From Candidatus Woesearchaeota archaeon (GTDB lineage Archaea; Nanobdellota; Nanobdellia; Woesearchaeales; UBA11576): a stretch of DNA of 64,000 nt. The DNA lies in contig JBDRET010000024.1 of the NCBI GenBank assembly GCA_043819495.1, forward strand, positions 7,177 to 71,176, given 5' to 3'. Positions 1 through 64,000 of this stretch are shown here, piece by piece (positions within the stretch are counted from its first letter, which is position 1; every line of letters starts with the position of its first letter). Position numbers and translations under genes: made by a program. The notes below the pieces were generated by a model that saw only the letters and a list, made by a program, of their open reading frames with translations, had not been told where the DNA came from and searched no databases.

Positions 1-152
1 TTTACACCAATCTTTGAGAGGCGTTTCTTCAAGACTTTAGCTGCAAGATACTCATCACCCGGAGGATTGACTGTCTTTGTCCTTATGAGGTCGCATAGAA
101 ATTTAGTGTAGATATCTTTTCTTTGATTGATGAACTCTGATTTGTCTGGCAT
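1..152 (-). CDS. Partial CDS (N-terminus only, gene runs off the window): M20-family peptidase / ArgE-DapE-like deacylase
   Basis: Minus-strand translation from ATG (revcomp of cat ~150-152) gives MPDKSEFINQRKDIYTKFLCDLIRTKTVNPPGDEYLAAKVLKKRLSKIG, which resembles the N-terminal region of M20 peptidases. Not in the ORF track because it leaves the window. Confidence 0.4.
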   Translation of the reverse strand, partial: MPDKSEFINQRKDIYTKFLCDLIRTKTVNPPGDEYLAAKVLKKRLSKIGV

Positions 153-200
153 TCCGATAGCCTTCCAGTAATTCACGCTGTAGCTGTACTGCTTGTGATC

Positions 201-791
201 TCAGCGTATCTTATCATTGAGCTTAAGACTCAGGACCAAGTCATCAAGTTTCTTCAGGTCATACTTGACTGAATCGAACTTCTTCCTCAGTTCGCCACCT
301 GCAAAATCGAAAAGCATGAGTTCGTCATAAAGATCAGACACAAGATCCTTCAGCTTGACAGAAGTATCGTACTCTCCTTTGATCGCTGAGTTTATCGCTT
401 TTCGTACCAGCTCTCCAGTAAGATCGATCAGGCCCATCAGATAGAATTCAGGGTCCAGCTTAAGCTGTGTATTGCTAGGTATCTTGTTGTTCTTTGTGAG
501 TTCATAGAAACATAATGCTTCAACATATTCCTGGACCGCTACCTTGTATGAGCCAGAACTCAGGAGTTTAGGGCTCTTTGCATATGATGTGAGCTTCTTG
601 AAGAGTGCAGCCATATCTTTTGTAGCTGCCCCTGCTGACTTCAGGTCATTCCTATGTACAGCATATATGACTGTCTTTGAGAGTTTGATTACCTCACGCG
701 AGGTCTTTATGACAGCATCCCTCTGCTTGTCACAAGCATCAATATCATTCTTTATCCGCTCTAAATCTTTTTTGTCAAGCATCGATAACAC
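201..791 (-). CDS. Translin-family protein (archaeal translin-like nucleic-acid binding protein)
   Basis: 196 aa, all-helical composition, with 'GLIDLTGELVRKA' resembling the translin 'DLTGEL' signature. Homology is recalled from memory and not searched. Confidence 0.4.
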   Translation of the reverse strand: MLSMLDKKDLERIKNDIDACDKQRDAVIKTSREVIKLSKTVIYAVHRNDLKSAGAATKDMAALFKKLTSYAKSPKLLSSGSYKVAVQEYVEALCFYELTKNNKIPSNTQLKLDPEFYLMGLIDLTGELVRKAINSAIKGEYDTSVKLKDLVSDLYDELMLFDFAGGELRKKFDSVKYDLKKLDDLVLSLKLNDKIR

Positions 792-832
792 CAGTTTTTA
801 AAAAGTCGCTGTGCCATTATAAATCTTACGTT

Positions 833-1465
833 TTGGCCCGTAATTCGGCAATGGCATCAAATCTGTCCAACGAAAGATTTATATACTCTATTTCACAATG
901 CAGGACTTATATGGACAGTACATTTAGAGGTGTAATCGAATTTTTTGTACGGTTAGGAATCTACGATGTAGTCCTGCCTTTCTTGCTCGTTTTCACTGTA
1001 GTTTTCGCAATAATGGAGAAGACACGCGTGCTTGGAGTTGAAAAGACTGGCAGCGGTGAATTCACGCGAAAGAACCTCAATTCGATGGTCGCGTTTGTAA
1101 TAGCGTTCTTAGTTGTAGCGTCTTCCAGGCTTGTGGCAATAATAAACGAGACAATGGCAAACATGGTTCTCCTGCTCATGTTGAGCGTGTGCTTCCTGAT
1201 ACTTATAGGGAGCTTCATGAAGGAGACAAAAGATGGAGTGTTTCTTGAAGGTAGTTGGGCAAAGTTATTTACAATTATCATGTTCGTCGGATTATTACTT
1301 ATATTCGCAAATGCGCTTGGTTGGCTTGAGCCTTCCTGGCAATATCTGTTACATAATTATGACAGCACTGTCATGGCATCACTCCTGCTTATCGCAGGAA
1401 TGGTCGGTTTCGTGTATTGGATAGTAAAAGATCCAAAAAAAGATGGGTCAGGGTCATCATCATAA
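833..1465 (+). CDS. Polytopic small membrane protein, paralog 1 of 3 in tandem; the true start may be the internal Met near 911
   Basis: 4-5 predicted TM helices. Shares the N-terminal motif 'DVVLPFLLVFTVVFAIMEKTRVLG' with the next two ORFs. Confidence 0.5.
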   Translation: MARNSAMASNLSNERFIYSISQCRTYMDSTFRGVIEFFVRLGIYDVVLPFLLVFTVVFAIMEKTRVLGVEKTGSGEFTRKNLNSMVAFVIAFLVVASSRLVAIINETMANMVLLLMLSVCFLILIGSFMKETKDGVFLEGSWAKLFTIIMFVGLLLIFANALGWLEPSWQYLLHNYDSTVMASLLLIAGMVGFVYWIVKDPKKDGSGSSS

Positions 1466-1506
1466 AAGTGATGGACTGATTATCATATTCAAAGGAGGTA
1501 AGAAAA

Positions 1507-2133
1507 ATGGCATATCCTTATGGTGGTTACGGAGGCAGTGGCGGTGGTTACTTCGCGAACCTTCTTGGCGTCCTGCAGACCTGGGGTCTTACAGACGTTA
1601 TCCTGCCGTTCATACTTGTGTTTACGATAGTCTTTGCGGTAATGCAGAAAGTAAAACCGCTCGGACCTGCAGATGGCAGGACCAAGCCGTTCAATGTAGT
1701 GATATCATTAGTCATGTCACTTTCAGTAGTCATACCTCACGTCATGGGTTATTATCCTCCTGGAGCTGATGTAGTCAATATCATAAATGCAGCATTGCCG
1801 CAGGTATCAGTAGTGCTTGTCGCAGTCCTCATGGTCTTGTTGATCGTTGGACTCTTCGGCGGCAAGGCAGAATGGGGCGGCCCACTTTCAGGCTGGCTGG
1901 CATTCTTCTCATTCATGCTTGTGATATTCATCTTCGGCAGGGCAGCAGGATGGTTCTATTATCTCCCAAGCTGGTTGTACTGGCTGGACAACCCTGACAC
2001 GCAAGCTATGCTCCTCGTGGTCGCAGTATTCGCGATAATCATCTGGTACATAACCAAGGATGACAGCAAGGAGCAGAAAGGTATGAAGGATTTCGGTGAT
2101 GCCTGGGGCAAGCTCTTTAAGGGCACCAAATAA
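1507..2133 (+). CDS. Polytopic small membrane protein, paralog 2 (Gly/Tyr-rich N-terminal tail)
   Basis: Contains 'DVILPFILVFTIVFAVMQKVKPLG', the same motif as paralogs 1 and 3, and is hydrophobic throughout. Confidence 0.55.
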   Translation: MAYPYGGYGGSGGGYFANLLGVLQTWGLTDVILPFILVFTIVFAVMQKVKPLGPADGRTKPFNVVISLVMSLSVVIPHVMGYYPPGADVVNIINAALPQVSVVLVAVLMVLLIVGLFGGKAEWGGPLSGWLAFFSFMLVIFIFGRAAGWFYYLPSWLYWLDNPDTQAMLLVVAVFAIIIWYITKDDSKEQKGMKDFGDAWGKLFKGTK

Positions 2134-2188
2134 TTTTTTAAATCATATTTCATATCATTTTTTTAATCTACAGTAAAAAGAGGTCAAC

Positions 2189-2761
2189 ATGGCGACATTT
2201 TTAGATATAGGACTTGCAGAACATTTCGCGATAATATTCCCTATACTTCTAGTCTTTGTGATAGTATTTGCACTACTTGAGAAATCTAAGATATTGGGAG
2301 ACAATAAAGGGTTACATTCGCTGATTGCATTATCTATAGCCATAATGATGATCTTTGTCCCGGGTCTTGTCCAGGTCGTGGTCATAATGGCACCTTGGTT
2401 TGTTATACTGTTTTTGTTGGTTACATTCTTCCTGCTGCTGCTCATGTCTTTTGGCACTAAGTGGGATGCGATATCAGGAGTGGCAAATGTCTGGCAGACA
2501 CCACATTGGTTTCTTCTTATCATATCCTTAATAGTATTTATCGGTGCATTAGCACAGGTATATGGTGGGGCTATGCTTCCATTCTCAGACGATGGCAGCG
2601 TGCAGGTGTCTTCAGCAGCTGATACTAACCTCACGACAGATACAGGGAATTTCAACCAGAATGTCGGCAGGGTGATATTCCATCCGAAGACTATTGGCCT
2701 GTTCTTCATGCTTATGGTAGGCGCACTCACGATAAAGCTTCTCGCATCAACTCCGAAGTGA
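2189..2761 (+). CDS. Polytopic small membrane protein, paralog 3
   Basis: Contains 'FPILLVFVIVFALLEKSKILG', the same motif, and is hydrophobic throughout. Confidence 0.55.
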   Translation: MATFLDIGLAEHFAIIFPILLVFVIVFALLEKSKILGDNKGLHSLIALSIAIMMIFVPGLVQVVVIMAPWFVILFLLVTFFLLLLMSFGTKWDAISGVANVWQTPHWFLLIISLIVFIGALAQVYGGAMLPFSDDGSVQVSSAADTNLTTDTGNFNQNVGRVIFHPKTIGLFFMLMVGALTIKLLASTPK

Positions 2762-2798
2762 ACTGTATAGTCCTGGTAGGTCTTTCTTGAAACTTTTA

Positions 2799-2818
2799 AG
2801 AAATAGCTAAACAAATAC
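2799..2818 (+). repeat. Solo copy of the 20-mer 'agaaatagctaaacaaatac' (identical to 26025-26044)
   Basis: Exact 20/20 match in an intergenic spacer between convergent genes. Confidence 0.5.
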
Positions 2819-2851
2819 AAAATATCAATAAAATATTATTTCTATTGATAA

Positions 2852-3598
2852 TTAATGCTTAGAAGGCGCATGTGCTTTCATGCTGTCAGTTATCCTTGAG
2901 AGCTCTGAGATATTCTCTATGAAGCCTGGCAGCACCTTCTGGAACACTTTCTCCAGTGCCTTGACCTCAGTGCCCACATCACCAATGTGTTTGTCATATT
3001 CCCCTACACGCTCAAGAATGCCTTGGTGCATCTTATCAAAGTCATCCTTCATCGCCTTCATCAAGGTCTCAAGCTGTATCAATCTTGTCTCGGTCTTATC
3101 CTTCCATTCTATTATTCGGTTGATGTTCTCCATCAAGTCATTCCATTTCTCTTCGATGATCGCTTCTGCAATCTCTTCGATACGCTCATTGCTACCGCTT
3201 GAGTCCATCATCGCAAGCTCTTCACCTGCGACAGGAGCGCCTGGATAGCCTCCTTGAGCTGACATGTCTGGAGGAAGATTCGGATCTGCCATATTACCAC
3301 CTGCGCCGTTAAACGGCATCTTTGTTTGCATCCTCATATCTGCCTGGTTCATGGCATCCAAGACCTGATTTGTATTGTACCCTTGTCTCTGTAGTGCTGT
3401 CACAATCTGATTATTTGAGAGGCCCTGTTGCCTCATGCTCAGAACAGCTTCTGTAGGGGTATCTTCTGGCATATTAATCCTCGAACCAAGCAATATGTCT
3501 ATCAAGGGTAATGCTGTTTTTAAAGGTTTCGTTAGGCCCGGGTGCATCAAGCAGGTTTTTTTCGTATCTGTTTCGTATCTGTTTCGACGAAAAAACAT
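2852..3598 (-). CDS. Coiled-coil protein with an N-terminal Q/N-rich region; the likely true start is the internal Met at ~3547 or ~3472
   Basis: The C-terminal half has heptad-like charged repeats. The ORF's 5' end overlaps a hairpin/direct-repeat region (3555-3596), so an internal start is favoured. Confidence 0.45.
   Translation of the reverse strand: MFFRRNRYETDTKKTCLMHPGLTKPLKTALPLIDILLGSRINMPEDTPTEAVLSMRQQGLSNNQIVTALQRQGYNTNQVLDAMNQADMRMQTKMPFNGAGGNMADPNLPPDMSAQGGYPGAPVAGEELAMMDSSGSNERIEEIAEAIIEEKWNDLMENINRIIEWKDKTETRLIQLETLMKAMKDDFDKMHQGILERVGEYDKHIGDVGTEVKALEKVFQKVLPGFIENISELSRITDSMKAHAPSKH
3555..3596 (+). promoter_or_regulatory. Hairpin (gtttttttcg / cgacgaaaaaac) enclosing the direct repeat 2x 'tcgtatctgtt', in the divergent region between the coiled-coil gene and the DUF87 ATPase gene
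   Basis: Read directly from the sequence. Confidence 0.4.
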
Positions 3599-3638
3599 TT
3601 AAATACTCAGAGCCATAATACATTAAGCAGAGGCGAAG

Positions 3639-4991
3639 ATGTCGGACGAGAAAAAAGAGCAGCAAAAAGAGGAAGACTTACCCATAGTAATAGGCAGAAG
3701 CCCTGCTGATGTGAAAAAGTACGGCAAGAAGGGCGCGATACTTCTTGGAAGACAATATGTGGAGAAGCTTGACAAGCTGTTCATGGATAAGACGGTGTAT
3801 ATGGATGTTGCAGGAGCGCATGTCATCCTCATATGCGGAAAGAGAGGTGGCGGAAAGTCTTATACCATGGGAGTGATAGCAGAAGGGCTTTCCATGCTTG
3901 AACCTGAGGTCCAACAGAACCTCAGCATAATACTTCTTGATACGATGGGAATCTATTGGACGATGGGGCATGCAAACAAGAAAGAGAAAGATCTCCTCGC
4001 ACCATATGGGATAACCCCACACCCTGTAGAGCTGAAGATATTCACTCCTGAAAAATTCTATTATGAATACAAGAAGAAAGGTATCAGGACTGATGAGCCG
4101 TTCTCGCTTGAGCCGCACATGATAACAGGAGATGACTGGTGTGTAGCGTTCAAGCAGGACAAGTATTCTCCAAATGGGCTGTACATACAGAAGATCATGG
4201 AAGAGGTCTCAGAGAAGAATGAAAAATACCAGATGAAAGATATCTTTGCTTATATCTCGGCAGATAAAGAGACTGATAACCAGGTAATCTCGGCAATAAA
4301 AAGCATGTTCACTACAGCTGAAGGATGGGGAGTGTTCTCAGAGAAAGGGACTCCCATAGAAGATCTTGCCAAAGGCGGGCAGATAACTGTACTTGATGTG
4401 AGCTGTTATGCTACCATGCCAGGAGGATGGGATGTCAAAGCGCTGGTGGTCGGGATCGTGTCAAAACACCTATTTCTCACAAGGATGGCATTCCGAAAAG
4501 AGGAAGAGCTGTCATCAATAAAATATCTTGAGGATTACTTCACAGACAAGACATCTGATGATGCGCAGAAACAGGATATGCCATTGGTTTGGCTGGTCAT
4601 CGACGAAGCACATGAGTTCCTGCCTAAAGATGAGAATGACGTGAATGCCGCGACAGAACCTCTCAAGATAATAATGAGAGAAGGAAGACAACCAGGAATA
4701 TCACTTATTGTCGCTACACAGCAACCTGGAAAGATACATACTGATGTCATGACGCAATGTGATACGGTGCTCTCGCATAGGATAACTGCGCGGCTTGATG
4801 TCCAGGCATTAGGCCTTCTTGCACAGAGTTATATGGAGCATGGGATCGAGCGCGCGATGAATGACCTTCCCACAATGAAAGGTACTGCAGTCGTCTTTGA
4901 TGATCTCAATGAGAAGATAATGATGATAAGGGTACGTCCGCGGTTCACATGGCACGGTGGCGCAAGCCCGTCCGCAATAAAAGACGACTAG
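3639..4991 (+). CDS. DUF87 / HerA-FtsK-like P-loop ATPase
   Basis: Walker A 'ICGKRGGGKSYT', Walker B 'WLVIDEAHEFLP', and 'ATQQPGKIHTDVMTQCDTVLSHRITARLD', which is typical of the HerA/VirB4-like 'ATQRP...' arginine-finger region. Confidence 0.6.
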   Translation: MSDEKKEQQKEEDLPIVIGRSPADVKKYGKKGAILLGRQYVEKLDKLFMDKTVYMDVAGAHVILICGKRGGGKSYTMGVIAEGLSMLEPEVQQNLSIILLDTMGIYWTMGHANKKEKDLLAPYGITPHPVELKIFTPEKFYYEYKKKGIRTDEPFSLEPHMITGDDWCVAFKQDKYSPNGLYIQKIMEEVSEKNEKYQMKDIFAYISADKETDNQVISAIKSMFTTAEGWGVFSEKGTPIEDLAKGGQITVLDVSCYATMPGGWDVKALVVGIVSKHLFLTRMAFRKEEELSSIKYLEDYFTDKTSDDAQKQDMPLVWLVIDEAHEFLPKDENDVNAATEPLKIIMREGRQPGISLIVATQQPGKIHTDVMTQCDTVLSHRITARLDVQALGLLAQSYMEHGIERAMNDLPTMKGTAVVFDDLNEKIMMIRVRPRFTWHGGASPSAIKDD

Positions 4992-5072
4992 TCAATCACT
5001 GGCCTTGTCGGTCAGTCTATCATCAGGACCAGAATCTATTGAACCAGAAATCTACTCTACTGAAACAGAACT

Positions 5073-5633
5073 CTATTGATTAAGCTTAAGGTCGCGTAAT
5101 ACCAGCTGGATCTGCTCTTTGATATATTTCTCTTCCTGAAGACGGATGTTGAGGTCCTTGAACTGTGCATCCACCTGTTCTGCAATCATCTTGGTCACGG
5201 TATCGCGGGTCACGAAGTTTATCGGTTCCCAAATATTGATGTATTTCTGGAGCACATCAACATCCTGCCTTTTTGCGCATTCCTTGAGCTCGCGCACTAT
5301 GATCTTCATCTTCTCTATGATGTCGTCAAGCTGTTTCTTAAAATCATCTAGCTGTGAATGCATGGTCTGGATCTCAGTCATGATCTTCTTGTTGCTGTTG
5401 AGCATGTTCTGGTCAGTCACTTGGGTCTTCTTCCGAAGGTTAGTATACCGTTCTTCTATGACCATCATCCTTCGGCCTAGATTATTGACCTCACCAGCTA
5501 TATCAGAAACAGATTTAGACAGGTCAGCACCAGGCTTAGGCTTGGGTGCAAACAGGCCTCCAGAAGGTTTAGGCGGGGCTGCCGCTTGCAAAGACGCTCC
5601 AACTCCTGGGGGTACAGACATCTGATCAGCCAT
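5073..5633 (-). CDS. Coiled-coil protein with a Pro/Gly-rich N-terminus (trimmed to start MADQMSVPPG; the ORF track extends to 5723)
   Basis: Long heptad-rich helical sequence (e.g. 'LRKKTQVTDQNMLNSNKKIMTEIQTMHSQLDDFKKQLDDIIEKMK'). No catalytic motifs. Confidence 0.45.
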   Translation of the reverse strand: MADQMSVPPGVGASLQAAAPPKPSGGLFAPKPKPGADLSKSVSDIAGEVNNLGRRMMVIEERYTNLRKKTQVTDQNMLNSNKKIMTEIQTMHSQLDDFKKQLDDIIEKMKIIVRELKECAKRQDVDVLQKYINIWEPINFVTRDTVTKMIAEQVDAQFKDLNIRLQEEKYIKEQIQLVLRDLKLNQ

Positions 5634-5920
5634 TTTTAAACATTCACCTTCATTTCCTGATATGTATTCAGTTGTTTGCTCGCCAGAGCAACAAGCTGTA
5701 TGCTGGCGATATAAATGTATCAAAACCTTTATTAAATCAGACCGGGTCTGATACTTGCTATCTATATAGTCTTAATATGTAGTATTAAGCCAATACTATT
5801 ATAATAAAGTTTGTGTGAGTATGTTTTAGTGGTGTAGCCGCAGTGTAGCTTTCAGTGCTGTAGCAATCAAGGCATCCTGCTAAGGCTGCCTGTCCCAATA
5901 TAAGAAAATGGTGAATCTGT

Positions 5921-8251
5921 ATGATGTTCCATGCCAACAAACCCCTATATTCCTATGAGGTAGTGCGTGAGGGAGAGGATAATGTCCTTCGTGTAAATTA
6001 CGAAGGTGCTCCTGTGGTCCCTTCTATGGAGAACAATCCTATTGTCATGTCAAGGGTCTGTGATAACCTTATCGAATCAAAGAATGCGACCAAGATAATA
6101 TTCACCCAGAAACGGGAATATGAGTATGATTATAATCAGACACTCCTGATCAAGGAGATTGCAGAGGTGTACGACAAGCTGTCCAAGCAGAAGGACATGT
6201 TCACCCTGACTGCACTTCAGGTGGATGAATCATCCAAGAGATTCGCCAATAGATGGTATACTGAGGTACAGACACTCATCTTCCAGACATTGAGGGCTGA
6301 CCCGATAGGGATGTATGTTGACCTCAAGAGAAAAGCGAGAGAAGAGAAGGTCAACTTCATCAAGATTGTCGACGAGAAGATAAAGCCCGGCATAAGCAAT
6401 TACATCAAGCTGCTGACATATGTCATAAATGTCATGGAGAAGACACGTCTGATTACCGTCGCAAAACCTTTCCTTTCCGGTTACCATATAGGTGACAGGG
6501 AGATCTACAGTAATTTCTTCCATCCCATGATAAAGCCTGACTTCATGTGGACAAAGCTCATGGCGAATTATCCTCCTGATGGGGAAGAGATGGACAGTTA
6601 CGTAATAGGTGATGATACAGAGATAGTGATATTCAGGTTGCAGGATTCTGTACAGTACATATATCACATGACCCCTCCAGAATTCAAGCTATCAGAGGAT
6701 AAATATGAACTTCTTGACATGGCACGTAACATCCTTGCCGAGCACAAGCCGAGCAAGCAGGAATTCACTGATCCTGAAAGGATGAGAGAGGTCTTCACCA
6801 ATGTAGGCAAGGATCTCATGGCTGAGCTTGTCGCATACAAGAATATGGAGATGTCACAGAGTGAGATAGAGAAGCTTGCCAATATTCTCGTCAGGTATAC
6901 CGTAGGTTTCGGTCTGGTCGAGGTCCTGCTTCAGGATGATAAGATCCAGGACATATCAGTGAACAGCCCGCAAGGCAGGCTCCCTATATTTGTCGTCCAT
7001 GCGGATGCTGCTGATTGTGTCACTAATGTCATCCCGACGAAGACAGAGGCAGAGAGCTGGGCAACAAAACTAAGGATGATATCAGGCAGACCTCTTGATG
7101 AGGCAAATGTAATCCTTGATACTGAACTTGAGATGCCGGGAGCATCCATAAGGGTGTCTACGATAACCCAGCCGCTCAACCCATCAGGACTCGCATTCTC
7201 GTTCAGAAGGCATAGGGACAAGCCATGGACGCTGCCGCTTTTCATGAAATACAAGATGATCAGCCCTCTTGCAGCAGGACTTCTCAGTTTTCTTGTGGAT
7301 GGTACAAGGAGCATGATGGTGTGCGGTACCAGGTCAAGCGGAAAGTCTGCTTTCTTATCTTCCCTTCTCATAGAGATCATGCGTAGATACAGGATAATAA
7401 CTGTAGAGGATACTCTGGAGCTTCCTACAACATCAATGCGTCGACTGGGATTCAACGTGCAGCCGATGAAGGTAGCGAGCGCACTTGCAAAAGGGAGCAG
7501 TGAGATGAGTGCAGAAGACGGCATAAGGAGCACGTTAAGGTTGGGTGACAGCGCGTTGATAGTCGGTGAAGTAAGGAGCAGTGAAGCCAAAGCACTATAC
7601 GAAGCTATGCGAGTAGGTGCTGCAGCTAACGTCGTTGCAGGAACTATCCATGCTGACAGCCCTTTTGGTCTTTTTGATAGGGTAGTCAATGACATAGGCA
7701 TCCCGAAGACCAGCTTTAAGGCGACTGATATAGTGATAATCGCGACCCCTATAAAATCCGCAGATGGCCTTCACAGGGTCAGGAGGGTGACACAGATAAC
7801 TGAGATCCGAAAGAGCTGGCAGGAAGATCCGATGCTCGAACACGGATTTGTCGACCTGATGAAATATGATGCAAAGACAGACAGTCTTGAGCCGACCGAT
7901 GAATTGCTCGACGGTGATGCAGAGGTCCTCAAGGCAATCGCCGCAAACATACCTGACTTCGCAGGCAATTGGGATGCTGTATGGGATAATATAGTCCTGC
8001 GAGGGGAACTCAAAGAGATATTGTTGAATAAAGCGATAGAACTTGATGATATGGACATGCTAGAAGCACCATTTGTCATAAAATCCAATGATAAGTTCCA
8101 TCTGCTTGTAGAAGAGGTCAAGAAAGACACAGGGACACAGGATAACAAAGAGCTGAAGCGACGATGGGAGAACTGGTTTGACCGTGAACTGAAGAAAAGA
8201 AAACTTAATAAAGGCAAAACCGACTTCAATCCGTATGGATTGAGCTATTGA
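5921..8251 (+). CDS. Type II/IV secretion-system ATPase of the FlaI/GspE/TadA family, unusually long (776 aa) with N- and C-terminal extensions
   Basis: Walker A 'CGTRSSGKSAF' (a variant of GxTGSGKT), Asp-box/Walker B 'IITVEDTLEL', and a 'VGEVRSSEA' His-box-like region. The domain order matches the FlaI N-domain followed by the ATPase domain. Confidence 0.75.
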   Translation: MMFHANKPLYSYEVVREGEDNVLRVNYEGAPVVPSMENNPIVMSRVCDNLIESKNATKIIFTQKREYEYDYNQTLLIKEIAEVYDKLSKQKDMFTLTALQVDESSKRFANRWYTEVQTLIFQTLRADPIGMYVDLKRKAREEKVNFIKIVDEKIKPGISNYIKLLTYVINVMEKTRLITVAKPFLSGYHIGDREIYSNFFHPMIKPDFMWTKLMANYPPDGEEMDSYVIGDDTEIVIFRLQDSVQYIYHMTPPEFKLSEDKYELLDMARNILAEHKPSKQEFTDPERMREVFTNVGKDLMAELVAYKNMEMSQSEIEKLANILVRYTVGFGLVEVLLQDDKIQDISVNSPQGRLPIFVVHADAADCVTNVIPTKTEAESWATKLRMISGRPLDEANVILDTELEMPGASIRVSTITQPLNPSGLAFSFRRHRDKPWTLPLFMKYKMISPLAAGLLSFLVDGTRSMMVCGTRSSGKSAFLSSLLIEIMRRYRIITVEDTLELPTTSMRRLGFNVQPMKVASALAKGSSEMSAEDGIRSTLRLGDSALIVGEVRSSEAKALYEAMRVGAAANVVAGTIHADSPFGLFDRVVNDIGIPKTSFKATDIVIIATPIKSADGLHRVRRVTQITEIRKSWQEDPMLEHGFVDLMKYDAKTDSLEPTDELLDGDAEVLKAIAANIPDFAGNWDAVWDNIVLRGELKEILLNKAIELDDMDMLEAPFVIKSNDKFHLLVEEVKKDTGTQDNKELKRRWENWFDRELKKRKLNKGKTDFNPYGLSY

Positions 8252-8263
8252 TCTTCCGATCCA

Positions 8264-8671
8264 TTGTTGATAAAAAGAGGCATCAATATGGCAGTACCGA
8301 CAGCACAGGCACCACAGAATTATTATTCCAAATCACCTCCAGGTGCAAGACCTGGACCTTCTTACGCCAAACAGATGCCTGTAAGTCCTGGCGCTGCACG
8401 TAGCCCTTCTCAGAACACTGGAACTGCAACTCCTCAGCAGAGTGTCAAGAAAGAGTTTGATATAAATCTCTATTTCAAGGCAGTAGGATTGTTCTTCAAT
8501 GATTTCTTCGGAAAGAAAATGCCTTACTTCTTCCAGAATATGGGGCCTGTGATGCAGAATGCGCCTAACTGGTGGAACAAGCTCCCTCAGGATGAACAGA
8601 TATCATATGGTGTTATGGTATTTGGAGGATTCCTTTTTGTTGCAGGGATAGTGCTTTTTGTAGTGCTGTGA
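8264..8671 (+). CDS. Small Pro/Gln-rich protein with a C-terminal TM anchor (start probably the Met at ~8288)
   Basis: Low-complexity N-terminus, then 'VMVFGGFLFVAGIVLFVVL' as the terminal helix. Confidence 0.4.
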   Translation: MLIKRGINMAVPTAQAPQNYYSKSPPGARPGPSYAKQMPVSPGAARSPSQNTGTATPQQSVKKEFDINLYFKAVGLFFNDFFGKKMPYFFQNMGPVMQNAPNWWNKLPQDEQISYGVMVFGGFLFVAGIVLFVVL

Positions 8672-8674
8672 TGA

Positions 8675-10309
8675 TCACTGCCGTACCATTCCCTTTACAT
8701 TATATACTTGAATAGGATTAGATTTTCCTTTCACTCTTATCGGTTCAAGCTCTTCACACTTGACGAGCTTCTTGACTTCTGCATGCGTGGTCGCGGTAAT
8801 GAGGATCTCATCTGCTTTTGCAGCTCCGCAAAGACGTGCGGCGACATTGACGCTGTTTCCTATGACTGTGTAATCCATGCGCTGCCTTGCGCCGACATTA
8901 CCTACGATCATCTCACCAGTATTGATGCCTATTCCGATATTTATGTCGATGCCATACTTCTTCTTGAACTTCTTGGATAATATCTTCTGTGCTGCCTGCA
9001 TCTCGACGGCAGTCTTCACTGCCTTGAGCGCATGCGCTTCGGTGCGGACTGGAGCGCCGAATATCGCCATTATCTCGTCACCTACAAACTTGTCTAGTGT
9101 CCCGTTGTTCTGGTGTATTATCTGCAACATCGTCTCGAAGTGCTCGTTGAGTATCTCTATTGTGTGTTCTGGTGCGAGCTGCTCTGACCATGCTGTGAAG
9201 TCACGCAGGTCTGAGAACAGTACGCTCATCTCACGTTTCTCTGTCCTGAGATAATTCTCTTCAGGGTTTGCAAGTATCTGCTTCATTACTTCAGGACTGA
9301 CGTAGCTCTGGAAGGCAGTCTTTATCTCGGTCTTTGCAAGATCCTCAAATACTGCTGAGTCTGCCTGCTTTGCGATAGCATTGAGAAGATTCTTGTCTAT
9401 CTTCGTGAACCCGTCAGATGAGCTTGAGTTTATCACTCCGAAGACACCCATAGTATCATCATTGAGCATGAATGGTGTACAGATAGCTGAGTCTATATCC
9501 TTGTTGACATTCTTGAACTCTGTAAGCTCTCCCTTGTTCAGTGTCGTACGTGCAGTATCATATAATGCATTTGAATTGTTATGGACAAATGTGGATGACT
9601 TGAGCTTGCCTGCGGTCTTGAGCTCCGTGGTGTTCATCTTCCTATTATTTATCATGAAGAATGCGAGCTTTGCATCTATGACATCAGTTATCTCCTGCAA
9701 TATCGCTTCCATCATCGTGTCAAAGTCTTTTATCGTGTCTCTGATCCGGTCTATGGCGTATATCGTCGAGAGCTCTTTGTCCTTCTCACTCAGTTCCCTG
9801 CGGCTCTTTGCGTGCTCGACAGCTACAGCAGTAAATTTACATATCATCCTGAAAAGTATGAGGTCCTTCTTCTTGAACAGTCTGCGGCTCTTGTTCATTA
9901 TCATGAAGACGCCGATCGGTTCTGATCCGTACATCAATGGCAATGCCATCACATTCTGTATCCTGCATCGTCTCATGCGCTTGTGCATACGGGTGTCATT
10001 CACTATTATCTGCTTCCCTGTCTTGACCAGGTTGTCACATATATCCCTGACCAATGCCTGATCCTCAAGCTGTTCGGAAGTGTTGGTCGCACCATACTCG
10101 AATGGGTTCATGTTGTCTTTGTTGTATAAGATTATGAATCCCAATTCTACTCCAATTGTCTTGACTGTCAGAAGAAGTATCTCCTTAAGGAGCTGGTAGA
10201 ATTCCTTTGTATTGGTCTCTATGGTCACCAATTCGCTCAATATGTATGAACGGGTATTCTGGGACCTGATCTTAGCTGCCAGTCTTTTGATCTTATCAGA
10301 GGATTTCAT
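8675..10309 (-). CDS. Class III adenylate/guanylate cyclase with two N-terminal GAF-like domains
   Basis: Cyclase homology domain motifs are present: 'VLFSDLRDFT', 'KFVGDEIMAIFGAP', 'INTGEMIVGNVG' and 'DYTVIGNSVNVAARL'. The N-terminal ~350 aa looks like tandem GAF sensor domains. Confidence 0.7.
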   Translation of the reverse strand: MKSSDKIKRLAAKIRSQNTRSYILSELVTIETNTKEFYQLLKEILLLTVKTIGVELGFIILYNKDNMNPFEYGATNTSEQLEDQALVRDICDNLVKTGKQIIVNDTRMHKRMRRCRIQNVMALPLMYGSEPIGVFMIMNKSRRLFKKKDLILFRMICKFTAVAVEHAKSRRELSEKDKELSTIYAIDRIRDTIKDFDTMMEAILQEITDVIDAKLAFFMINNRKMNTTELKTAGKLKSSTFVHNNSNALYDTARTTLNKGELTEFKNVNKDIDSAICTPFMLNDDTMGVFGVINSSSSDGFTKIDKNLLNAIAKQADSAVFEDLAKTEIKTAFQSYVSPEVMKQILANPEENYLRTEKREMSVLFSDLRDFTAWSEQLAPEHTIEILNEHFETMLQIIHQNNGTLDKFVGDEIMAIFGAPVRTEAHALKAVKTAVEMQAAQKILSKKFKKKYGIDINIGIGINTGEMIVGNVGARQRMDYTVIGNSVNVAARLCGAAKADEILITATTHAEVKKLVKCEELEPIRVKGKSNPIQVYNVKGMVRQ

Positions 10310-10699
10310 ATTATGGGTAATTTGTTATTCCACGCAAGTAGTAAACTTGTATAAGTTATATTTAAATGTTTTGTTTATTGGTTTTTTCCGGTGATCTGCC
10401 GGCCATTTTTTGCACGTGTTTAAACTGCTTTATTCTGTATTATTAGAGCTTCTATGGTTTTTTTATTGTGCTCTGTTTTACTATACTGCTTATTTTATTG
10501 TTGTTTTTAGTCTTTTATATTTATGTGCGAACAGAAAGATTTAAATATTGGTTTGTAGAGCTATTTAATATAGGCAGAAACAGTAACGGCTTTGGTTTAA
10601 TGACTTTCAGAGGATTCCGTTTGTTAAACGGTCTCCCTTTGCTATCGAATCGGGTTATTTCACCTTTAGCCGTACTGTGGTTTTATCTGCAAGCAAGAG

Positions 10700-11386
10700 G
10701 TGTTTGAAATGCCAGCCCCCACAAACAATGTTTTCAATAGTGTTGCAGCACAGTATCTGCAGAAAGACAGCGCATTCTATTCTAATGTGTCAAAAGCACA
10801 TGATATCTTATGTAAGGTCAGGAATCAGTCAGATGGACACGGCATAACATTTGTAGTGAGACGTAATGAGTATATGCCAAGTCTTGACCGTCGCCTCAGG
10901 AACGCAAAGCAGTATAACGAAGAATCACACCTGCTTGATGATCAGGATATAGTCGAAGTAGTTGCAGACCACCGTGAGGTCGACCTTGCGACCATAGTCA
11001 ATAATGAGGGTCAGATAACCGCTGCGAGCGTATACCTGCCTGCGGATGATCTCATGTATCAGGATAAGTATGGGATCCAATGCGACATCTCAACCTTCCT
11101 CGGTTATGCTCCGGATGAGGATGGTGCAGGTGGACGGGCGATAAGCTCTCTCTGTGCGTCAGATATGTTCAATGGTGACGTCGCCATATTGACACTTGGC
11201 GAGACATCGCCTACTGGGAAGAAAGGTGAGATAAACCTGTATTTCCAAGGTGATAGGCTGTATAACAGTAAAGGGAGAGCTGTACGTTGGGACCTTGCAG
11301 ATCCTTTGAGGTTACCTAAGACGCGGAGACAGTTGTACAGTATTCCTTACTTGAGTGAGAGCACCATTGCGCTCACTCCGTTTTAG
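10700..11386 (+). CDS. Hypothetical protein with a divergent DisA_N/DAC-like (diadenylate cyclase) domain
   Basis: Aligns by eye to the CdaA DAC core. 'IVNNEGQITAASVYLPADD' matches 'IIQGxxIAAAASYLPLSD', and 'GGRAISSLCASDMFNGDVAILTLGETSPTG' matches '[29 protein letters not shown]'. The catalytic DGA and RHR motifs are replaced by DLA and GGRA. Confidence 0.35.
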   Translation: MFEMPAPTNNVFNSVAAQYLQKDSAFYSNVSKAHDILCKVRNQSDGHGITFVVRRNEYMPSLDRRLRNAKQYNEESHLLDDQDIVEVVADHREVDLATIVNNEGQITAASVYLPADDLMYQDKYGIQCDISTFLGYAPDEDGAGGRAISSLCASDMFNGDVAILTLGETSPTGKKGEINLYFQGDRLYNSKGRAVRWDLADPLRLPKTRRQLYSIPYLSESTIALTPF

Positions 11387-11462
11387 GCATCGTCACTTTA
11401 TGCTGAACTGCATCAGCTTTTTCTTCTATTTTTTTTCAGCTCGCTAGGCAGTGGTGCTCTCA
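11356..11462 (+). repeat. Hairpin element family 1, copy A (107 nt)
   Basis: Terminal inverted repeat tgagagcacca / tggtgctctca, with internal 'ttgcgctcac ... aactgca ... cagctcgctaggcag'. It overlaps the last codons of the 10700-11386 ORF. Confidence 0.6.
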
Positions 11463-11535
11463 TTTATACAGTAATTCGGGTAGGTGTGTGGATCAGAACA
11501 TAATCTTTATAAGAAAACACTTCATCTTTGGGGTT

Positions 11536-12774
11536 ATGAGCATGAAGAAAGAGCTTGAGGCAGTCGTTGAGCAGATACGGCCTTCCGATAAGAAACTCCT
11601 TAAAGAAGTCAATGATTTCATCAAGAAGCTCAATGCAGAACTCAAGGTAAAAGGCATACGCGCAAAGACAGTCATGGGTGGGTCTATAGCTAAAGATACC
11701 TACCTGAAAGGTGACCATGATTGCGACCTATTTGTCAGGTTCCATAAGAGCTATGCTGACAAAGACATATCAAAACTTCTTGGAGCAGTACTAAAACCAT
11801 TCAGACCTGTCAAAGTACACGGAAGCAGAGATTATTATCATATAAAGAACGGTATCAATTATGAGATTGTCCCGGTACTCGAGATAACTGATGCAAAAGA
11901 TGCAGTGAATGTCACTGACATGAGCCCTATGCATGTCACCTGGGTGAAAGACCATCCTGGGTTGACTGATGAGATACGTCTCGCAAAACAGTTCTGCAAA
12001 GCAAGCGGAGTATATGGTGCAGAATCTTACATCAAAGGATTTTCCGGTCATGTTCTTGATATATTGGTCATACAGTACGGCGGTTTTGTCAATTTCCTGA
12101 AGGCAACTCAGAAATGGAAAGACAAGGAAGTGATAGACCCTGAGAAGCATTACAAAAAAGATGCGCTCCAAAAGCTAAACAGGTCAAAGATAGACAGTCC
12201 AATAATAGTCATAGATCCAGTATGTCCTGAAAGGAATGCTGCTGCTGCATTATCCGGAGAGAAACTAGATATGCTCAAAGCTGCTGCTGCAAAGTTCCTC
12301 AAGGAACCATCAAAGGATCTATTCGTCGTGCGTGAGAAGAGCACTGTTGACATAAAGACCGGCGCAGGCAAGAACAAGACAATAATGCTTGAGGTCACTG
12401 CGTTCCGCGGAAAAGAGGATGTTGTCGGTGCGAAATTGCTCAAGGCATTCCAGCAGATCCACAACCAGCTCAGGTTCTATGATTTTGAGGTCATCGATGC
12501 AGGATGGAAATGGAACAAGAAGGAGAAAGCGCTCTTCTGGTATGTGCTTGACCCAAAAGACCTGATCCAGATAAAGAAATGGATCGGACCTCCTCTGCGC
12601 GAGACAGAACGGATAAAGAATTTTGAGAGCAAGCACGGAAATACATTCGTCGAGGATGGCAGGGTATGCACTTACGTTAAGCGTAAGTATGTGAATGCAG
12701 AAGCGCTGATAGATGATATAATCAAGGATGATGAGCATCTATATGAAAAGGTGAAGAGGGTGGTCCGTAAATGA
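11536..12774 (+). CDS. cca: Archaeal CCA-adding enzyme (class I tRNA nucleotidyltransferase)
   Basis: 'GGSIAKDTYLKGDHDCDLFVRF' is the class-I polymerase-beta-like motif. Length ~412 aa. The track's start at 11488 is trimmed to the MSMKK Met. Confidence 0.85.
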   Translation: MSMKKELEAVVEQIRPSDKKLLKEVNDFIKKLNAELKVKGIRAKTVMGGSIAKDTYLKGDHDCDLFVRFHKSYADKDISKLLGAVLKPFRPVKVHGSRDYYHIKNGINYEIVPVLEITDAKDAVNVTDMSPMHVTWVKDHPGLTDEIRLAKQFCKASGVYGAESYIKGFSGHVLDILVIQYGGFVNFLKATQKWKDKEVIDPEKHYKKDALQKLNRSKIDSPIIVIDPVCPERNAAAALSGEKLDMLKAAAAKFLKEPSKDLFVVREKSTVDIKTGAGKNKTIMLEVTAFRGKEDVVGAKLLKAFQQIHNQLRFYDFEVIDAGWKWNKKEKALFWYVLDPKDLIQIKKWIGPPLRETERIKNFESKHGNTFVEDGRVCTYVKRKYVNAEALIDDIIKDDEHLYEKVKRVVRK

Positions 12775-13511
12775 AAGCGATAATACTTGCAGCAGGGTAT
12801 GCGACAAGGCTATATCCTTTGACATTGAATACCCCAAAACCACTGATTGAAGTGGGCCGGAAGAAGATGGTCGAGCACATCCTGCATAAGCTTGAGGAGC
12901 TTGATGGGCTTGATGAAGTGCATATAGTCACAAACTCAAAATTCTATCAACATTTTGTCGACTGGAGAAGAAGTTTCCCAAGTACGGTCAACATAAAGAT
13001 ACATGATGACGGTACTAAGACCAATGAAGACCGGCTCGGAGCTGTCGGTGATATACATTTTGTCGTACAGAAAGAGAAGATGGCAGATGATGTGGTGATA
13101 GTCGGCGGGGATAACCTGTTTGACTTCAGTCTCTTGGGCATGCGATCATTGTTTGACTCCAGGAAAGGGCCGGTGGTCGCTGCGCGCGATCTTGGTGATC
13201 CTGCAAAGCTTGCGAAAAAGTTTGGCACCATGGAGATTGATTCTTCCAATAAAGTGATCAGTTTTGAGGAGAAACCAGAAAAACCAAGATCATCTCTTGC
13301 TGCAACCTGCGTGTACATGTACACAAAGGAAGACATAGAAGAGCTTGAGCGACATGTCGAGAAAGAGGGCCTGCCAGATAATACTGGTGATTTTGTCAAG
13401 CATCTGATGAGCGTGCGTGATGTGTTCGCATATCCTTTCGAGGAGCACTGGTATGACATCGGCAGCCATGAGCAGCTCGAAGAGGCAAACTTGATATTCA
13501 AGGACAGGTAA
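12771..13511 (+). CDS. Sugar-phosphate nucleotidyltransferase (glucose-1-P thymidylyl/uridylyltransferase family)
   Basis: N-terminal 'MKAIILAAGYATRLYPLTLNTPKPL' matches the NTP-transferase GxGTRL motif. The start overlaps the cca stop (ATGA), suggesting an operon. Confidence 0.7.
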   Translation: MKAIILAAGYATRLYPLTLNTPKPLIEVGRKKMVEHILHKLEELDGLDEVHIVTNSKFYQHFVDWRRSFPSTVNIKIHDDGTKTNEDRLGAVGDIHFVVQKEKMADDVVIVGGDNLFDFSLLGMRSLFDSRKGPVVAARDLGDPAKLAKKFGTMEIDSSNKVISFEEKPEKPRSSLAATCVYMYTKEDIEELERHVEKEGLPDNTGDFVKHLMSVRDVFAYPFEEHWYDIGSHEQLEEANLIFKDR

Positions 13512-13709
13512 TTCTCTGTATTTTGCTGAGGAGTGTATTGAAGATAGGTAATGATATCCTATCATGATGATTTCATATTCCTAACAATACTATTTCTGAG
13601 GAGCCTGATTTTCATGTTCTGGTAAAAAAGTTGCGCGGCGCATGGCTTTCCGATATATAAACTTTCTCAGAAAAGGTATATAAGCGAGCAGCGCGTCAGA
13701 ATCTGGACA

Positions 13710-14741
13710 ATGAAACTCGCAGAACAACTACGGCAAGAATTCCTCGACCATGGGAGAGGATTCGAGAACATAATAGGACAGGACCCTGTCAAACAGCAGG
13801 TAAAGTCAGCACTCATCGCAGGAAGGCATATACTGATAGTAGGTCCTCCAGGGATAGGGAAGACAACTCTTGCAAAGAGCATCGCAGGACTGCTGCCTGA
13901 GACTGAGGTCAAGAACTGCCCTTACAACTGCCTGCCTGAAAGGCCTGTGTGCCCTGAATGCAAGACGGGTAGGACAGATGGAACAAAGATAGTCGCAGGT
14001 CTTGATTTTTTTGTAAGGGTACAGGGAAGCCCCGACCTTACTGCTGAAGATCTTATAGGTGATATCGATCCTGCAAAAGCGATGGAACACGGACCGCTCA
14101 GTATTGAAGCATTCACTCCAGGAAAGATATTCAAGGCAAACAATGGCGTGCTGTTCTTTGATGAGCTCAACAGGGCTCCGGAGAAACTCCAGAATGCACT
14201 GCTTCAGGCATTGCAGGAGAGGACAGTTACGATCGGCAGCTATGACGTTGACCTTGAGGCAAATTTCATATTCATAGCGACCATGAATCCTGATGATTCA
14301 AGTACAGAACCCCTCTCTGATGTCCTTCTTGACCGTTTTGATGTTGCATACATGGTATATCCTGAGAGCATCGAGAATGAGGTACGCATAGTAGAAGAGA
14401 ACTCCCAGCATTTTCTTGAGTTCCCTGAAAATGTACGCAATCTCACAGTGCTTTTTGTCAGGCTCCTGCGTGAGAGCGACAAGCTTGAGAAGCTTCCTAG
14501 TGTCAGGGCGTCAATAGGATTGTATGAACGGGCGCAGACAAATGCCCTGGTGAAAGGCAAACAAAAAGTAGAATGGCAAGATGTACAGGATGTTCTAGTG
14601 TCCGTGCTCAGCCATAGGATAAAACTCAAGCCATCTTCACAATATCTGCAGACCCCGCAGGAACTCATAAAGGAACAGCTCTCAAAGTTTGTGGAACAGC
14701 ACGGGATCCAGAGAGAAGCCGAAGAGGGTGATGTTCCCTAG
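13710..14741 (+). CDS. MoxR/magnesium-chelatase-like AAA+ ATPase with a zinc-ribbon insertion
   Basis: Walker A 'GPPGIGKTT', Walker B 'VLFFDELNRA', sensor 'ATMNPDD', and an inserted 'CPYNCLPERPVCPECKTG' zinc ribbon. Confidence 0.7.
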   Translation: MKLAEQLRQEFLDHGRGFENIIGQDPVKQQVKSALIAGRHILIVGPPGIGKTTLAKSIAGLLPETEVKNCPYNCLPERPVCPECKTGRTDGTKIVAGLDFFVRVQGSPDLTAEDLIGDIDPAKAMEHGPLSIEAFTPGKIFKANNGVLFFDELNRAPEKLQNALLQALQERTVTIGSYDVDLEANFIFIATMNPDDSSTEPLSDVLLDRFDVAYMVYPESIENEVRIVEENSQHFLEFPENVRNLTVLFVRLLRESDKLEKLPSVRASIGLYERAQTNALVKGKQKVEWQDVQDVLVSVLSHRIKLKPSSQYLQTPQELIKEQLSKFVEQHGIQREAEEGDVP

Positions 14742-15942
14742 TAGTGCTGAGGCAAAAGATAAGGATACTGTAAAACTCGATATCTCAAGCCTTACACCTC
14801 TACAGGAGATGGATGGCAAGCTTAAGCTTGACAATGTAGATGACAAGCTCATGCACTCTGTTCTTGAGAATGACCAGGAAGTCATAGATGAAGGTATGGT
14901 GATAGAAGAAGCCATAAACAGGGGAATAGGATCATTTAGCCCTGACATGATGTTCGAGAAGCTCGTCAAGAATTATACAATGGCAAAGAGCATCTTTGGA
15001 GAGGCTCTGATCAGAGCAATCTCAGGATACGATCCTGAATATCTGGACAAAAATATAGGCATACCTGAATTCCAAAGAGAGCTCAAGAAAAGGATCGAGG
15101 AAAAACTGGACAGATTCAAGAAAGATGGGATAATAGACAAACAGGGCATAATCACTGACAAAGGGATAGAACTCGCATCACTCATAATGTGCATCCAAGA
15201 GCTTGACAATATCGTACCCAAAGGGATATCTGGCGAGAGAGTGCACAAGAGACATTCTATATATGGCGGAAAGAGTGATGTGCGCAACTATAGGAAAGGT
15301 GACCGGTATCGTGATATCGCTGTCAAGATGTCTGCCAAGACTGCGATACGCAGAGGACATCACGAGATAGGTATGGGGGATCTCAAGACATACGAACGGC
15401 AGAGTAAGGGCGAAGTGTATCTCATCTATGCACTTGATGCTAGCGGAAGCATGAAAGGAGATAAGATAGGGGTGTGCAAGAAAGCAGGTGTTGCACTTGC
15501 GTATCGTGCTATCCAGGAGAAAGATAGGGTCGGGCTCATAGTTTTTGGCACAGATGTGAAAGAAGCGATACCACCGACAACAGATTTTTCATTATTGCTC
15601 AATTCCATAACACGAGTAAAAGCATCAGCAGAGACTGACATGGCAGCCACCATCAGAAGGGCTGTCGAACTTTTCCCCAATACTGATGTGACCAAGCATC
15701 TTCTTGTACTCAGTGATGCGCTGCCGACAAAAGGTGATGATCCAGAGAAAGAGACACTTGAAGCTGCAGCAGTCGCAAGGGCTGCAGGAGTGACAATATC
15801 ATTGATAGGAATAGACTTGGATGCCAAGGGCAAGAAGCTTGCAGAGAAACTTGTGGAACTCGGGAACGGGAAGCTCTATGTGGTCAAGGACCTGAAAGAT
15901 ATAGACAAGATAGTGCTTGAGGATTATTATAGTGTGATGTGA
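14731..15942 (+). CDS. von Willebrand factor A (vWA) domain protein partnered with the preceding AAA+ ATPase
   Basis: MIDAS-like 'YALDASGSMKGDK', then 'LIVFGTD' and 'LVLSDALPTKGDD'. The start overlaps the ATPase stop. This is the classic MoxR-vWA (ChlI/ChlD-like) pair. Confidence 0.65.
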   Translation: MFPSSAEAKDKDTVKLDISSLTPLQEMDGKLKLDNVDDKLMHSVLENDQEVIDEGMVIEEAINRGIGSFSPDMMFEKLVKNYTMAKSIFGEALIRAISGYDPEYLDKNIGIPEFQRELKKRIEEKLDRFKKDGIIDKQGIITDKGIELASLIMCIQELDNIVPKGISGERVHKRHSIYGGKSDVRNYRKGDRYRDIAVKMSAKTAIRRGHHEIGMGDLKTYERQSKGEVYLIYALDASGSMKGDKIGVCKKAGVALAYRAIQEKDRVGLIVFGTDVKEAIPPTTDFSLLLNSITRVKASAETDMAATIRRAVELFPNTDVTKHLLVLSDALPTKGDDPEKETLEAAAVARAAGVTISLIGIDLDAKGKKLAEKLVELGNGKLYVVKDLKDIDKIVLEDYYSVM

Positions 15943-15955
15943 GTCAGGTGTGATA

Positions 15956-16489
15956 TCATTCTTTGGGTATTAACCTGACCAGGAAATGAAAGTTGTAGTC
16001 TGAGAATGACTCTTCTTCTATCGGTTTCAACTGGTTGAATATGACTGATATTCCGCTTATTGTACCACCTAGCTGTTCAATGAGGGATATTGCAGATCTG
16101 CCTGTTTCACCAGACTCAAACCAATCATCAATCAGCAGTATCCTATCTGTTTTTTTGATGGATGACTTGAATAGTTCTATTGATTTTCTCTTGCCAGAAT
16201 AATCTATAAATCCTTCACCTTGAACTACAAGTTCGCGATCACCTATCTTCCCTCCTTTGAGAATAGGAACGAAGGGGACTTTCAGACGGTCTGCGATTAC
16301 AGGTCCATACATCAATCCTTTCATATCCAGTCCTACAACCTTGTTTATGTCTGAGTTCTTGAAGGGACTTGCCATCTGATTCAGCACTTTTTGGTATACT
16401 TCTGAATGACTTGGTATCAGGTAATCACTTTCAGAATCCTTAATCCTTAGAAGTTCTTTCTCCAGTTCTCTATTGATCATATTGTTCAC
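15956..16489 (-). CDS. Type I phosphoribosyltransferase (adenine/hypoxanthine PRT-like)
   Basis: PRPP-binding motif 'ILLIDDWFESGETGRSAISL'. Confidence 0.6.
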   Translation of the reverse strand: MNNMINRELEKELLRIKDSESDYLIPSHSEVYQKVLNQMASPFKNSDINKVVGLDMKGLMYGPVIADRLKVPFVPILKGGKIGDRELVVQGEGFIDYSGKRKSIELFKSSIKKTDRILLIDDWFESGETGRSAISLIEQLGGTISGISVIFNQLKPIEEESFSDYNFHFLVRLIPKE

Positions 16490-17010
16490 TTAAGAAGCTC
16501 AGGAGGCTTATACTTGTCATGCATGTGCTTATGCCTGTACTCTGCTGTGTGGAGCGCAAAGCCGAGCACGAGAATTACTATGAACATCCCTACTGCAGTA
16601 CTTACGAATTGGTTGGCCGCGACTTTCGATACACTGGTCACAGCAGCACCTGTGATTGTAGGGTCACTGAATAATATATAGAATGATGCTGTGAACAACA
16701 GTACTGCGGCACCGATCATCGTGTATGCAGTGAAAGGAAACTTTTCCTGGCGGTCAGTGCTTGATGTGATAAGATCAGTCACGTACTTCTGCTTGTAATA
16801 TCTCTGTTTGACATCTGAAAGAAGATCATCATAAGGCCGGTTGTAGTTTCCGAGCTTATTGAGACGTCCTTGTATCTCATCCATCTGCTTTATCAGCTGG
16901 TTGTCAGATCTTATGCGTTCTACTTTAAGTTTGAGGATGCGAGCTTCTTCTTTCCTCTTCTCTGCAGCGCTGGTATTCTTGCCTGATGCTTTCCTCTTTT
17001 TGGTTGGCAT
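16486..17010 (-). CDS. Membrane protein with an N-terminal basic/coiled-coil segment and two C-terminal TM helices
   Basis: Hydrophobic stretches 'MIGAAVLLFTASFYILF' and 'MFIVILVLGFAL'. A 4-nt overlap with the downstream PRT gene suggests an operon. Confidence 0.4.
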   Translation of the reverse strand: MPTKKRKASGKNTSAAEKRKEEARILKLKVERIRSDNQLIKQMDEIQGRLNKLGNYNRPYDDLLSDVKQRYYKQKYVTDLITSSTDRQEKFPFTAYTMIGAAVLLFTASFYILFSDPTITGAAVTSVSKVAANQFVSTAVGMFIVILVLGFALHTAEYRHKHMHDKYKPPELLK

Positions 17011-17118
17011 AGGGTATCCTATGCCCGGAGTATTTATAAACTTTATTCATTTCTTTTTCGGATACCCACAGTACTTATGCCCATATCTTTAGTACAATCA
17101 TCTGCGGAGCGGATAAAT

Positions 17119-17715
17119 ATGAAACTACTTGCATTCGTTGACCTGCATGGTTCTTTGAGCATGATAAAGAAGATCGCATCCACTGTGAAAAAAGAGGATG
17201 TGGATTGCATCATCTGCGCAGGAGATGTGACCATATTCGGAGATTCTATGAAGCAACTTGTGCGAAAGCTCGATGGAATAGGTCCAACAGTATTCATGCT
17301 GCATGGAAACCATGAAGACCGTATCTCTCTGAAGCGTGCCTGTGAAAATACAAAGAATGTCAAGTTCATGCATAAGGCAGTCTTTGAGACTGATGAATAT
17401 GTTATCATGGCTTATGGGGGAGGGGGCTTTTCCACAAAGGATGCAGAGTTTGAGAAATGGACAAAAGAGGCTATGAAAACAATCGGCAAGGACAAGAAGA
17501 TAATCCTTGTCACGCATGCTCCTCCTTATGGAACAAAGTTAGATCTCATACTTGACCAGCCTGCAGGTAATAAGTCGATACGTGCGTTCATAGAGAAAGA
17601 GAAGCCGGTATTGGCCATAAGCGGGCATCTGCATGAGAATTCTTATGTCAAGGATAAGATAGGTAAGACAATCATAGTCAACCCTGGACCTGGTGGGATG
17701 GTTTTTGAGGTATGA
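17119..17715 (+). CDS. Calcineurin-like metallophosphoesterase
   Basis: 'LAFVDLHGS', 'CAGDVTIFG', 'LHGNHED', 'THAPPYG' and 'ISGHLHE' are the canonical MPE motifs. The start is trimmed to MKLLAF. Confidence 0.7.
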   Translation: MKLLAFVDLHGSLSMIKKIASTVKKEDVDCIICAGDVTIFGDSMKQLVRKLDGIGPTVFMLHGNHEDRISLKRACENTKNVKFMHKAVFETDEYVIMAYGGGGFSTKDAEFEKWTKEAMKTIGKDKKIILVTHAPPYGTKLDLILDQPAGNKSIRAFIEKEKPVLAISGHLHENSYVKDKIGKTIIVNPGPGGMVFEV

Positions 17716-17830
17716 TCAGGAACAGTTTATGATGATAGATTATACAATGGAATTTATCAGAATCACATAATCCTTCCATCGACACGATAATTCTACCTTC
17801 GTATTTTATGATAACCGCATCTCCGGTAGA

Positions 17831-17894
17831 ATTGTGGGGTCAAGAACCCTGTGGCTATTTTATCATTCTACTGAATGAGGGTTCTTGACAATCT
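17831..17894 (+). repeat. Hairpin element family 2, copy 1
   Basis: 'attgtggggtcaagaaccc' + 29-nt loop + 'gggttcttgac'. It overlaps the 3' end of taw1. Confidence 0.5.
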
Positions 17895-18796
17895 TCTTTC
17901 ATCAGGAGGACAACTCTTGATGCTTCCTGCTCATCTATCATCTTATAGCCGCAGTGCTTGCAGAGCTCTTCTGCAAACTCTCTGACCTCTGGATGTAGAG
18001 GCATGTTCTCCATGGTAAGGCGTAGCTGTGAGGCCCCTACAAACATGTAAGCCTTCACCTCAACAAAGTGCGGCTCTGCCATCTGTATCAGTTCTGCGTA
18101 CTTTTCAGGGCTGTGCATATTCATCCCTTTGATGGTTGTGAGCCTCAAGCAGGTCCTGGTCCTATCCTTCATCTTATTCAGAATTGCCAAGCTTGTAAGC
18201 AGGCGCTTCCAGCTGTCATTACGCTCTGGTCTGCATATCTTCTTGTGAAGCTCTTCATCAGGAGCATCTATCGAGAGGTATATCTGTGTTGGTGGTTCGA
18301 GCTTTTCCATCACTTCTGGCAGCATGCCATTTGTCACGACAAATGATGAGAAGTTACGCTTCTTGAGCTCTCTTATGAATTCGCTGAGATGCGGGTAGTA
18401 GAGGGTCTCTCCTGTAAGTGATATCGCGAACTGATTAGGATTTTGGGCCTCTTCCAGTTTCTTCCTGTTTGTCTTCTCAAGCCCTCCAAAGCCTGAGATG
18501 AGCTTACGTTGGGCAGCTATGGCCTTATCAATCAGCGCCTTAGGATCGTCAATATTTGTGAATGGCTCATTGTAATGCTCGCGCCAGCAGTATACACAAT
18601 CCATGTCACAGTAATTGGTAGTCACAGACATCTGGCAGCAACGGTGGCAGCTGATGCCGTAGAACTTCTCCTTGTAGCATACTCCCTCATCTCTCAGGGA
18701 CTTCTTTGTCCAGGTACATATCTTGATAGCAGAATGGTCTCCTATGAACTTATACTGCTGTTTTTCTAGGAGTTTCTTGTGGGCTTCCTTGACCAT
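17855..18796 (-). CDS. taw1: tRNA 4-demethylwyosine synthase (Taw1/TYW1, radical SAM)
   Basis: 'GDHSAIKICTWTKKSL' together with the radical-SAM cluster 'CDMDCVYCWRE' is characteristic of TYW1. The start is trimmed to MVKEAH to avoid a 5' overlap with the divergent gene. Confidence 0.65.
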   Translation of the reverse strand: MVKEAHKKLLEKQQYKFIGDHSAIKICTWTKKSLRDEGVCYKEKFYGISCHRCCQMSVTTNYCDMDCVYCWREHYNEPFTNIDDPKALIDKAIAAQRKLISGFGGLEKTNRKKLEEAQNPNQFAISLTGETLYYPHLSEFIRELKKRNFSSFVVTNGMLPEVMEKLEPPTQIYLSIDAPDEELHKKICRPERNDSWKRLLTSLAILNKMKDRTRTCLRLTTIKGMNMHSPEKYAELIQMAEPHFVEVKAYMFVGASQLRLTMENMPLHPEVREFAEELCKHCGYKMIDEQEASRVVLLMKEDCQEPSFSRMIK

Positions 18797-18873
18797 TGCA
18801 TAGAGGAGTAGAGAGGGTTTTTTAAGGGTTGCGGCAGAGTAATATTTAAAAAGCAGAGGATATATAGCATCAT

Positions 18874-19302
18874 ATGCAAATAAAGTCCAAATCAATATTC
18901 ATCATTGTTTTAACATTGCTGCTGATTCTTATTATGGGTTGCAGCGTACCTGTGTGGAAATTAGAGTCAAAGCAGACAAGAAAGGTCTTGAATATCTATG
19001 TGGACGGCGGCTCAGGGGACGATGTCGGAGCCATACTCATATCAAAGATACGTATTGATTCCGGAAAGATAAACCTGACTATACTCGCTGAAGACCCACA
19101 GAACGACGTGCTCAAAGATGCGCTCAATGATATTGAATCCAAGGGCAACTTGTCTCTGACAGCAGAGAACATGGAAGGCGGCAATCTGGTGATGTTTGCG
19201 AAGCCTGTTGCTCCAGATGACCCTAATTATATATATGCTGTCAGCGAATCGCTCAGGATCGATTACGGTATCAGATCAGTGGTCGGAAAGGAAACTATTT
19301 AA
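18874..19302 (+). CDS. Small secreted protein / putative lipoprotein
   Basis: Signal peptide with a lipobox-like 'LILIMGC' sequence. Confidence 0.4.
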   Translation: MQIKSKSIFIIVLTLLLILIMGCSVPVWKLESKQTRKVLNIYVDGGSGDDVGAILISKIRIDSGKINLTILAEDPQNDVLKDALNDIESKGNLSLTAENMEGGNLVMFAKPVAPDDPNYIYAVSESLRIDYGIRSVVGKETI

Positions 19303-19355
19303 ACACTAAAAGCGGAGTGTCTTAGAGTTTCATAATATATCAAAAGAGGCACGAT

Positions 19356-21218
19356 ATGTCAAGATACGCAGGCATAACTATCATTCTTGTATTTCTGCTC
19401 TGTTTAAGTTCTGTATCTTTGACTGCTCTTGCACCAATACCTGATGTCGGACCGAGCGGATGCGTGCCTGCACCAGGGATGCCGTGCGGTTCGACAAGCG
19501 GAAGCAGCGGAACAAAGACAACAACCCAGCAGGCGACGCAGACAAAAACAACAACACCGCAGACTGGCGGATATACTGCAACAAAGCCGGATGAAGGAGA
19601 GAGGACAACCGATACAGGAATACCGCAGCATGTCGAGATAGCCATCAAGAATTATAAGAATCCTGGATGGGGAATTGTATACGATGTCTACACAGGAGAA
19701 CTTCCAGATGATCAAGCATGCCCTCCTGTCGATATAATGGATTGTTATAACCAATGCGGTGATCGTAAATATGGTGATTGTTTAGATCCCTGCGAGGAAT
19801 GGTATGAGCCTTTAGCAAAACAGTGGCAAGAGTGCTATGCTGCTTGGAACGCCAGACACAACCAGTTGATGGAAGCATATCTTATGCAAGAAAATCAGGG
19901 CTATGTGTGCTATGGGGATGATTGCTCTGATGAAGAAGAGATTGATGTTCCAGACGATCTAAAAGACTCTGTCTCAGATAACAAACGTGGCGCGTCATCT
20001 CCCATGGCTCAGCTTGTAGCGCAAATAATACTGCTGACAGATGAAGCAATGACTCCGGGGCAGACAAGAGACTTCACAGCACTTCTTGATCTGCTGAACA
20101 AGGCAGCGACCTCAAAGACAATGAGTGATGCAGAGCTTGAACATTTCATAGGTTCTCTGCAGAAATACCTTGCAGGAAGGATACCTTTTGTTACGGGTAC
20201 TGAAGATTACACTGCACTGACTTCTGCGATGGTCTCGCTTGGCGTGGCAATAGATGAGGCCAAAGCAAGAGGCAATACGCAACTTGTCAACAGGCTGCAG
20301 TCAGACTTTGAAAAAGCAGTGAATGACGTCATAATCACGATAGAAAAAAACAAGCTGGAGAAGGGCAGTCAACTTACAAAAGAACAGATAGGATGGGCCG
20401 ACAATGTGATAGATGGCATGACTCAGGGAGCGAAACAGATGAGGAACCTTGGCCAGAATGCCAATGCCGACAAGGCCCAGAAGCTGGCAAGTGATCTCAA
20501 AGGGGCTTTAGATACATCAGTCGGTAATGTGATGGATACCACAGAAGTGCAGCTTGATCTTGATGACTCAAAACAAAGGACAATCATAGAAGAGATGGAA
20601 CGCAAGCAGTCAAAACCGAGCGTGAACAAGAAGTACATAAACCAGAAACTCGATGAGGCCCGCGTAAGGGTGCAGGAGATGCTCGAAGCAAATTACAGGA
20701 AAACGATGACACTCGAGGAGTTTGAAGCAAAGAATGCTGATTACCAGGCAAGCAGGGATGCAGCAGTGAACATATTCAAGGAGGTCCTGAGCCAGGACAA
20801 AGGTAACACAGAAGCCAATTTTGCGCTTGGGACAATATACAGGAAAGAAAACAGGAAAGAAGACGCAAAAGAACTATATGAACGCGCAATACTGGGAGCA
20901 AGCCCTCAAGACAGGCAAATACTGATCAATGGAATGAAAGATCCTGAACTTACAGCACGGGTCCTGGAAGGAGCAGGATTGGCACAACTCCCAAATAAGG
21001 GCAAAGTCATGAATCACGTAAGGACTGATACAATAAATGAGAATGCCTATGCAGACAAAGCAAAAGAGGAACTGGCATACTTCACCACAAAGATAAGCAA
21101 AGGCCTTGCTATACTTGGAGACAATCCTTTCAGTAATGCCTATGGCACAGTCAAAGGACTGTTTGTAGAGCAGAGAGATAACGCGAATGTAAATGAGGTA
21201 GCGTATGGCACGCCATAA
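19356..21218 (+). CDS. Large secreted protein: signal peptide, Thr/Gln-rich linker, Cys-rich module, then a long helical/TPR-like region
   Basis: Signal peptide 'ITIILVFLLCLSSVSLTALA', then 'TKTTTQQATQTKTTTPQTGGYTATKP', then 10 Cys in ~120 aa, then a TPR-like 'NFALGTIYRKENRKEDAKELYERAILG'. Confidence 0.5.
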   Translation: MSRYAGITIILVFLLCLSSVSLTALAPIPDVGPSGCVPAPGMPCGSTSGSSGTKTTTQQATQTKTTTPQTGGYTATKPDEGERTTDTGIPQHVEIAIKNYKNPGWGIVYDVYTGELPDDQACPPVDIMDCYNQCGDRKYGDCLDPCEEWYEPLAKQWQECYAAWNARHNQLMEAYLMQENQGYVCYGDDCSDEEEIDVPDDLKDSVSDNKRGASSPMAQLVAQIILLTDEAMTPGQTRDFTALLDLLNKAATSKTMSDAELEHFIGSLQKYLAGRIPFVTGTEDYTALTSAMVSLGVAIDEAKARGNTQLVNRLQSDFEKAVNDVIITIEKNKLEKGSQLTKEQIGWADNVIDGMTQGAKQMRNLGQNANADKAQKLASDLKGALDTSVGNVMDTTEVQLDLDDSKQRTIIEEMERKQSKPSVNKKYINQKLDEARVRVQEMLEANYRKTMTLEEFEAKNADYQASRDAAVNIFKEVLSQDKGNTEANFALGTIYRKENRKEDAKELYERAILGASPQDRQILINGMKDPELTARVLEGAGLAQLPNKGKVMNHVRTDTINENAYADKAKEELAYFTTKISKGLAILGDNPFSNAYGTVKGLFVEQRDNANVNEVAYGTP

Positions 21219-21726
21219 AACTGAATCGCACAAGCAGGAACAGCATAAGCAGGAATTGCATAAGAAGGAACAGCATAAGCAGGAATCGCATGAGCAGGAA
21301 ATTGCTCCTGAGAAGCCCAAGCGCAAGATACATTTGGGGTTGCTCATATTAGGGCTATTTATCATATTCGTAGGGTGCACAATCATCGGTTATTTCGGTG
21401 GAACAGTCAAACTAGGCACATGCCAGAACGAGATTTGCTTCATCAATGCATCAGACCAGTGCCTGGTGGCAGACCTCAGATTGCAGGAAGACTTTGGCAT
21501 AGTGAAATATCACTCAGAAAACTGCACATTCCAGAAGACCATAGAACAGGTGACAGACCCTGATTCACAGGACCTGAAGCCTGTGCTTGAAGGCAAGACC
21601 ATGAACTGCACATATGAGAAAGACGATTTTGACGCGCAATGGGTATACTCACTCACTTCAGGAATTGAGAAGTGCGAGGGGGAACTCGTGACAACTATCG
21701 CGCAGCTGATTCTTCTAGCTGAATAG
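21205..21726 (+). CDS. Membrane-anchored Cys-containing extracytoplasmic protein with N-terminal HKQE repeats
   Basis: N-terminal tandem 'QHKQE(L/S)HK' repeats (15-nt DNA repeats at ~21225-21300), then a TM helix, then a Cys-rich domain. It overlaps the upstream gene by 14 nt. Confidence 0.5.
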   Translation: MARHKTESHKQEQHKQELHKKEQHKQESHEQEIAPEKPKRKIHLGLLILGLFIIFVGCTIIGYFGGTVKLGTCQNEICFINASDQCLVADLRLQEDFGIVKYHSENCTFQKTIEQVTDPDSQDLKPVLEGKTMNCTYEKDDFDAQWVYSLTSGIEKCEGELVTTIAQLILLAE

Positions 21727-21867
21727 GGGTAAAGTAAGTTAATGGTGTTAAGTGGGATGCAGCGCTCGCACAGCTTCTTTAATCGCTTCTATCTGCCCAA
21801 CTGCAATACTTACCGCTTATGTCCCCACAGCTCGCTAGGCGGCATCCCACTTAATCTTATTTTACCC
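21727..21867 (+). repeat. Hairpin element family 1, copy B (141 nt), flanked by 9-bp direct repeats
   Basis: Long imperfect terminal IR 'gggtaaagtaagttaa..ttaagtgggatgc / gcatcccacttaatcttattttaccc'. Core 'agcgctcgc ... aactgca ... cagctcgctaggcgg'. Direct repeat 'ctgaatagg' at 21719-21727 and 21867-21875. Confidence 0.6.
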
Positions 21868-21912
21868 TGAATAGGCAAAATATAAAAACCACAAGTCTTG
21901 TGCTTGTCTTTT

Positions 21913-22416
21913 ATGAAATCACTTGATGTAATAACCAAACTACGTGAACTGCAAAAGTTCAAGGAATGGAAGGAGAAGAATAAAGAATCGAATCTTGTCC
22001 ATCTGTTCATAATGATTGAACCAGGGAAGGATATCAAGTATGACATCGGTTTCTTTGATCTGAAGAAAAGTCTTATGACATCATTCCTTGTTGATGATAC
22101 AGTGAAAGACGCAGAAGTGACGGAGACCAAGGAAATATTCACGCAAGACAACCAGAAGATAACTCCACTTGAGCTGGAGAAGGTGAAGATAGGATTCGAG
22201 GAGGCTTTTGAGACTTCACGTACTCTGCAGAAAGAGAAGTACAGGCAGCACGAACCGCTCAAAAAGATAGTGATACTGCAGAATCTTCCAGATGGACAGG
22301 TCTGGAACATAACTTACATCACACAGACATTCCAGACACTGAACATGAAGATTGATGCAGAGACAGGACTTGTCGTCGAGGATTCACTGCACCAGATAAT
22401 CAGCTTCGATAAGTGA
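21913..22416 (+). CDS. Hypothetical protein
   Basis: Open frame with plausible composition. No recognisable motifs. Confidence 0.4.
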   Translation: MKSLDVITKLRELQKFKEWKEKNKESNLVHLFIMIEPGKDIKYDIGFFDLKKSLMTSFLVDDTVKDAEVTETKEIFTQDNQKITPLELEKVKIGFEEAFETSRTLQKEKYRQHEPLKKIVILQNLPDGQVWNITYITQTFQTLNMKIDAETGLVVEDSLHQIISFDK

Positions 22417-22949
22417 TCATTTTAAGATGTCACTGGCTTCATGTAAAGCAAAAACTTCTTCTTATTTTTTTACAAAATTCAAAACCATCATGCAGTGGTG
22501 CAATTCAGTTTCACTGAGTAATGATGTCGAACTGCAGACTATATGTTATTAACGATACTTTTCATCCTAGCTTAATTTAAATACCTGAATATCTTTTACG
22601 AAACATATCCGGTTCTGAATTCTTCATGATTTCAGGACCACCCCAACTTAAAGGCTTCGCTGGGAGAAAAAGAGCCTAAAAAAAGGAGGTTGGAAATTGG
22701 TTCCACAGAGTAACATAAGCTATAAAGATCAACAGAAATGCAAGACTCTTTTTGACTGCGTCGACATGAACTGCGTTGAAGTGGAAACTGAAAACGAAGA
22801 AGAATAAGTGATTACAGTGATATCATCCTTCTGAATCTTTTACCCAGCGGACTTTTTTATTCTCTTCCAACAGAGATTTTAGAATAACTTTCTTAGAAAG
22901 TGGAGAATTCAGATAGTCTGTTTTAACCTATACTCTCTGATCCTGATAT

Positions 22950-23834
22950 TCACTGTATAGGATAATTGAATTTTTGACCATCAGATAGCTTCCCTTCTTT
23001 GAACATCTCTAAGACCTTAAGTGCTGCAGAGACAGTATCCTCATGGCTTGTGGGCCTGTCAGTATTCACATACACGATCATTGACCCGTAAGAGTTTAGT
23101 AATGCCTTCAGCCACTCTGACCTGTACTTACCTTCAATCCTGCGCTGGAACTCAGGGACCTCAAATTTGCATTGGTCATCTTTGACCCTTTGAGCTTTCC
23201 GCTCCATAGCAGTATCTGCACTAAGATCGCATATCACGTAAAGATGAGGTGAATTCTCTGCAGCATAACTATTCCCTTGCATCCTCATTATATCATCAAC
23301 ACTGAGAGGATTGTCCATGGATGATTGGTATACTACGCTTGAGCAGAAGTTCCTTTCACAGTACACATCGATACCATCAAGTATTGCAGGCCTTATCAGC
23401 TTGGATATCAGTTCATGCCTATCCTCTGCATATGCTTCAGCAGCATCTTTTGCAGTATAACCAATGCCCTTCACTTCATGTATTATTTTTTTTCTTATCT
23501 TGAGCCCTATCCTGGCCCAGGTGGGTTCGCATACAAATAGTGTCTTGAGAGGCGCCCCGTTCTCATGCAGGTATCGCTCCTTGAGCATATTGTAATCAGG
23601 AATGATATCATCTGTGCCGTATATATCGTATAGTGAATTTCCTACTTCTGCAGGTATCTTCCCTTCTTCATCAGAAGGCCATAGAAGACGCATATCAAGG
23701 AAGCCATCACCTTCAGCTAAAAGCTTCTTCTTTATCGCATTTATTATGGAGCCTTTTCCGCCGCAGTCAATAGACTCTGCGACAAGGTATAATCCTGAAT
23801 CTTTCGAGTATCTTGAAATAGCCAGCATGATCAC
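22950..23834 (-). CDS. Thymidylate kinase-like P-loop kinase (long form, 294 aa)
   Basis: P-loop 'ESIDCGGKGS', 'FVCEPTWARIGLKIRKKI' (Tmk 'EPggt..g..iR'), and 'ERNFCSSVVYQSS' (Tmk DRY..S..AYQ). Confidence 0.5.
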   Translation of the reverse strand: MIMLAISRYSKDSGLYLVAESIDCGGKGSIINAIKKKLLAEGDGFLDMRLLWPSDEEGKIPAEVGNSLYDIYGTDDIIPDYNMLKERYLHENGAPLKTLFVCEPTWARIGLKIRKKIIHEVKGIGYTAKDAAEAYAEDRHELISKLIRPAILDGIDVYCERNFCSSVVYQSSMDNPLSVDDIMRMQGNSYAAENSPHLYVICDLSADTAMERKAQRVKDDQCKFEVPEFQRRIEGKYRSEWLKALLNSYGSMIVYVNTDRPTSHEDTVSAALKVLEMFKEGKLSDGQKFNYPIQ

Positions 23835-24034
23835 CGATTTATACTGTGATTCCCCTAATTCTCACCTCTCGTTCAAGGCGTATATAAACCTTTTCTTGAG
23901 ATATTTTCATGCTGGTTTTATGTCTTTTAAGTCAAACAAAAATCTTAAATATGCTCTAGAATCCGGTTGCTATACAGTTAGGGTAAGCATAGTGTATTAG
24001 GACATCGTGTTCATATGATGTCCAGATAAAAACG

Positions 24035-25801
24035 GTGCGATACAAGGGGTGTGACAGTTTGACAGAAGATATAGTGAACGATATTCTAGATTCAGAGGGA
24101 AATCTCAAACCGGGATTCAGTGGTATAGGTAAGCTAAGAGGCAAGACAGATTATACAAAAGATGAGGAGACAGTACTAAAGCATTTCTTCACCAATACGC
24201 ACTCAAATGTGTACTGCGCTACAGATAACATGCCAGGAGAGCTATGGGCATTGATAATGGGCCAGTATGCACGGAGCAGCATGACCGGAAGAGATAGGCT
24301 GCTCAAGCTGTTCACTGACATGGAAGAGAAAGGTGAAGCGATATCAGTATCCGAGCTAGCAGAGATGATACGATCTGGACGCGATGTCGCAGGAGCACTT
24401 CAAGCATACCTCAATAAAGCAGGGAATTTCATCGAGATATATGGTGTGAAGTACGGCCATGCATCACTACGAGATTCAGGTGTAATCAGAATATGTTTCG
24501 AAGGGGTGAGCCAGAGAGCCACCAAGTTCCTTGAGAGCGCCAGAGAGGGGGCATATCAGGAACAGTCTACCCGTGCCATCCCTTATGAGATGGAGAATCT
24601 TGGCGTCCCATATGAGATCCGTGACACCAAGTATGAGATCATCATACATGAGCTGGATGAGAAGCTCATCGAACTATACAATAAGATATACAATAAGCTG
24701 ATAGTATACCTGCCTAGTAAGTTTGCTCATCTCAGGGCCAAGGCCGATGAGAAGCTGGCTTCTGAGCTTGGCCGTGATGACGTGACGATAACTGACAGGG
24801 AGTGGAGCAGTATCATAGCTGCAAAGGCATTCGATGTCGCGAGATACCTGCTGCCTCAGAACATGACAACATCTTTAGGCATCACATTGAACACCCGAAG
24901 GTTCCAGGACAAGCTCACTGAATGGCAGTCCTCAGACATCATGGAGATGCAGGTGCTTGGAAAGGTGGCTCAGGTCGAGTCCATGAAGATAAGCCCTACG
25001 CTCATGAAGTACGGCAACAAGAGCCCGTATCATGTGAAGATACCTTCTGCACTTAAGGCGCTCAATAAGAAATTTGTAGTCAACAACAAGGCCTGTGCAG
25101 CTTTCCCTTACACACATTATGATGTCAGCTCAAAGATGATATCTGCCCCTGACGACCTGCAGGAACTGGTCCTTGCAAGCATACTGCTCAATGGTTCAGA
25201 TGGCAGTGTGAGCATGGATGAATTCAAGCAGATTGTAGGGAACATGTCATTTGATGAGAAACGTGAGGTCGCTGAGAGCGTAGCGTCAGATAAACCGTCT
25301 CATGACATATTCTCCAAGACGATGGAATGCGGATCAGTCATCTTTGAGAGAGTCTATGATATAGGTGCATTCAGGGACCTTCAGAGACAGAGAGGGGATA
25401 GGCAGCAATTCAACAGATATTCAGTCATAGGTTACAACATGCCTAAAGAGGTCGCAGAGATCGGTTTAAAGGCTGAGTTTGTCACTCTTATGAATGAAGT
25501 CAAGAATGTATATGATATGATGTGTGAAGAGGGTATCGCTGCGGCAGAGTATGTGCCTGTGATGGCAAATGTCCTGCGACACGTCGTCACAAAAGATCCT
25601 GTCCAGTGTTTCTATGAGGCGAAACTTAGAGCGCAGCCTGCAGGCATCGATTCTTACAGATCAATAGCTCAGCAGGAGATAACCCAACTTCTTGATGTGA
25701 TGCCTGTCTTCAAAGGTCTGGTACCCTACGATGCAGAATATTATAATCTTGGCAGGCTCGAAGAGACAGTCAATGGCAAGCTGAGGAAGCATAAGAAATA
25801 A
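24035..25801 (+). CDS. ThyX-like (flavin-dependent thymidylate synthase family) protein, tandem duplication of the ThyX domain with non-canonical RHR motifs
   Basis: First domain: 'GHASLRDSGVIRICFEG...FLESAREGAYQEQSTRA' aligns to ThyX 'GHETPFEHIVFTFHV...WFRHRIASYNELSGRY', and 'ARYLLPQNMTTSLGITLNTRRFQDKL' matches ThyX 'ARxvLPxNxxTxxxxTxNxRxLxxFL'. Second domain: 'AFRDLQRQRGDRQQFNRYS' and 'YVPVMANVLRHVVTKDPVQCFYEAKLR'. Confidence 0.45.
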   Translation: MRYKGCDSLTEDIVNDILDSEGNLKPGFSGIGKLRGKTDYTKDEETVLKHFFTNTHSNVYCATDNMPGELWALIMGQYARSSMTGRDRLLKLFTDMEEKGEAISVSELAEMIRSGRDVAGALQAYLNKAGNFIEIYGVKYGHASLRDSGVIRICFEGVSQRATKFLESAREGAYQEQSTRAIPYEMENLGVPYEIRDTKYEIIIHELDEKLIELYNKIYNKLIVYLPSKFAHLRAKADEKLASELGRDDVTITDREWSSIIAAKAFDVARYLLPQNMTTSLGITLNTRRFQDKLTEWQSSDIMEMQVLGKVAQVESMKISPTLMKYGNKSPYHVKIPSALKALNKKFVVNNKACAAFPYTHYDVSSKMISAPDDLQELVLASILLNGSDGSVSMDEFKQIVGNMSFDEKREVAESVASDKPSHDIFSKTMECGSVIFERVYDIGAFRDLQRQRGDRQQFNRYSVIGYNMPKEVAEIGLKAEFVTLMNEVKNVYDMMCEEGIAAAEYVPVMANVLRHVVTKDPVQCFYEAKLRAQPAGIDSYRSIAQQEITQLLDVMPVFKGLVPYDAEYYNLGRLEETVNGKLRKHKK

Positions 25802-25811
25802 TATTTTTATC

Positions 25812-26044
25812 GTATTTGTTTAGCCCTATACTCTTTGGCAGTGCCGCGCTGCTATGTATGCGTACCGGGAATAATGCGCAATCAGTCTTGCAGTGGCTAA
25901 AGCCAATCAGTCATCAATATGGCTACGCCCCGGTCTTCGTATCTTGACTCTACCGACGCTAAGCAGCGCCACACTACGTGCGGCTGGTCTTCGAGCATAG
26001 CTCAAAGGAGCGGCGGCACTGCCAGAAATAGCTAAACAAATACT
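25812..26044 (+). repeat. GC-rich 233-bp element bounded by 13-bp perfect inverted repeats (gtatttgtttagc / gctaaacaaatac) with extended imperfect inner IRs; candidate structured ncRNA or MITE
   Basis: Inner IR 'ctttggcagtgccgc' / 'gcggcactgccag'. The interior is GC-rich in an AT-rich genome and carries direct 'ggtcttcg' repeats. The right end's 20-mer 'agaaatagctaaacaaatac' recurs at 2799-2818. Confidence 0.5.
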
Positions 26045-26075
26045 TGTTATCTATTTTTTCTTCAGATATATATTA

Positions 26076-26891
26076 TCAACTGAGCGCTAATCTGGTCCTC
26101 ACATTTTTCTGTATCTGGTCTTTTCTCAGCCACCATACCCCCAGATAAGCGAATGGAGTGTCAAGCAGGGCGCAGAATATCTTGAATATCCAGAACGGAA
26201 CGATAAGAGATATGACAAATATTGCGTCCCACATAGGGGCGGTCTTGTAAAATGCCACAAACATGAACACTACACTGTCAATCAGTTGGCTCACTACCGT
26301 CGATGCGTTGTTACGCAGCCATAAGTGCTTACCTTCTGTCTTTCGTTTCCAGAACTCGAATGCCCACAGGTCATGCACCTGGGCGATGACAAATGCGAGT
26401 ATGCTTGCGATCGTCATGCGGATGGTCGCCTTGAATATCATAGAGAAACTGTTGTTGTCTATCGATCGTTCAGAAGCAGGGACTGCTATTGCGATAGATG
26501 TTATGACTATCATCAGAAGAAGCGCTATCACCCCTGTGGTGATGAACTCCATCACTTTCTTTTTCCCATGCACCTCAGCGATAATGTCAGTTATCAGGAA
26601 CATCAGAGGGACTGTGAGGATGCCTACAGAGACACTTATAGTATTGAAGAAGCCTAGTGATATCTCCCGTCCACCCATGGTGAGGAGGAAAGTCTTGAGA
26701 GCATATATTATCGGGAAGAACAGGATGTTGAGCGGTGTAGAAATGAATGAAGGCAGGTCAAACTGAGTTATCTTGCTGCCCAGCACATTCGCCAATATCA
26801 ATGAAGCGACAAATAGGCCTAATAATATGTTGGTCTTCTCTTTCATGTCAAACCGCATGTATCTAACCCCCGAATCAAGCAGTTTTGACAT
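26076..26891 (-). CDS. YhhQ/DUF165-family queuosine/archaeosine precursor (preQ0) transporter
   Basis: 7-TM protein with 'FLITDIIAEVHGKKK', 'ILANVLGSK' and 'FVIAQVHDLWAFEF', resembling YhhQ/QueT-family motifs. Confidence 0.55.
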   Translation of the reverse strand: MSKLLDSGVRYMRFDMKEKTNILLGLFVASLILANVLGSKITQFDLPSFISTPLNILFFPIIYALKTFLLTMGGREISLGFFNTISVSVGILTVPLMFLITDIIAEVHGKKKVMEFITTGVIALLLMIVITSIAIAVPASERSIDNNSFSMIFKATIRMTIASILAFVIAQVHDLWAFEFWKRKTEGKHLWLRNNASTVVSQLIDSVVFMFVAFYKTAPMWDAIFVISLIVPFWIFKIFCALLDTPFAYLGVWWLRKDQIQKNVRTRLALS

Positions 26892-27010
26892 TGATTATAA
26901 ACATTTCGCTTGGCTATTAAACTGCCATTTAAAAGTCATTTCAAGAATCAGCATTTTAATCCCATCTCGCCGGGTACATATTTAAATAAGGTCTTTTCTC
27001 TTCAGGTATC

Positions 27011-28195
27011 ATGGATGTCCAAATTACATATGATGATGTATTGAAGCACATGAACAGCATGGAGTTCTCAGGCATGAAGCTCGGGATAGAGCGGATACAG
27101 AACGCACTGGCCTTGCTTGGCAACCCTGAGAGACTGCTAAAGATAATACACATAACAGGCACGAATGGAAAAGGCTCTGTGGCAGCCATGCTGTCCACTA
27201 TGCTGAAGAATGCAGGCCATAGCGTGGGGATGTTCACTTCACCACATCTTGTCGATGTCAGGGAAAGGATACAGATAAATGATGTCCTTATCAGCAAAGA
27301 TGCTCTTAAAGAGACATTCCTGGAAGCAAAAGATGTACTGTCTGAACTGACGTTCTTTGAACTGTTCACATTGATGGCAGTGCTTTATTTTGTGAAGAAT
27401 AAAGTTGATTATGCAATATTTGAGGTAGGTCTCGGGGGCACTTACGATGCGACCAATTTCAAGAACTCTTTCATCTCAGTCATAACCAAGATTGCCCTTG
27501 ACCATACTGCAATATTAGGGGATTCTGTGGATCAGATAGCGCAGGACAAGTGCGGCATAATAAAACATGGCCAGAAGGTTGTCACGACGCAAGCTAACGA
27601 GCAGGTCATGGGGGTGATATCATCTGTTGCCAGGAAGAAAGAAGCACAACTCATTGTAGCCCGCAATACCGACAGACCCCTGTCGCTCAATGGACAGTTC
27701 CAAAGAGAGAATGCAGGAGTCGCAATCCAGGTTGCCAAAGAGTTATGCATACCTGATAAGGTAATATCCGATTCATTGCTTTCAGTCAGATGGCCTGGAA
27801 GGGCAGAATTCATAGAAAAGAATGTTCTGCTTGACTGTGCCCATAACCCTTCAGGTGTAGATGCATTGAGACATTATGTCGATACGCTGGACCATCAACG
27901 CATAATAATCGTTTTTGCTGTAAGCAAAAATAAGGACTATATGGAGATGCTTAGCTTGTTACCGAAGCATGATGAGCTCATATTTACACAATCCACAGTG
28001 ACCCGAAGGCTTCCGATAGAGGATATCCCTAAGGGCATATCATGTACGAGAATAAGTGATCCTATCAAGGCGCTTGAGCATGCAAAATCAATATCGAAAG
28101 AGGGAGACCTCATAGTCGTCTGTGGATCGATATTCCTGATAGGCGACATAAAAGCGGCACTAACCGACAAGCTTGTCCATGATATTGTTTCCTAA
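27011..28195 (+). CDS. folC: Folylpolyglutamate synthase / dihydrofolate synthase (Mur-ligase family)
   Basis: 'HITGTNGKGSVAAM' P-loop, 'TSPHL', and 'FEVGLGG' Mur-ligase motifs. Confidence 0.7.
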   Translation: MDVQITYDDVLKHMNSMEFSGMKLGIERIQNALALLGNPERLLKIIHITGTNGKGSVAAMLSTMLKNAGHSVGMFTSPHLVDVRERIQINDVLISKDALKETFLEAKDVLSELTFFELFTLMAVLYFVKNKVDYAIFEVGLGGTYDATNFKNSFISVITKIALDHTAILGDSVDQIAQDKCGIIKHGQKVVTTQANEQVMGVISSVARKKEAQLIVARNTDRPLSLNGQFQRENAGVAIQVAKELCIPDKVISDSLLSVRWPGRAEFIEKNVLLDCAHNPSGVDALRHYVDTLDHQRIIIVFAVSKNKDYMEMLSLLPKHDELIFTQSTVTRRLPIEDIPKGISCTRISDPIKALEHAKSISKEGDLIVVCGSIFLIGDIKAALTDKLVHDIVS

Positions 28196-28708
28196 ATCTA
28201 TGCAGGCCAGCTTTGTGTCTTCTTGTCTGTCGACATCTCCAGGGTCTTCTGCCTGTGCAATAACAGAGCCTACAGGGAGCACACCCATGACCTCGCAGTA
28301 TTTCTCGAGAATCTGTACAACGACCTTTGTCTCTTCTATGGCTCTGGCACCTACGCAAACTATTGCAGTAGCCTTCCCTTTGAGCAGTTGTGGATCTGAT
28401 AGCGGATTGGTACGGTCGATGAAATTCTTCATCAATCCAGTGACATTATCGAAGTAATTAGGGCTTCCAAAGACGATGGCATCAACTTCGAGCATCTTCG
28501 ATAACAACTGTTCCATGTCATCATTGATGACACAAGGACGTTCACTCCCGTAGCAGACGCCACAGCCATTGCAGAATTTTATATCAAAATCGCTGATCTT
28601 GATGATCTCGGTCTGGGCGTCACGTGCTCTGCAGGAATCCAGGATCCACGTGAGCAATCTTTTCGTGTTGCCTTCCTGCGGACTTCCACAGATGCCTAGG
28701 ACCTTCAT
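28160..28708 (-). CDS. NADPH-dependent FMN reductase / iron-sulfur flavoprotein-like
   Basis: '[14 protein letters not shown]', the Cys cluster '[14 protein letters not shown]', and '[10 protein letters not shown]'. Confidence 0.6.
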
Positions 28709-29985
28709 TCTATTAACCCTTCATATATCGGGAATCTCCTGCAGAGATCGAGTACTTCTGCTTTCACCTTTGATTTGGCATAGACATTATTCGGGTTCTT
28801 GATTATCTGTGATATGAATACGCCGATTATGCGCATCTCGTCTTCCTTCATGCCCCTTGTTGTCAGGGCAGGTGTGCCTATCCTTATCCCAGAAGGGTTG
28901 AATGGAGAACGGGTGTCAAAAGGTATCATGTTCTTGTTCGTGAATATCAATGCCTCATCAAGGGCTTTCTCAATCTCCTTTCCGCCGAATCCAGTCGGAG
29001 AGATATCGATGAGCATGAGGTGGTTATCAGTCCCACCTGAGACGAGCTTGACTCCTTGGTCCATGAGGGTCTCTGCAAGCACCTTAGCATTCTTGAGCAC
29101 TTGTCTCTGGTAAACATTGAAATCAGGATGGAGCGCCTCTCCGAAAGCTACTGCCTTTGCAGCTATTATGTGATCAAGAGGTCCGCCCTGCATGCCAGGG
29201 AACACTGCAGAATCTATCTTCTGGGCCAGGTTCTTCTTATCATCAGGTCTCAGCTTGTCATCTATCTTAGAGAGTATCATAGCGCCTCTTGGTCCTCTCA
29301 GTGTCTTGTGTGTCGTAGTGGTAACTACATCACAGAAAGGCACAGGATTCTGGTGGAGTCCTGCTGCGATGAGGCCTGCAATGTGAGCGATATCTGCCAT
29401 GTGGTATGCACCTACCTCATCAGCGATCTCCTGGAATTCCTCGAAGTCAAGCTTCCGCGGATATGCGCTGAAACCTGACAGTATGAGCTTTGGTCTTTCT
29501 CTCTTTGCTATCTTCCTTACCTGGTCCATGTCCAGGCGATGCGTCTTTGGGTCGACGCCATAGCTTGTAAAATTGTAGAACTTTCCAGAGAAATTGACCG
29601 GGCTGCCATGAGTGAGGTGACCTCCATGCGCAAGGTCCATACCTAGAATCTTATCACCCAGGTTAAGAAGTGCGAAGTACGCCTCCATATTGGCCTGTGA
29701 TCCTGCATGCGGCTGAACATTTGCATGCTCTGCACCGAACAGCATCTTTGCCCTGTCAATCGCGAGCTTTTCAGATACATCTATGTGCTCATTGCCAGCA
29801 TAGTAGCGCTTTCCTGCGTATCCCTCACTGTACTTGTTCGTGAGGACAGAACCCATCGCCTGCATGACAGCTTTAGAGACATAATTCTCAGATGCTATGA
29901 GCTCAACGCCCTTCCTCTGCCTGGCCAGCTCATTCTTCACGACGGAGAATATTTCAGGATCTTTCTCTTCCAGATTTCGCATCAT
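28705..29985 (-). CDS. glyA: Serine hydroxymethyltransferase
   Basis: 'LIASENYVS', the PLP-lysine region '[16 protein letters not shown]', and '[13 protein letters not shown]'. 4-nt overlap with the downstream flavoprotein gene. Confidence 0.9.
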
Positions 29986-30032
29986 CTTGTGTCAAAGGTC
30001 CAGTACAGAATATTTATACCTTTCTATTAGGT

Positions 30033-30096
30033 ATCTATCAAGATATCAGGCATCTATCAAGATATCAGGCATCTATCAAGGCATCTATCATGCAGG
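30033..30096 (+). repeat. Tandem direct repeats 'atctatcaagatatcaggc' (two full and two partial units) in the divergent glyA / kinase-deaminase promoter region
   Basis: Each 19-bp unit contains a 'gatatc' palindrome. The repeats lie between the divergent starts at 29985(-) and 30188(+). Confidence 0.55.
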
Positions 30097-30187
30097 TTTG
30101 GGCAGGTGATCTATCCTGTTTTCTTGGTGTCTTTTAAACTGAAGGTTTTTGTCTCCCTGTCTGGACAACACAACAAATAAATAAAAT

Positions 30188-31252
30188 ATGAAATCCTGTC
30201 AAAAGATGATAATCGGACTTGTCGGCATGTATGCATCAGGAAAGGATTCTGTCGCAGAGCATCTTGTCGAGAAAGGATTCACACATCTTTCCCTTTCTGA
30301 TATGTTACGAGAAGAGCTGAGGAAGAGAGGTCTAGATATAACCCGTGATAACCTTATAAATGTAGGAAACGAATTAAGAACGGTTCACGGGCATGGCGTG
30401 CTGGGGAAAAGAGCATTAGAGAACATAAAAGGCAAAGAAGGTGATTTTGTAGTCAGTTCTATCAGACATCCTGCAGAAGTAAAAGAGCTCATGCAGCATG
30501 GACATTTCTTCCTTGTTGACGTGCGGGCACCGATCAAGACGCGTTTTAAATGGATAAAGAAACGCAATAGGGAGAACGATCCTAAGACCCTGTCTGATCT
30601 AAAGGCAAAAGAAGCTCTTGAGAGTCAGAAAGAAGGACCTGGACAGCAGCTGACTAATACTATGAAGCTTGCGACGTTTGTGTTGTCCAATGACAGCACA
30701 CTCAAGAAACTTCAGGATAAGACTGACAAACTGGCCGTAGACCTCAAGAAGAAGGCTGAGACTATGTCAGAGTATGTGCGGCCTAGTTGGGATGAGTATT
30801 TCATGGGTATAATGGAAGCGGTCGCAGTGAGAGCAACATGTGCCCGTGGAAGGACCGCTTCAGTCATAGTCAAGGATAAGAGGATACTTGCGACAGGATA
30901 TGTCGGAAGTCCTGTAGGAGTACCTCATTGTGATGAGGCAGGTCATGAGTTCAAGCGGATGATACATGATGATGGAAGTGTCTCCCAGCACTGTGTCAGG
31001 ACAAGCCATGCAGAGCAGAACGCAATCTGTCTTGCAGCAAGGAATGGTGTTGCGATAGATGGAGCGACAATTTATTGCAAACTTGCCCCTTGCTATACCT
31101 GTGCAAAGATGATAATCAACTCAGGGATAGTAAGAGTGGTCTGCAAGATGAGATATCATGCAGATAAGGATAGCATGCGCATCTTCAAGCAGGCAGGCAT
31201 AGATATTGTCGTGTTGAATGATGATGTAGCTACATATGATGGGATGAAGTGA
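30188..31252 (+). CDS. Fusion protein: N-terminal UPF0200-like P-loop (d)NMP kinase, C-terminal dCMP deaminase
   Basis: N-terminal 'MIIGLVGMYASGKDS'. C-terminal zinc motifs 'HAEQNAI' and 'APCYTCAKMI' (CMP/dCMP deaminase). Confidence 0.65.
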   Translation: MKSCQKMIIGLVGMYASGKDSVAEHLVEKGFTHLSLSDMLREELRKRGLDITRDNLINVGNELRTVHGHGVLGKRALENIKGKEGDFVVSSIRHPAEVKELMQHGHFFLVDVRAPIKTRFKWIKKRNRENDPKTLSDLKAKEALESQKEGPGQQLTNTMKLATFVLSNDSTLKKLQDKTDKLAVDLKKKAETMSEYVRPSWDEYFMGIMEAVAVRATCARGRTASVIVKDKRILATGYVGSPVGVPHCDEAGHEFKRMIHDDGSVSQHCVRTSHAEQNAICLAARNGVAIDGATIYCKLAPCYTCAKMIINSGIVRVVCKMRYHADKDSMRIFKQAGIDIVVLNDDVATYDGMK

Positions 31253-31308
31253 CTTTTTAGATAGCTTCATAAATATTTATAAACTCCATTTCTTTTTGCA
31301 TGATTGAT

Positions 31309-31884
31309 ATGATAATCGCTATCACAGGCACGATAAGTTCCGGCAAAGGCAAAGTCGCAGAGCTGTTCCGGGACAAGGGATTCAAGCATCATAGTTTTTC
31401 TTCTGAGATACGTCAGGTCGCAAAGGAACATGGTATCGAGATAAACAGGAAGAACCTGAGCAAGCTTGGGCACGATTTGCGAGTCGAGAGTCCAAAAGAG
31501 TCAATTCTTGGTAAGCGGCTTCTTGATAAAATATTGAAAGAGATCGATAAGGGTGAGAAGAACTTTGTCATTGAGGGGTTGCGTGATTCTGATGAGGTTG
31601 ACATGTTTAGGAAGCACGAACTTGAGCGACCAGAGCAACGTTTCATACTCATCGGTGTCGATGCTCTGCAGGAAGTGCGTTTTGAACGGATGAAGAAGCG
31701 CGGAAGGCATGGTGAGCCAGAGACATTCGAGGAATTCAAGGCCATCGATGACCACGAATTGCTCGGTGACCAGGGACAGGAAGTCGGGAAGACGCTGAAT
31801 ATGTCTGATTATGTGATACAGAATGATAAGGGTCTCGAAGAGCTCAAGCAGAAGGTCGAGGATATCTCTTCGGAGATACTATAG
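31309..31884 (+). CDS. UPF0200-family P-loop kinase (paralog of the N-domain of the previous gene)
   Basis: 'MIIAITGTISSGKGKVAELFRDKGF' parallels 'MIIGLVGMYASGKDSVAEHLVEKGF'. 'tttataaa' lies ~30 nt upstream. Confidence 0.55.
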   Translation: MIIAITGTISSGKGKVAELFRDKGFKHHSFSSEIRQVAKEHGIEINRKNLSKLGHDLRVESPKESILGKRLLDKILKEIDKGEKNFVIEGLRDSDEVDMFRKHELERPEQRFILIGVDALQEVRFERMKKRGRHGEPETFEEFKAIDDHELLGDQGQEVGKTLNMSDYVIQNDKGLEELKQKVEDISSEIL

Positions 31885-32955
31885 TCTGCTGTCAGTAGCT
31901 CCAGTCTGTTCATTGTACTGTGATTTATCTTTATCTTCTAGTTCCCATGGCGAGTGCAGATAATACAGATGGAAATCTGCGAGCCGTTCTCCAGGTCTTA
32001 TTGTCACATCAGTCATAGCATAATTCTCGAATGTTATCTTACCACTGAATCTTGGGAATGGATCTATCTTTGGCGCACCTGCATGCGTCTGGAGCGAAGA
32101 GTGTCGTGAATACTCGTGGATGCCTGGCCCCACATATCCTGAAGTCGGCATCAGGTGATTCCATTCATGCACCCAACCCACAAAATGCTTGTCGATGCTT
32201 ACCTCTTCAGCGCTTGCTGAGAGAAAGAAAGTACCTGCTTTGATATATGTTCCTCTGTTTGCGAGCCTTCTCTCTTTAAACCATGTCGGGCTAGGCTCCT
32301 TTGGGTCGATTACCTCTCCGGTGTATATCTTTATTATCGGATCATGGGTAAGGGTGAATCCGCTGTTCATCTTCCTGCCGCCGGGAACTTTGGCACCTAC
32401 CTTGTATCCTTCATCTATTGCAAAAGTCTGCACAAGACGTTGTATCTCTTTACCTCGTCTTGTTATCTTCAGCTGTCCTGTCTTAATCTCTTCCCTGAGA
32501 ACATCGTCCAGAGCAGGGATGAAACCTCCGAACGCTATATGTGCCTGGGCAATCGTATCGCCAGGTCTTATCTTCACAGTCGTTCCGAGAGTGCGTATGC
32601 TGCAGATCACCTTGCCATAGAAATCACCATGCGGTTCAGAGAACTCATCGTGGACATCTGCAGATGCAACACCATACCTTGCCCAGCTGCTACGTGAGTT
32701 TATCTTACCATGGAACCAGTGTGAGAACCTGAATCTCTCTACTGTCTCGTATAAGAAAAAATCTCCTGGTTTCAGGAGCCAATATTCACCATCAATGAGA
32801 GGGACTTCTTTCATATCTTTACGGTCCTGAGAAGGAGTGAGAAGCTGACCTATCCGTACATCAAGAGAAGTCGCATTGATTTCTGTAATGCCTTCTATAT
32901 CTATAAGACCATGGTCTCTTGCAGCAGTCATATCTTGTTTACAGAGTATAGGCAT
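31879..32955 (-). CDS. Tandem dCTP deaminase/dUTPase-fold protein (Dcd-like, duplicated)
   Basis: 'INSRSSWARYGV' (Dcd 'RSSLARxGL'), 'VHDEFSEPHGDFYGKVICSIRTLG', and a second degenerate copy 'GAPKIDPFPRFSGKITFEN...IRPGERLADF'. Confidence 0.5.
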   Translation of the reverse strand: MPILCKQDMTAARDHGLIDIEGITEINATSLDVRIGQLLTPSQDRKDMKEVPLIDGEYWLLKPGDFFLYETVERFRFSHWFHGKINSRSSWARYGVASADVHDEFSEPHGDFYGKVICSIRTLGTTVKIRPGDTIAQAHIAFGGFIPALDDVLREEIKTGQLKITRRGKEIQRLVQTFAIDEGYKVGAKVPGGRKMNSGFTLTHDPIIKIYTGEVIDPKEPSPTWFKERRLANRGTYIKAGTFFLSASAEEVSIDKHFVGWVHEWNHLMPTSGYVGPGIHEYSRHSSLQTHAGAPKIDPFPRFSGKITFENYAMTDVTIRPGERLADFHLYYLHSPWELEDKDKSQYNEQTGATDSRL

Positions 32956-33003
32956 TTCAGGAGCCTCGATGTGTCATTGACTATAATCTTGTGGCGTGTC
33001 GGT

Positions 33004-33246
33004 TCAAGAGAATTGTATGACTTTCTCTCTTGACCTGGCACCTGCCTTGAGTTCACATCTTTTTCCTGTCTGCCTCTTCAAGAATTTGAGGAGTTCAGTG
33101 TTCGCTTTGTCCTTGTCAGGGACTGCTGCGACGGCGATACGCAGCATCTGTTTGTTCTCATCCCAACCTATGACTTCTGTTTTTGGAGCGTTGGGTTTGA
33201 CTACTACTTTTAGGATGTTGTTGTTGATATGATTGGTGATGTCCAT
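33004..33246 (-). CDS. DUF167/YggU-family small protein
   Basis: 'LRIAVAAVPDKDKANTELLKFLKRQTGKRCELKAGARSREKV' matches the UPF0235 pattern. Confidence 0.5.
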   Translation of the reverse strand: MDITNHINNNILKVVVKPNAPKTEVIGWDENKQMLRIAVAAVPDKDKANTELLKFLKRQTGKRCELKAGARSREKVIQFS

Positions 33247-33255
33247 CTTTTACAC

Positions 33256-33359
33256 GTCAGCACCGCAGCGCTCGCTTTGCGTATTCTTTTGAATATTCAT
33301 GCACAACTGCATCTTTAATCGTATATATCATTGTCAGCTCGCTAGGCGGCGGTGCTGAC
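33256..33359 (+). repeat. Hairpin element family 1, copy C (104 nt)
   Basis: Terminal IR gtcagcaccgc / gcggtgctgac. Core 'agcgctcgc ... aactgca..ctttaatcg ... cagctcgctaggcgg'. Confidence 0.6.
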
Positions 33360-33392
33360 TTTGTAAGTGGAACTTGCGTTGCTGTTTGACTA

Positions 33393-33710
33393 TCAGTCGT
33401 AATCACGCCAGGTGTGCCTACATTTGGTACATCTCAGGAACTTAGTCATCGCTTCATCTGCAGAACGGGTCTGGATGAGCCAATAGTATGCGCCATTATT
33501 GCCGCATTTTGGACAATCTTCTTTTGCGATCGGAAGGGTCTCAAAATCCTGTTCAACGACCTCTATTTCTGCAGTCGCTTTGACGGTCTCCTTCAGAGAA
33601 CCTGCATTGCTCCCTTCGCTTGTATAACCACATGAGCAGTGCAAGACAACCTTATCACCTTCTTTCTGTGGCCTGAGTATCGATTTGCATTTTGGACAGA
33701 ATTGTATCAT
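33393..33710 (-). CDS. tfs: Transcription factor S / RNA polymerase subunit M
   Basis: N-terminal Zn ribbon 'CPKCKS...CSCG' and C-terminal TFIIS-type ribbon 'CPKCGNNGAYYWLIQTRSADEAMTKFLRCTKCRHTW'. Confidence 0.8.
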   Translation of the reverse strand: MIQFCPKCKSILRPQKEGDKVVLHCSCGYTSEGSNAGSLKETVKATAEIEVVEQDFETLPIAKEDCPKCGNNGAYYWLIQTRSADEAMTKFLRCTKCRHTWRDYD

Positions 33711-33726
33711 CTTTGAAACCCCTAAC

Positions 33727-34353
33727 TTATAGCACACCTATGATCTGCATGAGCCTGACAAAACTTATCTTTATGTAACCTACCCAAGGTATCCGTACCA
33801 CTGCTTTTCCGATGTAGTTCTGCTCCATTATGCCAGTCTCAAATGCGAATGATGCAGGGTTATTATCTCCTTTTGTGGTGAACAGTCTTCCTTTCTCACC
33901 ATCTTCTATGATTATTATCCTGTGGATTATCGGATCAGGCCTTCCCGCATTGAATACTATCACGTCACCCACATTGAGCAGTGAGGGGTCAGTCCGGTAT
34001 AGGATCATTATATCTCCTTTATTGAAACCATTGCTGAACCTGAATTCCTGGAAGTTCTCTTTTGTGTACCCCAGAGCAAAATAGAACCTTCCCTGAGTGC
34101 AGTCGTATCTCTGCTCACAGTTCGCTTTCTGCTGCCACCAATACTCAAAGCCTCCATCATGCTCCATAGAGCTTGAGACCACTGCAACAATAGGGTGTGT
34201 TGTGGCGAGAACAAGACCCAGCGTTGGGTAGACTACAAACTTTATAAGTACAAATGCGAGTATTACGTTCACGAACCAGCTTGCCCAGCTGTCATCTTCC
34301 CAAATGAAATACCATACCTGCTTCCATGTATTCTTGGCCTTTTTCCAGTCCAT
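33727..34353 (-). CDS. Archaeal signal peptidase I (SEC11-like)
   Basis: 'IVAVVSSSMEH' carries the catalytic Ser. 'GDVIVFNAGRPDPIIHRIIII' and 'TKGDNNP' are present. The start is trimmed to MDWKK. Confidence 0.65.
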   Translation of the reverse strand: MDWKKAKNTWKQVWYFIWEDDSWASWFVNVILAFVLIKFVVYPTLGLVLATTHPIVAVVSSSMEHDGGFEYWWQQKANCEQRYDCTQGRFYFALGYTKENFQEFRFSNGFNKGDIMILYRTDPSLLNVGDVIVFNAGRPDPIIHRIIIIEDGEKGRLFTTKGDNNPASFAFETGIMEQNYIGKAVVRIPWVGYIKISFVRLMQIIGVL

Positions 34354-34396
34354 CCTTATTATGTCTCTGGAAAGTTTTAATAAGGTTTCGGTTAAC

Positions 34397-35182
34397 ATGA
34401 CCTGCATGAGATTCTGTCCAAAATGCGGTAAGAACGGCATACAAGGAGATTTCTGCAGTGAATGCGCTGAAAAAGAGCTTGACCTAACATTCAATGAGGT
34501 AGTCATCAAGAAATGCATCAGCTGTGCTAGATTCATGCTCCGTAATAGCTGGAAAGAGTTCAGGAACCTTGATGAAGGCATAATACGTGCAGCACATATC
34601 AAGATAAAGAACCCAAAGAATGCCGTGCTTGATATAACGCCAGATTACAAGGAATTGAAGAACAAACCAGGCGCAAAGCAGGAAATAAACCTTGAGATAG
34701 TTGCAGAGGGTCAGGATTTCGTCATACCTGCCACTATAGAGTTCACTTATTGCGACAAATGCGCAAAAGCAGGAACTCAGTATTTTGAAGGGGTGCTCCA
34801 GTTACGAGACGCAACTCCTGAACTGCTTGCTTTTGTCGAGAAAGATATAGCTGCTAATGTGAATGAAGGTGCGCATGTAACAACAAAGACCGGAAAAGGT
34901 GGTAATATCGATTTCATCATGACCTCTACAAAGTACATGCTTGCATTGGGGAAGAGGCTAAATCAGAAATTCAATGGTGAGCTCACTGTCACAGCAAAGC
35001 TATTTTCGCGGAACAGGCAGACAAGCAAGGAAGTATTTAGGACCAGTATACTGTTCAGGATGAGGACGTATAAGATCGGTGAGATAATCGAGACTCGAGG
35101 GAAAAAAATCAAGATAACAACCATAGGAAAGAAAGTGTCAGGCATAGATACAGAGACAGGGAAGAAAGTGTTTGTGGATTGA
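34397..35182 (+). CDS. NMD3-family (60S export adapter-like) zinc-binding protein
   Basis: N-terminal CxxC pairs 'CPKCG', 'CSEC', 'CISC', 'CDKC'. Basic C-terminus. Confidence 0.35.
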   Translation: MTCMRFCPKCGKNGIQGDFCSECAEKELDLTFNEVVIKKCISCARFMLRNSWKEFRNLDEGIIRAAHIKIKNPKNAVLDITPDYKELKNKPGAKQEINLEIVAEGQDFVIPATIEFTYCDKCAKAGTQYFEGVLQLRDATPELLAFVEKDIAANVNEGAHVTTKTGKGGNIDFIMTSTKYMLALGKRLNQKFNGELTVTAKLFSRNRQTSKEVFRTSILFRMRTYKIGEIIETRGKKIKITTIGKKVSGIDTETGKKVFVD

Positions 35183-35741
35183 TAATGTGAATGAGGAAAT
35201 CGAGATAAAGGTGGCATTGAAGAATCCTGAAGAGGTTCTCAATAAGTTAAGCCATTCAGCTAAGTTTGTGAAAGATAAGAGACAGAAAGATGAATACTTT
35301 GTACCTAAGCATAATGACTTCTTCGCTGTCAAGAATACAGTTGAATATCTGCGTATACGATCTCAAGATGGAAAGGCTGAGATAGGATACCACTTCTGCC
35401 ATCTGGCGCCTGATGGAAGTCTCCTGAAAACGGACGAGTACGAGACCAAAGTAGATGACCCCCAGATGATGTCAACAATACTCAAGAAATTAGATATGAT
35501 ACTCAAGGTGACAGTTACTAAGGACAGGAAATACTTTGACTATAAAGATTTCGAAGTGCTTGTGGATAATGTAGAGAATCTAGGGTATTTTCTTGAGGTA
35601 GAGGCCAAGAATGTTGTGGGTGATATAGGCGCAGTCAAAAAAAGTTGTTATGTTGTCCTGGATGAGTTGGGTGTAAAATGGGAGAAATTACCTGATATGG
35701 GTTATCCTGACCTGCTTCTTGAGAAGATGAGTGAGAATTAA
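35172..35741 (+). CDS. CYTH-domain protein (CyaB/thiamine-triphosphatase-like triphosphate tunnel enzyme)
   Basis: N-terminal 'EIEIKVAL', and 'YLRIR' and 'EYETKV' acidic tunnel motifs. ~190 aa. Confidence 0.55.
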   Translation: MWIDNVNEEIEIKVALKNPEEVLNKLSHSAKFVKDKRQKDEYFVPKHNDFFAVKNTVEYLRIRSQDGKAEIGYHFCHLAPDGSLLKTDEYETKVDDPQMMSTILKKLDMILKVTVTKDRKYFDYKDFEVLVDNVENLGYFLEVEAKNVVGDIGAVKKSCYVVLDELGVKWEKLPDMGYPDLLLEKMSEN

Positions 35742-35771
35742 ATAAAATAAAAATTAATTTAAAATATTTCT

Positions 35772-37586
35772 TTATCCGCATCCACCTGCATCAGAAGCAG
35801 GTGCAGGTTCATCACCAGCAAGAGCTGCTAATTTAGCAGGGTTACATGCGTCAGGAGCTGTTGTGAATCCCTGACATAAGGCCTGTGCAAATCCTGCAGC
35901 AGCCCTAGATCCTGAGTAAGCAGCACCTTCAACAAATACTGTCGGTGAACCGCTCACACCAAGCGCCTTGTTCAATGCCAGCTCTCCAGCAAGAATAGTT
36001 TCCCATTCGTCAGCTTCACATCCCTTTATCTTTGCGACATCAAGTCCAAGACCCTTTGCGACAGGCTCCCAGCAGCTGTCTGCATTACTTGCACTGCACT
36101 TCTTGTTCATCTCCAATACGAACTTGAAGTATGCATCGATACCGATGTACTTGTCTACACATAGCTCGCGCAGTCCCTGGTTAAGCTCCTGCACCCCATG
36201 CATGGAACAGTACTTACTCTCTTTGTCAAGGCAGAAATTAGGTCCTCCGCCCTGGTAGTTCGAGTATATCACATAATGCGGGTTGAAGTCTGCCTTGCCT
36301 TTCAGCAGCTGATATGCAGGTTCTATCGCTTCTTCTGCCATATTACCATATGGGCAATAGCTCATGACATAGAAATCTATCTGTGGCCTGTTATCTCCTT
36401 TCGTGACTCCAGTCAGCTTCTCTATCTCGTCTCTCTTCTTCTTATCGAGAATATATGTAGCTCCGCTCGCATCATCCAGGATGATGAACTTTTCACCGAC
36501 CTTCCTGAATGCATTAGGTATGTTAGGGTTGTTCTGCCAAGAATAGGTCTCGCTCACATCTCCTGTGAAAACATATGCTGGTGCCTTCTCTAAGTTCAGG
36601 CTTTTTACCAATGCAGCTCCTTCTACATTTGATGCATCAACCTCTTCAACTTCCATGTTCAGGAAGACTTGACTGAGAACTGCTACTAGCTGGGATGCAT
36701 CACAGTTGAGGCATTCTTTACTGCTTACGACAGTCAGCTTGACCTCTGCGTCATCCTTGTAAGTGCATGTTGCGTCAGCTTTTCCAGGATTATTACATAC
36801 TCCTACCTTTCCTGGCTCTCCAGCGCATTCAACATCATTTGCGCAGGCAGGCATGTTTGCACAGACAGGGTGTTCACCTAGTCCTTGGCATATGGTCCTC
36901 TTGAATGAGGTCTCATCTCTCTGGCCTTGGTATAGCTTGCCGTCGATATATATTGTCGGGCTTCCTTGCGCATTGACTTCCATGCTCTTTGAGATAGATT
37001 CAGACATCAGTTTTTTGCCCTGAGCACCTTCAAAACAGGATCTTATCTTATCTGCATCTGCACCGATCTGTTTAGCGCATTTATCTATGGATCCTACAAG
37101 GTCCCTGACATCCTTGTTCTGACATACTACAAACTCAATCAGTCTTTCAGGATACTGCTCCTGTACACAGAGCTGGATTATATCTCCGTCAACTTCTGGC
37201 TGGCCGTGAAGGCTTTGGAATCCTCCATCCACTTCACCTGCTATGAATTCTAACCGGAAATCGATATTTGTGCCGATCTCTTTCATTACAGGTTCAATAG
37301 CATCCTCTACCTGAGTCCCATAAGGACATTGACTCATCACATAGAAAGTGACAGGAACAGATCCATACTGATCAGCATCAGTCACTTCAATATGTCTGGA
37401 CATAGATTGTGATAGTATCACTACAATCAGAACCAATACGATACCACCGATGATGTATTTAGTATAATTGCACTTCTTTTTTCTCTTCTTGTGTACATGA
37501 CTGTGTGTCTTGTGCGTATTCTTATGCGCATGTTCAGCTCCCTTGTGATGGCTTTCTGTATGCGCGGTCTTATCATGCTCTGTCAT
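35772..37586 (-). CDS. Membrane-anchored protein with a His-rich N-tail and two thioredoxin/DsbA-like domains
   Basis: 'FYVMSQCPYG' and 'FYVMSYCPYG' (single-Cys CPYG motif), 'GSPTIYIDG' and 'GSPTVFVEG' cis-Pro loops, and an N-terminal 'HTESHHKGAEHAHKNTHKTHSHVH'. Confidence 0.45.
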   Translation of the reverse strand: MTEHDKTAHTESHHKGAEHAHKNTHKTHSHVHKKRKKKCNYTKYIIGGIVLVLIVVILSQSMSRHIEVTDADQYGSVPVTFYVMSQCPYGTQVEDAIEPVMKEIGTNIDFRLEFIAGEVDGGFQSLHGQPEVDGDIIQLCVQEQYPERLIEFVVCQNKDVRDLVGSIDKCAKQIGADADKIRSCFEGAQGKKLMSESISKSMEVNAQGSPTIYIDGKLYQGQRDETSFKRTICQGLGEHPVCANMPACANDVECAGEPGKVGVCNNPGKADATCTYKDDAEVKLTVVSSKECLNCDASQLVAVLSQVFLNMEVEEVDASNVEGAALVKSLNLEKAPAYVFTGDVSETYSWQNNPNIPNAFRKVGEKFIILDDASGATYILDKKKRDEIEKLTGVTKGDNRPQIDFYVMSYCPYGNMAEEAIEPAYQLLKGKADFNPHYVIYSNYQGGGPNFCLDKESKYCSMHGVQELNQGLRELCVDKYIGIDAYFKFVLEMNKKCSASNADSCWEPVAKGLGLDVAKIKGCEADEWETILAGELALNKALGVSGSPTVFVEGAAYSGSRAAAGFAQALCQGFTTAPDACNPAKLAALAGDEPAPASDAGGCG

Positions 37587-37716
37587 ATTATACCCCTCTA
37601 TATGTGTAGATTTGTAGTCAGCACATATGTGCTTTTTTAAATCTTTCTAAACACAGAAGGCCGTTTAATACGGCAATCCCCCCAGTGTACTCACGGGTGG
37701 TTTGAATGTCTGTTGG

Positions 37717-37791
37717 ATTGTGGAGTCAAGAACCACTTGACAGAATATCCTGTAATACCTGGCACCAGTCTATTTGACCGGTGGTTCTTGA
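37717..37791 (+). repeat. Hairpin element family 2, copy 2
   Basis: 'attgtggagtcaagaaccac' + 44-nt loop + 'gtggttcttga'. It shares the first 20 nt with copy 1 at 18/20 identity. Confidence 0.5.
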
Positions 37792-37956
37792 TATATTAAC
37801 AATCGTTTCAAGGGGTTGCGAACTGCAGACCTGTGAGAATATTTTTTAATCCCCACCATAGAAGAAGTATAGCAAGTGTGAGCAAGACATAATTCCAGAT
37901 GTCTTTAATATCAAAATTCAGATACCATTTCAGGAATTCCGTGACTTTTCCCAATT

Positions 37957-38187
37957 TTACCTCTTCTTCTGCTTCTTTAGCTGCATCTCTTTAGGGTGAT
38001 GTATAGTCTCATCTGCAATCTTCACTTTTTTCGTACGGAGCAGCCGTTTTAGGAATGACTCTTCTTTCTTCAGCACAGTATCTTCTTTGTCCAATTCAGG
38101 AAGCTTTGAAAGTTCTTTATCTTCCTGTTTCAGATGATCTATCTTCCGCTTATCGGGTCGTGTCATTTTTTCTCCTCGATAGTTCAT
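37957..38187 (-). CDS. Small Lys-rich hypothetical protein
   Basis: ORF only. Low complexity. Confidence 0.25.
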   Translation of the reverse strand: MNYRGEKMTRPDKRKIDHLKQEDKELSKLPELDKEDTVLKKEESFLKRLLRTKKVKIADETIHHPKEMQLKKQKKR

Positions 38188-38196
38188 ATGTCCTGT

Positions 38197-38541
38197 TCAT
38201 AACATCGGCAGCTTTCCTGTCACCTTATCTATAGCATCTTCGTTATCAGGGCCGATACCGACACAGGTCTTTGTCCCTGGAGCTATACAGGTCTTGCCGG
38301 CATCAGTTATGACTGCTGCGACAAGTTTTTCTGTCTTTGCCTGATTGACATAGCTGAGCATAGTTTTCTCATCCGGGACTTTCAGCACAATCTTCTTCTG
38401 ACCTTGAGAACGCCATTCATCAATTTTAGAACTGGATGATTTCAGAGTCGCTTCGACTGCTGCGTGCGCTACCTGAGCTGCAAGCTTACCTTTAGGTAAC
38501 TTAAGATCTTGCCTTACCAGAATGACCAGTTTCATATCCAT
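38197..38541 (-). CDS. pth2: Peptidyl-tRNA hydrolase, archaeal/eukaryotic type
   Basis: 'MKLVILVRQDLKLPKGKLAAQVAHAA' is the PTH2 signature. Confidence 0.8.
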   Translation of the reverse strand: MDMKLVILVRQDLKLPKGKLAAQVAHAAVEATLKSSSSKIDEWRSQGQKKIVLKVPDEKTMLSYVNQAKTEKLVAAVITDAGKTCIAPGTKTCVGIGPDNEDAIDKVTGKLPML

Positions 38542-38612
38542 CGATTAACAACCTCTGATACAACAGATAATGTGATATTATACTACAATATCTTACAACA
38601 TCTGATGACCCT

Positions 38613-39695
38613 TTAAAAACTAAGCAAGCTTTTAAAAGTTTGGTTTTTCGGGGTGTACTTCGGCTTGTTCAGTGACTGCATCTCTTTTACAATATCAAGA
38701 TGCTCTATGCCTATCTTACCAACATAAAGGTCATTGATAGAACCTCCTTCTGCAAGATACTTCTTCACCTTAAGATACCCATCTATGTAGACATAGTCTT
38801 TCTGGCAGCCTCCAGGTCTTGATGTATCTGCGATGCCGCGTTTGACCCTTGTGGTTATCCTGAATGCTGTCGATGGCTGGAAGAACTGAAGAAGATACTT
38901 ATATATCTCTGAGAAGCTCTTAGTGAGTGCCATCTGGACAGCGACTGCTCTTGCGGCATAATTCTTGATATTCTCATTATTCAACAGTCCGAATCGCTCT
39001 TCATTGACTACTGCAAGTCCCTCTTCTGTAGCGAGATAATCAGGGAATCCGTGGAAGAACATCATGAATGGCTGTTCCCTGCCGTTCTCAGCGCGAAGGA
39101 CATGAGTACCTATCTCGTGTATCACCAGCCTTTTGATGAAATTGTCTGAGAACATGAAATTATCTTTGATGAATATCTTTTTTTTTGATACCAACACTGC
39201 AGCGCTTGCGCTCATGTTCTTTGTATCGACATCATAACCGAAACCGTAATGGTTGACTTCTGCCTGTATCCTATGCTTAGCAGTGATTGGATCTATGGTC
39301 TTTGCTTCTTTCTCGCATTCAAGTGTGAGAAGGTTTGCGGAATGATCAAGGGCTTCATTTGAGGGAGTCCCATACACTTTACGAGAGAACACTGTGAATT
39401 TCTTTGATCCTCTATTGTTCAACATCTCGCACTTGTCTATGAAAAGGTTACGTTTCCTGCTCAAGAGCTCTCCAAAAGCAGAATCATGATCATCTATAGA
39501 ATTCAGCCTGGACTGTACTGCATCATAATCAAAATCAAGCTCAGGGTATATGAAATACGGGTCATAATCAGGATCCGCAAGCACTTTAATCTTTTCAGAT
39601 TCGTTGTTTATCGGATTTATCTCGAAAAAGCTGACTGGATTGATCACTTGCTGTAGACTTGCATCTATGTTCTTGAGTTTGAAAAAATCTGCCAT
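38613..39695 (-). CDS. DUF1704-family putative zinc metallopeptidase (HExxH plus QEGLA-type motif), paralog 1
   Basis: 'HEIGTH' and 'TEEGLAVV'. Confidence 0.5.
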   Translation of the reverse strand: MADFFKLKNIDASLQQVINPVSFFEINPINNESEKIKVLADPDYDPYFIYPELDFDYDAVQSRLNSIDDHDSAFGELLSRKRNLFIDKCEMLNNRGSKKFTVFSRKVYGTPSNEALDHSANLLTLECEKEAKTIDPITAKHRIQAEVNHYGFGYDVDTKNMSASAAVLVSKKKIFIKDNFMFSDNFIKRLVIHEIGTHVLRAENGREQPFMMFFHGFPDYLATEEGLAVVNEERFGLLNNENIKNYAARAVAVQMALTKSFSEIYKYLLQFFQPSTAFRITTRVKRGIADTSRPGGCQKDYVYIDGYLKVKKYLAEGGSINDLYVGKIGIEHLDIVKEMQSLNKPKYTPKNQTFKSLLSF

Positions 39696-39798
39696 CGTCC
39701 CTGAAATTATCCGCTTTCTTCAATATATAAACTTGTTGTTTTATTCTCCTCGAGAGTAGGGACAAAAGTTTAAATAGCGTATAACCCAGTTCCAAAGT

Positions 39799-40740
39799 AT
39801 GATAGATATATATTACAGGCCTGAAAATCGGGTGGTTCAGGGCAAACTCAAGAACCTGAAATCACGGAAGACTGTCTGGGTAGATTGTTTTAACCCTTCG
39901 AAGCAGGAGATTGATGATGTCTGTGCTATTGCAGGGATTCCCAAGCAAGAGTTCAAGGAACATCTTCTTGGATACGAACGTCCAACAACACTTGAGACAG
40001 AGGATTATTCTCTAGTCGTATTCGGTGCACCTATACAGCGAGGCAATACCCGCGTAAGTTCTCTAGCGTTATTCATATGCAAGAACCAGACTGTTGTAAC
40101 ACTCAGGACTGCAGAGATAGACGCTCTGGCAAGGGTCAAGCGCGAGATGCTTGATAAGAACCCAAAGTATCTTGATTCTTCTACTGCATTATTACAGATC
40201 ATCCTTGAAAGGATAATAAGCAGCTATTTTGAACATATGGAGCGATTCCAGGAGCATACGGATCATATAGAGGCAATAGTGTTCAAGGCTCCTCAGAAAG
40301 AAGCAGTCGAAGAGACCTTCAAGATCCGTAAATCAGTGCTCCTTTTCCAGAAAGCGCTGGTGGCAAACAAGGAAGCGATACTTTCAATAGAAAAAGGCAA
40401 TCTTAGCAGACTTTCAAAGAAAGATGTTGTTGATTTCAGGGATATACGAGAAGATGTTATGCAGCTGATAGATTCCGGTGATACCCAAAGGATAATTCTT
40501 ACAGGAGTGCTTGACATCTATACCTCTTCAGTGTCAAACCAGATGAGTGAAGTCATAAAGAAGCTGACAGTCGTCGCATCTTATGTTCTCATCCCTACGC
40601 TCATAGCAAGCATCTATGGCATGAACTTCAAGAACATGCCTGAACTGTCCTGGCAGTGGGGATACCCTTTCTCAATGGGAGTCATGGCGCTTTCCATATT
40701 CTCGGTATGGTATTATTTCAGGAAGTCAAAGATGATATGA
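39799..40740 (+). CDS. corA: CorA-family magnesium transporter
   Basis: 'YGMNFKNMPEL' (GMN motif) followed by two C-terminal TM helices. Confidence 0.8.
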   Translation: MIDIYYRPENRVVQGKLKNLKSRKTVWVDCFNPSKQEIDDVCAIAGIPKQEFKEHLLGYERPTTLETEDYSLVVFGAPIQRGNTRVSSLALFICKNQTVVTLRTAEIDALARVKREMLDKNPKYLDSSTALLQIILERIISSYFEHMERFQEHTDHIEAIVFKAPQKEAVEETFKIRKSVLLFQKALVANKEAILSIEKGNLSRLSKKDVVDFRDIREDVMQLIDSGDTQRIILTGVLDIYTSSVSNQMSEVIKKLTVVASYVLIPTLIASIYGMNFKNMPELSWQWGYPFSMGVMALSIFSVWYYFRKSKMI

Positions 40741-41115
40741 GTTTTTGTGTCAAATGCATTTTCTTCAGTTATTTGAGTTACTGATAGAGTGAAAAAGCCG
40801 ATGACGCCAATATTCAGTCATTCTATGTGCTGAAATTAATCACATAAAATAATCAATAAATAATGAACCCCTTCGGGGAAATTTCTAATTTACGTCCTAG
40901 AGCGTGCGTGGCGCTTGCAAACTTATTTGTAAGCTCAATAATTCCGATAAGTTTGTGAGTGTAACGAGCAAGCGAATTAGGTCTTAGTTGAGTGATCAGA
41001 GCTGAAAAGCTTGAGTTGGCTTTTTATTTCGATATCAGACAAAACCTTTATATTGTACTGTGGTGCTCCATATACTGACGACTTGCTGTTGTAGGGCAGG
41101 TCAGGAGGTAATAAG

Positions 41116-43008
41116 ATGGTAATAGTTAAGTTCCCTGATGGGGCAACCAAGGAATACACTGTTGGTACCACGGGCCTACAGATTGCTGAAGATATCTCTT
41201 CAGAACTTGCTTCTCAAGCAGTCGCGATGAAGCTCAATGATAAGGTTGTAGAGTTATCTACGCCAGTGGTCGAAGATTCTGAAGTGAAGATAATGACACC
41301 AAAAGACCCTGAAGGAATGGACGTCTTTAGGCACAGTACAGCACACCTTCTCGCGCACGCAGTAACTGAACTTTATCCTTATGCAAAACTTACTATAGGT
41401 CCTGTTGTCCAGGAAGGATTCTATTATGACATAGATCATGAGCCGTTCCAGCCTGCTGACATGAAGAAAATCGAGCAGAAGATGCATGAGATCATGAAGC
41501 AGAAGCAGCCGATAATCCGACATGAATTATCAAAGAATGATGCTCTTGAGCTGTTCAAGGATAATGAGTTTAAGGTTGAGATGATCAATGATCTTGAAGA
41601 TGGGACACTTACAGTATATCGACAGGGAAGTTTTGTCGACTTGTGTAGAGGACCACATGTCAGGCATACAGGGATGATAAAAGCATTCAAGCTCACGAAG
41701 ATTGCAGGTGCGTATTGGAGAGCCGATGCAAAGAACAAGCAGCTCCAGAGGATATACGGTATAAGCTTCCCTACAAAAGAAGAGCTGAAAGAATACTTGA
41801 GACTTCTTGAAGAGGCAGAGAAACGCGATCACAGGAAGATAGGGAAGAAGCTTGACCTGTTCAGTTTCCATGAAGAGGCTCCAGGAATGGCATTCATGCA
41901 TGCAAAAGGTATGGTCATGTGGAATGAGCTTATGAAATTCTGGCGTGAAAAGCATTCTAAAGCAGGATATGTCGAGACGAGGACACCAATAATGCTCAAT
42001 AAGTCTCTTTGGGAGACTAGCGGGCATTGGGATAACTATCGGGAGAACATGTACATCACTAAGGTCGATGAAGTAGAGTATGCGATAAAACCTATGAACT
42101 GTCCTGGCGGCATGTTGCTATACAAAGAAAAAGTGCATTCTTATCGTGAGTTCCCATTGAAAGTCGCTGAGATCGGTCTTGTACATAGGCATGAACTCAG
42201 CGGGGTAATCGGTGGGATGCTGCGAGTAAGAGAGTTTCATCAAGATGATGCGCATATATTCATGACAGAGTCCCAGATTGTCCAAGAAGTACTTGGTGTA
42301 ATCAATCTGTGTGAAGAGATGTATTCTGTGTTTGGGCTGGAATATAATCTGGAGCTTTCTACAAGGCCTGAGAAATCAATAGGCACAGATGAACAATGGG
42401 AGAAAGCGACAGAAGGTCTGAGAAAAGCGCTTGAAGAAAAAGGAAAGGAGTATGTCCTCAATGAAGGTGATGGTGCTTTTTATGGTCCGAAAATTGATTT
42501 CCATCTTAAGGATGCTCTAGGAAGGACGTGGCAATGCGCAACAATACAGCTGGATATGTCTTTGCCAGAAAGATTCGACTTGAATTATGAGGGAGAAGAT
42601 GGCAAGAAACATAGGCCGGTAATGATACATAGGACAGTATATGGTGGAATCGAAAGGTTCTTAGGAGTGCTTATCGAGCATTATGCAGGAAAGTTCCCTC
42701 TCTGGCTCAGCCCAGTACAGGTTCGCGTGCTTACTGTGGCAGACAGGCATGATGGATATGCAGAAGATATCCGCAAGAGATTCTTTGATGCAGGTATACG
42801 GGCAGAGCTTGACTCACGTTCTGAATCTATATCTAAGAAGGTGAGAGAAGCGCAGATACAGCAGGTGAACTACATCCTGGTCATAGGCGATACTGAATTG
42901 GAGAATGGGACTGTGAATGTCCGGACTCGTGATAATATTGTACATGGTGAGAAGAAGCCTGAAGAGTTCATGGATTCTGTGCTTGGTGAGATAAAAGGAA
43001 GAAAGTAA
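41116..43008 (+). CDS. thrS: Threonyl-tRNA synthetase
   Basis: N-terminal TGS domain, class II motifs 'FRHSTAHLLAHA' and 'HRTVYGGIERFLG', and a C-terminal anticodon-binding domain. 630 aa. Confidence 0.9.
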   Translation: MVIVKFPDGATKEYTVGTTGLQIAEDISSELASQAVAMKLNDKVVELSTPVVEDSEVKIMTPKDPEGMDVFRHSTAHLLAHAVTELYPYAKLTIGPVVQEGFYYDIDHEPFQPADMKKIEQKMHEIMKQKQPIIRHELSKNDALELFKDNEFKVEMINDLEDGTLTVYRQGSFVDLCRGPHVRHTGMIKAFKLTKIAGAYWRADAKNKQLQRIYGISFPTKEELKEYLRLLEEAEKRDHRKIGKKLDLFSFHEEAPGMAFMHAKGMVMWNELMKFWREKHSKAGYVETRTPIMLNKSLWETSGHWDNYRENMYITKVDEVEYAIKPMNCPGGMLLYKEKVHSYREFPLKVAEIGLVHRHELSGVIGGMLRVREFHQDDAHIFMTESQIVQEVLGVINLCEEMYSVFGLEYNLELSTRPEKSIGTDEQWEKATEGLRKALEEKGKEYVLNEGDGAFYGPKIDFHLKDALGRTWQCATIQLDMSLPERFDLNYEGEDGKKHRPVMIHRTVYGGIERFLGVLIEHYAGKFPLWLSPVQVRVLTVADRHDGYAEDIRKRFFDAGIRAELDSRSESISKKVREAQIQQVNYILVIGDTELENGTVNVRTRDNIVHGEKKPEEFMDSVLGEIKGRK

Positions 43009-43045
43009 AATATTTAAATATTTTTTTCACCTTTTTTTGATTCTT

Positions 43046-43186
43046 ATCTGTGAAGTCTTTCTCTACTCCAACGCAGCGCTTGTTTTGCATATCATCTCTA
43101 TTCAGTCAGCCCTACTGCGATATCTATCGCTCAAGTCATCGTAAACTCGCTAGGCAGCGTTGGCGTCTGTATCGACTTCACAGATT
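43046..43186 (+). repeat. Hairpin element family 1, copy D (141 nt)
   Basis: Terminal IR atctgtgaagtc / gacttcacagat plus an inner ccaacgc / gcgttgg pair. Core 'agcgct ... ctactgcga ... aactcgctaggcag'. Confidence 0.55.
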
Positions 43187-44729
43187 ATGCTGCTTTTCTG
43201 TATTCTCTTAGCGAGGGTAGGGGTGGTGGTATCATTGCGCTCCACAACTTGACTTCATTCCCTTTCTGCTTCTGCATAGATGGCAACAGATACTGCACCC
43301 ATACAGGTGCAATGTTCCTGGTCTGGATCTTCCTGTGCTTTTGGGCCTGTTCCTTTTGTCTCATCTGCCTATGCTCTGCAAGGGATATTATCCTGCTTTC
43401 CACATCTTTCTTTGTACGTACGCTTGCCAGATAACTCTCAGGTAATGGTGGCGGAGTCTGTGATGCTTTTCTTGCTCTCACTTCATTCAGGTATGATTCT
43501 GGCAGGGGTGGTGGTGTCTGTATCGCTCTTTTTGCCTGTATGCTGTCCAAGTATGCTTTTGGCAATGGCAGGGGCATCATCTGCTGCGCTTTCTTCACCC
43601 TGACTTCATTCAGGTATGATTCTGGCAGGGGTGGCGGTGTTATCGTTATCTTGCTCGTGACTGCACGTGCACCTACAGGTGCATCCTTGTAAGGACTTTC
43701 TGATTTTACCTGTTCGAGCAGCAAGAGATTATCCCTCAGAGACTGCCTGTCATGCTTCACATATCTCCTGTTTGACAGTGTAGTTATCACATCAAGGGAT
43801 CTCTTCAGCTCATCACCTTTGAAATAAGTCTTTGCCAGTTCATATGCATCAGCGATGCTGTTTTCATCATTCTTGAAGATGAGTGTCTTGTACATCTGCC
43901 TTACAATCTTCTCGCATGATTCTGCAGCATCTTCTTTTGTGAAGTATTCTTTTGCTATCTTCATCGCTCTTTTCAGGTCATCAATCTGCCCGCTCTTCAT
44001 TATAGAGTCATACGTGCGTATTGCAGACATAGCCTCTTTGACATATTCTTTTGATGTCCTTCGGCCTTTAGATCCTCTGTTTTCAGAGACTACATATCTG
44101 AATTCCATACTTTCATTACCTTTGTTTTCAGGATCTGTCGAATAGTCAATGCTCAATCCGAGCTCTTTCCTTGACTTGAATATCTTGTCATAGATGCTGG
44201 CCTCAAAGAATCTTGCAGTCTTCTTCGGATTGTCATATCTGTTGGCTGTATCCACAACATCATCCGTCTTGACAGCTGATCTGCTATCCATCTCTTCAAG
44301 TATATCTGATATCTCATTACCCAGATTGTAGGTGCTGCGTACAGCTCTTTCTCTATTCATTCCGTCCATCTTAATTCCCTCATTATCTCTACCTTTTGCA
44401 GATATTGCCTGATTGCGAATCTCTGTATCTACCAGTATCGGTCTGATTCCTTCCTGTGTCAAGACTTGGCTTAAGCTTCCCATCTTCTTGTATGCAGTAT
44501 TTCCTATCCCTTTGATTATCGGCGTGTCTTCCCTGCATAGTTCTGGTACGTAAGAATTGATGATTGCAAGAGTCCGTGCATCATTGCAGAATATACCTTT
44601 AGCATATATCTCTCCTTTCTCTCTCCTGTCATCAGGGCTGTTCAGCTTTAATATCCAGTCTCCTGTAGTTGAGAGCAAATCGTACAAGTTTGGTTTTTCT
44701 GTTTCCATTTTGTCATACATCTCCTTCAC
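43185..44729 (-). CDS. Hypothetical protein with C-terminal tandem 'PPLPESYLNEVRxKKAxQ' repeats
   Basis: ~105-nt DNA tandem repeats at ~43380-43680 encode four or more 'PPPLPESYL' units. Confidence 0.45.
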   Translation of the reverse strand: MKEMYDKMETEKPNLYDLLSTTGDWILKLNSPDDRREKGEIYAKGIFCNDARTLAIINSYVPELCREDTPIIKGIGNTAYKKMGSLSQVLTQEGIRPILVDTEIRNQAISAKGRDNEGIKMDGMNRERAVRSTYNLGNEISDILEEMDSRSAVKTDDVVDTANRYDNPKKTARFFEASIYDKIFKSRKELGLSIDYSTDPENKGNESMEFRYVVSENRGSKGRRTSKEYVKEAMSAIRTYDSIMKSGQIDDLKRAMKIAKEYFTKEDAAESCEKIVRQMYKTLIFKNDENSIADAYELAKTYFKGDELKRSLDVITTLSNRRYVKHDRQSLRDNLLLLEQVKSESPYKDAPVGARAVTSKITITPPPLPESYLNEVRVKKAQQMMPLPLPKAYLDSIQAKRAIQTPPPLPESYLNEVRARKASQTPPPLPESYLASVRTKKDVESRIISLAEHRQMRQKEQAQKHRKIQTRNIAPVWVQYLLPSMQKQKGNEVKLWSAMIPPPLPSLREYRKAA

Positions 44730-45156
44730 CTTCGCTTGTTTTTTTTTTGCTCCCCTATGGCATAGCTCACGCTATTCCTGGACATTGTCCGATCTGTTGC
44801 AAAACCCCCTACTATGCAGCTCAGGAACCTGGAGAAAGCGAAAAAGATCAGAAGGTTGTCCTTGCGAACAACCCCTGATATCGAGCTATCTCCGAAGAGC
44901 ATGATAGTATGTATTGTCTACTTTGTTTGTTGGTGATAGCTCGATTTATGGAACCGGTCTTAGGTGTGGAAACTTAGGACCATCTTCCATATACCCCTCT
45001 AAGGCTTGACAAGTATATAAGCACTTCTGTGATTATTTTTGCTAAAATCTTTATTTTTTTAGTATTATCCATATTTAGTAAATTTATTGGTTATTAATTT
45101 ACTTATTAACCTAATGCTTGATTGTCGCACCATATATACGAGAAGGGAGTTCTTCG

Positions 45157-47046
45157 TTATCTTTTTACGGCAAGATCATTGATGTCCTTCTTCTTGGAAG
45201 GTTCTGAAGCTGTAAGACTTGCTTTAGCCTTGTCCCTGAGCTTTATGTTCCCGAAGTGTATGCTGTTGAAATGTGTGAATGAAAGCCTGCGTAATGCGTT
45301 CTGCATGATGATGAGAAGTACGAAGATCCCTATAGCATATGCCATAAGCATAGATAATCCATGAAGCAGGACATCAAATCCTGAGTTGAATATTATCGCC
45401 TGTTTCAATGCATTCTCGCTGATCACGAATGGATTGAGCAAAGCCAGGCTCTTCAGGTATCCTGGAAGGCTCTCAAGTGGGATGACTACTCTTGAGAATA
45501 GCATGAATACTGAAATGAGGGTTATCGCTGCAAGGTTGGATGTCTCTTCAGTCTTGAAGATGAACCCCACAAACATCCCTATGCAGATGAATACTGTGGC
45601 AGTCAACAGGACTATCAGCAGAATCATGAGTATCGATGCCAATACCTGTGTCTCAAAGAACACTGCACTCACGCTCACGAACAGCAAGAGCTGTATGAAC
45701 AGGACAGTGAGTGAAGTCAGGTAGGTGGATATGTTGAACGTGAAATATGATGTCGGCGTGAAATTGTTCCTGAAAAAAGATCTTGATTTCTTCTCTACCA
45801 TGACTAAAGTGGTGGACAGGAGTATCCCTGTTATCATCATTATCAACACAATAAGTGTCGGGAAAAGTGAATTGAAATGTGTCTTCTGGGTCGCAAGGGG
45901 TTCTATCTTGGTGGTTATCGGTGTCGATATCCCTTCTGCACTTTTGCCTTTCACTGCTTTTATCTTCTGCAGAGCCTCATCAAGCGTCCCCTGCAGTGAG
46001 GTCATGCTGGTCACCATACTGTCTATCTCTGTAGATGTCTGGTCGAACTGTGGGAGCAGCTCATCCCTCTTCTGTTTGATCGTGGTTATCTTTGACTGTG
46101 TCTCTGAAATCTTCTGACCTATCGCATCAAGAGAGGATCTTATCGTCACCAGTCGTGAAGAAGCATTATCTGCATCAGAGCGTATCAATGCAATAGCATC
46201 ATCGATCGTATCCTGTATCTCATCAGTATCTTGGTCTATATCATCAAGCTCATCCAAGACTCCAGACTCATTCGTCAGAGATTGTGCAGATGCGGCAGAA
46301 TTCTCGATGCTATCGATCACATCGTTGATGCTGTCTGAGAGGTTAGCTGCCTGGCTCCTTATTGCAGCAAGGTCCGTCTCTAATCTATCTGATATCCCCT
46401 TATCATTCTGGATATCAATATTGTTGAAATCTACTGATATGTCAAGCTCTTTGATGCCTGCCTGCGTAGAGCTGCTCTTTGTCTTTAACCCATCGCTCTT
46501 TGTCCGCATCTCTCCCAAGGTCTTCTGGCCATAGCTGATCCTTTCCTCTACAAACCACATCCTTTCAAGAAGGTCTGCGGTCATCTCCTTGGACAGTTCC
46601 GAAGACCGTTCAGATATGCGGGCAGACATGACATCCAGCATGAGCCATACAAGGTTTATCTGTGAATAATCGACATAGAACGTAAGCTCATTGCTCTGTC
46701 CGGTATTAATGTCCATACCTGCAGGGAACAATACGCACGCCTGTGATTCTCCAGTCTTCACTGCACTTATGCAATCATCCTCTGAATCCAGGCGCAGTAT
46801 GTCGAAGTTCTGGTTCGTCATCTTAGTTATCAATGATTCTGAAAGTTCAGTGTATCCTTCTGAGTATATCGATGCTGTGAGAGAAAATCCGCTCGATTGG
46901 CTGAACGCAAGACCGAGTAGAGTCACGAGCAGGAGCGGACCTATGAATATGACAAGTGAAGATATCTTAGCCCTTACCAGGAGCTTGAAATTCTTCTTCA
47001 ACATCTCTAATAGTCCTTTCATATCACATACCTTCTTATCCATCAC
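45157..47046 (-). CDS. ABC-2/YhgE-type transporter permease with a large extracytoplasmic coiled-coil domain
   Basis: N-terminal TM, then a ~350-aa helical domain, then five C-terminal TM helices. Overlaps the upstream ABC ATPase gene. Confidence 0.6.
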   Translation of the reverse strand: MMDKKVCDMKGLLEMLKKNFKLLVRAKISSLVIFIGPLLLVTLLGLAFSQSSGFSLTASIYSEGYTELSESLITKMTNQNFDILRLDSEDDCISAVKTGESQACVLFPAGMDINTGQSNELTFYVDYSQINLVWLMLDVMSARISERSSELSKEMTADLLERMWFVEERISYGQKTLGEMRTKSDGLKTKSSSTQAGIKELDISVDFNNIDIQNDKGISDRLETDLAAIRSQAANLSDSINDVIDSIENSAASAQSLTNESGVLDELDDIDQDTDEIQDTIDDAIALIRSDADNASSRLVTIRSSLDAIGQKISETQSKITTIKQKRDELLPQFDQTSTEIDSMVTSMTSLQGTLDEALQKIKAVKGKSAEGISTPITTKIEPLATQKTHFNSLFPTLIVLIMMITGILLSTTLVMVEKKSRSFFRNNFTPTSYFTFNISTYLTSLTVLFIQLLLFVSVSAVFFETQVLASILMILLIVLLTATVFICIGMFVGFIFKTEETSNLAAITLISVFMLFSRVVIPLESLPGYLKSLALLNPFVISENALKQAIIFNSGFDVLLHGLSMLMAYAIGIFVLLIIMQNALRRLSFTHFNSIHFGNIKLRDKAKASLTASEPSKKKDINDLAVKR

Positions 47047-48142
47047 TCTTCTTTGTCAATCTCTCAAATATCTCAGTCAGTGTAGAGTCAGATACATCCA
47101 GGCTGACCAGCCTCTCCTTACACGACTCTACTGCTTTTATCACGCGTCGTATTGTCAGGTCATCGCCTGATACAAAAACAATAAGCTCATTGTCCTGTTC
47201 AGATGTCCTTTCTACTCCCTTCACTTTCTTCAGCTTCTTTCTGAGCGCATCATACCTGTTATCATCAAACATAACCTTGACGATACGACCTTTCTTGAAC
47301 ATATCCTTGAGCTCTTTTAATGTACCATGGCCCAGGATTTTCCTATCATGCAGTATCGCGACTTTAGTACATAGCTGCTCGACCTCATCCAGTATGTGCG
47401 AGGCTATGACAATGGTCGTACCCTGTGAATTTATCTGTTTGATCAGACGCCATATCTGTTTGCGCATGACAGGATCAAGGTCAGATGTCGGTTCGTCAAG
47501 GAACAGCATCTTAGGTTCATGTATGAGAGAGCATGCGATATCCAGGCGTCTCTGCATACCTCCTGAAAGCTCTGCAGCTATGCTGTCCCTGTCTTCAGTC
47601 AGGTCAACAAGACGCAGGAGCTTTTCCATGTTCTCCATTATCCTCTTCTTCTTCAGGCCATATAAAGAGCCATAGAACATGAGGTTCTCTTCGACAGTCA
47701 AGTGATCGTAGAAAGAAGGTATCTGTGAAGCGAAGCCGAAATTCTGCTTGACACGTGATTGATTCCTTAATACAGAGACATAATCAGGTGAGTCACTCTT
47801 ATTATCGAAAAGAAGATCATTCCTGACAAGGACATCACCTGATTGTGGGTTGAGTATGCCCGACATAAGCTGGAATATCGTCGTCTTTCCAGAACCGCTC
47901 ATACCGATGATGCCAAATATATCTTTATGGAAGATGTCAAAGTCCACATCTTTGAGCACAAGCTTGTCCTTGTAGCTCTTTGAGACCTTTCTTAGCATCA
48001 GGACTGGCTGGTTACTTGGAGATATTGCTTTCTTGAGACTCTCAGATATCGGTTTAATCTCTTCAGCCTTATCTTTATTTTCTTTAGAATTATCTTTAGA
48101 CTTAGAACTACCTGCCTTTTCACCCTCTTTTTTCCAAAACAT
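47036..48142 (-). CDS. ABC transporter ATP-binding protein
   Basis: 'GIIGMSGSGKTT', 'LSGGMQRRLDIA', 'LFLDEPTSDLD'. The track ORF extends to 48565 as an antisense read-through of SRP54 and is trimmed to MFWKKEG. Confidence 0.75.
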   Translation of the reverse strand: MFWKKEGEKAGSSKSKDNSKENKDKAEEIKPISESLKKAISPSNQPVLMLRKVSKSYKDKLVLKDVDFDIFHKDIFGIIGMSGSGKTTIFQLMSGILNPQSGDVLVRNDLLFDNKSDSPDYVSVLRNQSRVKQNFGFASQIPSFYDHLTVEENLMFYGSLYGLKKKRIMENMEKLLRLVDLTEDRDSIAAELSGGMQRRLDIACSLIHEPKMLFLDEPTSDLDPVMRKQIWRLIKQINSQGTTIVIASHILDEVEQLCTKVAILHDRKILGHGTLKELKDMFKKGRIVKVMFDDNRYDALRKKLKKVKGVERTSEQDNELIVFVSGDDLTIRRVIKAVESCKERLVSLDVSDSTLTEIFERLTKKSDG

Positions 48143-48224
48143 TTTGTTTAAAAATGCTGATTGGAGTTTATAAAGTTTTTGGTGATTTTGCTGCTCTTTC
48201 TTTGGAAATCCGTCTTCGAAAACC

Positions 48225-48232
48225 TTTATAAA
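48225..48232 (+). promoter_or_regulatory. TATA-box-like 'tttataaa' ~23 nt upstream of the SRP54 start (leaderless-type promoter)
   Basis: The same 'tttataaa(c)' octamer sits 20-70 nt upstream of other starts: ~17031 (metallophosphoesterase), ~31276 (kinase), ~56409 (mscS), ~60968 (eIF5A). 'ttttatata' at 58936 precedes aRF1. Confidence 0.35.
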
Positions 48233-48254
48233 CATTATACCATTCGTAGATACT

Positions 48255-51200
48255 ATGGTACTTGAGAAACTTGGAACTTCACTCAGAGACACACTCCACA
48301 AGATAAGTAAAGCAGTCTTTGTAGATGAAAAACTGGTCAATGAGCTGGTCAAGGATATCCAGCGGGCCCTTCTCCAGTCAGATGTCAATGTCAAGATGGT
48401 ATTTGAGCTCTCCAAGAAGATAAAGGAGAGGCTGATGAATGATGATGCACCTCCAGGCCTGACAAAGAAAGAATTCCTCATAAAGATAGTGTATGAAGAG
48501 CTTGTGAACTTCCTTGGGGCTGAAGCATCAACTATAGAGATAACGAAGAAACCAACTAAGATCATGATGGTAGGACTTTTTGGTCATGGAAAATGTGTAC
48601 ATAAGGACAGCAACATACTTCTTTTTGACGGTACAACTGTCGGGGTGCAGCAACTATACGACTCCTACAGGTGCAATGGGGAGGTCGACATAGAGGATGG
48701 ATGTATCATACCTCTTGATGCAGAGCTTTCTGTCCCTTCGATGAACACAAAAAGCCTGAAGATCGAGAAAAAGAGAGTGACTCATCTCTGGAAACTGAAA
48801 TCAAAAGACCTGATGGCTGTATCGCTCGATATGGGAAATGACTTCAACGTCAAGACCACCTGTGAGCACCCGTTCTTTGTACTGAAAGATGGCTTGGTGG
48901 AGCAAAGAAGGGCAGATGAATTAAGGAGAGGGGATTATGTAGCAATACCTGCGAAGGTCACTACAGAATCTGGCAGCATCAACTTTGAGGACTCTCTGAA
49001 GAGACTCAACCTCAACGTGAAGATATCTGATGATAAGACCTTAAGAACACTCAAGAAAAAGATAATAGCAGAACATGGAACACTGATGCGCGCAGCTTAC
49101 TCACTCCCCCATAAACGTAATTATGCTGTATTTACGAGTTCCTTAAAGAAAGGAGAGATCCCAATCCAGCTATGTGGCCTCGGAACATCTGATGCTGTGC
49201 ACTTAAAGCTGCAGAACTCCCAAGATTATATCGATTTTCCCACAAGATCAACACCTGAAATGGCAGAATTCTTGGGCTACATCATAGGCGATGGTCATCT
49301 TTCCCATAATAGTGTCAACATATCAAATAAGGACCCTGAAATAATCGAGAGACTGAAAACATTGTCGAAAGACCTCTTCGGCAGGGAGCTGAAGCTTACC
49401 CCCTGCAAAAGGTCCAAAGGATTGTATGATCTCAGGATAAACTCTAAGACCCTTGTCACGCTCATACATGGGCTGTTCGGCATACCGATAGGAAAGAAAG
49501 GGACTGGACTGGAAGTCCCTCAACTCGTACAACTGTCTTCGCAAGATGTAATCTCCAGATTCCTGAGGGCTTATTTCGATTGCGATGGGTATTTCTGCCG
49601 TACCCAAAGGCAGATTGAAGCAGTATCTGAAAGCAGAGTGCTGCTAAGACAGATACAGCATATGCTGCTAAGGTTCGGGATTGTCGCGAAGATGATCAAT
49701 AAGAGAACCGATGGGAAGGACTATTCCAGGCTAATGGTGCAGGCGAGGGATACTGTCATATTCGGTGAGAGGATAGGCGCATCAATCGCAAGGAAAAGGG
49801 AAGCGCTTGAGAACCATGTTATCATGACCATCAAGCAAGGTGATGGAAAGAAAGACATGATACCGGTCGGCAGCCTCCTGAGAGAATTAAGGGAAATGTC
49901 CGGTTTCTCTTTAAGCCAGATACAGGATGCTGTAAGTTCATATGGCCTGTACGAGAAGAAAGGCATGATATCCAGGACACAATTACGCAATGTCGTCTGT
50001 TTCTATGAGCGTGGCGAGAGCGGCAATTTCCGTAAGTTGATAGGCCTGGTGGAGAACTCGCAAAAAGACAAGCTCAGCGAACAGCTACGGATAAGCCAAC
50101 CATTGGTAAACGCGCTTGTGGGAGAGCTGAGGAACAGAAACATGATCGCAGAAGTCACGAACTCACCTACCAGACTTGTCCTTACAGAAAAAGGGAGTAA
50201 GTATTTTGATGGCATGAAACGATCCTCGGACAGACTGTTCGGGATCCTGAGAACCCTTGCGTATGCTGATGTCTGCTGGGCCAAAGTCAAAGACGTCTCT
50301 AAAGTCAAGAATGACCATCCATATGTGTATGATCTCACTGTCGAGGACAGCCATAACTTCATCGCTGATGGCATTGTGGTGCATAATACGACGACTGCCG
50401 CTAAGTTAGCTAAATACTACCAGAAACGTGGCAATAAATTGGCATTGATATCCACAGATACCTGGAGGCCGGCAGCATTTGAGCAATTGAGACAGTTAGG
50501 TGCGCAGATAAACGTCCCGGTATTCGGAAATCCTAAAGCAAAGAGTCCTGTAGCGATATACAAAGAATTCGAAGACAAGCTTGGCGAGTTTGATCTTGTC
50601 ATCATAGATACTGCAGGAAGGGATGCATTGTCTGATGAGCTCATCAGGGAACTGAATGATATCAATAATGCTGTGCAGGCAGATGAGAAACTTCTTGTCA
50701 TAGGCGGTGATGTCGGGCAGGCTGCGGAAAGGCAGGCACAGACATTCCACGATACCTGTAATGTGACTGGTGTGATAATAACAAAGCTTGAAGGTACAGC
50801 AAAAGGTGGCGGTGCACTGATAGCATGCTCCGTGACCGGCGCAAAAGTAAAGTTCATAGGAGTAGGAGAGAAGATTGATGACCTTGAAGTGTACTCTCCT
50901 GAAAGGTTCGTCGGAAAGATGCTTGGCATGGGCGATCTTGAAGGCCTCCTTGAGAAAGCACGTGAAGCGATAACAGAAGAAGATGCACAGGACCTCGGTA
51001 AGAAACTCCTGAAAGGTGATTTTAACCTCCTTGACCTTTATGAGCAGATGCAGGCGATGAAGAAGATGGGGCCTTTGGGCAAGGTGATGGACATGATACC
51101 TGGCTTTGGTCAGATCAAGCTGCCAAAGGATGCATTGAAAGTCCAAGAAGAGAAGATCAAGAAATGGAAATTCATACTCGACAGCTGCACCAAAGAGGAG

Positions 51201-51437
51201 CTGGAAGACCCTGACAGCAACATGAGCGCACAGCGCATCGACAGGATATCAAAAGGCTCAGGTGTCGGGCCTGGAGAGATACGCGAACTGCTTAAACAGT
51301 ACAAACAGAGCAAGAAGATGATGAAGTCACTGAAAGGACTGGGTGGAGGATCACCTGCGCAGATGGAAAAGATGATGAAGCGCATGGGTGGCGGGATGCC
51401 TGGGATGAAAGATGGAAAGAACATGATGTTCAAGTAA
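48255..51437 (+). CDS. srp54: Signal recognition particle protein SRP54 interrupted by an intein (extein ~462 aa)
   Basis: N domain, then P-loop 'GLFGHGK' + [intein] + 'TTTAAKLA', then 'DTAGR', 'TKLEGTAKGG' and the M domain 'GMGDLEGLLEK...MKKMGPLGKVMDMIPG'. Confidence 0.85.
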   Translation: MVLEKLGTSLRDTLHKISKAVFVDEKLVNELVKDIQRALLQSDVNVKMVFELSKKIKERLMNDDAPPGLTKKEFLIKIVYEELVNFLGAEASTIEITKKPTKIMMVGLFGHGKCVHKDSNILLFDGTTVGVQQLYDSYRCNGEVDIEDGCIIPLDAELSVPSMNTKSLKIEKKRVTHLWKLKSKDLMAVSLDMGNDFNVKTTCEHPFFVLKDGLVEQRRADELRRGDYVAIPAKVTTESGSINFEDSLKRLNLNVKISDDKTLRTLKKKIIAEHGTLMRAAYSLPHKRNYAVFTSSLKKGEIPIQLCGLGTSDAVHLKLQNSQDYIDFPTRSTPEMAEFLGYIIGDGHLSHNSVNISNKDPEIIERLKTLSKDLFGRELKLTPCKRSKGLYDLRINSKTLVTLIHGLFGIPIGKKGTGLEVPQLVQLSSQDVISRFLRAYFDCDGYFCRTQRQIEAVSESRVLLRQIQHMLLRFGIVAKMINKRTDGKDYSRLMVQARDTVIFGERIGASIARKREALENHVIMTIKQGDGKKDMIPVGSLLRELREMSGFSLSQIQDAVSSYGLYEKKGMISRTQLRNVVCFYERGESGNFRKLIGLVENSQKDKLSEQLRISQPLVNALVGELRNRNMIAEVTNSPTRLVLTEKGSKYFDGMKRSSDRLFGILRTLAYADVCWAKVKDVSKVKNDHPYVYDLTVEDSHNFIADGIVVHNTTTAAKLAKYYQKRGNKLALISTDTWRPAAFEQLRQLGAQINVPVFGNPKAKSPVAIYKEFEDKLGEFDLVIIDTAGRDALSDELIRELNDINNAVQADEKLLVIGGDVGQAAERQAQTFHDTCNVTGVIITKLEGTAKGGGALIACSVTGAKVKFIGVGEKIDDLEVYSPERFVGKMLGMGDLEGLLEKAREAITEEDAQDLGKKLLKGDFNLLDLYEQMQAMKKMGPLGKVMDMIPGFGQIKLPKDALKVQEEKIKKWKFILDSCTKEELEDPDSNMSAQRIDRISKGSGVGPGEIRELLKQYKQSKKMMKSLKGLGGGSPAQMEKMMKRMGGGMPGMKDGKNMMFK
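48594..50387 (+). mobile_element. Intein (~598 aa) with a LAGLIDADG homing-endonuclease domain, inserted in the SRP54 P-loop
   Basis: Begins Cys ('K|CVHKDSNILLFDG'), ends 'VVHN|T'. Block B 'THLW'. LAGLIDADG motifs 'LGYIIGDGHL' and 'YFDCDGYF'. Confidence 0.8.
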
Positions 51438-51449
51438 TTATTTCCTAAG

Positions 51450-51944
51450 ATGGTCAAGATACGCAAAGCAAAAAGAGAAGACCTTCAAGGTGTATACAAC
51501 CTATTTCTTGAACTTTGTGACTCAGAAGATTCTTCTGAACTAAAAATCGCAAAACACCTCAAAAGCATGAGGAAGAGAAGACCTGACTTTGAGAAAAGCG
51601 CTAAACGAGCACTACTTAAGTCAATATCAGATAGAAAGGCACTTTATCTTGTCGCTGAGAATGAAGGTGAACTTCTCGGTTATGGTTATGGGACTGTCCT
51701 CTCTGCCAAAGACAGTTTCTTCATCTCTCAAAAGATAGGATGCCTCAATGCGTTGGTAGTCAGCAGAAAACATAGAGGTAAAGGTGTCGCTTCAGGATTG
51801 CATGCTGAACTTCTCGATTGGTTCAGAAAAAAAGGGTGTTCATCTGCATCTCTTGAGGTGTTTACCACTAATGCTGCGCAAGATATCTACAAGAAGTGGG
51901 GATATAGTTCTTTTACTTGTAAGATGAATAAGAAGTTGAAATAA
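51450..51944 (+). CDS. GNAT-family N-acetyltransferase
   Basis: 'LVVSRKHRGKGVASGL' acetyl-CoA binding motif. Confidence 0.65.
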   Translation: MVKIRKAKREDLQGVYNLFLELCDSEDSSELKIAKHLKSMRKRRPDFEKSAKRALLKSISDRKALYLVAENEGELLGYGYGTVLSAKDSFFISQKIGCLNALVVSRKHRGKGVASGLHAELLDWFRKKGCSSASLEVFTTNAAQDIYKKWGYSSFTCKMNKKLK

Positions 51945-52053
51945 TATCCTTTGAAAATGTTGATCTTTGTTGCCCGGAGCTTTTACCGTTGTTGTCGGAA
52001 TATCTCCCGTAAATGTTCACAGGACAGTATACATTAAGACGTGAAATATATAA

Positions 52054-52920
52054 ATGACTATCGCTTACATAAGGACTATGGCTGATGACTCTGGTACTTT
52101 AGCAGTCTTTCAAGGGAAACGCATACGAAAGACTTGGCAAGTTGACGAATGGTGGTTCGTGATAGAGGATATTATCGTTGCGTTGACTGATTCTCATGAC
52201 CCTAAACAGTATATCCAGAAGATGAAACAGAGGGATGAAGAGTTGGCTAAAGGGTGGGTACAGATTGTACGTACCCTTTCAATAAAAACCTCTGGGGGCT
52301 CTCAGAACATGAATTGTACCAATACTGAAGGCGCTTTCAGGATAATACAATCTATACCGTCCCAAAAAGCAGAGCCGTTCAAGCTTTGGCTTGCAAAGGT
52401 AGGTCATGAACGTGTACAGGAGATAGAAAATCCGGAAATCGCACAGAAACGCATGAAAGAGCTTTATAGGCAGAAAGGCTATTCTGACGATTGGATTGAG
52501 AAAAGAGTGCGTGGAATCGCCATAAGGGATGAGCTCACTGACCAATGGAGTACAAGAGGAGTCAAAGAAGAAAAGGAATACGCGATACTCACTGCGCAGA
52601 TATCGAAGGCAACATTCGGGATGACCCCGTCAGAGTATCAAAAGTTCAAAGGTCTGAAACGGCAAAACTTAAGGGATCACATGAACGATCTCGAACTCAT
52701 ATTCTCCATGCTTGGCGAAAGGGCGACAACAGAGATAGCAGTCACTAAGGATGCACAAGGATTCCTTCAAAATGAACAGGCAGCAAAGAAAGGTGGGACT
52801 ATCGCAGGTGATGCTCGAGAGAAACTAGAGGTTGAGACCGGAAAAAGAGTATCTACGCCTCTGAATTATCGTGATGAACCCGAAAACGTGAAGAAAATTG
52901 AAGCAAAGAAAAAAAGATGA
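52054..52920 (+). CDS. DinD-like (DNA-damage-inducible protein D family) with a Bro-N/KilA-N-like N-domain
   Basis: N-terminal 'FQGKRIRKTWQVDEWWFVIEDIIVAL' (Bro-N-like). The C-terminal 'KGLKRQNLRDHMNDLELIFSMLGERATTE' is recalled as similar to E. coli DinD 'KGLKKNQKILDHMGSTELAANLFRATQTE'. Confidence 0.45.
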   Translation: MTIAYIRTMADDSGTLAVFQGKRIRKTWQVDEWWFVIEDIIVALTDSHDPKQYIQKMKQRDEELAKGWVQIVRTLSIKTSGGSQNMNCTNTEGAFRIIQSIPSQKAEPFKLWLAKVGHERVQEIENPEIAQKRMKELYRQKGYSDDWIEKRVRGIAIRDELTDQWSTRGVKEEKEYAILTAQISKATFGMTPSEYQKFKGLKRQNLRDHMNDLELIFSMLGERATTEIAVTKDAQGFLQNEQAAKKGGTIAGDAREKLEVETGKRVSTPLNYRDEPENVKKIEAKKKR

Positions 52921-53302
52921 TGCTCATATACCTGTATTCGTCGTACAAGAGCACCATGCGAGAAATTTACATTGGGACTTCCGCTTAGAGATTGATGGCG
53001 TGCTGAAAAGCTGGGCAGTGCCTAAAGAACCGCCGCTGGAACCCGGCGTGAAAAGAATTGCAGTCGCAGTCCCTGACCATGAATTATCTTATGCAGACTT
53101 CCAGGGCGAGATACCTGAAGGACAGTACGGCGCAGGCGAAGTAAAGAGATGGGACAAAGGCACATACAAGATGATCAGCGAGCACAAGTCAAAGATGGTG
53201 TTCGAGCTCAAAGGCAAGAAGATGAAAGGAGAGTACGTGCTGCTGAAGTTCGCTAAGGCAGGAGAGAAAGATTGGTTATTGTTCAAGAAGCAGGAAGAAT
53301 GA
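52898..53302 (+). CDS. Stand-alone DNA ligase D 3'-phosphoesterase (LigD PE) domain protein
   Basis: 'FVVQEHHARNLHWDFRLEIDGVLKSWAVPKEPP' is the canonical LigD phosphoesterase N-terminus. Confidence 0.7.
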   Translation: MKQRKKDDAHIPVFVVQEHHARNLHWDFRLEIDGVLKSWAVPKEPPLEPGVKRIAVAVPDHELSYADFQGEIPEGQYGAGEVKRWDKGTYKMISEHKSKMVFELKGKKMKGEYVLLKFAKAGEKDWLLFKKQEE

Positions 53303-53451
53303 GGTGGTGCTGATGGACATTTTCAAGAGAAAAAAAGGAAAGACTAAACTTGAGGACGAGGTCGATGAGCTGTACGAGGTCGATGAGGACAGCGACCTGC
53401 CAGTCCATGAGCCACGCACCAAGCAGAAGAAGATACGGACGCTGAAATAAC

Positions 53452-54093
53452 ATGGATTATGATGCGAAAAGGCGTGACATGGTAGCTACACAGCTGAAAG
53501 CACGCGACATAGTAGATGCAGCTGTGCTCAAAGCGATGAGCGAGGTACCGCGTCATGAATTTCTCCCTCCTGAACTGCGCGACATAGCATATTCTGATGT
53601 CCCTCTTCCGATAGGGGAGGACCAGACAATATCGCAGCCTTATATCGTCGCATTGATCACTCAGGAACTATCATTGAAACCAGGATACAAGGTGCTTGAG
53701 ATCGGTGCGGGCTGTGGATATCAGGCAGCAGTATTGTCAAGGATAGTCGATAAGGTATATTCTGTCGAGAGGATACCTGCACTCGCTGCACATGCAGAGA
53801 GCATGATGAAAAAGATGTGCTACATGAACGTCACTATCATTGTCGGTGATGGCACTCTAGGACTTGCGAAGAATGCACCATATGATGCGATAATCGTGAG
53901 TGCTGCTGCACCACAGGTACCGGGCGCTCTTGTCGAGCAATTGAAAGTCGGTGGCAGGTTGATCATCCCTGTCGGAGAGATGTTCGGCCAACAGCTGCTT
54001 AAGCTGACTAAGACAAAAGAAGGTGTTGACAAGAAAAAGATATGTGATTGTGCATTTGTCCCTCTTATAGGGGAGGATGGATGGCATGAATAA
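53452..54093 (+). CDS. pcm: Protein-L-isoaspartate O-methyltransferase
   Basis: 'VLEIGAGCGYQAAVL' SAM motif and 'DAIIVSAAAPQVP'. Confidence 0.85.
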   Translation: MDYDAKRRDMVATQLKARDIVDAAVLKAMSEVPRHEFLPPELRDIAYSDVPLPIGEDQTISQPYIVALITQELSLKPGYKVLEIGAGCGYQAAVLSRIVDKVYSVERIPALAAHAESMMKKMCYMNVTIIVGDGTLGLAKNAPYDAIIVSAAAPQVPGALVEQLKVGGRLIIPVGEMFGQQLLKLTKTKEGVDKKKICDCAFVPLIGEDGWHE

Positions 54094-54114
54094 TTCTGAA
54101 TCATCCAGGATAGC

Positions 54115-55182
54115 CTACTCAGTTTCAAGAATCTTAGGAAAATATACTGGAGGTCTAAGAATTCCTTTTTTCAGCAGATTCCTTACAAGAGTCAGGTCAT
54201 CTAGTCCGATTGCACCTGCGTACAATGTCTTGAAATCACCATCCTCTTCTGCGAACTTCCGTATCTTTACAAGACCTTGAAGATATATGTGATCCTTGAT
54301 GTAGCCCCCTCCCCTGAAAACCCTAAACGTCAGATCCCACGCCTGATCATCACTAAGACCTTCTGTTTTCATGATGTCAAATGTCTTTCGGAAATCCTTA
54401 CCTTTCATGACAGAGTCAACCGCCACTACACGGAGTGCGCAGTCCCTTAACCTTTCAGTGCTCAGAGTGCCTGTCTTTTCCTCCAGAAACGATGCGAGCC
54501 CTTCTTCTGTGTCCAAGTAGCCTGGAAGACCCAGGCCCATTATCTTCAAGGGTTGGGCGTATCCATTTGCACACCTGAACACATGCCCCAGGACTTCATG
54601 GATGCAAATCCTTGCGAGCTCAGCTTCACTCACGACGCGATCCCTACCGACACCAATCTTATTTTCAGCAGAATAAACTGTGGTAAGCCTCTTGTCAGAA
54701 AGTTCCACTTTCCACCCGATGAGCTTATTTTCCCTAAGAACAGTCTCAATCTTCTCTTTTATCCTTGATGCCGGAATTGTATTCTCCTGTTCAGCTGGGG
54801 GAGTCTCTTTTGATATTTTTAGAGAGTACTCCAGAAGATATTTAGAAGGATATCCATAAAGCTGCATTGTCAGCTCTTTTATTTTTTCGCTTCTCCCAAT
54901 ATTCATCACTATTGTATTCGCAGTCAGAAGTTCTGTTCTTTTTCTCTCAAATATGTCCTTGAGATCACACTCCGGAATCGTGATATCCTGCAGCAGGTCA
55001 TTGATTGCAGATGGATCGTACCCAATCTTGCGGTATTGGAACTCTGGCGCTTCAATTTCTCCTCTCAGAAACCTGCTTTTTTGTTGTGCTCCATTGAGGG
55101 GAGTACAATAAAGCAACGGTTTTATCTGCTCAGAGCATCCTTTCAAGATGTCTGTAATCCTGTTGAGGTGGTCTATGTTCAT
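54115..55182 (-). CDS. DUF1704-family putative zinc metallopeptidase, paralog 2
   Basis: 'HEVLGH' and 'TEEGLASF'. Paralog of 38613-39695. The start is trimmed to MNIDHL. Confidence 0.5.
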   Translation of the reverse strand: MNIDHLNRITDILKGCSEQIKPLLYCTPLNGAQQKSRFLRGEIEAPEFQYRKIGYDPSAINDLLQDITIPECDLKDIFERKRTELLTANTIVMNIGRSEKIKELTMQLYGYPSKYLLEYSLKISKETPPAEQENTIPASRIKEKIETVLRENKLIGWKVELSDKRLTTVYSAENKIGVGRDRVVSEAELARICIHEVLGHVFRCANGYAQPLKIMGLGLPGYLDTEEGLASFLEEKTGTLSTERLRDCALRVVAVDSVMKGKDFRKTFDIMKTEGLSDDQAWDLTFRVFRGGGYIKDHIYLQGLVKIRKFAEEDGDFKTLYAGAIGLDDLTLVRNLLKKGILRPPVYFPKILETE

Positions 55183-55184
55183 TT

Positions 55185-56339
55185 TCACTTCAGGAATATC
55201 TGTACAACATCCCCGTCCTGGAGGACATGATTCAGCATGAGCCGCTGACCTGGGAACTTCGCGCTCTTGCCCCATACTTTTGAGAAGCGGAACTTTGTCA
55301 CGAAATCTTTATGTAGTTTTGAACACATATCTCGTATGGTGTTCCCGTTCCGCATTATGAGCGGTTCTTCAAGATCTGCTTTCTTCCCTCCTTCCTTGCA
55401 GTAGATGCGTATGAAATTGAGTTTCTGGAATATGGCGTCCTTCAGCTCTTCGATATTGATCTTTTCTTCAGCAGATATGCATATGTCCGGATTTATCTCT
55501 GCCTTTATCTCTGCTAGGCGTTGCTCATCGATAAGGTCTATCTTGTTCAGGACAATGAGGCCTGGGATGTAGACCCTGTTTCCTTCAAGTACATCGATCA
55601 GGTCATCGACGCCGATCTCTGAACGTATCAGTATCTCCGCATTGTTGATTCGCATCTCTTTACATATTGCCTTGATGGTTTCATCTGAAAGCGTGTCGAG
55701 CTTCACAGTCTTACCTACCCTGATACCATCTTTTGATTTCTTCGTTATCTTGACATCAGGTTTTCGTATATTTAACCTGAGGTGAGCATCACGTACCTCT
55801 TTGAGTATCACCTTGTATGCGTTCGGCCGCAGGGCATCCACCAGTATGATGCCAAGATCAGCGTTCTGCATGACTGATAGGACTTCTCTTCCTCTTCCTC
55901 TGCCTGATGCTGCTCCGTATACGATACCAGGGACATCAAGGATCTGGATCTTTGCCTGTTTGTATTCCAGAAGTCCTGGAACGACTGAAAGAGTGGTGAA
56001 CTCATATGCGCCTACGGGGGAGTCTGCATTCGTGATTATGTTAAGGAGACTTGATTTGCCTGCAGATGGGAACCCGACAAGTATGACTGTAGCATCACCG
56101 CTCTTTCTCACAGAATATCCTGAAGTTGCAGGACCTTTCCTTTGGCGGAGCTCATCTTTCTTCTTAAGTTCAGCTATCTTCGCACGTACCAGCCCATAAT
56201 GATGCTGGGTCCGTTTATTGTACTGCATCTTACTGAGTTCAGCTTCCATTTCCTGGATACGATCCCAGTTAGATGCTTTCTTCTTGTTAGACTCAGGTTT
56301 CTCTTTCGTGCTTACCTGCTTAGTTTTCTTTTCAGCCAT
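55185..56339 (-). CDS. DRG/Obg-family GTPase with a C-terminal TGS domain
   Basis: G1 'GFPSAGKSS', G3 'DVPG', 'NKID', and a C-terminal TGS-like 'GDVVQIFLK'. Confidence 0.75.
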   Translation of the reverse strand: MAEKKTKQVSTKEKPESNKKKASNWDRIQEMEAELSKMQYNKRTQHHYGLVRAKIAELKKKDELRQRKGPATSGYSVRKSGDATVILVGFPSAGKSSLLNIITNADSPVGAYEFTTLSVVPGLLEYKQAKIQILDVPGIVYGAASGRGRGREVLSVMQNADLGIILVDALRPNAYKVILKEVRDAHLRLNIRKPDVKITKKSKDGIRVGKTVKLDTLSDETIKAICKEMRINNAEILIRSEIGVDDLIDVLEGNRVYIPGLIVLNKIDLIDEQRLAEIKAEINPDICISAEEKINIEELKDAIFQKLNFIRIYCKEGGKKADLEEPLIMRNGNTIRDMCSKLHKDFVTKFRFSKVWGKSAKFPGQRLMLNHVLQDGDVVQIFLK

Positions 56340-56432
56340 GCTGTGAAATTGAGAATAAGGGTATTTAATGCTTTCTGTGGGTTTTATGTCAAAACTCCTT
56401 CAATAAAATTTATAAACCCTGTACTTCTTAGA

Positions 56433-57050
56433 ATGGCCATGGCTGAATTTGCGGATGTTGTGGCGAGCGCGTATGAGACTGTGAAACAGTCAACTTCAGG
56501 CATATTCTATAAGTTCCTGGTATCCATAGTCCTGCTGCTCATAGGATTCATAATAGGCAAGATACTCGGTAGGCTGATATTCAAGTTCCTCCATAGCTTT
56601 GAGGTCGATGAGACGTTCTCAAAGCTTACCGGCACCTCACTCAAGATTGAGGTCATTGCAGAGTCATTCACAACATACTTCGTCTACTTCGTGACCATCG
56701 TAATAGTGCTGCAGCAGCTCGGACTCGCATCGACCATATTGAACATGATCGCAGCAGGTGTCCTGATACTGATAATACTCTCCACGTTCCTGGGAATAAA
56801 GGATTTTGTCCCGAATGCAATCTCAGGATTCATACTCCAGAACAAGAAAAAGTTCAAGATCGGTCAGCTCATAAAGGTCAAGGGTATGCAGGGAAAGATA
56901 ATAGAGATCACTCTCCTTGAGACTAAAATAGAGACAAAGAGTGGAGACATAATATTCATACCTAATTCAGTCCTGAGCAAGACAGAAGTAACTTATGTGA
57001 AAGCGAAACAGAGAAATTCTAAGAAGACAGTTAAGCGAAAAGAAGATTGA
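56433..57050 (+). CDS. MscS-family small-conductance mechanosensitive channel
   Basis: Three TM helices followed by a beta-rich MscS domain, 'IGQLIKVKGMQGKIIEITLLETKIETKSGDIIFIPNSVL'. The start is trimmed from 56142. 'tttataaa' at ~56409. Confidence 0.65.
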   Translation: MAMAEFADVVASAYETVKQSTSGIFYKFLVSIVLLLIGFIIGKILGRLIFKFLHSFEVDETFSKLTGTSLKIEVIAESFTTYFVYFVTIVIVLQQLGLASTILNMIAAGVLILIILSTFLGIKDFVPNAISGFILQNKKKFKIGQLIKVKGMQGKIIEITLLETKIETKSGDIIFIPNSVLSKTEVTYVKAKQRNSKKTVKRKED

Positions 57051-57059
57051 ATCTTTGGA

Positions 57060-57308
57060 TCATATCATCTCAAGCAGGCTCGCTATATTCCATATCTGGG
57101 TCCTAGTGTAAGCCTGTATATTGGTATCATCAGAAATCTCGTCGAGTGTGCTAAGGACCTTGTTGATCTTCATCGACATGTCTTCTCCATTCTCTTCTTT
57201 TAGGATAGAGACGATCTCTTCGACCTTGGACTTTACGTTTCGTGGAACAGTATTATCATTGGCAAGCTCTTCTAAAGACTCGATGATGTTGCCAATCTTT
57301 TCATCCAT
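57060..57308 (-). CDS. Small archaeal protein, possibly UPF0147 family
   Basis: 82 aa, acidic and helical. Assignment is by size and composition only. Confidence 0.3.
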   Translation of the reverse strand: MDEKIGNIIESLEELANDNTVPRNVKSKVEEIVSILKEENGEDMSMKINKVLSTLDEISDDTNIQAYTRTQIWNIASLLEMI

Positions 57309-57345
57309 ATTGTGTTCCCCGTAGTTAGCATAAGAATGTCCATTC

Positions 57346-57711
57346 TCAGCTTGACATCTCCTTCATGACTTCAGCCTGTAGTGCTGCTGTCTTCTCTCGC
57401 ATCTTCTCTTCCTGCCTCTCAAGGCTCTTCACCCGTAATTCGGCAGTCTCTTTCTTCTGTGAAAGGTCTTTTGTAAGTTCATCCTTATTTGATCTGACCA
57501 TGACATTACCTATTATCTTGTAGGCTTCTTCAGATGTCTTGAGCTCTTCCAGTGCTGATGTTATCTCCATAAGTTGTGCCTGGAATGCCTGTTTCTGTGC
57601 CAAGAAATTCTGCAAGGAATGTTCCATTGTAGAAAGCTTGTTTATCTTCTCCTGAACATCTGTCTTGACATCATCCATCTTACTTCTTCTCCTCCTTAGC
57701 CGCGCCTTCAA
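57346..57711 (-). CDS. pfdB: Prefoldin beta subunit
   Basis: Coiled coil, beta-hairpin, coiled coil in ~120 aa. 'VMVRSNKDELTKDLSQKKE' forms the hairpin region. Confidence 0.7.
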   Translation of the reverse strand: MKARLRRRRSKMDDVKTDVQEKINKLSTMEHSLQNFLAQKQAFQAQLMEITSALEELKTSEEAYKIIGNVMVRSNKDELTKDLSQKKETAELRVKSLERQEEKMREKTAALQAEVMKEMSS

Positions 57712-57910
57712 ACACGATAAGGAGCTGTGATATTGAATTCAATGTCGCACGCAGAGCGACTGCATCATTAGCGGTTATGTCAAACTCCACGCCATCATCT
57801 TTTTTCGTGACTGTGAATGATGATCTGTCAAAGGAAGTCTCTTCCGGCACAAGGCATTCCAATAGCCTGCCAGGAGCCCCCTTTGCGAAAAGCTTTGCAG
57901 CATAATCCAT
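57680..57910 (-). CDS. KEOPS subunit Pcc1-like
   Basis: ~76 aa with 'NDAVALRATLNSISQLLIV', matching the Pcc1 'ALRASLNS' motif. Located in a conserved archaeal L37ae/RpoP/prefoldin neighbourhood. Confidence 0.45.
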   Translation of the reverse strand: MDYAAKLFAKGAPGRLLECLVPEETSFDRSSFTVTKKDDGVEFDITANDAVALRATLNSISQLLIVFEGAAKEEKK

Positions 57911-57913
57911 GTT

Positions 57914-58051
57914 TTACCTTGCCTTGATCTTAGTCGAGACAAGCCTTGGCTTGAATAGCATCTTACTGCCGCAGTAAGGGCATCGCACTTTCTTGCGGAT
58001 ATACTCCATACCGACTTTCTTGTTGCAGTCAAAGCACTTGTATTCAACCAT
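57914..58051 (-). CDS. rpoP: DNA-directed RNA polymerase subunit P (Rpb12 homolog), 45 aa; missed by the ORF track (too short)
   Basis: Minus-strand ATG translates to MVEYKCFDCNKKVGMEYIRKKVRCPYCGSKMLFKPRLVSTKIKAR, with two CxxC pairs. The frame depends on the length of a T-run near 58018-58022; this call follows the ORF track's implied sequence. Confidence 0.55.
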   Translation of the reverse strand: MVEYKCFDCNKKVGMEYIRKKVRCPYCGSKMLFKPRLVSTKIKAR

Positions 58052-58052
58052 C

Positions 58053-58463
58053 TTATGCTACCTCTGCATCCTCGGCAGGTGTTTTTTGCTCTTCCAGCTC
58101 TGGAGGGATGTCTGATTCTGGTGCTGATGCTTCTTTCTCTTCTTCAGCATCTTGGTCGTCCTCTAAATCTTCCTCTTCTGTGACCTCTTCCTGGATGACC
58201 TCGACCTCTTCTGCCTTGATTATATCCCTTGCAGAAGCTTTCTTAACTTGTTCGTAAGTGTAAGCCTTACCAGCGAACTTTGCTTTGCATTTATCACAGA
58301 ACCAGATGCCTCTTGATTCCCTTTTAACCTTTACATAATTACAGAAAGGGCATTTATGAAGTCCTCTGTGTCCTTTCTCTATTGCAGCGACTTTTTCTTT
58401 GTTTCTACGACCGTATCTTGGTCCATATCGATTTGTAGAACCTGAATTTGTTTTTTTAGCCAT
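58053..58463 (-). CDS. rpl37ae: Ribosomal protein L37Ae with an acidic C-terminal extension
   Basis: 'GPRYGRRNKEKV...HKCPFCNY...GIWFCDKCKAKFAGKAYT' zinc ribbon. Confidence 0.8.
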   Translation of the reverse strand: MAKKTNSGSTNRYGPRYGRRNKEKVAAIEKGHRGLHKCPFCNYVKVKRESRGIWFCDKCKAKFAGKAYTYEQVKKASARDIIKAEEVEVIQEEVTEEEDLEDDQDAEEEKEASAPESDIPPELEEQKTPAEDAEVA

Positions 58464-58599
58464 TTTAACCCTTTAATGTTTTTAAACTGTCTTTTTGACC
58501 GTTATTTTGGATATTATTTGCTTTTTAGTCATTAAAAGCAGATATTGTGTCAATTTTTGTTTGTTTATAAAATTTGCTTGATTTGTTGTGGTTTGAGGG

Positions 58600-58760
58600 A
58601 ATATAAATGCAAAAATCCTCAAAATCCTGTTAGGGATTTTGGGATGCCAAAACGTTTTCGTTTTGAGCATAATCTCGATTCCCTGCGGTCATCGGGATTG
58701 TTGAGCATATAAAAACACAAAATCCCGACTCGCAAGCTCATCGGAATTTTGTCTTTCTTA
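58600..58760 (+). repeat. Three related hairpin repeats ('aaaatcc(c/t)g ... (c)ggatttt') between the tRNA and the rpl37ae start
   Basis: 'aaaatcctgttagggatttt', a 'gattccctgcggtcatcgggatt' region, and 'aaaatcccgactcgcaagctcatcggaatttt'. Confidence 0.35.
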
Positions 58761-58763
58761 AAT

Positions 58764-58873
58764 GGGGCTACCCGGATTTGAACCGGGGTCACATGGCCCC
58801 AAACCACGAATGATAGTTGCTTCAACGTAACCCAGTAAACTGGTTTACGCTGGCCAAGCTACACCATAGCCCC
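58764..58873 (-). tRNA. Intron-containing tRNA (110 nt; anticodon not resolved, GAA/Phe is one candidate)
   Basis: Minus strand: acceptor 5' GGGGCUA paired with 3' UAGCCCC-A, T-arm CCCGG-UUCAAAU-CCGGG, and ~35 extra nt in the anticodon/variable region that imply one or more non-canonical introns. A possible anticodon loop 'UUGAAGC' has G37. Confidence 0.6.
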
Positions 58874-58967
58874 ATATGTCTTTCTGGGTTTTTGAGGCGG
58901 TATTTAAAGGTTTTGTAGTTAGGTTCAGTCTAATGTTTTATATACCACCTTTTTCTCTTGTTGATAC

Positions 58968-60074
58968 GTGGCACAGATCGATGAGATTCAGAGGTATCAC
59001 CTCAAGAAATTCGTGAAAGAGTTAAGCAAGCATAGAGGCAGGCATACAGAGCTTGTCAGCGTGTATATCCCTGCAGGCTATGACCTCAACCTCATCATGA
59101 ACCATATCTCTCAGGAGCAGGGTACAGCCTCCAATATCAAGAGTAAGCAGACAAGGGAGAATGTAATAGGTGCACTTGAGAGGATAATCCAGCATCTGAG
59201 ACTGTTCAAGAAGACTCCAACGAACGGACTTGCAGTATTTGCAGGGAATGTTGCAGAGAAAGAAGGACAGGAAAATCTGCAGGTATGGAGCATAGAGCCA
59301 CCAGTGCCTCTGAAATTCCGGACATACAGATGTGACAAGGAATTCGTCATCGAACCGCTACGTGACATGCTTGATAATAAAGAAGTATATGGGCTGGTAG
59401 TGCTTGACAGAAGGGATGCGATGCTTGCACTGCTGAAAGGCAAAGCACTCATACCGATGCGCAAGACACATTCAGAAGTCCCTGGAAAGATGCGGGCAGG
59501 AGGACAGTCTGCACCAAGGTTCGCCCGTCTAAGGGAAGGAGCGATCAAGGACCATTACAAGAAAGTTGCAGAATACATGAAAGAGGAATTTCTCAAGCTC
59601 GAAGGCCTTAAGGGCATAATCATAGGAGGGCCTGGAGTCACCATAAATGATTTCATAGGTCATGATTACCTGACAGGTGACCTGAAGAAGAAGATCATCG
59701 GGACAAAAGACCTGTCATACACAGAAGAGTTCGGACTTCAAGAGCTGCTTGAGAAGAGCGAGGACCTGCTTTCCGCAGAAGAGGTCTCTGCAGAGAAGAA
59801 GATAGTCAGCCAGTTCCTCCAGTATCTTGCAAAGAGTCCCGAGATGGTCAGCTACGGGCAAGACCATGTCAAGAAAGTGCTTGCGATGGGCGCTGTTAAC
59901 ATTTTGCTCCTTTCTGAAAGTCTAGACGAAGATGAACTTGAAGCGTTTGAGGAAGATGCAAAGAAAGTAGGATCTGAAGTCAGGATAATCTCGGTCGATA
60001 CCCGTGAAGGGGTGCAGCTCCGTGAACTTGGCAAGATTGCTGCGATATTGCGATACCCAGTCAGCACAGAGTAG
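58968..60074 (+). CDS. prf1: Peptide chain release factor aRF1
   Basis: 'GGQSAPRFARL' (GGQ motif) and NIKS-like 'TASNIKS'. GTG start ~24 nt downstream of 'ttttatata'. Confidence 0.9.
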   Translation: MAQIDEIQRYHLKKFVKELSKHRGRHTELVSVYIPAGYDLNLIMNHISQEQGTASNIKSKQTRENVIGALERIIQHLRLFKKTPTNGLAVFAGNVAEKEGQENLQVWSIEPPVPLKFRTYRCDKEFVIEPLRDMLDNKEVYGLVVLDRRDAMLALLKGKALIPMRKTHSEVPGKMRAGGQSAPRFARLREGAIKDHYKKVAEYMKEEFLKLEGLKGIIIGGPGVTINDFIGHDYLTGDLKKKIIGTKDLSYTEEFGLQELLEKSEDLLSAEEVSAEKKIVSQFLQYLAKSPEMVSYGQDHVKKVLAMGAVNILLLSESLDEDELEAFEEDAKKVGSEVRIISVDTREGVQLRELGKIAAILRYPVSTE

Positions 60075-60076
60075 AG

Positions 60077-60841
60077 GTGTGCACACTAACAGATAAAATG
60101 GAAGATACCAACCTCGCGGAAACTGCGTACAGGTCATTGTTCCCTGATTCTACATTTAACTATACTTTTATCGTTACATATTCCGGCCGATTGAAAGATT
60201 ATGGTGCGTATGTCTCAATGAAAGGCACGTTGCTTGAATTCAAGATGTCCTGTCTATGGTATCAGATATCACCCGAGATACAGATGGGTCTGATGCAGGA
60301 ACTGATATTGAAATTATTCAAGCGGAAGAAGTCATCGATGTATATCGATCTGTATAACAGTTTCGTGAAGAATCTGCATATCGCAGTGCCTAAGGATGAT
60401 GTCGATCCTGAGCTTCAGCAGTGTTTTGACAGGGTGAATGAAAGGTATTTTTTGGGTCTTGTCGAGATGCCTAATCTTGTATGGGGAAAGTTCGCTACGA
60501 CCACATTCGGCAGCTATGATTTCAAGTGTGACAGGATCACAATCAGCAGAGTGTTCAAGGAGATCGATGATCAGCAGTATATCGATTACATAATGTTCCA
60601 TGAGATGCTGCATAAGCAGAGAAAATTCTTCAAGTCAGGAGCACGCACATATTACCATGACAAGAAGTTCAAGAGGCTTGAGAAAGTGTTTGAGCAGGGC
60701 CCTCAGATAGAGAAAGACCTGAGCAGAGTTGTTGCAAGGGCAAAGGCAACAGCTGCGTACAGGGACAGGACTGTAAAGAAGAAGGATGATTCAATATCAA
60801 GACAGAAGACGACTATGGGTAGGTTGTTTGGGTGGCTGTGA
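60077..60841 (+). CDS. YgjP/DUF45 (SprT/WLM-like) metal-dependent hydrolase
   Basis: 'FGSYDFKCDRITISRVF' then 'IDYIMFHEMLHK' (HExxH) then 'HDKKF'. Confidence 0.5.
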   Translation: MCTLTDKMEDTNLAETAYRSLFPDSTFNYTFIVTYSGRLKDYGAYVSMKGTLLEFKMSCLWYQISPEIQMGLMQELILKLFKRKKSSMYIDLYNSFVKNLHIAVPKDDVDPELQQCFDRVNERYFLGLVEMPNLVWGKFATTTFGSYDFKCDRITISRVFKEIDDQQYIDYIMFHEMLHKQRKFFKSGARTYYHDKKFKRLEKVFEQGPQIEKDLSRVVARAKATAAYRDRTVKKKDDSISRQKTTMGRLFGWL

Positions 60842-61037
60842 GCCAGTTTTTATGTCCCTTTTATGTTATCTTAATCTTGTTTTATATCATAATTCTGCTT
60901 TATACTGCAATTATGCTTTGATCGCATCACCTAATTAATAGTATATTTGTGCAATCCACCAAAATATTTATAAACATGGTCAGAAAAAGGGTTTGTAGGT
61001 TCTTTATTACTGAAAAACGGATTATTAAGGGATATAT

Positions 61038-61448
61038 ATGGAAACAGAGGGAGAAACCAAGAAAGCAAGTGTAGGCGGTCTGCAGAAAGGTGCATACATC
61101 GTTGTTGATGGTGTAGCATGCAAGATAGTCTCTACAGCGACTTCCAGACCTGGAAAACACGGCCATGCGAAAGTTAATCTGATGGCTGTAGGTATACTTG
61201 ATGGCAAGAAAAGGAACATGATACTTCCAGGGCATGATAGTGTTGACGTTCCTATAATAGGTAAGATGAGCGCACAGGTGCTCTCAATAACCGGTGACAA
61301 AGCAAGTGTAATGGATATCGAGACATATGAGACATTCGATCTGGATATACCTGATGAGCTGAAAGGTCAGATAACTGAAGGTGCAGAGGTACTGTACTGG
61401 GTCGTGCTGACTGAGCGAGTCATGAAGCAGGTCAAAGGCGCTGAGTAA
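61038..61448 (+). CDS. eif5a: Translation initiation factor 5A
   Basis: Hypusination loop 'TSRPGKHGHAKVNL'. Confidence 0.9.
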   Translation: METEGETKKASVGGLQKGAYIVVDGVACKIVSTATSRPGKHGHAKVNLMAVGILDGKKRNMILPGHDSVDVPIIGKMSAQVLSITGDKASVMDIETYETFDLDIPDELKGQITEGAEVLYWVVLTERVMKQVKGAE

Positions 61449-61461
61449 GGAGTGAATAAAA

Positions 61462-61623
61462 ATGGCAAAATTCGATGAGGCTATAGCAAGAAAATTCGCA
61501 AATATCTTCGTATGCAGAAGGTGCAAGTCAAAGGTCCGGGCCCCTAACCTGAAAGTGATTGCAGGCAAGGTAAGCTGCAGGAAGTGCGGAACCAAAGCTC
61601 TCAAGCCTAAGAGAAGGAAGTAA
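61462..61623 (+). CDS. rpl40e: Ribosomal protein L40e (53 aa; missed by the ORF track)
   Basis: Translates to MAKFDEAIARKFANIFVCRRCKSKVRAPNLKVIAGKVSCRKCGTKALKPKRRK, a C4 zinc ribbon. It starts 14 nt after the eIF5A stop. Confidence 0.6.
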   Translation: MAKFDEAIARKFANIFVCRRCKSKVRAPNLKVIAGKVSCRKCGTKALKPKRRK

Positions 61624-61684
61624 ACATCCTATTCATAAATAGTTAAATATTTTCTAGTATCTAAAAAAGAAGTGAATTGATAAA

Positions 61685-62878
61685 ATGGGATTTTTCCAAG
61701 ACTACCGCTGGGTCATCTTATTCTATTCTACTATCATATTGTTGGTCTATATCTTCAGGAAGAAATTTGATGTGCATCATAAGTTCCTTGCGATGTACCG
61801 GACCAAGGTCGGCATCAAGCTGATGGATAAGATTGGGGTGAAGCACTCAGAGACTGTAAAGCTGCTGGGCTATATAGGGATTGGTGTCGGGTACAGCGGT
61901 CTTGTATTGATAGTATATTACCTTATGAAGAACCTGTTCAATCTTCTTACAGTACCTACTGCGACTTCTGCAATAAGCCTGGTCATTCCGGGAGTCAAGA
62001 TCCCGGGCAGTCCGATAATGATACCTTTGATAACCGGATGGATAGCGTTATTCATTGTCATACTCGTGCATGAATTCTCTCATGGTGTTGTCGCTCGCGC
62101 ACATAAGATCCCTGTCAAGTCATCAGGAATATTCTTCATGGGACCTCTCATGGGTGCGTTTGTCGAGCCTGAAGAGAAAAAACTGAGAAAAGCATCTGAC
62201 ACGACACAATATTCAGTATATGCTGCAGGACCTTTCTCTAATGTCCTGCTCGCAATGCTCTGCCTGTTCATGCTCACTTATGCATTTGATCCTGTACTTA
62301 GTTCAATGTCAACAGAAGTCGGGGTATCTGTTGTTGGCGTCACTGAAGGATACCCTGCAATGGATGCCGGACTTGAAGGAGGCATGGTGATAACTGCAGT
62401 AAATGATGTCTCAATAACAAATCATGCAAAGTTCACTGAAACCATGCAGGATATAGGTCCTGGAGAAGAGATCACGATAACTACTGACAGTGCTGTGTAT
62501 GATATAGTGACTGTTGAAAATCCTTCAGATGCGAAGAAAGGATACATAGGTATAATGGCCTCGACTAAGTCAAAGACTGAGCTGAACAACCAGGCATCAT
62601 ACTATAAGATATTGCATAGGATACTCATGTGGTTAGGAGAGCTCATGGCCATAACAGGACTATTGAGCCTCGGTATAGGTCTTGCAAACCTGCTGCCTCT
62701 TGGTCCTGTAGATGGCGGAAGGATGCTACAGGTATCTTTAGAGAAGATAAAAGGACTAGAGACAGGCGAATCATGGTGGCGGAAAGTAAGTGTCGCTACA
62801 TTATGCCTGTTGGCAATAAACATATTCTGGCCTGTGATAAAATGGGTTACAGGACAGATAGGAAAGATATTCCTTTAA
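61685..62878 (+). CDS. Site-2 protease (M50 family) with a PDZ domain
   Basis: 'ILVHEFSHGVVA' (HExxH within a TM helix), PDZ 'GMVITAVNDVSITN', and 'LANLLPLGPVDGGRM'. Confidence 0.7.
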   Translation: MGFFQDYRWVILFYSTIILLVYIFRKKFDVHHKFLAMYRTKVGIKLMDKIGVKHSETVKLLGYIGIGVGYSGLVLIVYYLMKNLFNLLTVPTATSAISLVIPGVKIPGSPIMIPLITGWIALFIVILVHEFSHGVVARAHKIPVKSSGIFFMGPLMGAFVEPEEKKLRKASDTTQYSVYAAGPFSNVLLAMLCLFMLTYAFDPVLSSMSTEVGVSVVGVTEGYPAMDAGLEGGMVITAVNDVSITNHAKFTETMQDIGPGEEITITTDSAVYDIVTVENPSDAKKGYIGIMASTKSKTELNNQASYYKILHRILMWLGELMAITGLLSLGIGLANLLPLGPVDGGRMLQVSLEKIKGLETGESWWRKVSVATLCLLAINIFWPVIKWVTGQIGKIFL

Positions 62879-62908
62879 TTCCTGCATCATCATAGAGGTA
62901 TTTTTGAT

Positions 62909-63763
62909 ATGATACACATAATACTTCTCGAACCTGTAATCCCTGGAAATGTTGGAGCGATAGCAAGGGTGATGAAGAACTTCGGTTTTGAAAAGCTCGT
63001 CCTTGTCGGGCCGCATTGTGACCATCTTTGTGATGAAGCCAGGAACAGGGCAAAGCACGCGCAGGAGATACTTGATAATGCTGAAGTGTCTGAATTCTTT
63101 GTGGTGGAAGAATATGATTATCTTATCGCGACGACAGCGAAGATGGGGAGCGAGTACAACATCTCACGGTCTCCATTGACTCCTGAGGAACTGGCAAGAA
63201 AAGTCAAGGGGATCGACCCTAATAAGAGGATCGCTTTGGTCATAGGCCGTGAAGGTCCTGGAATGTTCAACGAAGAGATCGCAAAATGTGACTTCATAAC
63301 GACTATACCTGCGGATCCTGCCTACCCGACGCTGAACATATCACATTCTGTTGCGGTGCTGCTCTACGCATTGCATAGTGAGCTTGCAGCGAACAGTTCC
63401 GCAAGCCATGTCATCCCGATAGGTAAGCAGGAGAAGGATCATCTGCTCCGCATGTTCAATGAACTTTTTGACAGGCTGCACTGGGAGACTCCTGAACGCA
63501 GAGAGACCCAGGAGACGCTCTGGAAGCGAGTGCTCGGAAAGGCGATGTTGACTAAGCGAGAAGCGTTTGCTGTGATGGGGTTGTTGACAAAAGTGCTGTA
63601 TAAGATAGGGGATGGTAATCCTAAACCCGTATTGAAATCATCATCTAAACCAAAGCAGAAGCAAAGACCTCAGGCAAAGCCAAATAAGCCAACACTGAAG
63701 ACAAATACCCTGACAAAGGTAAGAAAGCCTGTTCACAAGAAAAATGGCAAAAGATATAAATAA
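62909..63763 (+). CDS. SPOUT-class RNA 2'-O-methyltransferase (TrmJ-like) with a Lys-rich C-terminal tail
   Basis: 'ILLEPVIPGNVGAIARVMKNFGF', 'LVIGREGPG' and 'ISHSVAVLLYAL' are SpoU motifs. Confidence 0.6.
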   Translation: MIHIILLEPVIPGNVGAIARVMKNFGFEKLVLVGPHCDHLCDEARNRAKHAQEILDNAEVSEFFVVEEYDYLIATTAKMGSEYNISRSPLTPEELARKVKGIDPNKRIALVIGREGPGMFNEEIAKCDFITTIPADPAYPTLNISHSVAVLLYALHSELAANSSASHVIPIGKQEKDHLLRMFNELFDRLHWETPERRETQETLWKRVLGKAMLTKREAFAVMGLLTKVLYKIGDGNPKPVLKSSSKPKQKQRPQAKPNKPTLKTNTLTKVRKPVHKKNGKRYK

Positions 63764-63799
63764 TCGCCAGACAATATCGCACACTATCAAGGTAATAAA

Positions 63800-64000
63800 A
63801 TGGCAGATGAGAAGGAAAACAAGGGAATAACCGTCAAGAAGTCAGAGAATTTCTCTGAATGGTATACTCAGACCATACAGAAAGCAGAGCTTGCTGATTA
63901 CTCAAAAGTCTCAGGGTGTATGATATTTCGGCCTCGTGCATATTCTATGTGGGAAGTTGTCCAGCAGGTTGTAGGAAATGAGTTCAAACGTGCAGGCATA
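63800..64000 (+). CDS. proS: Partial CDS (N-terminus only): archaeal-type prolyl-tRNA synthetase
   Basis: Translates to MADEKENKGITVKKSENFSEWYTQTIQKAELADYSKVSGCMIFRPRAYSMWEVVQQVVGNEFKRAGI. Runs off the window. Confidence 0.65.
   Translation, partial: MADEKENKGITVKKSENFSEWYTQTIQKAELADYSKVSGCMIFRPRAYSMWEVVQQVVGNEFKRAGI

Follow-up and report, generated by a model that had tools for sequence, protein, structure and literature searches.

What kind of machine is encoded by a cluster of genes in which two ATPases, three related membrane proteins and two coiled-coil proteins lie together in a Candidatus Woesearchaeota MAG? The cluster spans positions 911-8671 of the window (the whole stretch of DNA analysed, 64,000 nucleotides) and comprises M1-M3, CC1, CC2, a DUF87/HerA-superfamily ATPase, a 776-aa FlaI/GspE-family ATPase and the small tail-anchored protein SP. 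Every gene described in the initial annotation was found; start codons were adjusted by ortholog alignments (the mechanical ORF of M1 begins at TTG 833, the refined start is 911). Strands alternate within the cluster, so that the genes must belong to a minimum of three or four transcription units:

911..1465, + strand: M1, first of three paralogous small membrane proteins (184 aa, ~5 hydrophobic helices)
1507..2133, + strand: M2, second paralog (208 aa)
2189..2761, + strand: M3, third and most divergent paralog (190 aa)
2852..3472, - strand: CC1, cytoplasmic protein (206 aa; 33-sequence alignment)
3639..4991, + strand: HerA-like (DUF87) FtsK/HerA-superfamily P-loop ATPase, paralog clade A (450 aa; Pfam DUF87)
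5073..5633, - strand: CC2, cytoplasmic protein (186 aa)
5921..8251, + strand: FlaI/GspE/CpaF-family hexameric secretion ATPase (776 aa; Pfam T2SSE)
8288..8671, + strand: SP, small tail-anchored protein (127 aa, one C-terminal TM)

The 776-aa protein is the FlaI-like ATPase that had been proposed. It matches Pfam T2SSE at 5.6e-17, its profile finds afGspE (2oap, 3.7e-31), CpaF (7.5e-28) and FlaI (3e-16) in the PDB, and its AF2 model (pLDDT 79) fits afGspE and FlaI, with Foldseek TMt values of 0.72-0.75 to 2oap and 4ii7. It carries in addition a family-specific N-terminal domain (~residues 1-200) and a C-terminal three-helix extension (~residues 684-763). Orthologs 57-81% identical occur in at least 591 species-level genomes, and the ATPase is better conserved than nearby housekeeping genes, with 57-61% identity where Translin has 38-49%.

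The 450-aa protein is likewise confirmed as a DUF87/HerA-type ATPase, by a Pfam DUF87 match of 1.6e-10, above cutoff, and by intact Walker A and Walker B motifs. Its supposed VirB4-like identity is not sustained: the protein is near threshold for no VirB4, CedB or CedD model, and only its Walker-B-to-arginine-finger core fits the HerA, EccC, TraB and CedD models, with scores that fall well short of the cutoffs. Sequence identity across more than 120 clusters is 55-84%, and the paralogs of this protein form two lineage-wide clades, of which A tracks CC1/CC2 and B tracks a SurA-like gene.

M1, M2 and M3 are indeed three paralogous proteins with 4-5 hydrophobic segments each, as had been noted, the profile-profile E-values being 3e-37, 3e-20 and 3e-17 (the last two from hhalign of M3 against M1 and M2, respectively). 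The AF2 model of M2 (pLDDT 76) consists of an amphipathic N-terminal helix, five TM helices and an amphipathic C-terminal helix, a predicted fold unlike that of every solved membrane component. M1 has no family in Pfam, NCBIfam or PADLOC and, more generally, M1-M3, CC1, CC2 and SP match no known family or fold, in keeping with the earlier view of an uncharacterised membrane machinery.

No TM segment is predicted in CC1 or CC2. In CC1 a P/Q-rich linker of variable sequence joins an N-terminal UBA-like domain of ~35 aa to a C-terminal domain of ~110 aa that is conserved and helical or coiled-coil; its matches are weak UBA-like and generic coiled-coil ones only. The N-terminus of CC2 is disordered, and its helical domain is coiled-coil-like. 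Matches of both to coiled-coil families are weak but recurrent, including weak FlaC_arch matches in 10/33 CC1 and 6/35 CC2 members. CC2 is possibly a distant paralog of CC1, judging from an hhalign comparison that reaches only P=0.0066 over 109 columns.

Over 100 related loci share the cluster, arranged as M1-M2-M3 > < CC1-CC2 | ATPase and set among differing flanking genes. Two independent samples were compared, 86 ATPase-anchored loci from GTDB species genomes and 80 M-anchored loci from JGI metagenome contigs; the gene order is found in both, and the arrangement is far beyond chance. M1-M3, CC1, CC2 and the FlaI-like ATPase stand together in the same order in ~60-77% of related loci, which contradicts the alternative, raised in the initial annotation, of housekeeping families unlinked to either ATPase. 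The orthologs are ordered M1-M2-M3 in 67/69 of the M-anchored loci, where CC1 (adjoining M3) is present in 31/42, CC2 in 25/35, the ATPase in 18/28 and a TadC-like gene in 13/22. From the ATPase side, M1-M3 are present in 37/59 loci, CC1 adjoins the ATPase locus in 47/67, and M1 is never seen without CC1 (40/40). The accessory gene linked tightest to the ATPase is CC2 (55/71 ATPase-anchored loci), which is transcribed divergently from it, shares a divergent promoter region with the ATPase gene and is often kept where M1-M3 and CC1 are gone. HerA lies within the cluster in only ~14% of loci (8/56 ATPase-anchored, 4/31 M-anchored), and the VirB4-like plus VirB11-like pairing previously put forward is thus not constant.

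It had also been argued that the missing FlaJ/TadC partner and class III pilins set this machine apart from type IV filaments. Both are absent here: tblastn and a 67-sequence HMM reveal no FlaJ/TadC-like gene in the 64-kb window, which also holds no class-III-signal pilin candidate and no prepilin peptidase gene, and the loci of the window's sublineage (at least 71% ATPase identity) show no platform or pilin gene within flanks of up to 10 kb. In relatives, however, such genes do occur. A polytopic FlaJ/TadC-like gene of ~730 aa lies immediately downstream of the ATPase in 55/69 (~80%) orthologous loci. Its product has eight hydrophobic segments and two soluble helical regions, the second of which gives sub-threshold Pfam T2SSF matches in 8/24 members (best E 0.0018); there is no above-threshold T2SSF match, no NCBIfam or PDB-sequence match and no detectable internal repeat. 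As for pilin-like genes, locus L017 contains a tight ATPase-pilin-TadC operon, L011 has CC2, CC1 and a pilin in one operon plus five further pilin-like genes, in L043 a pilin-like gene adjoins CC1, and in L037 a lectin domain is fused to a pilin-like N-terminus in a gene between CC2 and the ATPase. Because the platform occurs in ~80% of relatives and pilin-like genes in several, the absence here reflects a rearrangement of the window's sublineage; it is a local feature and no sign of a new machine type. SP sits where relatives carry the FlaJ/TadC-like gene and is confined to the sublineage (5/84 ATPase-anchored loci, and also L089 and L091). Its N-terminus is disordered and rich in Pro, and it has an amphipathic region and a single TM at the C-terminal end; a profile comparison finds it unrelated to the TadC-like protein.

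Taken together, the locus is somewhat more probably than otherwise a Woesearchaeota version, in the sense of a lineage-specific variant, of the type IV filament (archaeal type IV pilus-like) assembly machine. The 776-aa ATPase would be its cytoplasmic hexameric motor, in most relatives co-transcribed with the ~730-aa polytopic platform, and the two would assemble class III signal-peptide pilins encoded within the locus or away from it. CC2 and CC1, as a two-gene operon divergent from the motor operon, may supply cytoplasmic coiled-coil scaffold or regulatory subunits, by analogy with FlaX or FlaC/D/E in function and with coiled-coil proteins in other archaeal pilus loci. Gene order suggests that M1-M3 belong physically to the machine, perhaps as a hetero-oligomer in the membrane that holds the CC1/CC2 scaffold in place or aligns it. 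The platform gene would have left the locus in the window's sublineage, presumably for another place in the genome, and SP comes after the ATPase instead. The clade-A HerA-like ATPase, whose membership is likewise suggested by its position between CC1 and CC2, may be tied to the same scaffold and contribute translocation or remodelling. The five uncharacterised accessory families are best read as new parts of a highly conserved machine.

A less probable alternative is that two machines lie side by side, a type IV pilus motor (FlaI-like ATPase and TadC-like platform) and a separate membrane module of M1-M3, CC1/CC2 and clade-A HerA that might, for instance, translocate DNA or protein in the manner of FtsK/HerA or act in division or membrane remodelling; the two would be adjacent through co-regulation or inherited synteny. 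The parts can indeed come separately: P0320 combines Translin, M1-M3, CC1, HerA and CC2 but lacks any T2SSE gene within 8 kb, a FlaI-like ATPase is likewise missing within ~8-10 kb of M1-M3, CC1 and CC2 in L114, L122 and L166, the ATPase and TadC stand alone in 6/28 full-flank loci, and four unrelated genes part CC2 from the ATPase in L088. Clade-A HerA, despite its low frequency, also tracks CC1/CC2 into the cluster in at least six divergent lineages. Yet the tight coupling of CC2 to the ATPase, with their common promoter region and the persistence of CC2 without M1-M3 and CC1, the pilin-like genes co-operonic with CC2-CC1 in L011 and L043, and the ~86% of loci without HerA in the cluster all argue against this reading. 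It is unlikely that the locus encodes, as first proposed, a new dual-ATPase (VirB4/HerA-like plus VirB11/GspE-like) conjugation or DNA-uptake machine working without platform or pilins and with M1-M3 as membrane channel. In the window and its sublineage, M1-M3 and CC1/CC2 do form one contiguous block with both ATPases, platform and pilin genes being missing over the distances given above, and one neighbourhood holds all components in L088 and L093; but orthologous ATPases usually have a TadC-like gene as partner and in some loci pilin-like genes too, HerA is facultative, M2 resembles no solved membrane component, and in NCBIfam the HerA-like protein matches CedD, TraB and EccC weakly and at superfamily level only (15-31 bits against cutoffs of 600-800).

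Synteny within the clade is itself no proof of function, since Translin, presumably unrelated, also adjoins in 38-48% of loci. Translin, CCA-adding enzyme, nucleotidyltransferase and MoxR-VWA genes are also syntenic in close relatives and, given the several transcription units, these could be unrelated conserved genes kept adjacent in compact, related Woesearchaeota genomes, with no common function beyond the ATPase itself. This is improbable, as the module survives at 57-60% ATPase and 40-50% M2 identity amid wholly different flanking genes, its linkage frequencies exceed those of Translin, and the CC1-HerA divergent pair stays intact through a segment inversion in L006. An anti-phage defence island or integrated mobile element with a HerA-type ATPase is very improbable: PADLOC gives partial HerA matches (1.6e-20), a mad8 match (4e-18) and PycC matches for a neighbouring GAF-cyclase, but the HerA matches are restricted to the ATPase core, both ATPases are among the neighbourhood's most conserved genes, in hundreds of species, and searches for known defence partner genes, an integrase or a compositional anomaly found none.

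This cluster, present in hundreds of tiny Woesearchaeota/DPANN symbionts, is a concrete candidate for host-contact machinery. Ultrasmall groundwater episymbionts bear pili-like appendages by cryo-TEM (PMC7906910), and Saccharibacteria episymbiosis requires type IV pili (PMC9894109).

Among known systems, the HerA-NurA repair helicase and anti-phage HerA share the DUF87 central domain with its Walker B to arginine-finger core, but the 450-aa protein misses most of the HerA model length, scores 41-50 bits against cutoffs of 800-970, has no NurA, Sir2 or DUF4297 partner in the locus and is conserved in the way of a core gene, with its two paralog clades spanning the lineage. T4SS and Ced/Ted systems (PMC9905601) also co-locate FtsK/HerA-superfamily and VirB11/GspE-superfamily ATPases with small multi-pass membrane proteins; here, by contrast, the HerA-like protein stays at the same 15-31 bits on the CedB, CedD and TraB models, its link to the cluster is facultative, and Pfam and NCBIfam give no VirB4 (CagE_TrbE_VirB), VirB6, VirD4 or CedA-like match in the locus. 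With the bacterial Tad pilus (CpaF/TadA with TadB/TadC) the locus has in common the logic of motor and polytopic platform, CpaF being the ATPase's second-best solved relative, but the ATPase falls below the TadA model cutoff (127 against 373 bits) and Flp pilin, TadZ, secretin and a split TadB/TadC pair are absent from the locus. The archaellum motor (FlaI-FlaJ-FlaH with FlaX or FlaC/D/E) resembles it in the FlaI-like ATPase and, by analogy, in coiled-coil cytoplasmic accessories, whereas the ATPase reaches 124 bits on the NCBIfam FlaI model (cutoff 550) and the locus and annotated related loci have no FlaH, FlaF/G or archaellin genes. The initial annotation was right that this is no archaellum, Ced or Tad locus: tests of membership in the archaellum, Ced, T4SS and Tad were negative, and no archaellum part is among the Pfam/NCBIfam matches of the locus.

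The closest known systems are the archaeal type IV pili (TFF), with a FlaI/GspE-family ATPase and a FlaJ/TadC platform (structural reference afGspE, 2OAP), catalogued by Makarova, Koonin and Albers 2016 (PMC4858521) and in a 2026 TFF census (bioRxiv 10.64898/2026.04.22.720090). Compared with these, the locus ATPase is ~250 aa longer through its N-terminal domain and C-terminal helical extension, divergence puts the relatives' platform-like protein beyond the reach of Pfam, NCBIfam and PDB-sequence searches, M1-M3, CC1, CC2 and SP lie outside all described families, a HerA-like ATPase is recurrently inserted, and the window's lineage has no platform and pilin genes at the locus. The ATPase nevertheless has the afGspE/FlaI fold and motifs, and in relatives it is followed by the polytopic platform-like gene and sometimes accompanied by class-III-signal pilin-like genes. 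Some archaeal pilus loci encode cytoplasmic coiled-coil accessory proteins, such as arCOG07564 in subclade 4F, and the 4F ATPase is noted in nanoarchaea without identifiable pilins (PMC4858521), which makes subclade 4F a possible lead.

The cluster at 911-8671 is real and widely conserved. The initial annotation had described three tandem paralogous membrane proteins, two coiled-coil proteins and two ATPases, of the HerA/DUF87 and FlaI types, and every item of that description is correct in the window, which comes from a Candidatus Woesearchaeota (DPANN) MAG.

Genes of the cluster and its immediate neighbours (coordinates in the window, strand, product)
201-791, minus strand, Translin
911-1465, plus strand, membrane protein M1
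1507-2133, plus strand, membrane protein M2
2189-2761, plus strand, membrane protein M3
2852-3472, minus strand, helical protein CC1
3639-4991, plus strand, DUF87/HerA-like ATPase (Pfam DUF87)
5073-5633, minus strand, helical protein CC2
5921-8251, plus strand, T2SSE/FlaI-like ATPase (Pfam T2SSE)
8288-8671, plus strand, small tail-anchored protein SP
8675-10309, minus strand, GAF-adenylate cyclase

The GC content of the cluster (0.43-0.47) is the same as that of the rest of the window, and Rfam and tRNA scans of the window returned no tRNA and no Rfam family. The divergent spacer between CC1 and the HerA-like gene holds two copies and a partial third copy of an 11-nt direct tandem repeat, CGTATCTGTTT (3563-3586). 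The block ATAATAAAGTTTGTGTnAGTATG, some 100 nt 5' of the FlaI-like ATPase gene, is conserved across the window's sublineage and is probably a promoter. A search for regulatory motifs common to the three divergent spacers returned only TATA-like 9-mers.

Conservation of gene order was followed in two surveys. The first was anchored on the FlaI-like ATPase, with one genome per GTDB species, and gave at least 591 hits, each a stretch that codes for a relative of this protein; 80 loci with 57-81% ATPase identity were fetched, and an HMM of each family was compared with all six-frame ORFs. The typical order is Translin on the minus strand, M1, M2 and M3 on the plus strand, CC1 and CC2 on the minus strand and the ATPase on the plus strand, directly followed by a gene for a polytopic protein of about 730 aa, here called TadC-like. 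The second survey, anchored on M2, drew on an independent sample of JGI metagenome contigs, and its numbers agree with those of the first.

Frequency of each gene in the two surveys (ATPase-anchored counts are adjusted for available flank, the denominator being the loci with enough flank)
TadC-like gene: ATPase-anchored 55/69; M2-anchored 13/22
CC2: ATPase-anchored 55/71; M2-anchored 25/35
CC1: ATPase-anchored 47/67; M2-anchored 31/42
M1-M3: ATPase-anchored 37/59
M1-M2-M3 order: M2-anchored 67/69
Translin: ATPase-anchored 20/53; M2-anchored 21/44
HerA-like ATPase: ATPase-anchored 8/56; M2-anchored 4/31
SP: ATPase-anchored 5/84
FlaI-like ATPase: M2-anchored 18/28

M1 was always accompanied by CC1 (40/40), and three more M-anchored loci carry the same module between wholly different flanking genes. 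Since the module is kept between entirely different flanks and the surveys match, the neighbourhood is a real conserved one that goes beyond local synteny, and the comparison across relatives that the initial annotation had proposed thus finds the cluster conserved in two samples with differing flanks. The Translin frequencies call for caution, as adjacency alone can include unrelated genes. In one relative, a DUF835 and winged-helix protein is inserted between Translin and M1 (L002:5853-6539, plus strand). Many contigs carrying a Woesearchaeota-type locus are titled 'uncultured Methanosarcinales archaeon' (L004, L010, L011 and others) and one 115-kb contig, L017, is titled 'Armatimonadota bacterium'; contigs so titled are likely mislabelled or mis-binned MAGs.

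The 776-aa FlaI-like ATPase matches Pfam T2SSE above cutoff (5.6e-17) and is 100% identical to the NCBI entry 'MAG: type II/IV secretion system ATPase subunit [Candidatus Woesearchaeota archaeon]'. From residue 220 onward its family profile aligns with afGspE (3.7e-31), CpaF (7.5e-28) and FlaI (3e-16) in the PDB, and TMt values of 0.72-0.75 were obtained when an AF2 model (pLDDT 79) was superposed on afGspE 2OAP and FlaI 4II7. The Walker A, Walker B, Asp and His boxes are all present, with conserved motifs GTRSSGKS, LIVGEVR and GTIH, and the protein thus supplies the GspE/FlaI/PilB-family hexameric ATPase of a type IV filament system. Residues 1-200, a small beta-sheet and a helical bundle, and residues 684-763, three helices, are family-specific additions conserved in all orthologs, one of which (P0020, 1299 aa) carries an intein. 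No gene of the neighbourhood is better conserved than the two ATPases when genome distance is matched: the FlaI-like protein keeps 57-61% identity where Translin keeps 38-49%, and 71-81% where the CCA-adding enzyme keeps 52-69%. Immediately 5' of this gene, on the same strand, 38/97 loci hold an ORF of 47-58 aa (MKKPISATIDxxLIxWIxxELxDxxKYRNKSHLIEIALxxLKK; plus-strand examples are L002:9852-9998, L084:13052-13228 and L088:15769-15912, with 35 other loci). It has a ribbon-helix-helix-like pattern, with just a weak Pfam RHH_1 match (E 0.023) in one of three tested, and probably encodes a regulator dedicated to this locus; the window's sublineage lacks it, and in the window itself the 287-bp spacer at 5634-5920 has stops in every frame.

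The TadC-like gene, which often overlaps the ATPase stop codon, encodes a protein with eight hydrophobic segments and two soluble helical regions. In 8/24 members there is a sub-threshold match to Pfam T2SSF (best E 0.0018) within the second soluble region; the family profile had no match in NCBIfam or among PDB sequences, and an internal-repeat test was also negative. Its position, size and topology are those expected of a FlaJ/TadC-type platform, and it is a candidate member of that family. Pilin-like genes occur inside the module in several relatives and are recognised by motif only, namely a short basic leader, K/R-A/G-Q and then about 20 hydrophobic residues, which is the classic archaeal class III signal; against Pfam these proteins gave a single weak Class_IIIsignal match (E 0.048).

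Pilin-like genes inside the module in related loci
L011:2781-6114 and 8253-8732, minus strand, six-gene set with the class III motif
L043:8206-8730, minus strand, gene with the class III motif abutting CC1
L017:2486-3301, plus strand, gene with the class III motif in a tight ATPase/pilin-like/TadC-like operon
L037:8734-9981, plus strand, pilin-like N-terminus (motif) and ConA-type lectin domain (Pfam Laminin_G_3), between CC2 and the ATPase

In L011 a single minus-strand operon comprises CC2, CC1 and a pilin-like gene, and five further pilin-like genes are nearby. The presence of such genes in the module ties the ATPase, the TadC-like protein and the CC pair to type IV filament function.

The window's own sublineage, defined by at least 71% ATPase identity (L001, L003-L006, L089 and L091), departs from the typical order in that SP stands in the place of the TadC-like gene and the HerA-like gene lies between CC1 and CC2. 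The initial annotation had reported that a FlaJ/TadC partner, FlaH and a class-III-signal pilin were missing, and neither a platform nor a pilin candidate was found in the window, nor a FlaH gene at the locus. No TadC-like gene lies in the 64-kb window or within 10 kb at the sublineage loci, and no Peptidase_A24 (PibD/FlaK) match to Pfam was obtained among the 36 window ORFs scanned. SP was considered as a TadC remnant and showed no similarity by hhalign. Since the TadC-like gene is non-adjacent or relocated in other lineages too (L011, L043, L045, L046, L049, L051, L059 and L063), the simplest reading is that in the sublineage it has been relocated elsewhere in the genome.

M1, M2 and M3 are true paralogs (hhalign E 3e-37, 3e-20 and 3e-17) that fall into separate orthologous groups, each holding its own position in relatives. 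An AF2 model of M2 (pLDDT 76, pTM 0.49) has an amphipathic N-terminal helix, five TM helices and an amphipathic C-terminal helix, and a fold search with it gave no match; comparisons of M1-M3 with Pfam, NCBIfam and PADLOC gave no family match either. A profile search of 1.84 billion representatives gave the M family 2376 members, nearly all of 180-220 aa, and no informative fusions among the best 150 of them. M1 and M2 keep 41-58% identity where the FlaI-like ATPase keeps 57-61%, comparable to or above Translin, and M3 and CC2 are faster-evolving. The three proteins were rejected as diverged FlaJ/TadC fragments (hhalign probabilities <1%), as pilins (five TM helices and no class III motif) and as prepilin peptidases (no GxGD or Asp pair conserved across the paralogs and no A24 match). 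CC1 begins with a conserved UBA-like mini-domain, which a P/Q-rich linker, very variable in length, joins to a helical C-terminal domain of about 110 aa that is conserved as well; CC2 has a disordered N-terminus and a helical domain. Neither has TM segments, and profile comparison suggests that they may be distant paralogs (hhalign P=0.0066). A minority of the CC1 and CC2 members have FlaC_arch matches, all weak; assignment through Pfam and the PDB was set aside, the matches being composition-driven coiled-coil ones with weak E-values.

The 450-aa HerA-like ATPase carries a DUF87 P-loop domain (41.9 bits against a cutoff of 23.2) and Walker A/B motifs, GKRGGGKS and VIDEAHEF, that are invariant in 24 homologs. 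Alignments to HerA, EccC, TraB, CedB and CedD models cover the core from Walker B to the arginine finger only (15-50 bits against 600-970), and on its sequence the protein can be assigned to the FtsK/HerA superfamily but not to any family within it. Its identity over more than 120 clusters is 55-84%, which equals the conservation of the FlaI-like ATPase. In a neighbour-joining tree of the members with known context there are two clades: clade A comprises all copies adjoining CC1/CC2 (the window, L001, L003, L006, L046, L071, L088 and the locus of P0320), and clade B the copies adjoining a SurA_N/rotamase gene (P0352, P0298/L086 and P0313/L087). Of these Woesearchaeota paralogs, found at L087:10001-12654, L086:8001-9323 and the P0352 locus, the clade B copies neighbour a PrsA-like foldase; L087 holds a clade B and a clade A gene in tandem, an arrangement that may point to a hetero-oligomer or to a connection with the folding of secreted proteins, and the L088 contig has one copy per clade.

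On balance, the cluster is probably built around machinery of a known kind, for type IV filament assembly, that resembles the archaeal type IV pilus system; the undescribed part is its accessory set, namely M1-M3, CC1, CC2, SP and a dedicated HerA-like paralog. The initial annotation had favoured a machine distinct from type IV filaments; this is contradicted by the TadC-like and pilin-like genes in the module of relatives, and the inference falls because the lack of platform and pilin genes at this locus probably reflects a rearrangement specific to the lineage. How the HerA-like ATPase belongs to this system bears on the rival reading of two machines lying side by side. L088 and L093 have the full set of M1-M3, CC1, HerA, CC2, ATPase and TadC, and the P0320 locus has M1-M3, CC1, HerA and CC2 with no FlaI-like ATPase nearby. 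The tie between clade A HerA and the CC pair is thus recurrent without being constant, and the two-machine reading therefore keeps substantial weight. We regard as unlikely a further possibility, in which M1-M3, CC1/CC2 and the clade A HerA-like protein would form an autonomous, undescribed membrane translocation machine: an FtsK/HerA-type motor would dock via a coiled-coil scaffold onto a channel of the three paralogous 5-TM proteins, coupled to the pilus motor, and would move DNA or protein at host contact, the FlaI-like ATPase of the sublineage then working with the module and without a FlaJ/TadC platform.

Other features of the window were also recorded. The gene at 8675-10309 (minus strand) encodes tandem GAF domains and a class III adenylate/guanylate cyclase domain and is convergent with SP, 3 bp apart; it is nearby in L003, L004 and L006 and not in more distant relatives, and putative cyclic-nucleotide control of the motor is possible. 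Downstream of the cluster, a MoxR-type AAA+ ATPase is paired with a VWA/DUF58 protein at 13710-15942 (plus strand); synteny of the MoxR gene extends to L001, L003 and L006, and in L001 the VWA gene again comes next. Such pairs have been tied to predicted secretion or membrane-remodelling complexes (Makarova et al. 2015, PMC5898192). A dense deoxynucleotide/thymidylate group at 22950-32955 includes thymidylate kinase, a 588-aa ThyX, a Mur-ligase-like (FolC-type) protein, SHMT, a kinase-dCMP deaminase fusion, and dNMP kinase-like and double dCTP deaminase-like proteins. A homolog of the MATCAP-family (microtubule-associated tyrosine carboxypeptidase-like) metallopeptidases lies at 38613-39695 (minus strand, E 3.7e-56), and SRP54 at 48255-51437 (plus strand) is split by an intein with a LAGLIDADG endonuclease, 1060 aa in total.

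Woesearchaeota and other DPANN archaea are abundant, uncultured and host-dependent, and their host attachment and exchange are largely unknown. The cluster, found in hundreds of species and with a motor conserved above neighbouring housekeeping genes, unites five protein families without known relatives and a dedicated HerA-like paralog, and it provides a definite inventory of components, open to experimental test, for this lineage's surface machine. It raises the questions of what roles M1-M3 and CC1/CC2 play and why a second translocase-type ATPase is repeatedly placed between CC1 and CC2. Pili-like appendages extending into host cells have been seen by cryo-TEM (PMC7906910), and episymbiosis of the analogous CPR bacteria requires type IV pili (PMC9894109).

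As the initial annotation had held, the locus is not an archaellum, Ced or Tad locus. For the archaellum, the window ATPase scores 123.6 bits with the NCBIfam FlaI model against a cutoff of 550, and FlaH/KaiC-like, archaellin and FlaF/G genes are absent from the window locus and the annotated related loci; for Tad, the ATPase is below the TadA cutoff and there is no Flp and no TadZ. For Ced/Ted and VirB-type T4SS, the models score far below their cutoffs (CedB 15.4 bits against 700, CedD 31.3 against 600, TraB 20.8 against 800, VirB11 62 against 250), and there is no CedA, VirB4 or VirB6 at the locus. The helicase_HerA model of HerA-NurA gives 40.8 bits against 970, the C-terminal ATPase core alone being aligned and not a full-length HerA, and the neighbourhood has no NurA gene. 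With anti-phage HerA systems the PADLOC matches are partial and no effector partner was matched; a role in defence was ruled out by the syntenic conservation of the HerA-like protein (55-84% over more than 120 clusters) and the lack of partner genes. Literature searches turned up no description of the module, and surveys devoted to archaeal type IV pili or to the 'dark matter' of archaeal genomes do not mention it. A 2016 census does record a pilus-type ATPase in nanoarchaea without identifiable pilins, and coiled-coil proteins that accompany subclade 4F loci (PMC4858521).

Follow-up and report, generated by a model that had tools for sequence, protein, structure and literature searches.

Does a pair of divergently transcribed genes in a tiny, symbiotic-type DPANN archaeon (Woesearchaeota/Nanoarchaeota) form a signalling module built on two cyclic nucleotides? 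The preliminary description of this DNA placed a class III cyclase with two GAF domains next to a protein with the fold of the diadenylate cyclases (DACs), read the AT-rich stretch between them as a shared regulatory region, and took a CYTH-domain protein as a hint of a second-messenger module not normally annotated in such genomes. It also called class III cyclases uncommon in archaea, in agreement with the very few reported (PMC8646023). All coordinates are positions within the window, the whole stretch of 64,000 nt that was analysed, from Candidatus Woesearchaeota archaeon (assembly GCA_043819495.1, contig JBDRET010000024.1). Inspection of the genome covered these 64 kb, and domain scans took in about 47 ORFs of the window.

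Both genes of the pair are confirmed as real, with ORFs at 8675-10309 on the minus strand and 10700-11386 on the plus strand. Comparison of the window with the related locus L007 gives dN/dS values of 0.05 for the cyclase and 0.106 for the DAC-like gene; because both are under purifying selection, neither is a chance ORF, and the value of about 0.1 together with family-wide conservation also rules out a pseudogene for the DAC-like gene. As a whole, the preliminary description is confirmed in what it observed and supported in part in what it made of the observation.

The tandem-GAF cyclase

The features of the cyclase gene are:

8675..10309, minus strand: gene for a predicted GAF-GAF class III (IIIb-like) adenylate cyclase, 544 aa (ORF, Pfam, phmmer against the PDB)
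9815..10198, minus strand: GAF domain A, aa 38-165 (Pfam GAF_2, E 5.5e-19)
9353..9730, minus strand: GAF domain B, aa 194-319 (GAF_2 on the segment scanned alone)
8702..9238, minus strand: cyclase homology domain, aa 358-536, with D367, K407, D411, T481, N488 and R492

By its sequence, the 544-aa product genuinely belongs to the class III cyclases. Pfam Guanylate_cyc (PF00211) matches aa 358-536 with 102.2 bits (cut-off 21.9), and 63 PDB cyclase chains match the protein at E<=1e-3 by phmmer. Pfam also reports GAF_2, GAF and GAF_3 matches, and the segment aa 194-319 scanned alone scores 31.3 bits with GAF_2 (cut-off 28.6, E 2.7e-7); two GAF domains, both above cut-off, lie N-terminal to the catalytic domain, as had been described.

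The metal-binding Asp pair, whose absence the preliminary description had named among the findings that would refute it, is present as D367 (F-S-D) and D411 (V-G-D), aligned to the counterparts in CyaB and Cya2. GTP-type class III enzymes specify their substrate with Glu plus Cys/Ser and similar pairs; here the pair is K407 and T481, of the ATP type (Lys plus Asp/Thr). In the same specificity column, K is also found in the adenylate-converted Cya2 (6fht, IDKFMGD), and E in the guanylate cyclase Cya2 (2w01, IDEFMGD). The transition-state residues N488 and R492 lie in V-N-V-A-A-R-L, and none of the six catalytic residues varies across 20 homologues (36-69% identity). With all six intact, the protein is predicted to be an adenylate cyclase and is apparently a working enzyme, the residues pointing to cAMP as its probable product. 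By analogy with other class III enzymes, two catalytic domains would dimerise head to tail, D367 and D411 would hold two Mg/Mn ions, K407 and T481 would select adenine, and N488 and R492 would stabilise the transition state as ATP is converted to 3',5'-cAMP and pyrophosphate.

The best solved match to aa 354-541 is Pseudomonas aeruginosa CyaB (PDB 3R5G, E 8e-39), and Synechocystis Cya2 (2W01, 6FHT), of class IIIb like CyaB, matches the same segment at E 2e-34 (2w01). The archaeal protein shares with both the motifs F-S-D, (L/I)-D-K-F-(V/M)-G-D, D-Y-T-(V/I)-I-G and V-N-(V/L)-A-(A/S)-R-L, and has Lys and Thr at the substrate positions, as adenylate cyclases do. It differs from them in its sensor, which consists of two N-terminal GAF domains with no membrane (MASE) or CHASE module. 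The cyanobacterial cyclases CyaB1 and CyaB2 have the architecture GAF-GAF-PAS-cyclase and are activated by cAMP; the archaeal enzyme resembles them in that a tandem GAF precedes its class III adenylate cyclase domain, but lacks the PAS domain. We infer regulation of the cyclase by its GAF domains, which would bind a small ligand and set its activity. Their similarity to solved cNMP-binding GAF domains is weak, the nearest being the GAF of a cGMP-PDE (5w10, E 0.003), with all others above 0.05.

Orthologues of the cyclase form about 40 clusters of 52-70% identity from Woesearchaeota/Nanoarchaeota MAGs, and its nearest non-archaeal relatives are GAF-cyclases of Anaerolineae, at about 40% identity. 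An identical GenBank protein is named [quoted passage not shown], and IMG also annotates the gene as a cyclase. The idea of a module that escapes annotation therefore fails for the cyclase and holds for its neighbour, the only one of the pair that is unannotated.

A divergent relative of the diadenylate cyclases

The features of the neighbouring gene, with residues mapped by combining a profile alignment with the predicted model, are:

10709..11386, plus strand: DAC-like gene, 225 aa, with two N-terminal helices, a core of predicted diadenylate-cyclase fold and a family-specific C-terminal motif
10979..10990, plus strand: V91-D92-L93-A94, counterpart of H-D-G-A (the DGA motif) in hhalign columns; Asp kept, Gly replaced by Leu
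11129..11146, plus strand: G141-G142-R143-A144-I145-S146, counterpart of G-T-R-H-R-A (the RHR motif); first Arg kept, His and second Arg lost
11195..11206, plus strand: L163-G164-E165-T166, counterpart of S-E-E-T; second Glu kept
11249..11290, plus strand: family-specific motif G-D-R-L-Y-N-S-K-G-R-A-V-R-W, aa 181-194 (alignments); no counterpart in canonical DACs

The ORF at 10700-11386 exists as described, but its GTG start at 10700 does not hold up, lying as it does inside a conserved Shine-Dalgarno-like AGGTG; translation likely starts at ATG 10709. The 225-aa product from this ATG is identical to a GenBank protein (P0001 in our set) annotated "hypothetical protein". The family is rare and very small: 27 clusters are found among 1.84 billion proteins, a profile search of GTDB genomes with family alignment A1 yields three loci, and a metagenome profile search with family alignment A4 yields one.

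The relationship to DACs lies at the edge of detection by single-sequence methods. The sole Pfam match of the ORF is to DAC (PF02457), at 13.9 bits (threshold 27, E 0.04), and a phmmer search of the 228-aa version against PDB sequences gives no meaningful match. Across the family, 14 of 33 members match Pfam DAC, and four (P0011, P0027, P0029 and P0033, at 27-34.6 bits) reach the threshold. Profile comparison by hhalign against canonical DACs gives a probability of 92.6% (E 4.6e-7) over 80 columns with the motifs in register, and DACs also rank first when the family profile is compared with the PDB (E 0.06). An AF2 model of the protein has pLDDT 92 and pTM 0.87, and another has pLDDT 82; with each of the two, the top 50 Foldseek matches in the PDB are all DAC domains, from DisA, CdaA, CdaM or DacA (E about 1e-5, probability 1.0), with target-normalised TM values of about 0.6-0.65 against DAC structures. 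A search of viral folds in BFVD returned none at E<=1e-3. Together, sequence profiles and predicted models indicate a true remote homologue of diadenylate cyclases; the DisA_N-type fold proposed in the preliminary description is borne out, and an unrelated fold, which it had allowed for, is not what the searches return. Of the profile searches it had suggested, those for Guanylate_cyc and GAF succeeded outright, while the DAC homology, below threshold in Pfam, emerged with hhalign.

The active site has been remodelled. In the DGA column, D is kept in 30 of 33 family members, G in 17, and L occurs in nine. In the RHR region G141 is found in 33 of 33, R143 in 32 and S146 in 31, with H in only five and the second R in seven; E165 is kept in 29. 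The change from Gly to Leu runs throughout the clade of the window protein, and related clades still show DGA and R-x-R. DGA and RHR are described as required in all DACs studied (PMC8573169; PMC4568413), and in CdaS, mutation of either DGA or RHR to AAA abolishes c-di-AMP synthesis (PMC4568413). Neither motif is intact in the window protein, and since it reads D92-L93-A94 and R143-A144-I145 at these sites, c-di-AMP synthesis by it is doubtful. Cyclic-dinucleotide synthesis can do without the canonical RHR, as shown by the PanS enzymes, active synthases whose motifs read DGF and GGR (bioRxiv 10.64898/2026.08.10.743927); the GGR of the DAC-like protein is therefore not disqualifying, and catalysis would be possible. 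That D92, R143 and E165 hardly vary is as compatible with catalysis as with mere binding.

Homology by profile comparison and the shared fold link the protein to CdaA/DacA, DisA, CdaM and CdaS; as in CdaS (2FB5), two helices precede the core and the first strand opens with H-G. It departs from canonical DACs in having DLA for DGA, GGRAIS for GTRHRA and LGET for SEET, about 17 residues inserted ahead of the GxR helix, an additional conserved GDRxYNSAGRxxxW motif and a disordered tail. PanS, of the Panoptoo system, is likewise a divergent stand-alone DAC with G-G-R in place of G-T-R-H-R. However, PanS is a bacterial protein of about 150 aa that retains D-G (in DGF) and has an S2TM-beta effector as its partner, whereas the protein described here has D-L-A, is 225 aa long and archaeal, has the cyclase and cca as neighbours, and has no PADLOC match. 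Among archaeal DAC-domain proteins it joins DacZ/CdaZ of Haloferax volcanii and Methanocaldococcus jannaschii, the one archaeal DAC type whose activity has been demonstrated (PMC10249747). Going by description, the two are set apart by the pyruvate-kinase-C-like domain of DacZ (PMC10249747), in place of which the DAC-like protein has two short N-terminal helices.

Promoters, gene order and other candidate signalling genes

The intergenic features are:

10359..10366, minus strand: predicted promoter of the cyclase gene, a TATA box TTTAAATA whose flank is purine-rich and BRE-like (conserved alignment block)
10540..10547, plus strand: TATA box TTTAAATA, conserved in every aligned locus and predicted to serve as promoter for the DAC-like gene
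10697..10702, plus strand: Shine-Dalgarno-like GAGGTG that precedes ATG 10709 by 6-7 nt and includes GTG 10700

The spacer (10310-10708) is 399 bp long with 32.8% GC, compared with 44.0% for the window, placing it in the lowest 0.2% of 399-bp windows. The AT-rich character of the region, first given as 390 bp, is thereby upheld, but its description as shared is not, for the spacer holds two separate conserved core promoters, back to back and about 180 bp apart. Their roles as promoters of the cyclase and of the DAC-like gene are read from sequence motifs and conservation. The cyclase TATA box lies about 50 nt upstream of ATG 10309, and nine of nine loci have a single minus-oriented TATA box in the corresponding position. 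The DAC-like gene would have a leader of about 135 nt, and AGGTG ahead of its start is kept in five of the seven loci in a seven-genome intergenic alignment. A riboswitch or other leader RNA was considered for this gene and dropped: Rfam models at E<=1 find nothing over 8000-12000, and although the window leader alone gives z = -2.3, RNAalifold over the predicted 135-nt leader in six loci gives a consensus energy of just -0.67 kcal/mol, so no leader structure appears to be conserved.

A block containing HerA-like, FlaI-like ATPase, small membrane protein, cyclase, cca, NTP-transferase, MoxR and VWA genes is syntenic in 12 of 12 genomes. Nine of these (the window, L007, L001, L004, L006, L013, L016, L017 and L018) have the DAC-like gene paired with the cyclase; the other three (L010, L011 and L012) lack it but keep the cyclase and all other neighbours. 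The L011 cyclase falls inside the pair-bearing clade in a neighbour-joining tree drawn without support values. In L018, three genes separate the DAC-like gene from cca, and it still adjoins the cyclase. The distant family members P0027 and P0020 have unrelated neighbour genes and no cyclase alongside; a 547-aa gene beside P0020 in L015, checked as a possible cyclase, is not one. The pairing is lineage-specific and dispensable, and its role as a signalling module is plausible but unproven.

The CYTH ORF (35172-35741) is present as described, scoring 62 bits with Pfam CYTH and 84 bits with TIGR00318, and above the cut-off of the NCBIfam "class IV adenylate cyclase" model. Its only PDB relatives are SaTTM (Saci_0718, E 2e-12) and PH1819 (E 2e-6), archaeal CYTH proteins of cluster 3, functionally diverged from AC-IV; SaTTM is a triphosphatase shown not to make cyclic nucleotides, for which the class IV cyclase annotation is wrong (PMC8233210). 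With these archaeal proteins as its closest solved relatives, the ORF falls outside the bacterial CyaB cluster and was rejected as a class IV adenylate cyclase, and the second-messenger hint drawn from it is weakened. Widespread archaeal "class IV" CYTH candidates have more generally turned out to be triphosphatases. Among the roughly 47 ORFs of the window we find no c-di-AMP phosphodiesterase (DHH/DHHA1, 7TMR-HD) and no RCK_C, PstA-like or cNMP-binding protein, and a six-frame HMM scan of the window finds no second DAC-like or canonical DAC gene.

What the pair may do

On balance, we consider it fairly probable that the locus combines a soluble class III cyclase with a DAC descendant that binds nucleotide and is not a canonical c-di-AMP synthase, coupling between them being possible. 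The 225-aa protein would have descended from a diadenylate cyclase. In the window clade, other residues have taken the place of Gly in DGA and of His and the second Arg in RHR; the catalytic Asp and first Arg stay near-invariant, as do a Ser and a Glu, and the gene is under purifying selection. Most likely it still binds nucleotide at the ancestral site, and it could serve without catalysis, as a nucleotide-binding or regulatory protein, or else act as a synthase whose chemistry has changed. Each gene would be transcribed from its own conserved BRE/TATA promoter. The DAC-like gene would already have occupied this position in the ancestor of one clade, to be inherited from then on with the surrounding synteny and lost once, so that coupling to the cyclase may, but need not, exist.

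A substantial though less than even chance goes to the adjacency having no functional meaning, the DAC-like gene having landed once between the cyclase and cca to serve an unrelated process. The synteny of the whole neighbourhood in 12 of 12 genomes, because of which the nine pairings are not independent events, fits this reading, as do the missing gene in L010-L012, the unrelated surroundings of P0027 and P0020, and the evolution of the DAC-like protein at 2-5 times the rate of the cyclase. It must nevertheless treat as coincidence that both proteins have nucleotide-signalling folds, and L018 keeps the DAC-like gene beside the cyclase despite a three-gene insertion before cca. That divergent pairing in nine genomes, retained in L018 under a different downstream order, favours a co-regulated module making both cAMP and c-di-AMP, the fullest form of the preliminary reading, in which the DAC-like protein is an active divergent diadenylate cyclase; its DAC fold and homology, its near-invariant catalytic Asp, GxR Arg and Glu, the purifying selection on its gene and the activity of PanS with DGF and GGR, showing that not every DAC needs the Thr or the full RHR, all point the same way. 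We regard such a module as unlikely, given a Gly that barely half the family keeps and that is Leu here, the scarcity of the His and second Arg, the need for DGA and RHR in all DACs studied and the D-G retained even by PanS; separate promoters, three related genomes without the gene, and a window in which no c-di-AMP phosphodiesterase or receptor domain is found argue further against it.

An anti-virus defence of the Pycsar or Panoptoo kind, with the cyclase as a PycC-like signal generator and the DAC-like protein as a decoy or signal synthase, is highly improbable. The cyclase domain does match PADLOC PycC models (E 9e-30), DAC domains have lately been shown to act in defence, and the DAC-like gene is patchy and fast-evolving. 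The PycC matches, however, reflect the class III fold in general, K and T at the specificity positions are of the adenine type, and the cyclase belongs to the core genes, strongly conserved (66-91% identity, dN/dS 0.05) and set among housekeeping genes; the DAC-like protein has neither a PADLOC match nor viral structural relatives. Pycsar was rejected with no cNMP-binding TM or TIR effector adjacent, the neighbours being the FlaI-like ATPase, the small membrane protein, the DAC-like gene and cca, and Panoptoo with DLA in place of DGF, a length of 225 aa and not about 150, and no membrane effector such as an S2TM-beta protein in the operon, although GGR is present. We also think it quite unlikely that the family is a new archaeal DAC-fold branch that makes a nucleotide signal other than c-di-AMP, or senses cAMP, and cross-talks with the cyclase; its remodelled active site would then comprise the Asp, GxR-x-x-S and the Glu together with the GDRxYNSAGRxxxW motif. 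Organisms carrying the pair are uncultured, and the functional statements made here are drawn from sequence.

According to a review, cAMP is present in archaea and no protein that synthesises, degrades or binds it has been characterised there (PMC10249747). As a class III cyclase that appears catalytically intact and is conserved across a DPANN lineage, the locus offers a testable candidate for an archaeal cAMP synthase; were the cross-talk module real, archaea would gain their first defined cAMP synthase along with a partner, in a module specific to that lineage. Whatever the relation to the cyclase, the DAC-like gene marks out a branch of the diadenylate cyclase superfamily that is small, unannotated and evolving fast. 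The classical DAC motifs decay stepwise across its clades while the Asp/Arg/Glu core persists, so that the family may serve as a natural series for finding which residues the DAC fold really needs, a question made timely by the recent reports of DACs with non-canonical motifs and products.

The locus and its cyclase

The window, with 44% GC overall, is a stretch of archaeal chromosome, and the pair lies among housekeeping genes of the kind expected in a small DPANN genome. Both reading frames of the preliminary description are found as claimed, and both products are identical to GenBank entries of a MAG named Candidatus Woesearchaeota archaeon. Only the plus-strand start needs revision: GTG 10700 sits within a conserved AGGTG, 6-7 bases upstream of ATG 10709, which is the probable start from its sequence context, and the GenBank version has 225 aa.

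The divergent pair, the domains of the cyclase, and surrounding genes
8675-10309, minus strand: GAF-GAF class III cyclase, 544 aa
aa 38-165 of the cyclase: first GAF domain (Pfam GAF_2)
aa 194-319 of the cyclase: second GAF domain, above the GAF_2 threshold when scanned alone
aa 358-536 of the cyclase: Guanylate_cyc domain (Pfam, 102 bits)
10700/10709-11386, plus strand: DAC-like gene (DAC, diadenylate cyclase)
Surrounding genes: archaeal CCA-adding enzyme (cca), sugar-nucleotidyltransferase, MoxR/VWA pair, wyosine synthase, ThrRS, SRP54 with intein, SHMT

Elsewhere in the window, the SRP54 gene (48255-51437(+), 1060 aa) is split by an intein that bears a LAGLIDADG homing endonuclease; Pfam places Intein_splicing at aa 155-711, and the insertion lies in the GTPase domain. 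In this small archaeal genome the MATCAP family (PF08014) has two paralogous members, at 38613-39695(-) and 54115-55275(-) (E 4e-56 and 8e-61). The product of 52054-52920(+) has a Bro-N domain, which is characteristic of viruses and mobile elements, and in that of 24035-25801(+), with 588 aa about twice as long as a usual ThyX, Pfam recognises only a ThyX (Thy1) domain (aa 131-292).

The description of a GAF-GAF class III cyclase stands: the Guanylate_cyc match is strong, there are two GAF domains, and the metal-binding Asp pair (D367/D411) is kept. Among solved structures, the catalytic domain comes closest to Pseudomonas aeruginosa CyaB (3r5g, E 8e-39) and Synechocystis Cya2 (2w01, 6fht), on whose equivalent residues F-S-D367, L-D-K407-F-V-G-D411, D-Y-T481 and V-N488-V-A-A-R492 align. 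The first specificity position is Glu in the guanylate cyclase form of Cya2 (2w01) and Lys in the adenylate-converted form (6fht); the window cyclase has Lys. All six catalytic residues (D367, K407, D411, T481, N488, R492) are unchanged across 20 homologues of 36-69% identity, and comparison with the closest genome gives dN/dS 0.05. It would appear from these residues that the protein is a conserved GAF-GAF adenylate cyclase, predicted to be functional. Its GAF domains show weak similarity to solved cNMP-binding GAFs (best E 0.003). Full-length orthologues (52-70% identity, 540-544 aa) form about 40 clusters in Woesearchaeota and Nanoarchaeota MAGs, the next relatives being Anaerolineae GAF-cyclases at about 40%. 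The gene itself is not new but an already annotated enzyme of known kind, many orthologues being labelled "adenylate/guanylate cyclase domain-containing protein" or "class 3 adenylate cyclase". The statement that class III cyclases are uncommon in archaea agrees with the literature, in which "very few" predicted archaeal cyclases belong to this class (PMC8646023).

The convergent neighbours of the cyclase, in 12 of 12 genomes, are a FlaI/TadA-like ATPase (5921-8251(+) in the window) and a small protein (8264-8671(+); about 100-135 aa), whose 135-aa window copy has a hydrophobic C-terminal end resembling one TM helix. This association is more constant than that of the DAC-like gene; a link from cAMP to a pilus is only an idea. 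The ATPase orthologue of the related locus L013 (L013 1-3140) has 1299 aa and bears an intein; the window copy has 776 aa and none. A calcineurin-like metallophosphoesterase (17077-17715(+)), in the same synteny block in the related loci L001 and L010, matches the PADLOC model PDC-S10 (E 3e-15). Since class III cNMP phosphodiesterases are members of this superfamily, it is possibly a cAMP phosphodiesterase.

The DAC-like protein and its active site

Searched alone, the DAC-like protein matches Pfam DAC only below threshold (13.9 vs 27 bits), and neither an NCBIfam scan nor a PDB sequence search gives any match. Among 1.84 billion cluster representatives, an exhaustive profile search found only 27 relatives. 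AlphaFold models were built from 7 sequences (pLDDT 82) and from 33 sequences (pLDDT 92, pTM 0.87), and for each the top 50 Foldseek matches in the PDB are all DAC domains (CdaA, DacA, CdaM, CdaS, DisA), with E about 1e-5 at probability 1.0 and a per-target TM of up to 0.65. By hhalign the family matches 24 canonical CdaA-type DAC domains at 92.6% probability (E 4.6e-7) with motifs in register, and its profile ranks DACs first, weakly, in the PDB. Pfam DAC is matched by 14 of 33 family members, four of which reach the gathering score; one of the four, P0011, occupies the same genomic position as the window gene. The diadenylate-cyclase fold proposed for the core is thus borne out by the two models and hhalign. 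The protein is a genuine, though degenerate, DAC homologue, and its family, which lacks annotation, is a new variation on a known fold.

Two N-terminal helices that recall those of CdaS precede a DAC core with an insertion of about 17 residues, a family-specific motif G-D-R-x-Y-N-S-A-G-R-x-x-x-W, and a disordered tail. In most members a disordered linker is followed by a short hydrophobic-Ala-Ala/Gly end (RLAA, PLAA, IIAA, YAAA, AAAGPL), often preceded by P-x-x-Y; the window tail (11330-11386) ends STIALTPF. From its sequence the tail looks like a docking motif for some partner.

Canonical DAC motifs, window counterparts (by profile alignment), and conservation among 33 family members
H-D-G-A: V91-D92-L93-A94
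G-T-R-H-R-A: G141-G142-R143-A144-I145-S146
S-E-E-T: L163-G164-E165-T166
D92: kept in 30/33
G141: kept in 33/33
R143: kept in 32/33
S146: kept in 31/33
E165: kept in 29/33
Gly of DGA: kept in 17/33
His of RHR: kept in 5/33
Second Arg of RHR: kept in 7/33

Distant members have D-G-A, G-T-R-H and L-S-E-E, sister clades D-G-A with G-x-R-x-R-S-A, and the window clade the most derived state, D-L-A with G-G-R-(A/T)-I-S. P0008 and P0011 are examples of relatives that bear DGA and RxR. The protein changes its amino acids 2-5 times faster than the adjacent cyclase. A decaying pseudogene is ruled out by purifying selection (dN/dS = 0.106) and family-wide conservation.

Spacer and distribution of the pairing

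The spacer (399 bp) is AT-rich as described: its 32.8% GC lies in the lowest 0.2% among windows of equal size. A seven-genome alignment reduces it to two conserved islands, each with a TATA box, the remainder being unalignable.

Predicted TATA boxes
10359-10366: towards the cyclase, whose ATG is about 50 nt away
10540-10547: towards the DAC-like gene

Each box is present once in 9 of 9 loci. One oppositely oriented box per gene in all nine therefore points to a core promoter for each gene, with about 180 bp between the two, as assigned from the archaeal TATA/BRE consensus, in place of the single shared regulatory region proposed earlier. Transcription is predicted to start near 10335 on the minus strand and near 10573 on the plus strand. 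The predicted leader of the DAC-like gene, from TATA box to start codon (10570-10708(+)), has about 135 nt, which is long for an archaeal mRNA. The window copy folds somewhat better than shuffled sequence (z = -2.3); the leader matches nothing in Rfam, and its folding is not conserved between genomes.

The divergent pair occurs in nine genomes (the window, L007, L001, L004, L006, L013, L016, L017 and L018), DAC-like identity to the window protein falling from 79% to about 30%. Cyclase identity is 66-91% for full-length copies and 62% for the 117-aa fragment of L018. In that locus three genes lie between the DAC-like gene and cca, yet the DAC-like gene still adjoins the cyclase. In L010, L011 and L012 the block running from FlaI-like ATPase to MoxR/VWA is preserved; the DAC-like gene is absent there, and the cyclase directly faces cca. 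A neighbor-joining tree of cyclases, without support values, makes L010 and L012 a sister clade and nests L011 inside the pair-bearing clade, which indicates loss of the gene there. P0027 and P0020, of the family members examined the two most remote, adjoin unrelated genes. The pairing is old within one clade, yet dispensable. The loci L008 and L009, on the same contigs as L001 and L004, come from two MAGs titled "uncultured Methanosarcinales archaeon" that have gene order and a 66-69% identical cyclase in common with Woesearchaeota/Nanoarchaeota MAGs; the label is probably wrong.

Readings of the pair

The preliminary description also placed a CYTH protein (35172-35741(+)) in a cyclic-nucleotide module with the pair. 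It exceeds the equivalog cut-off of the NCBIfam "class IV adenylate cyclase" model (84 vs 58 bits), but its only solved relatives are SaTTM (Saci_0718, the closest) and PH1819, of an archaeal CYTH cluster shown to be triphosphatases unable to make cyclic nucleotides (PMC8233210). The model probably over-names archaeal proteins, and the CYTH argument fails; an intact adenylate cyclase and a true DAC homologue are what survive of the module. Among about 47 window ORFs scanned there is no DHH/DHHA1, PgpH-type HD, RCK_C, PstA-like or cNMP-binding protein, and the window (64 kb) has no second DAC.

That the DAC-like protein is an active enzyme making c-di-AMP seems doubtful. DGA and RHR are described as needed in all DACs studied (PMC8573169, PMC4568413), and changing either to AAA abolishes synthesis (PMC4568413). 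Loss of the Thr and partial loss of RHR are not decisive alone, because the newly described PanS enzymes of the Panoptoo defence system are active with D-G-F and G-G-R (bioRxiv 10.64898/2026.08.10.743927); for an active DAC with the Gly-to-Leu change in DGA, the literature offered no precedent. A defence system of the Pycsar or Panoptoo kind is unlikely: PycC matches reflect the fold in general, the cyclase belongs to the conserved core genes and has adenine-type residues, no effector was found near the pair, and the DAC-like protein has neither a PADLOC match nor viral structural relatives. Adjacency by descent only is a reading of some plausibility, if not our favoured one. Synteny extends over the whole region, so the nine pairings do not count as independent evidence of a functional link, and descent alone is compatible with most of our preferred explanation, a predicted adenylate cyclase beside a degenerate DAC homologue. 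On sequence grounds, c-di-AMP synthesis, co-regulation and functional coupling of the pair would all be conjectural.

No cAMP-synthesising enzyme has been characterised from archaea (PMC10249747), and the locus is a testable candidate for this missing synthase. The DAC-like family provides a natural series of DAC active-site decay.

Follow-up and report, generated by a model that had tools for sequence, protein, structure and literature searches.

In archaea, c-di-AMP signaling is known only from the DacZ-type enzymes of Euryarchaeota. DacZ combines a PK_C-like N-terminal domain with a diadenylate cyclase (DAC) domain whose DGA and RHR motifs are canonical, and it is essential in Haloferax. 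The dacZ gene has been reported as absent from the DPANN, TACK, and Asgard lineages (PMC12699388). Among the canonical enzymes, which include CdaA/DacA, DisA, and CdaM, Tyr187 and Leu188 of CdaA form the site of adenine stacking and main-chain hydrogen bonding (PMC11066881). In the DisA of M. tuberculosis, the G73A variant retains activity, replacement of RHR by AAA abolishes both ATP binding and activity, and residual ATPase and ADPase activity has been found (PMC3328451). CdaS, a small, soluble, sporulation-specific bacterial enzyme with YojJ helices ahead of its DAC domain (2fb5), also has canonical DGA and RHR motifs. PanS of the Panoptoo anti-phage system, described by Ragucci, Haley, and Kranzusch, is an active DAC that forms 3'3'-cUA or c-di-AMP; its catalytic motifs are DGF and GGR, and the full RHR motif is dispensable for cyclic dinucleotide synthesis (bioRxiv 10.64898/2026.08.10.743927). 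PanS is a stand-alone bacterial DAC protein of about 150 aa; its gene and that of an S2TM-beta effector form a two-gene operon found in defense islands.

In this study, a gene for a protein with a predicted DAC fold and altered catalytic motifs was analyzed in a 64-kb stretch of woesearchaeal DNA, hereafter the window. A 228-codon ORF with GTG 10700 as its first codon is listed at 10700..11386 on the plus strand; all strings quoted for the DAC-like protein in the preliminary description (NNEGQITAASVYLPADD, GDVAILTLGETSPTG, and DEDGAGGRA) lie within it, and the ORF reported there is real. ATG 10709, rather than GTG 10700, is most likely the true start. The coding sequence (10709..11386, plus strand; 225 aa plus stop) is placed by the ORF listing, database identity, dN/dS, AF2 modeling, and Foldseek, and its product is identical to NCBI protein P0001, which is annotated as hypothetical (V1729_07305) in a Candidatus Woesearchaeota MAG. 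A GAGGTG Shine-Dalgarno box can be read 6 nt 5' of the ATG (10697..10702, plus strand), and a (G/A)AGGTG box also precedes the ATG at the orthologous loci L001, L003, L004, L006, and L010. Intact ORFs occupy the same slot at 14 independent loci, and dN/dS against the 81%-identical ortholog at L004 is 0.105. The gene is real and under purifying selection.

An archaeal TATA-like box, TTTAAATA, lies at 10540..10547 on the plus strand and precedes the start codon by about 169 nt. The box is invariant across six aligned intergenic regions; it stands 162–170 nt 5' of the start codon in the window and at L004, L001, L003, and L010, and further upstream at L005 and L006. With the box at this position, the DAC-like gene would have a 5' leader of roughly 135 nt. 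A riboswitch or other structured leader was sought in this 5' UTR but not found: RNAalifold predicted no consensus pairs in it, and Rfam had no match in the window; the single-sequence folding z-score of the leader is -2.3. Downstream of the stop codon, a T-rich tract at 11418..11436 (plus strand), recognized from the nucleotides themselves, is plausibly an archaeal terminator. A second invariant box, TTTAAAT (10361..10367, minus strand), precedes the start of the divergent adenylate cyclase gene by about 50 nt and is likely the promoter of that gene.

AF2 gave a confident model of the window protein (pLDDT 92.1, pTM 0.88) only when an alignment of 31 sequences was used; with five sequences, pLDDT was 44. 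In a Foldseek search of the PDB, all 50 matches shown were DisA, CdaM, or CdaA/DacA structures with a probability of 1.00, E-values down to 5.4e-6, and identities of 11–17%; the target-normalized TM-scores were 0.54–0.67, except for two full-length DisA chains (0.27 and 0.42). The predicted structure has the DAC alpha/beta fold, with the canonical order of strands and helices in its core. The model thus confirms the DAC fold that had been proposed from the sequence by eye, and the matches of the model to the PDB and of the family profile agree with it. Profile comparisons place the window protein at the margin of the known superfamily. With the Pfam DAC model (PF02457), it scored 13.9 bits (E=0.041), which fails the gathering cut-off of 27 bits, while its homologs P0026, P0031, P0028, and P0009 scored 34.6, 30.2, 29.3, and 27.0 bits, and 14 of the 31 family members matched the model. 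The subfamily of the window protein (A3) and its sister subfamily A6 were linked by hhalign with a probability of 99.4% (E 3e-21), and the family aligned with Listeria CdaA at E 5e-5 with 22% identity over 107 columns. Since the homologs reach the Pfam cut-off and the hhalign link joins them to the window protein, its membership in the DAC superfamily is transitive rather than direct.

When the family profile, or P0026 by itself, was compared with the PDB, diadenylate cyclases were again the only matches, and 2fb5 was the second, and only other, chain that the family profile reached (E 1.1). By sequence, the window protein had no significant match in the PDB; matches that it or a five-sequence profile gave to a poxvirus IMV protein, KCNQ1, and the small subunit of PolD were set aside as chance. 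The NCBIfam search of the protein returned only noise (SDR models at E about 0.2), and a Pfam DACNK match at E 0.17 was treated in the same way. The alignment to CdaA and DisA had been called strong; with structural identities of 11–17%, 22% identity over 107 columns in hhalign, and a marginal sequence-only E-value, that word is too generous, and the resemblance goes beyond chance at the level of family and fold only.

The register of the motifs was the same by hhalign, by the family profile against the PDB, and by the Pfam alignment; column counts refer to the 31-sequence alignment, with 30 or 31 as the denominator depending on the column. All three methods reproduced the substitutions that had been noted by eye, DGA to DLA and (T)RHR to (G)RAI. 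The DGA motif (D171-G172-A173 in CdaA) corresponds to D92-L93-A94 (10982..10990, plus strand), in which Asp and Ala are kept and Gly is replaced by L93. Asp is found at position 92 in 28 of 30 sequences, and position 93 is occupied by G (15 of 30), L (9 of 30), A (2), or single Q, C, K, and N residues, with F at L020. The RHR counterpart is G141-G142-R143-A144-I145-S146 (11129..11146, plus strand), aligned with G-T-R-H-R-A by hhalign and the PDB profile; only the first Arg of RHR is kept in R143-A144-I145. G141 is present in 31 of 31 sequences, R143 in 30 of 30, and S146 in 28, whereas positions 144 and 145 vary, with R at 145 in seven members. L163-G164-E165-T166 (11195..11206, plus strand) corresponds in the hhalign register to S-E-E-T of CdaA and retains the second Glu, present as E165 in 27 of 30 sequences; the CdaA residue that it matches is presumably a metal ligand. 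Y109-L110-P111 (11033..11041, plus strand) falls, again by hhalign, on Y187-L188 of CdaA, with L110 in 25 and P111 in 21 of 31 members and Tyr109 not conserved. The best-conserved residues, Asp92, Gly141-x-Arg143-x-x-Ser146, and Glu165, all fall in classical nucleotide-binding motifs.

Several further elements were recognized. A helical hairpin of residues 5–40 (10721..10828, plus strand; AF2 helices 5–14 and 22–40) precedes the DAC core and, in the hhalign alignment, is common to the A6 subfamily. The stretch that joins strand beta4 to the G-x-R helix carries a family-specific insertion of about 18 residues (residues ~118–136; 11060..11116, plus strand), with two short AF2 helices (114–121 and 127–130) and a conserved YGI...FLG motif; CdaA shows gaps of 13 and 5 residues there in hhalign, G122 is found in 27 of 31 sequences, and the insertion is present in A6 as well. 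DEDGAGGRA had been described as an insertion that introduces a new DGA beside the RHR position. DGAGGR instead aligns without gaps to KELGTR of CdaA, with the insertion just upstream, and the tripeptide at residues 138–140 is unique to the window protein, as even its 81%-identical ortholog has DGP; an important role for it was consequently rejected. The subfamily-specific C-terminal motif G181-D-R-x-Y-N-S-(A/K)-G-R-x-x-x-W194 (11249..11290, plus strand) is predicted by AF2 to form a beta-hairpin (strands 175–179 and 182–186). Its column counts are G181 30, R183 23, Y185 20, N186 18, S187 21, G189 23, R190 21, and W194 22, and it is missing from canonical DACs and from A6. The conserved, family-specific PYNG..H and YGI motifs also have no canonical DAC counterpart.

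Compared with CdaA/DacA, DisA, and CdaM, the window protein has the same fold and order of secondary structure, and four motif residues persist in it: Asp from DGA, Gly and the first Arg from GTRHR, and the second Glu from SEET. It also retains the Y-L adenine site of CdaA. It differs from them in having Leu for the Gly of DGA, Gly for the Thr before RHR, Ala and Ile for the His and second Arg, and Leu for the Ser of SEE; the insertion, the N-terminal hairpin, and the C-terminal YNSAGR hairpin are additional, and no transmembrane, HhH, or other regulatory domain is present. Like DacZ, it is an archaeal DAC-domain protein, but it lacks PK_C-like and DacZ_N domains and has a 40-residue helical hairpin instead; unlike the essential dacZ of Haloferax, its gene changes rapidly and one relative does without it. 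CdaS is also small and soluble, and a pair of helices stands before its DAC domain; AF2 predicts two N-terminal helices here as well, but Pfam YojJ did not match them, and the likeness is one of architecture only and may be convergent. PanS, when likened by its published motifs alone, shares the GGR in place of TRHR (G141-G142-R143 here) and the stand-alone organization; it keeps the Gly in DGF, whereas the window protein has DL, and its operon with an effector in defense islands has no parallel at this 225-aa archaeal protein. The uncharacterized proteins of the sister subfamily A6 (P0026-like, about 200 aa) show clear homology across 180 columns, a span that takes in both the N-terminal hairpin and the insertion, and they share Ile at the position of the second Arg (GTRHIS). 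They differ in keeping DG[AV], the Thr and His of VGTRHISS, and LSE, in passing the Pfam DAC threshold, in lacking the YNSAGR motif, and in their genomic context.

The substitutions at the two hallmark motifs are coupled. Side-chain volumes at positions 93 and 142 were negatively correlated (Spearman -0.70, n=45, with phylogeny only crudely corrected): a bulky residue at 93 was paired with G or A at 142 in 13 of 14 cases, and G at 93 with a larger residue at 142 in 24 of 28. The pair ranked 34th of 13,811 pairs by covariation, and on a neighbor-joining tree each position had undergone about seven parsimony changes, with at least five independent co-occurrences. The change from Gly to Leu in DGA thus goes with one from Thr to Gly or Ala in GTR, as a compensatory swap of side-chain size, and the recurrence of this swap in at least five lineages points to a cleft that is maintained but remodeled.

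The family comprises 26 clusters among 1.84 billion representative proteins and forms a small, very divergent branch of stand-alone DAC (DisA_N) proteins in one DPANN lineage (Woesearchaeota/Nanoarchaeota). In the window, the gene is surrounded by housekeeping genes. Divergently transcribed beside it is a gene for a 544-aa GAF-GAF class III adenylate cyclase (8675..10309, minus strand), an enzyme class that is rare in archaea; the protein matches Pfam Guanylate_cyc at 102 bits and GAF domains, and it aligns with P. aeruginosa CyaB (3r5g) at 140 bits with intact FSD..FT, KFVGD, and N..AARL catalytic motifs. The cyclase gene adjoins the DAC-like gene at all 13 informative loci that carry the latter; L011 shows no cyclase gene but was left out as uninformative, because the DAC-like gene is preceded there by only 249 bp. 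Downstream at all loci is an archaeal class I CCA-adding enzyme (11536..12774, plus strand in the window), whose orthologs match Pfam tRNA_NucTransf2 and CAA_C and share 61–81% identity across loci by tblastn and blastp. The whole block of HerA-like DUF87, T2SSE ATPase, cyclase, DAC-like, and CCA enzyme genes is syntenic. Identity of the DAC-like protein is 24–59% where its neighbors reach 61–84%, corresponding to evolution two to three times faster, and at L016 the cyclase and CCA genes are adjacent with the DAC-like gene absent. Fast evolution and absence from one relative make it look like a lineage-specific accessory signaling gene rather than an essential core enzyme. The idea that the gene and the adenylate cyclase are functionally coupled in an obligate way was weakened by the synteny of the whole block and by L016, where the cyclase occurs without the DAC-like gene. 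Within the 64-kb window, no gene for a c-di-AMP receptor or phosphodiesterase was recognized.

We tentatively favor, at somewhat less than even confidence, the view that the window protein is a variant nucleotide cyclase of the DAC fold. It is preferred over a non-catalytic nucleotide binder because PanS, an active enzyme, also has GGR; together with the conserved D92, G141, R143, S146, and E165 and the swap between positions 93 and 142, this makes the evidence lean somewhat toward a nucleotide cleft that is maintained and remodeled. Such a cleft would remain functional in altered form. The protein would most likely bind a nucleotide triphosphate, with a metal on Asp92 and probably on Glu165, and Arg143 would hold a phosphate of the bound nucleotide. 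Two copies arranged head to head, as in DisA and CdaA, could then make a cyclic dinucleotide, which may be c-di-AMP or a different product. PanS achieves this synthesis with DG(F) and GGR only, and the retained activity of DisA G73A is a further precedent. Several observations count against a variant cyclase: RHR, whose replacement by AAA inactivates DisA, has lost its His and its second Arg; the Gly of DGA, a ligand contact in DisA that PanS keeps, has given way to Leu, or in other members to F, Q, K, or N; the protein stays below the Pfam DAC cut-off; fast evolution and the loss at L016 are both unlike essential c-di-AMP synthases; and the window holds no recognized receptor or phosphodiesterase gene for c-di-AMP. 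A more specific proposal, in which a DPANN-specific, DAC-derived family with a Gly/Thr-swapped active site makes or senses a non-canonical nucleotide messenger as the partner of the adjacent GAF cyclase, is unlikely as a whole.

A decaying relic or spurious, functionless ORF might be suspected from the low Pfam DAC score and the very small family, but intact ORFs at 14 independent loci, the dN/dS of 0.105, the conserved Shine-Dalgarno and TATA boxes, and a confident fold predicted from covariation in 31 sequences all contradict it; given these selection and conservation data, this reading is effectively refuted and deserves scarcely any credence. A serious possibility, which we rate as a lesser one, is that the protein is a DAC-derived pseudoenzyme that has kept the ability to bind a ligand such as c-di-AMP, ATP, or cAMP made by the neighboring cyclase, and acts as a receptor or regulator, which would parallel the degenerate GGDEF and EAL domains of c-di-GMP signaling. 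Both hallmark motifs are degenerate, DisA needs RHR for ATP binding (PMC3328451), the gene evolves faster than its neighbors and is dispensable at L016, and it always adjoins, in divergent orientation, the GAF-regulated adenylate cyclase gene, whose product has its catalytic residues intact; ligand binding would predict the conserved D, R, and E equally well. PanS shows, however, that GGR is compatible with catalysis, and several members keep DGA together with R-x-R (GFRNRS, GMRNRS), which means that degeneracy is not uniform across the family. At L016 the cyclase is also present without the DAC-like gene, which argues against an obligate partnership, and we know of no DAC-domain receptor that could serve as precedent.

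Distinctly unlikely is a DAC-fold enzyme of other chemistry, such as ATP/ADP hydrolysis, formation of a linear dinucleotide, or a nucleotidyl transfer that is possibly tRNA-related. The residual ATPase and ADPase activity of DisA (PMC3328451), the loss of the triphosphate-binding His and Arg with retention of Asp, Arg, and Glu, and the PYNG..H, YGI, and G-D-R-x-YNSAGR..W motifs without canonical counterpart are consistent with it, as is a downstream tRNA-related gene in both subfamilies (the CCA-adding enzyme, or a tRNA U5-methyltransferase at L009). T-rich tracts separate the downstream genes, however, the pairing may reflect conserved gene order, and the C-terminal motif is missing from A6. 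A minimal DAC of conflict or defense, similar to the decoy signaling enzyme of Panoptoo, would explain the fast evolution, and the GGR motif shared with PanS, the rapid divergence in a fixed slot with conserved flanks, and the absence of the gene at one locus fit such a role; it is nevertheless highly improbable. The surroundings are of housekeeping type, with cyclase and CCA enzyme neighbors at every locus and no adjacent effector or membrane beta-rich protein, and 225 aa with extra elements contrast with a minimal DAC of roughly 150 aa. PADLOC had no match and the BFVD viral structure library no fold relative, which leaves the defense reading unsupported.

In sum, a conserved family of DAC-fold proteins in DPANN archaea would widen the known distribution of this fold. 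The family forms a natural series from near-canonical members (DGA with GTRH) through DGA with RxR to DLA with GGR, and this series, with its repeated compensatory swap, offers a ready means of testing which residues a DAC cannot do without, as a complement to the GGR result of PanS. If the proteins are active, either c-di-AMP signaling or the list of DAC products would be extended; if they are inactive, they would be, as far as we know, the first DAC-domain pseudoenzyme or receptor. Should the unlikely partnership of a swapped active site with the GAF cyclase prove true, the two would form a second-messenger module new to archaea, and this in a lineage reported to be without dacZ. The GAF-regulated class III adenylate cyclase alongside flags a small nucleotide-signaling locus in these very reduced genomes.

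The gene for the diadenylate cyclase (DAC)-like protein lies in an open reading frame at 10700..11386 on the forward strand, and all the peptide strings quoted in the preliminary description are present in it. The true start is most likely the ATG at 10709, giving 225 aa; this product corresponds to the deposited "hypothetical protein V1729_07305" of a Candidatus Woesearchaeota MAG, and a GAGGTG box, which also precedes the ATG in orthologs, is found 6 nt 5' of it. Comparison with the ortholog at locus L004 (81% identical) gave a dN/dS of 0.105 at a dS of ~1.2, indicating purifying selection. The gene is real and selected.

From the sequence of the window protein alone, the case for a DAC is weak: the Pfam DAC model matched with E 0.041 and 13.9 bits (cut-off 27), the NCBIfam search returned nothing useful, and searches of the PDB by phmmer and a 5-sequence profile yielded chance matches only. 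When 1.84 billion representative proteins were searched exhaustively with HMMER, the family proved tiny, at 26 clusters with no canonical DAC among them. Pfam DAC was matched by 14 of 31 family members, and P0026 (34.6 bits), P0031 (30.2), P0028 (29.3) and P0009 (27.0) reached its curated threshold. The P0026-like sister subfamily (alignment A6) aligned with the window protein's own subfamily (A3) over 180 columns in hhalign (probability 99.4%, E 3e-21). When the 31-sequence profile or P0026 alone was used, the only PDB chains matched were diadenylate cyclases (7l8n, 2fb5, 9g69, 8ofg, and 6gyw), and the family matched the Listeria CdaA DAC domain with an hhalign E of 5e-5; the CdaA query sequence itself matched 6hvl with 323 bits along its full length. 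From the 31-sequence alignment, AlphaFold2 modeled the window protein at pLDDT 92.1 and pTM 0.88 (pLDDT 44 with only 5 sequences). In Foldseek, all 50 PDB matches listed were DisA, CdaM or CdaA/DacA at probability 1.00, with a best E of 5.4e-6 and target-normalised TM mostly 0.54-0.67 among the matches listed. The bridging relatives, the DAC-only profile matches and the AlphaFold2/Foldseek results thus settle the question, and the window protein has the DAC fold that was originally proposed from its sequence. It fails as a canonical DAC when judged by the defining motifs and the Pfam threshold, and belongs to the DAC superfamily when judged by fold and transitive homology.

In the AlphaFold2 model, N-terminal helices (residues 5-14 and 22-40) are followed by the DAC core, whose elements keep the canonical order, a pair of short inserted helices (114-121 and 127-130), a long helix beginning at the G-x-R motif (142-157), three more strands and a poorly predicted C-terminal tail. 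Poor prediction is general in the family C-termini (window ~196-225; alignment A2, columns 330-466), which have a conserved Ala-rich end: many members terminate in ...LAA, ...AA or ...AAG.., some in A-Y-x, and the window protein in IALTPF. These Ala-rich ends resemble ssrA-like or HbYX-like C-terminal signals.

The motif register, on which hhalign, the PDB profile alignment and the Pfam coordinates agree, equates D92-L93-A94 with D171-G172-A173 of Listeria CdaA, Y109-L110 with Y187-L188 (the adenine site of CdaA; PMC11066881), G141-G142-R143-A144-I145-S146 with G-T202-R203-H204-R205-A, and L163-G164-E165-T166 with S222-E223-E224-T. The described substitutions of DGA by DLA and of RHR by GGR-A are therefore correct. 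The supposed "DEDGAGGRA" insertion carrying a new DGA was a misreading, as DGAGGR aligns gap-free to KELGTR; the real insertion, of ~18 residues, lies upstream at about residues 118-136. The tripeptide DGA at 138-140 is found only in the window protein, with DGP in the closest ortholog and CP, TP, AP, GL and others elsewhere.

Asp92, Gly141-x-Arg143 and Glu165 are conserved in the family. Among 31 members, H44, G45, D92, G141, R143, S146, and G181 are near-invariant, four of these seven columns falling within the two classical nucleotide-binding motifs, and E165 is kept in 27 of 30. Position 93, the canonical Gly of DGA, is G in 15 members, L in 9 and A in 2, with Q, C, K, and N also found, and F in L020; position 142 (canonical Thr) is A, G, T, F, M, L or S, position 144 (canonical His) is K, A, N, T, H or R, and position 145 (canonical second Arg) is I in 7, R in 7, T in 5 and L in 4, among others. 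The motifs form a graded series. DG[AV], VGTRHISS and LSE are all invariant in the A6 sister subfamily; within the window protein's subfamily, DGA is combined with R-x-R in several members (e.g., GFRNRS and GMRNRS); and in the window protein's own clade the motifs are DLA, GGR(A/T)IS and LGE(T/N). The family motifs (P)YNG..H (69-74) and YGI (120-122) have no canonical DAC counterpart, nor does G-D-R-x-Y-N-S-A-G-R...W (181-194), which is limited to the window's subfamily.

A recurrent size swap links the two motif positions. Side-chain sizes at 93 and 142 are anticorrelated (Spearman -0.70, n=45): a bulky residue at 93 (L, F, Q, C, K or N) goes with G or A at 142 in 13 of 14 cases, and Gly at 93 with a larger residue (T, F, M, L or S) in 24 of 28. 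The pair ranked 34th of 13,811 by negative volume correlation; by APC-corrected mutual information it came 216th of 13,812. On a neighbour-joining tree built with both columns left out, each site changed ~7 times, and the bulky-93/small-142 state arose on no fewer than five different branches (P0027, P0007 with the window clade, P0022, P0017, and P0014), the last of these (L, A) being sister to P0023 (G, T). With only partial phylogenetic control, this recurrence argues for contact between the two positions and for a cleft whose shape is maintained, not one in decay.

DGA and RHR have been described as the active-site motifs that DAC domains need for ligand binding (PMC8573169). In M. tuberculosis DisA, RHR to AAA abolished ATP binding and activity, whereas G73A retained activity (PMC3328451). 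A 2026 preprint (10.64898/2026.08.10.743927) demonstrates synthesis of 3'3'-cUA or c-di-AMP by PanS, the minimal DAC in the Panoptoo defence system; this enzyme has DGF and GGR as catalytic motifs, and D71, G72, G107, and R108 lie at the bottom of its site. PanS and the window protein thus share GGR where canonical DACs have TRHR, and the activity of PanS indicates that this replacement is compatible with catalysis, whereas Leu at the Gly position of DGA is without tested precedent.

The gene occupies a fixed slot in the window and 12 further informative loci (MAGs, a SAG, and metagenomes), consisting of an adenylate cyclase gene on the opposite strand, ~400 bp of intergenic DNA, the DAC-like gene, and a class I CCA-adding enzyme gene; at a fourteenth locus, L011, the cyclase position is past the contig end. 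The cyclase (8675-10309, reverse strand, 544 aa) has GAF-GAF and class III domains, matches P. aeruginosa CyaB with 140 bits and, as its metal, substrate and transition-state motifs align, looks catalytically intact. In archaea, class III cyclases are reported to be very rare (PMC8646023); the present one shows high conservation within a DPANN lineage. The intergenic region (10310-10708) is unusually long for a compact genome, as it also is in L001, L003, L004, L005, L006, L008, and L010. Two TTTAAAT(A) boxes in it are invariant, one ~50 nt from the start of the cyclase and one ~165 nt from that of the DAC-like gene, the latter implying a leader of roughly 135 nt, in which RNAalifold detected no consensus structure. 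Some 45 nt before the DAC-like start codon, a small hairpin and then a T-tract are found repeatedly across loci, twice in L003.

The slot is part of a larger syntenic block (DUF87/HerA, a 776-aa T2SSE ATPase, a small ORF, cyclase, DAC-like gene, and CCA enzyme). In the more distant L016 (1968-5135; cyclase 60% and CCA enzyme 59% identical), the cyclase and CCA genes are direct neighbours separated by 297 bp and the DAC-like gene is absent, so it was either inserted into the slot or lost there. The A6 genes have contexts unrelated to the window slot. Considering the block, L016 and the A6 contexts, the association of the DAC-like gene with the cyclase is not specific. The next downstream same-strand gene is tRNA-related in both subfamilies (tRNA U5-methyltransferase, L009 6087-7196; CCA-adding enzyme, window 11536-12774), which may be a coincidence.

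The DAC-like gene evolves much faster than its flanking genes. Pairwise identity among loci is 80-84% for the T2SSE ATPase, 63-84% for the cyclase (63-91% when all related loci are taken together), 61-74% for the CCA enzyme, and 24-59% for the DAC-like protein with the close window/L004 pair excluded; L005 and L008 are 84% identical in the cyclase and 49% in the DAC-like protein, and for L010 the values are 64% and ~25%. Taxon labels conflict among the loci (Woesearchaeota, a Nanoarchaeota SAG, and "uncultured Methanosarcinales" TPA MAGs). L005, L007 (= L001), and L008, from TPA MAGs labelled "uncultured Methanosarcinales archaeon", share full synteny and ~80%-identical flanking proteins with the window and L006, which bear Woesearchaeota/Nanoarchaeota labels. 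At least one set of labels must be wrong; such identity indicates a single lineage, most plausibly DPANN.

The remainder of the window consists of archaeal housekeeping genes, amid which a Bro-N domain protein, of a kind usually tied to viruses or mobile elements, is encoded at 52054-52920 (+). A classic MoxR-VWA pair (MoxR-type AAA ATPase, then DUF58/VWA protein) lies at 13710-15942 (+), ~2.3 kb downstream of the DAC-like gene, and an intein bearing a LAGLIDADG homing endonuclease domain interrupts the SRP54 gene (48255-51437, +; 1060 aa in total). Two paralogs at 38613-39695 (-) and 54115-55275 (-) match the microtubule-associated tyrosine carboxypeptidase (MATCAP) family with 191 and 207 bits, strong matches that are unexpected for an archaeon of this kind.

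We infer that the cleft of the window protein still binds a nucleotide. The favoured reading, with a prospect just short of even, is a variant nucleotide cyclase of uncertain product whose mechanism would resemble that of DisA, CdaA or PanS, the protomers pairing head to head with a metal held by Asp92 and Glu165 and a phosphate held by Arg143. The GGR of PanS is consistent with such catalysis. Counting against it, the 64-kb window yielded no recognisable gene for a c-di-AMP receptor or phosphodiesterase. The main rival, a distinctly possible one, is a non-catalytic nucleotide-binding derivative; it would fit Leu93 and the rapid divergence, and it may be tied to the neighbouring cAMP cyclase, a tie to be read beside the nonspecific association of the two genes.

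A DAC-fold protein with different chemistry is unlikely; the family-specific motifs could be accommodated by it. A Panoptoo-like conflict role, suggested by the GGR shared with PanS, is very improbable, and neither PADLOC nor a viral structure library gave a match. A functionless relic, compatible with the low Pfam DAC score and the small size of the family, is scarcely credible alongside purifying selection and the compensated cleft.

As far as the accessible literature shows, Galperin's 2023 DAC classification lying outside that coverage, the family represents a previously undescribed branch of the DAC superfamily. One recent paper reports that the lineage in which the branch occurs lacks dacZ (PMC12699388); the gene stands beside an adenylate cyclase of a type rare in archaea (PMC8646023). 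With its naturally graded motif variants and its compensatory swap, the family is a good test case for the minimal needs of a DAC active site.
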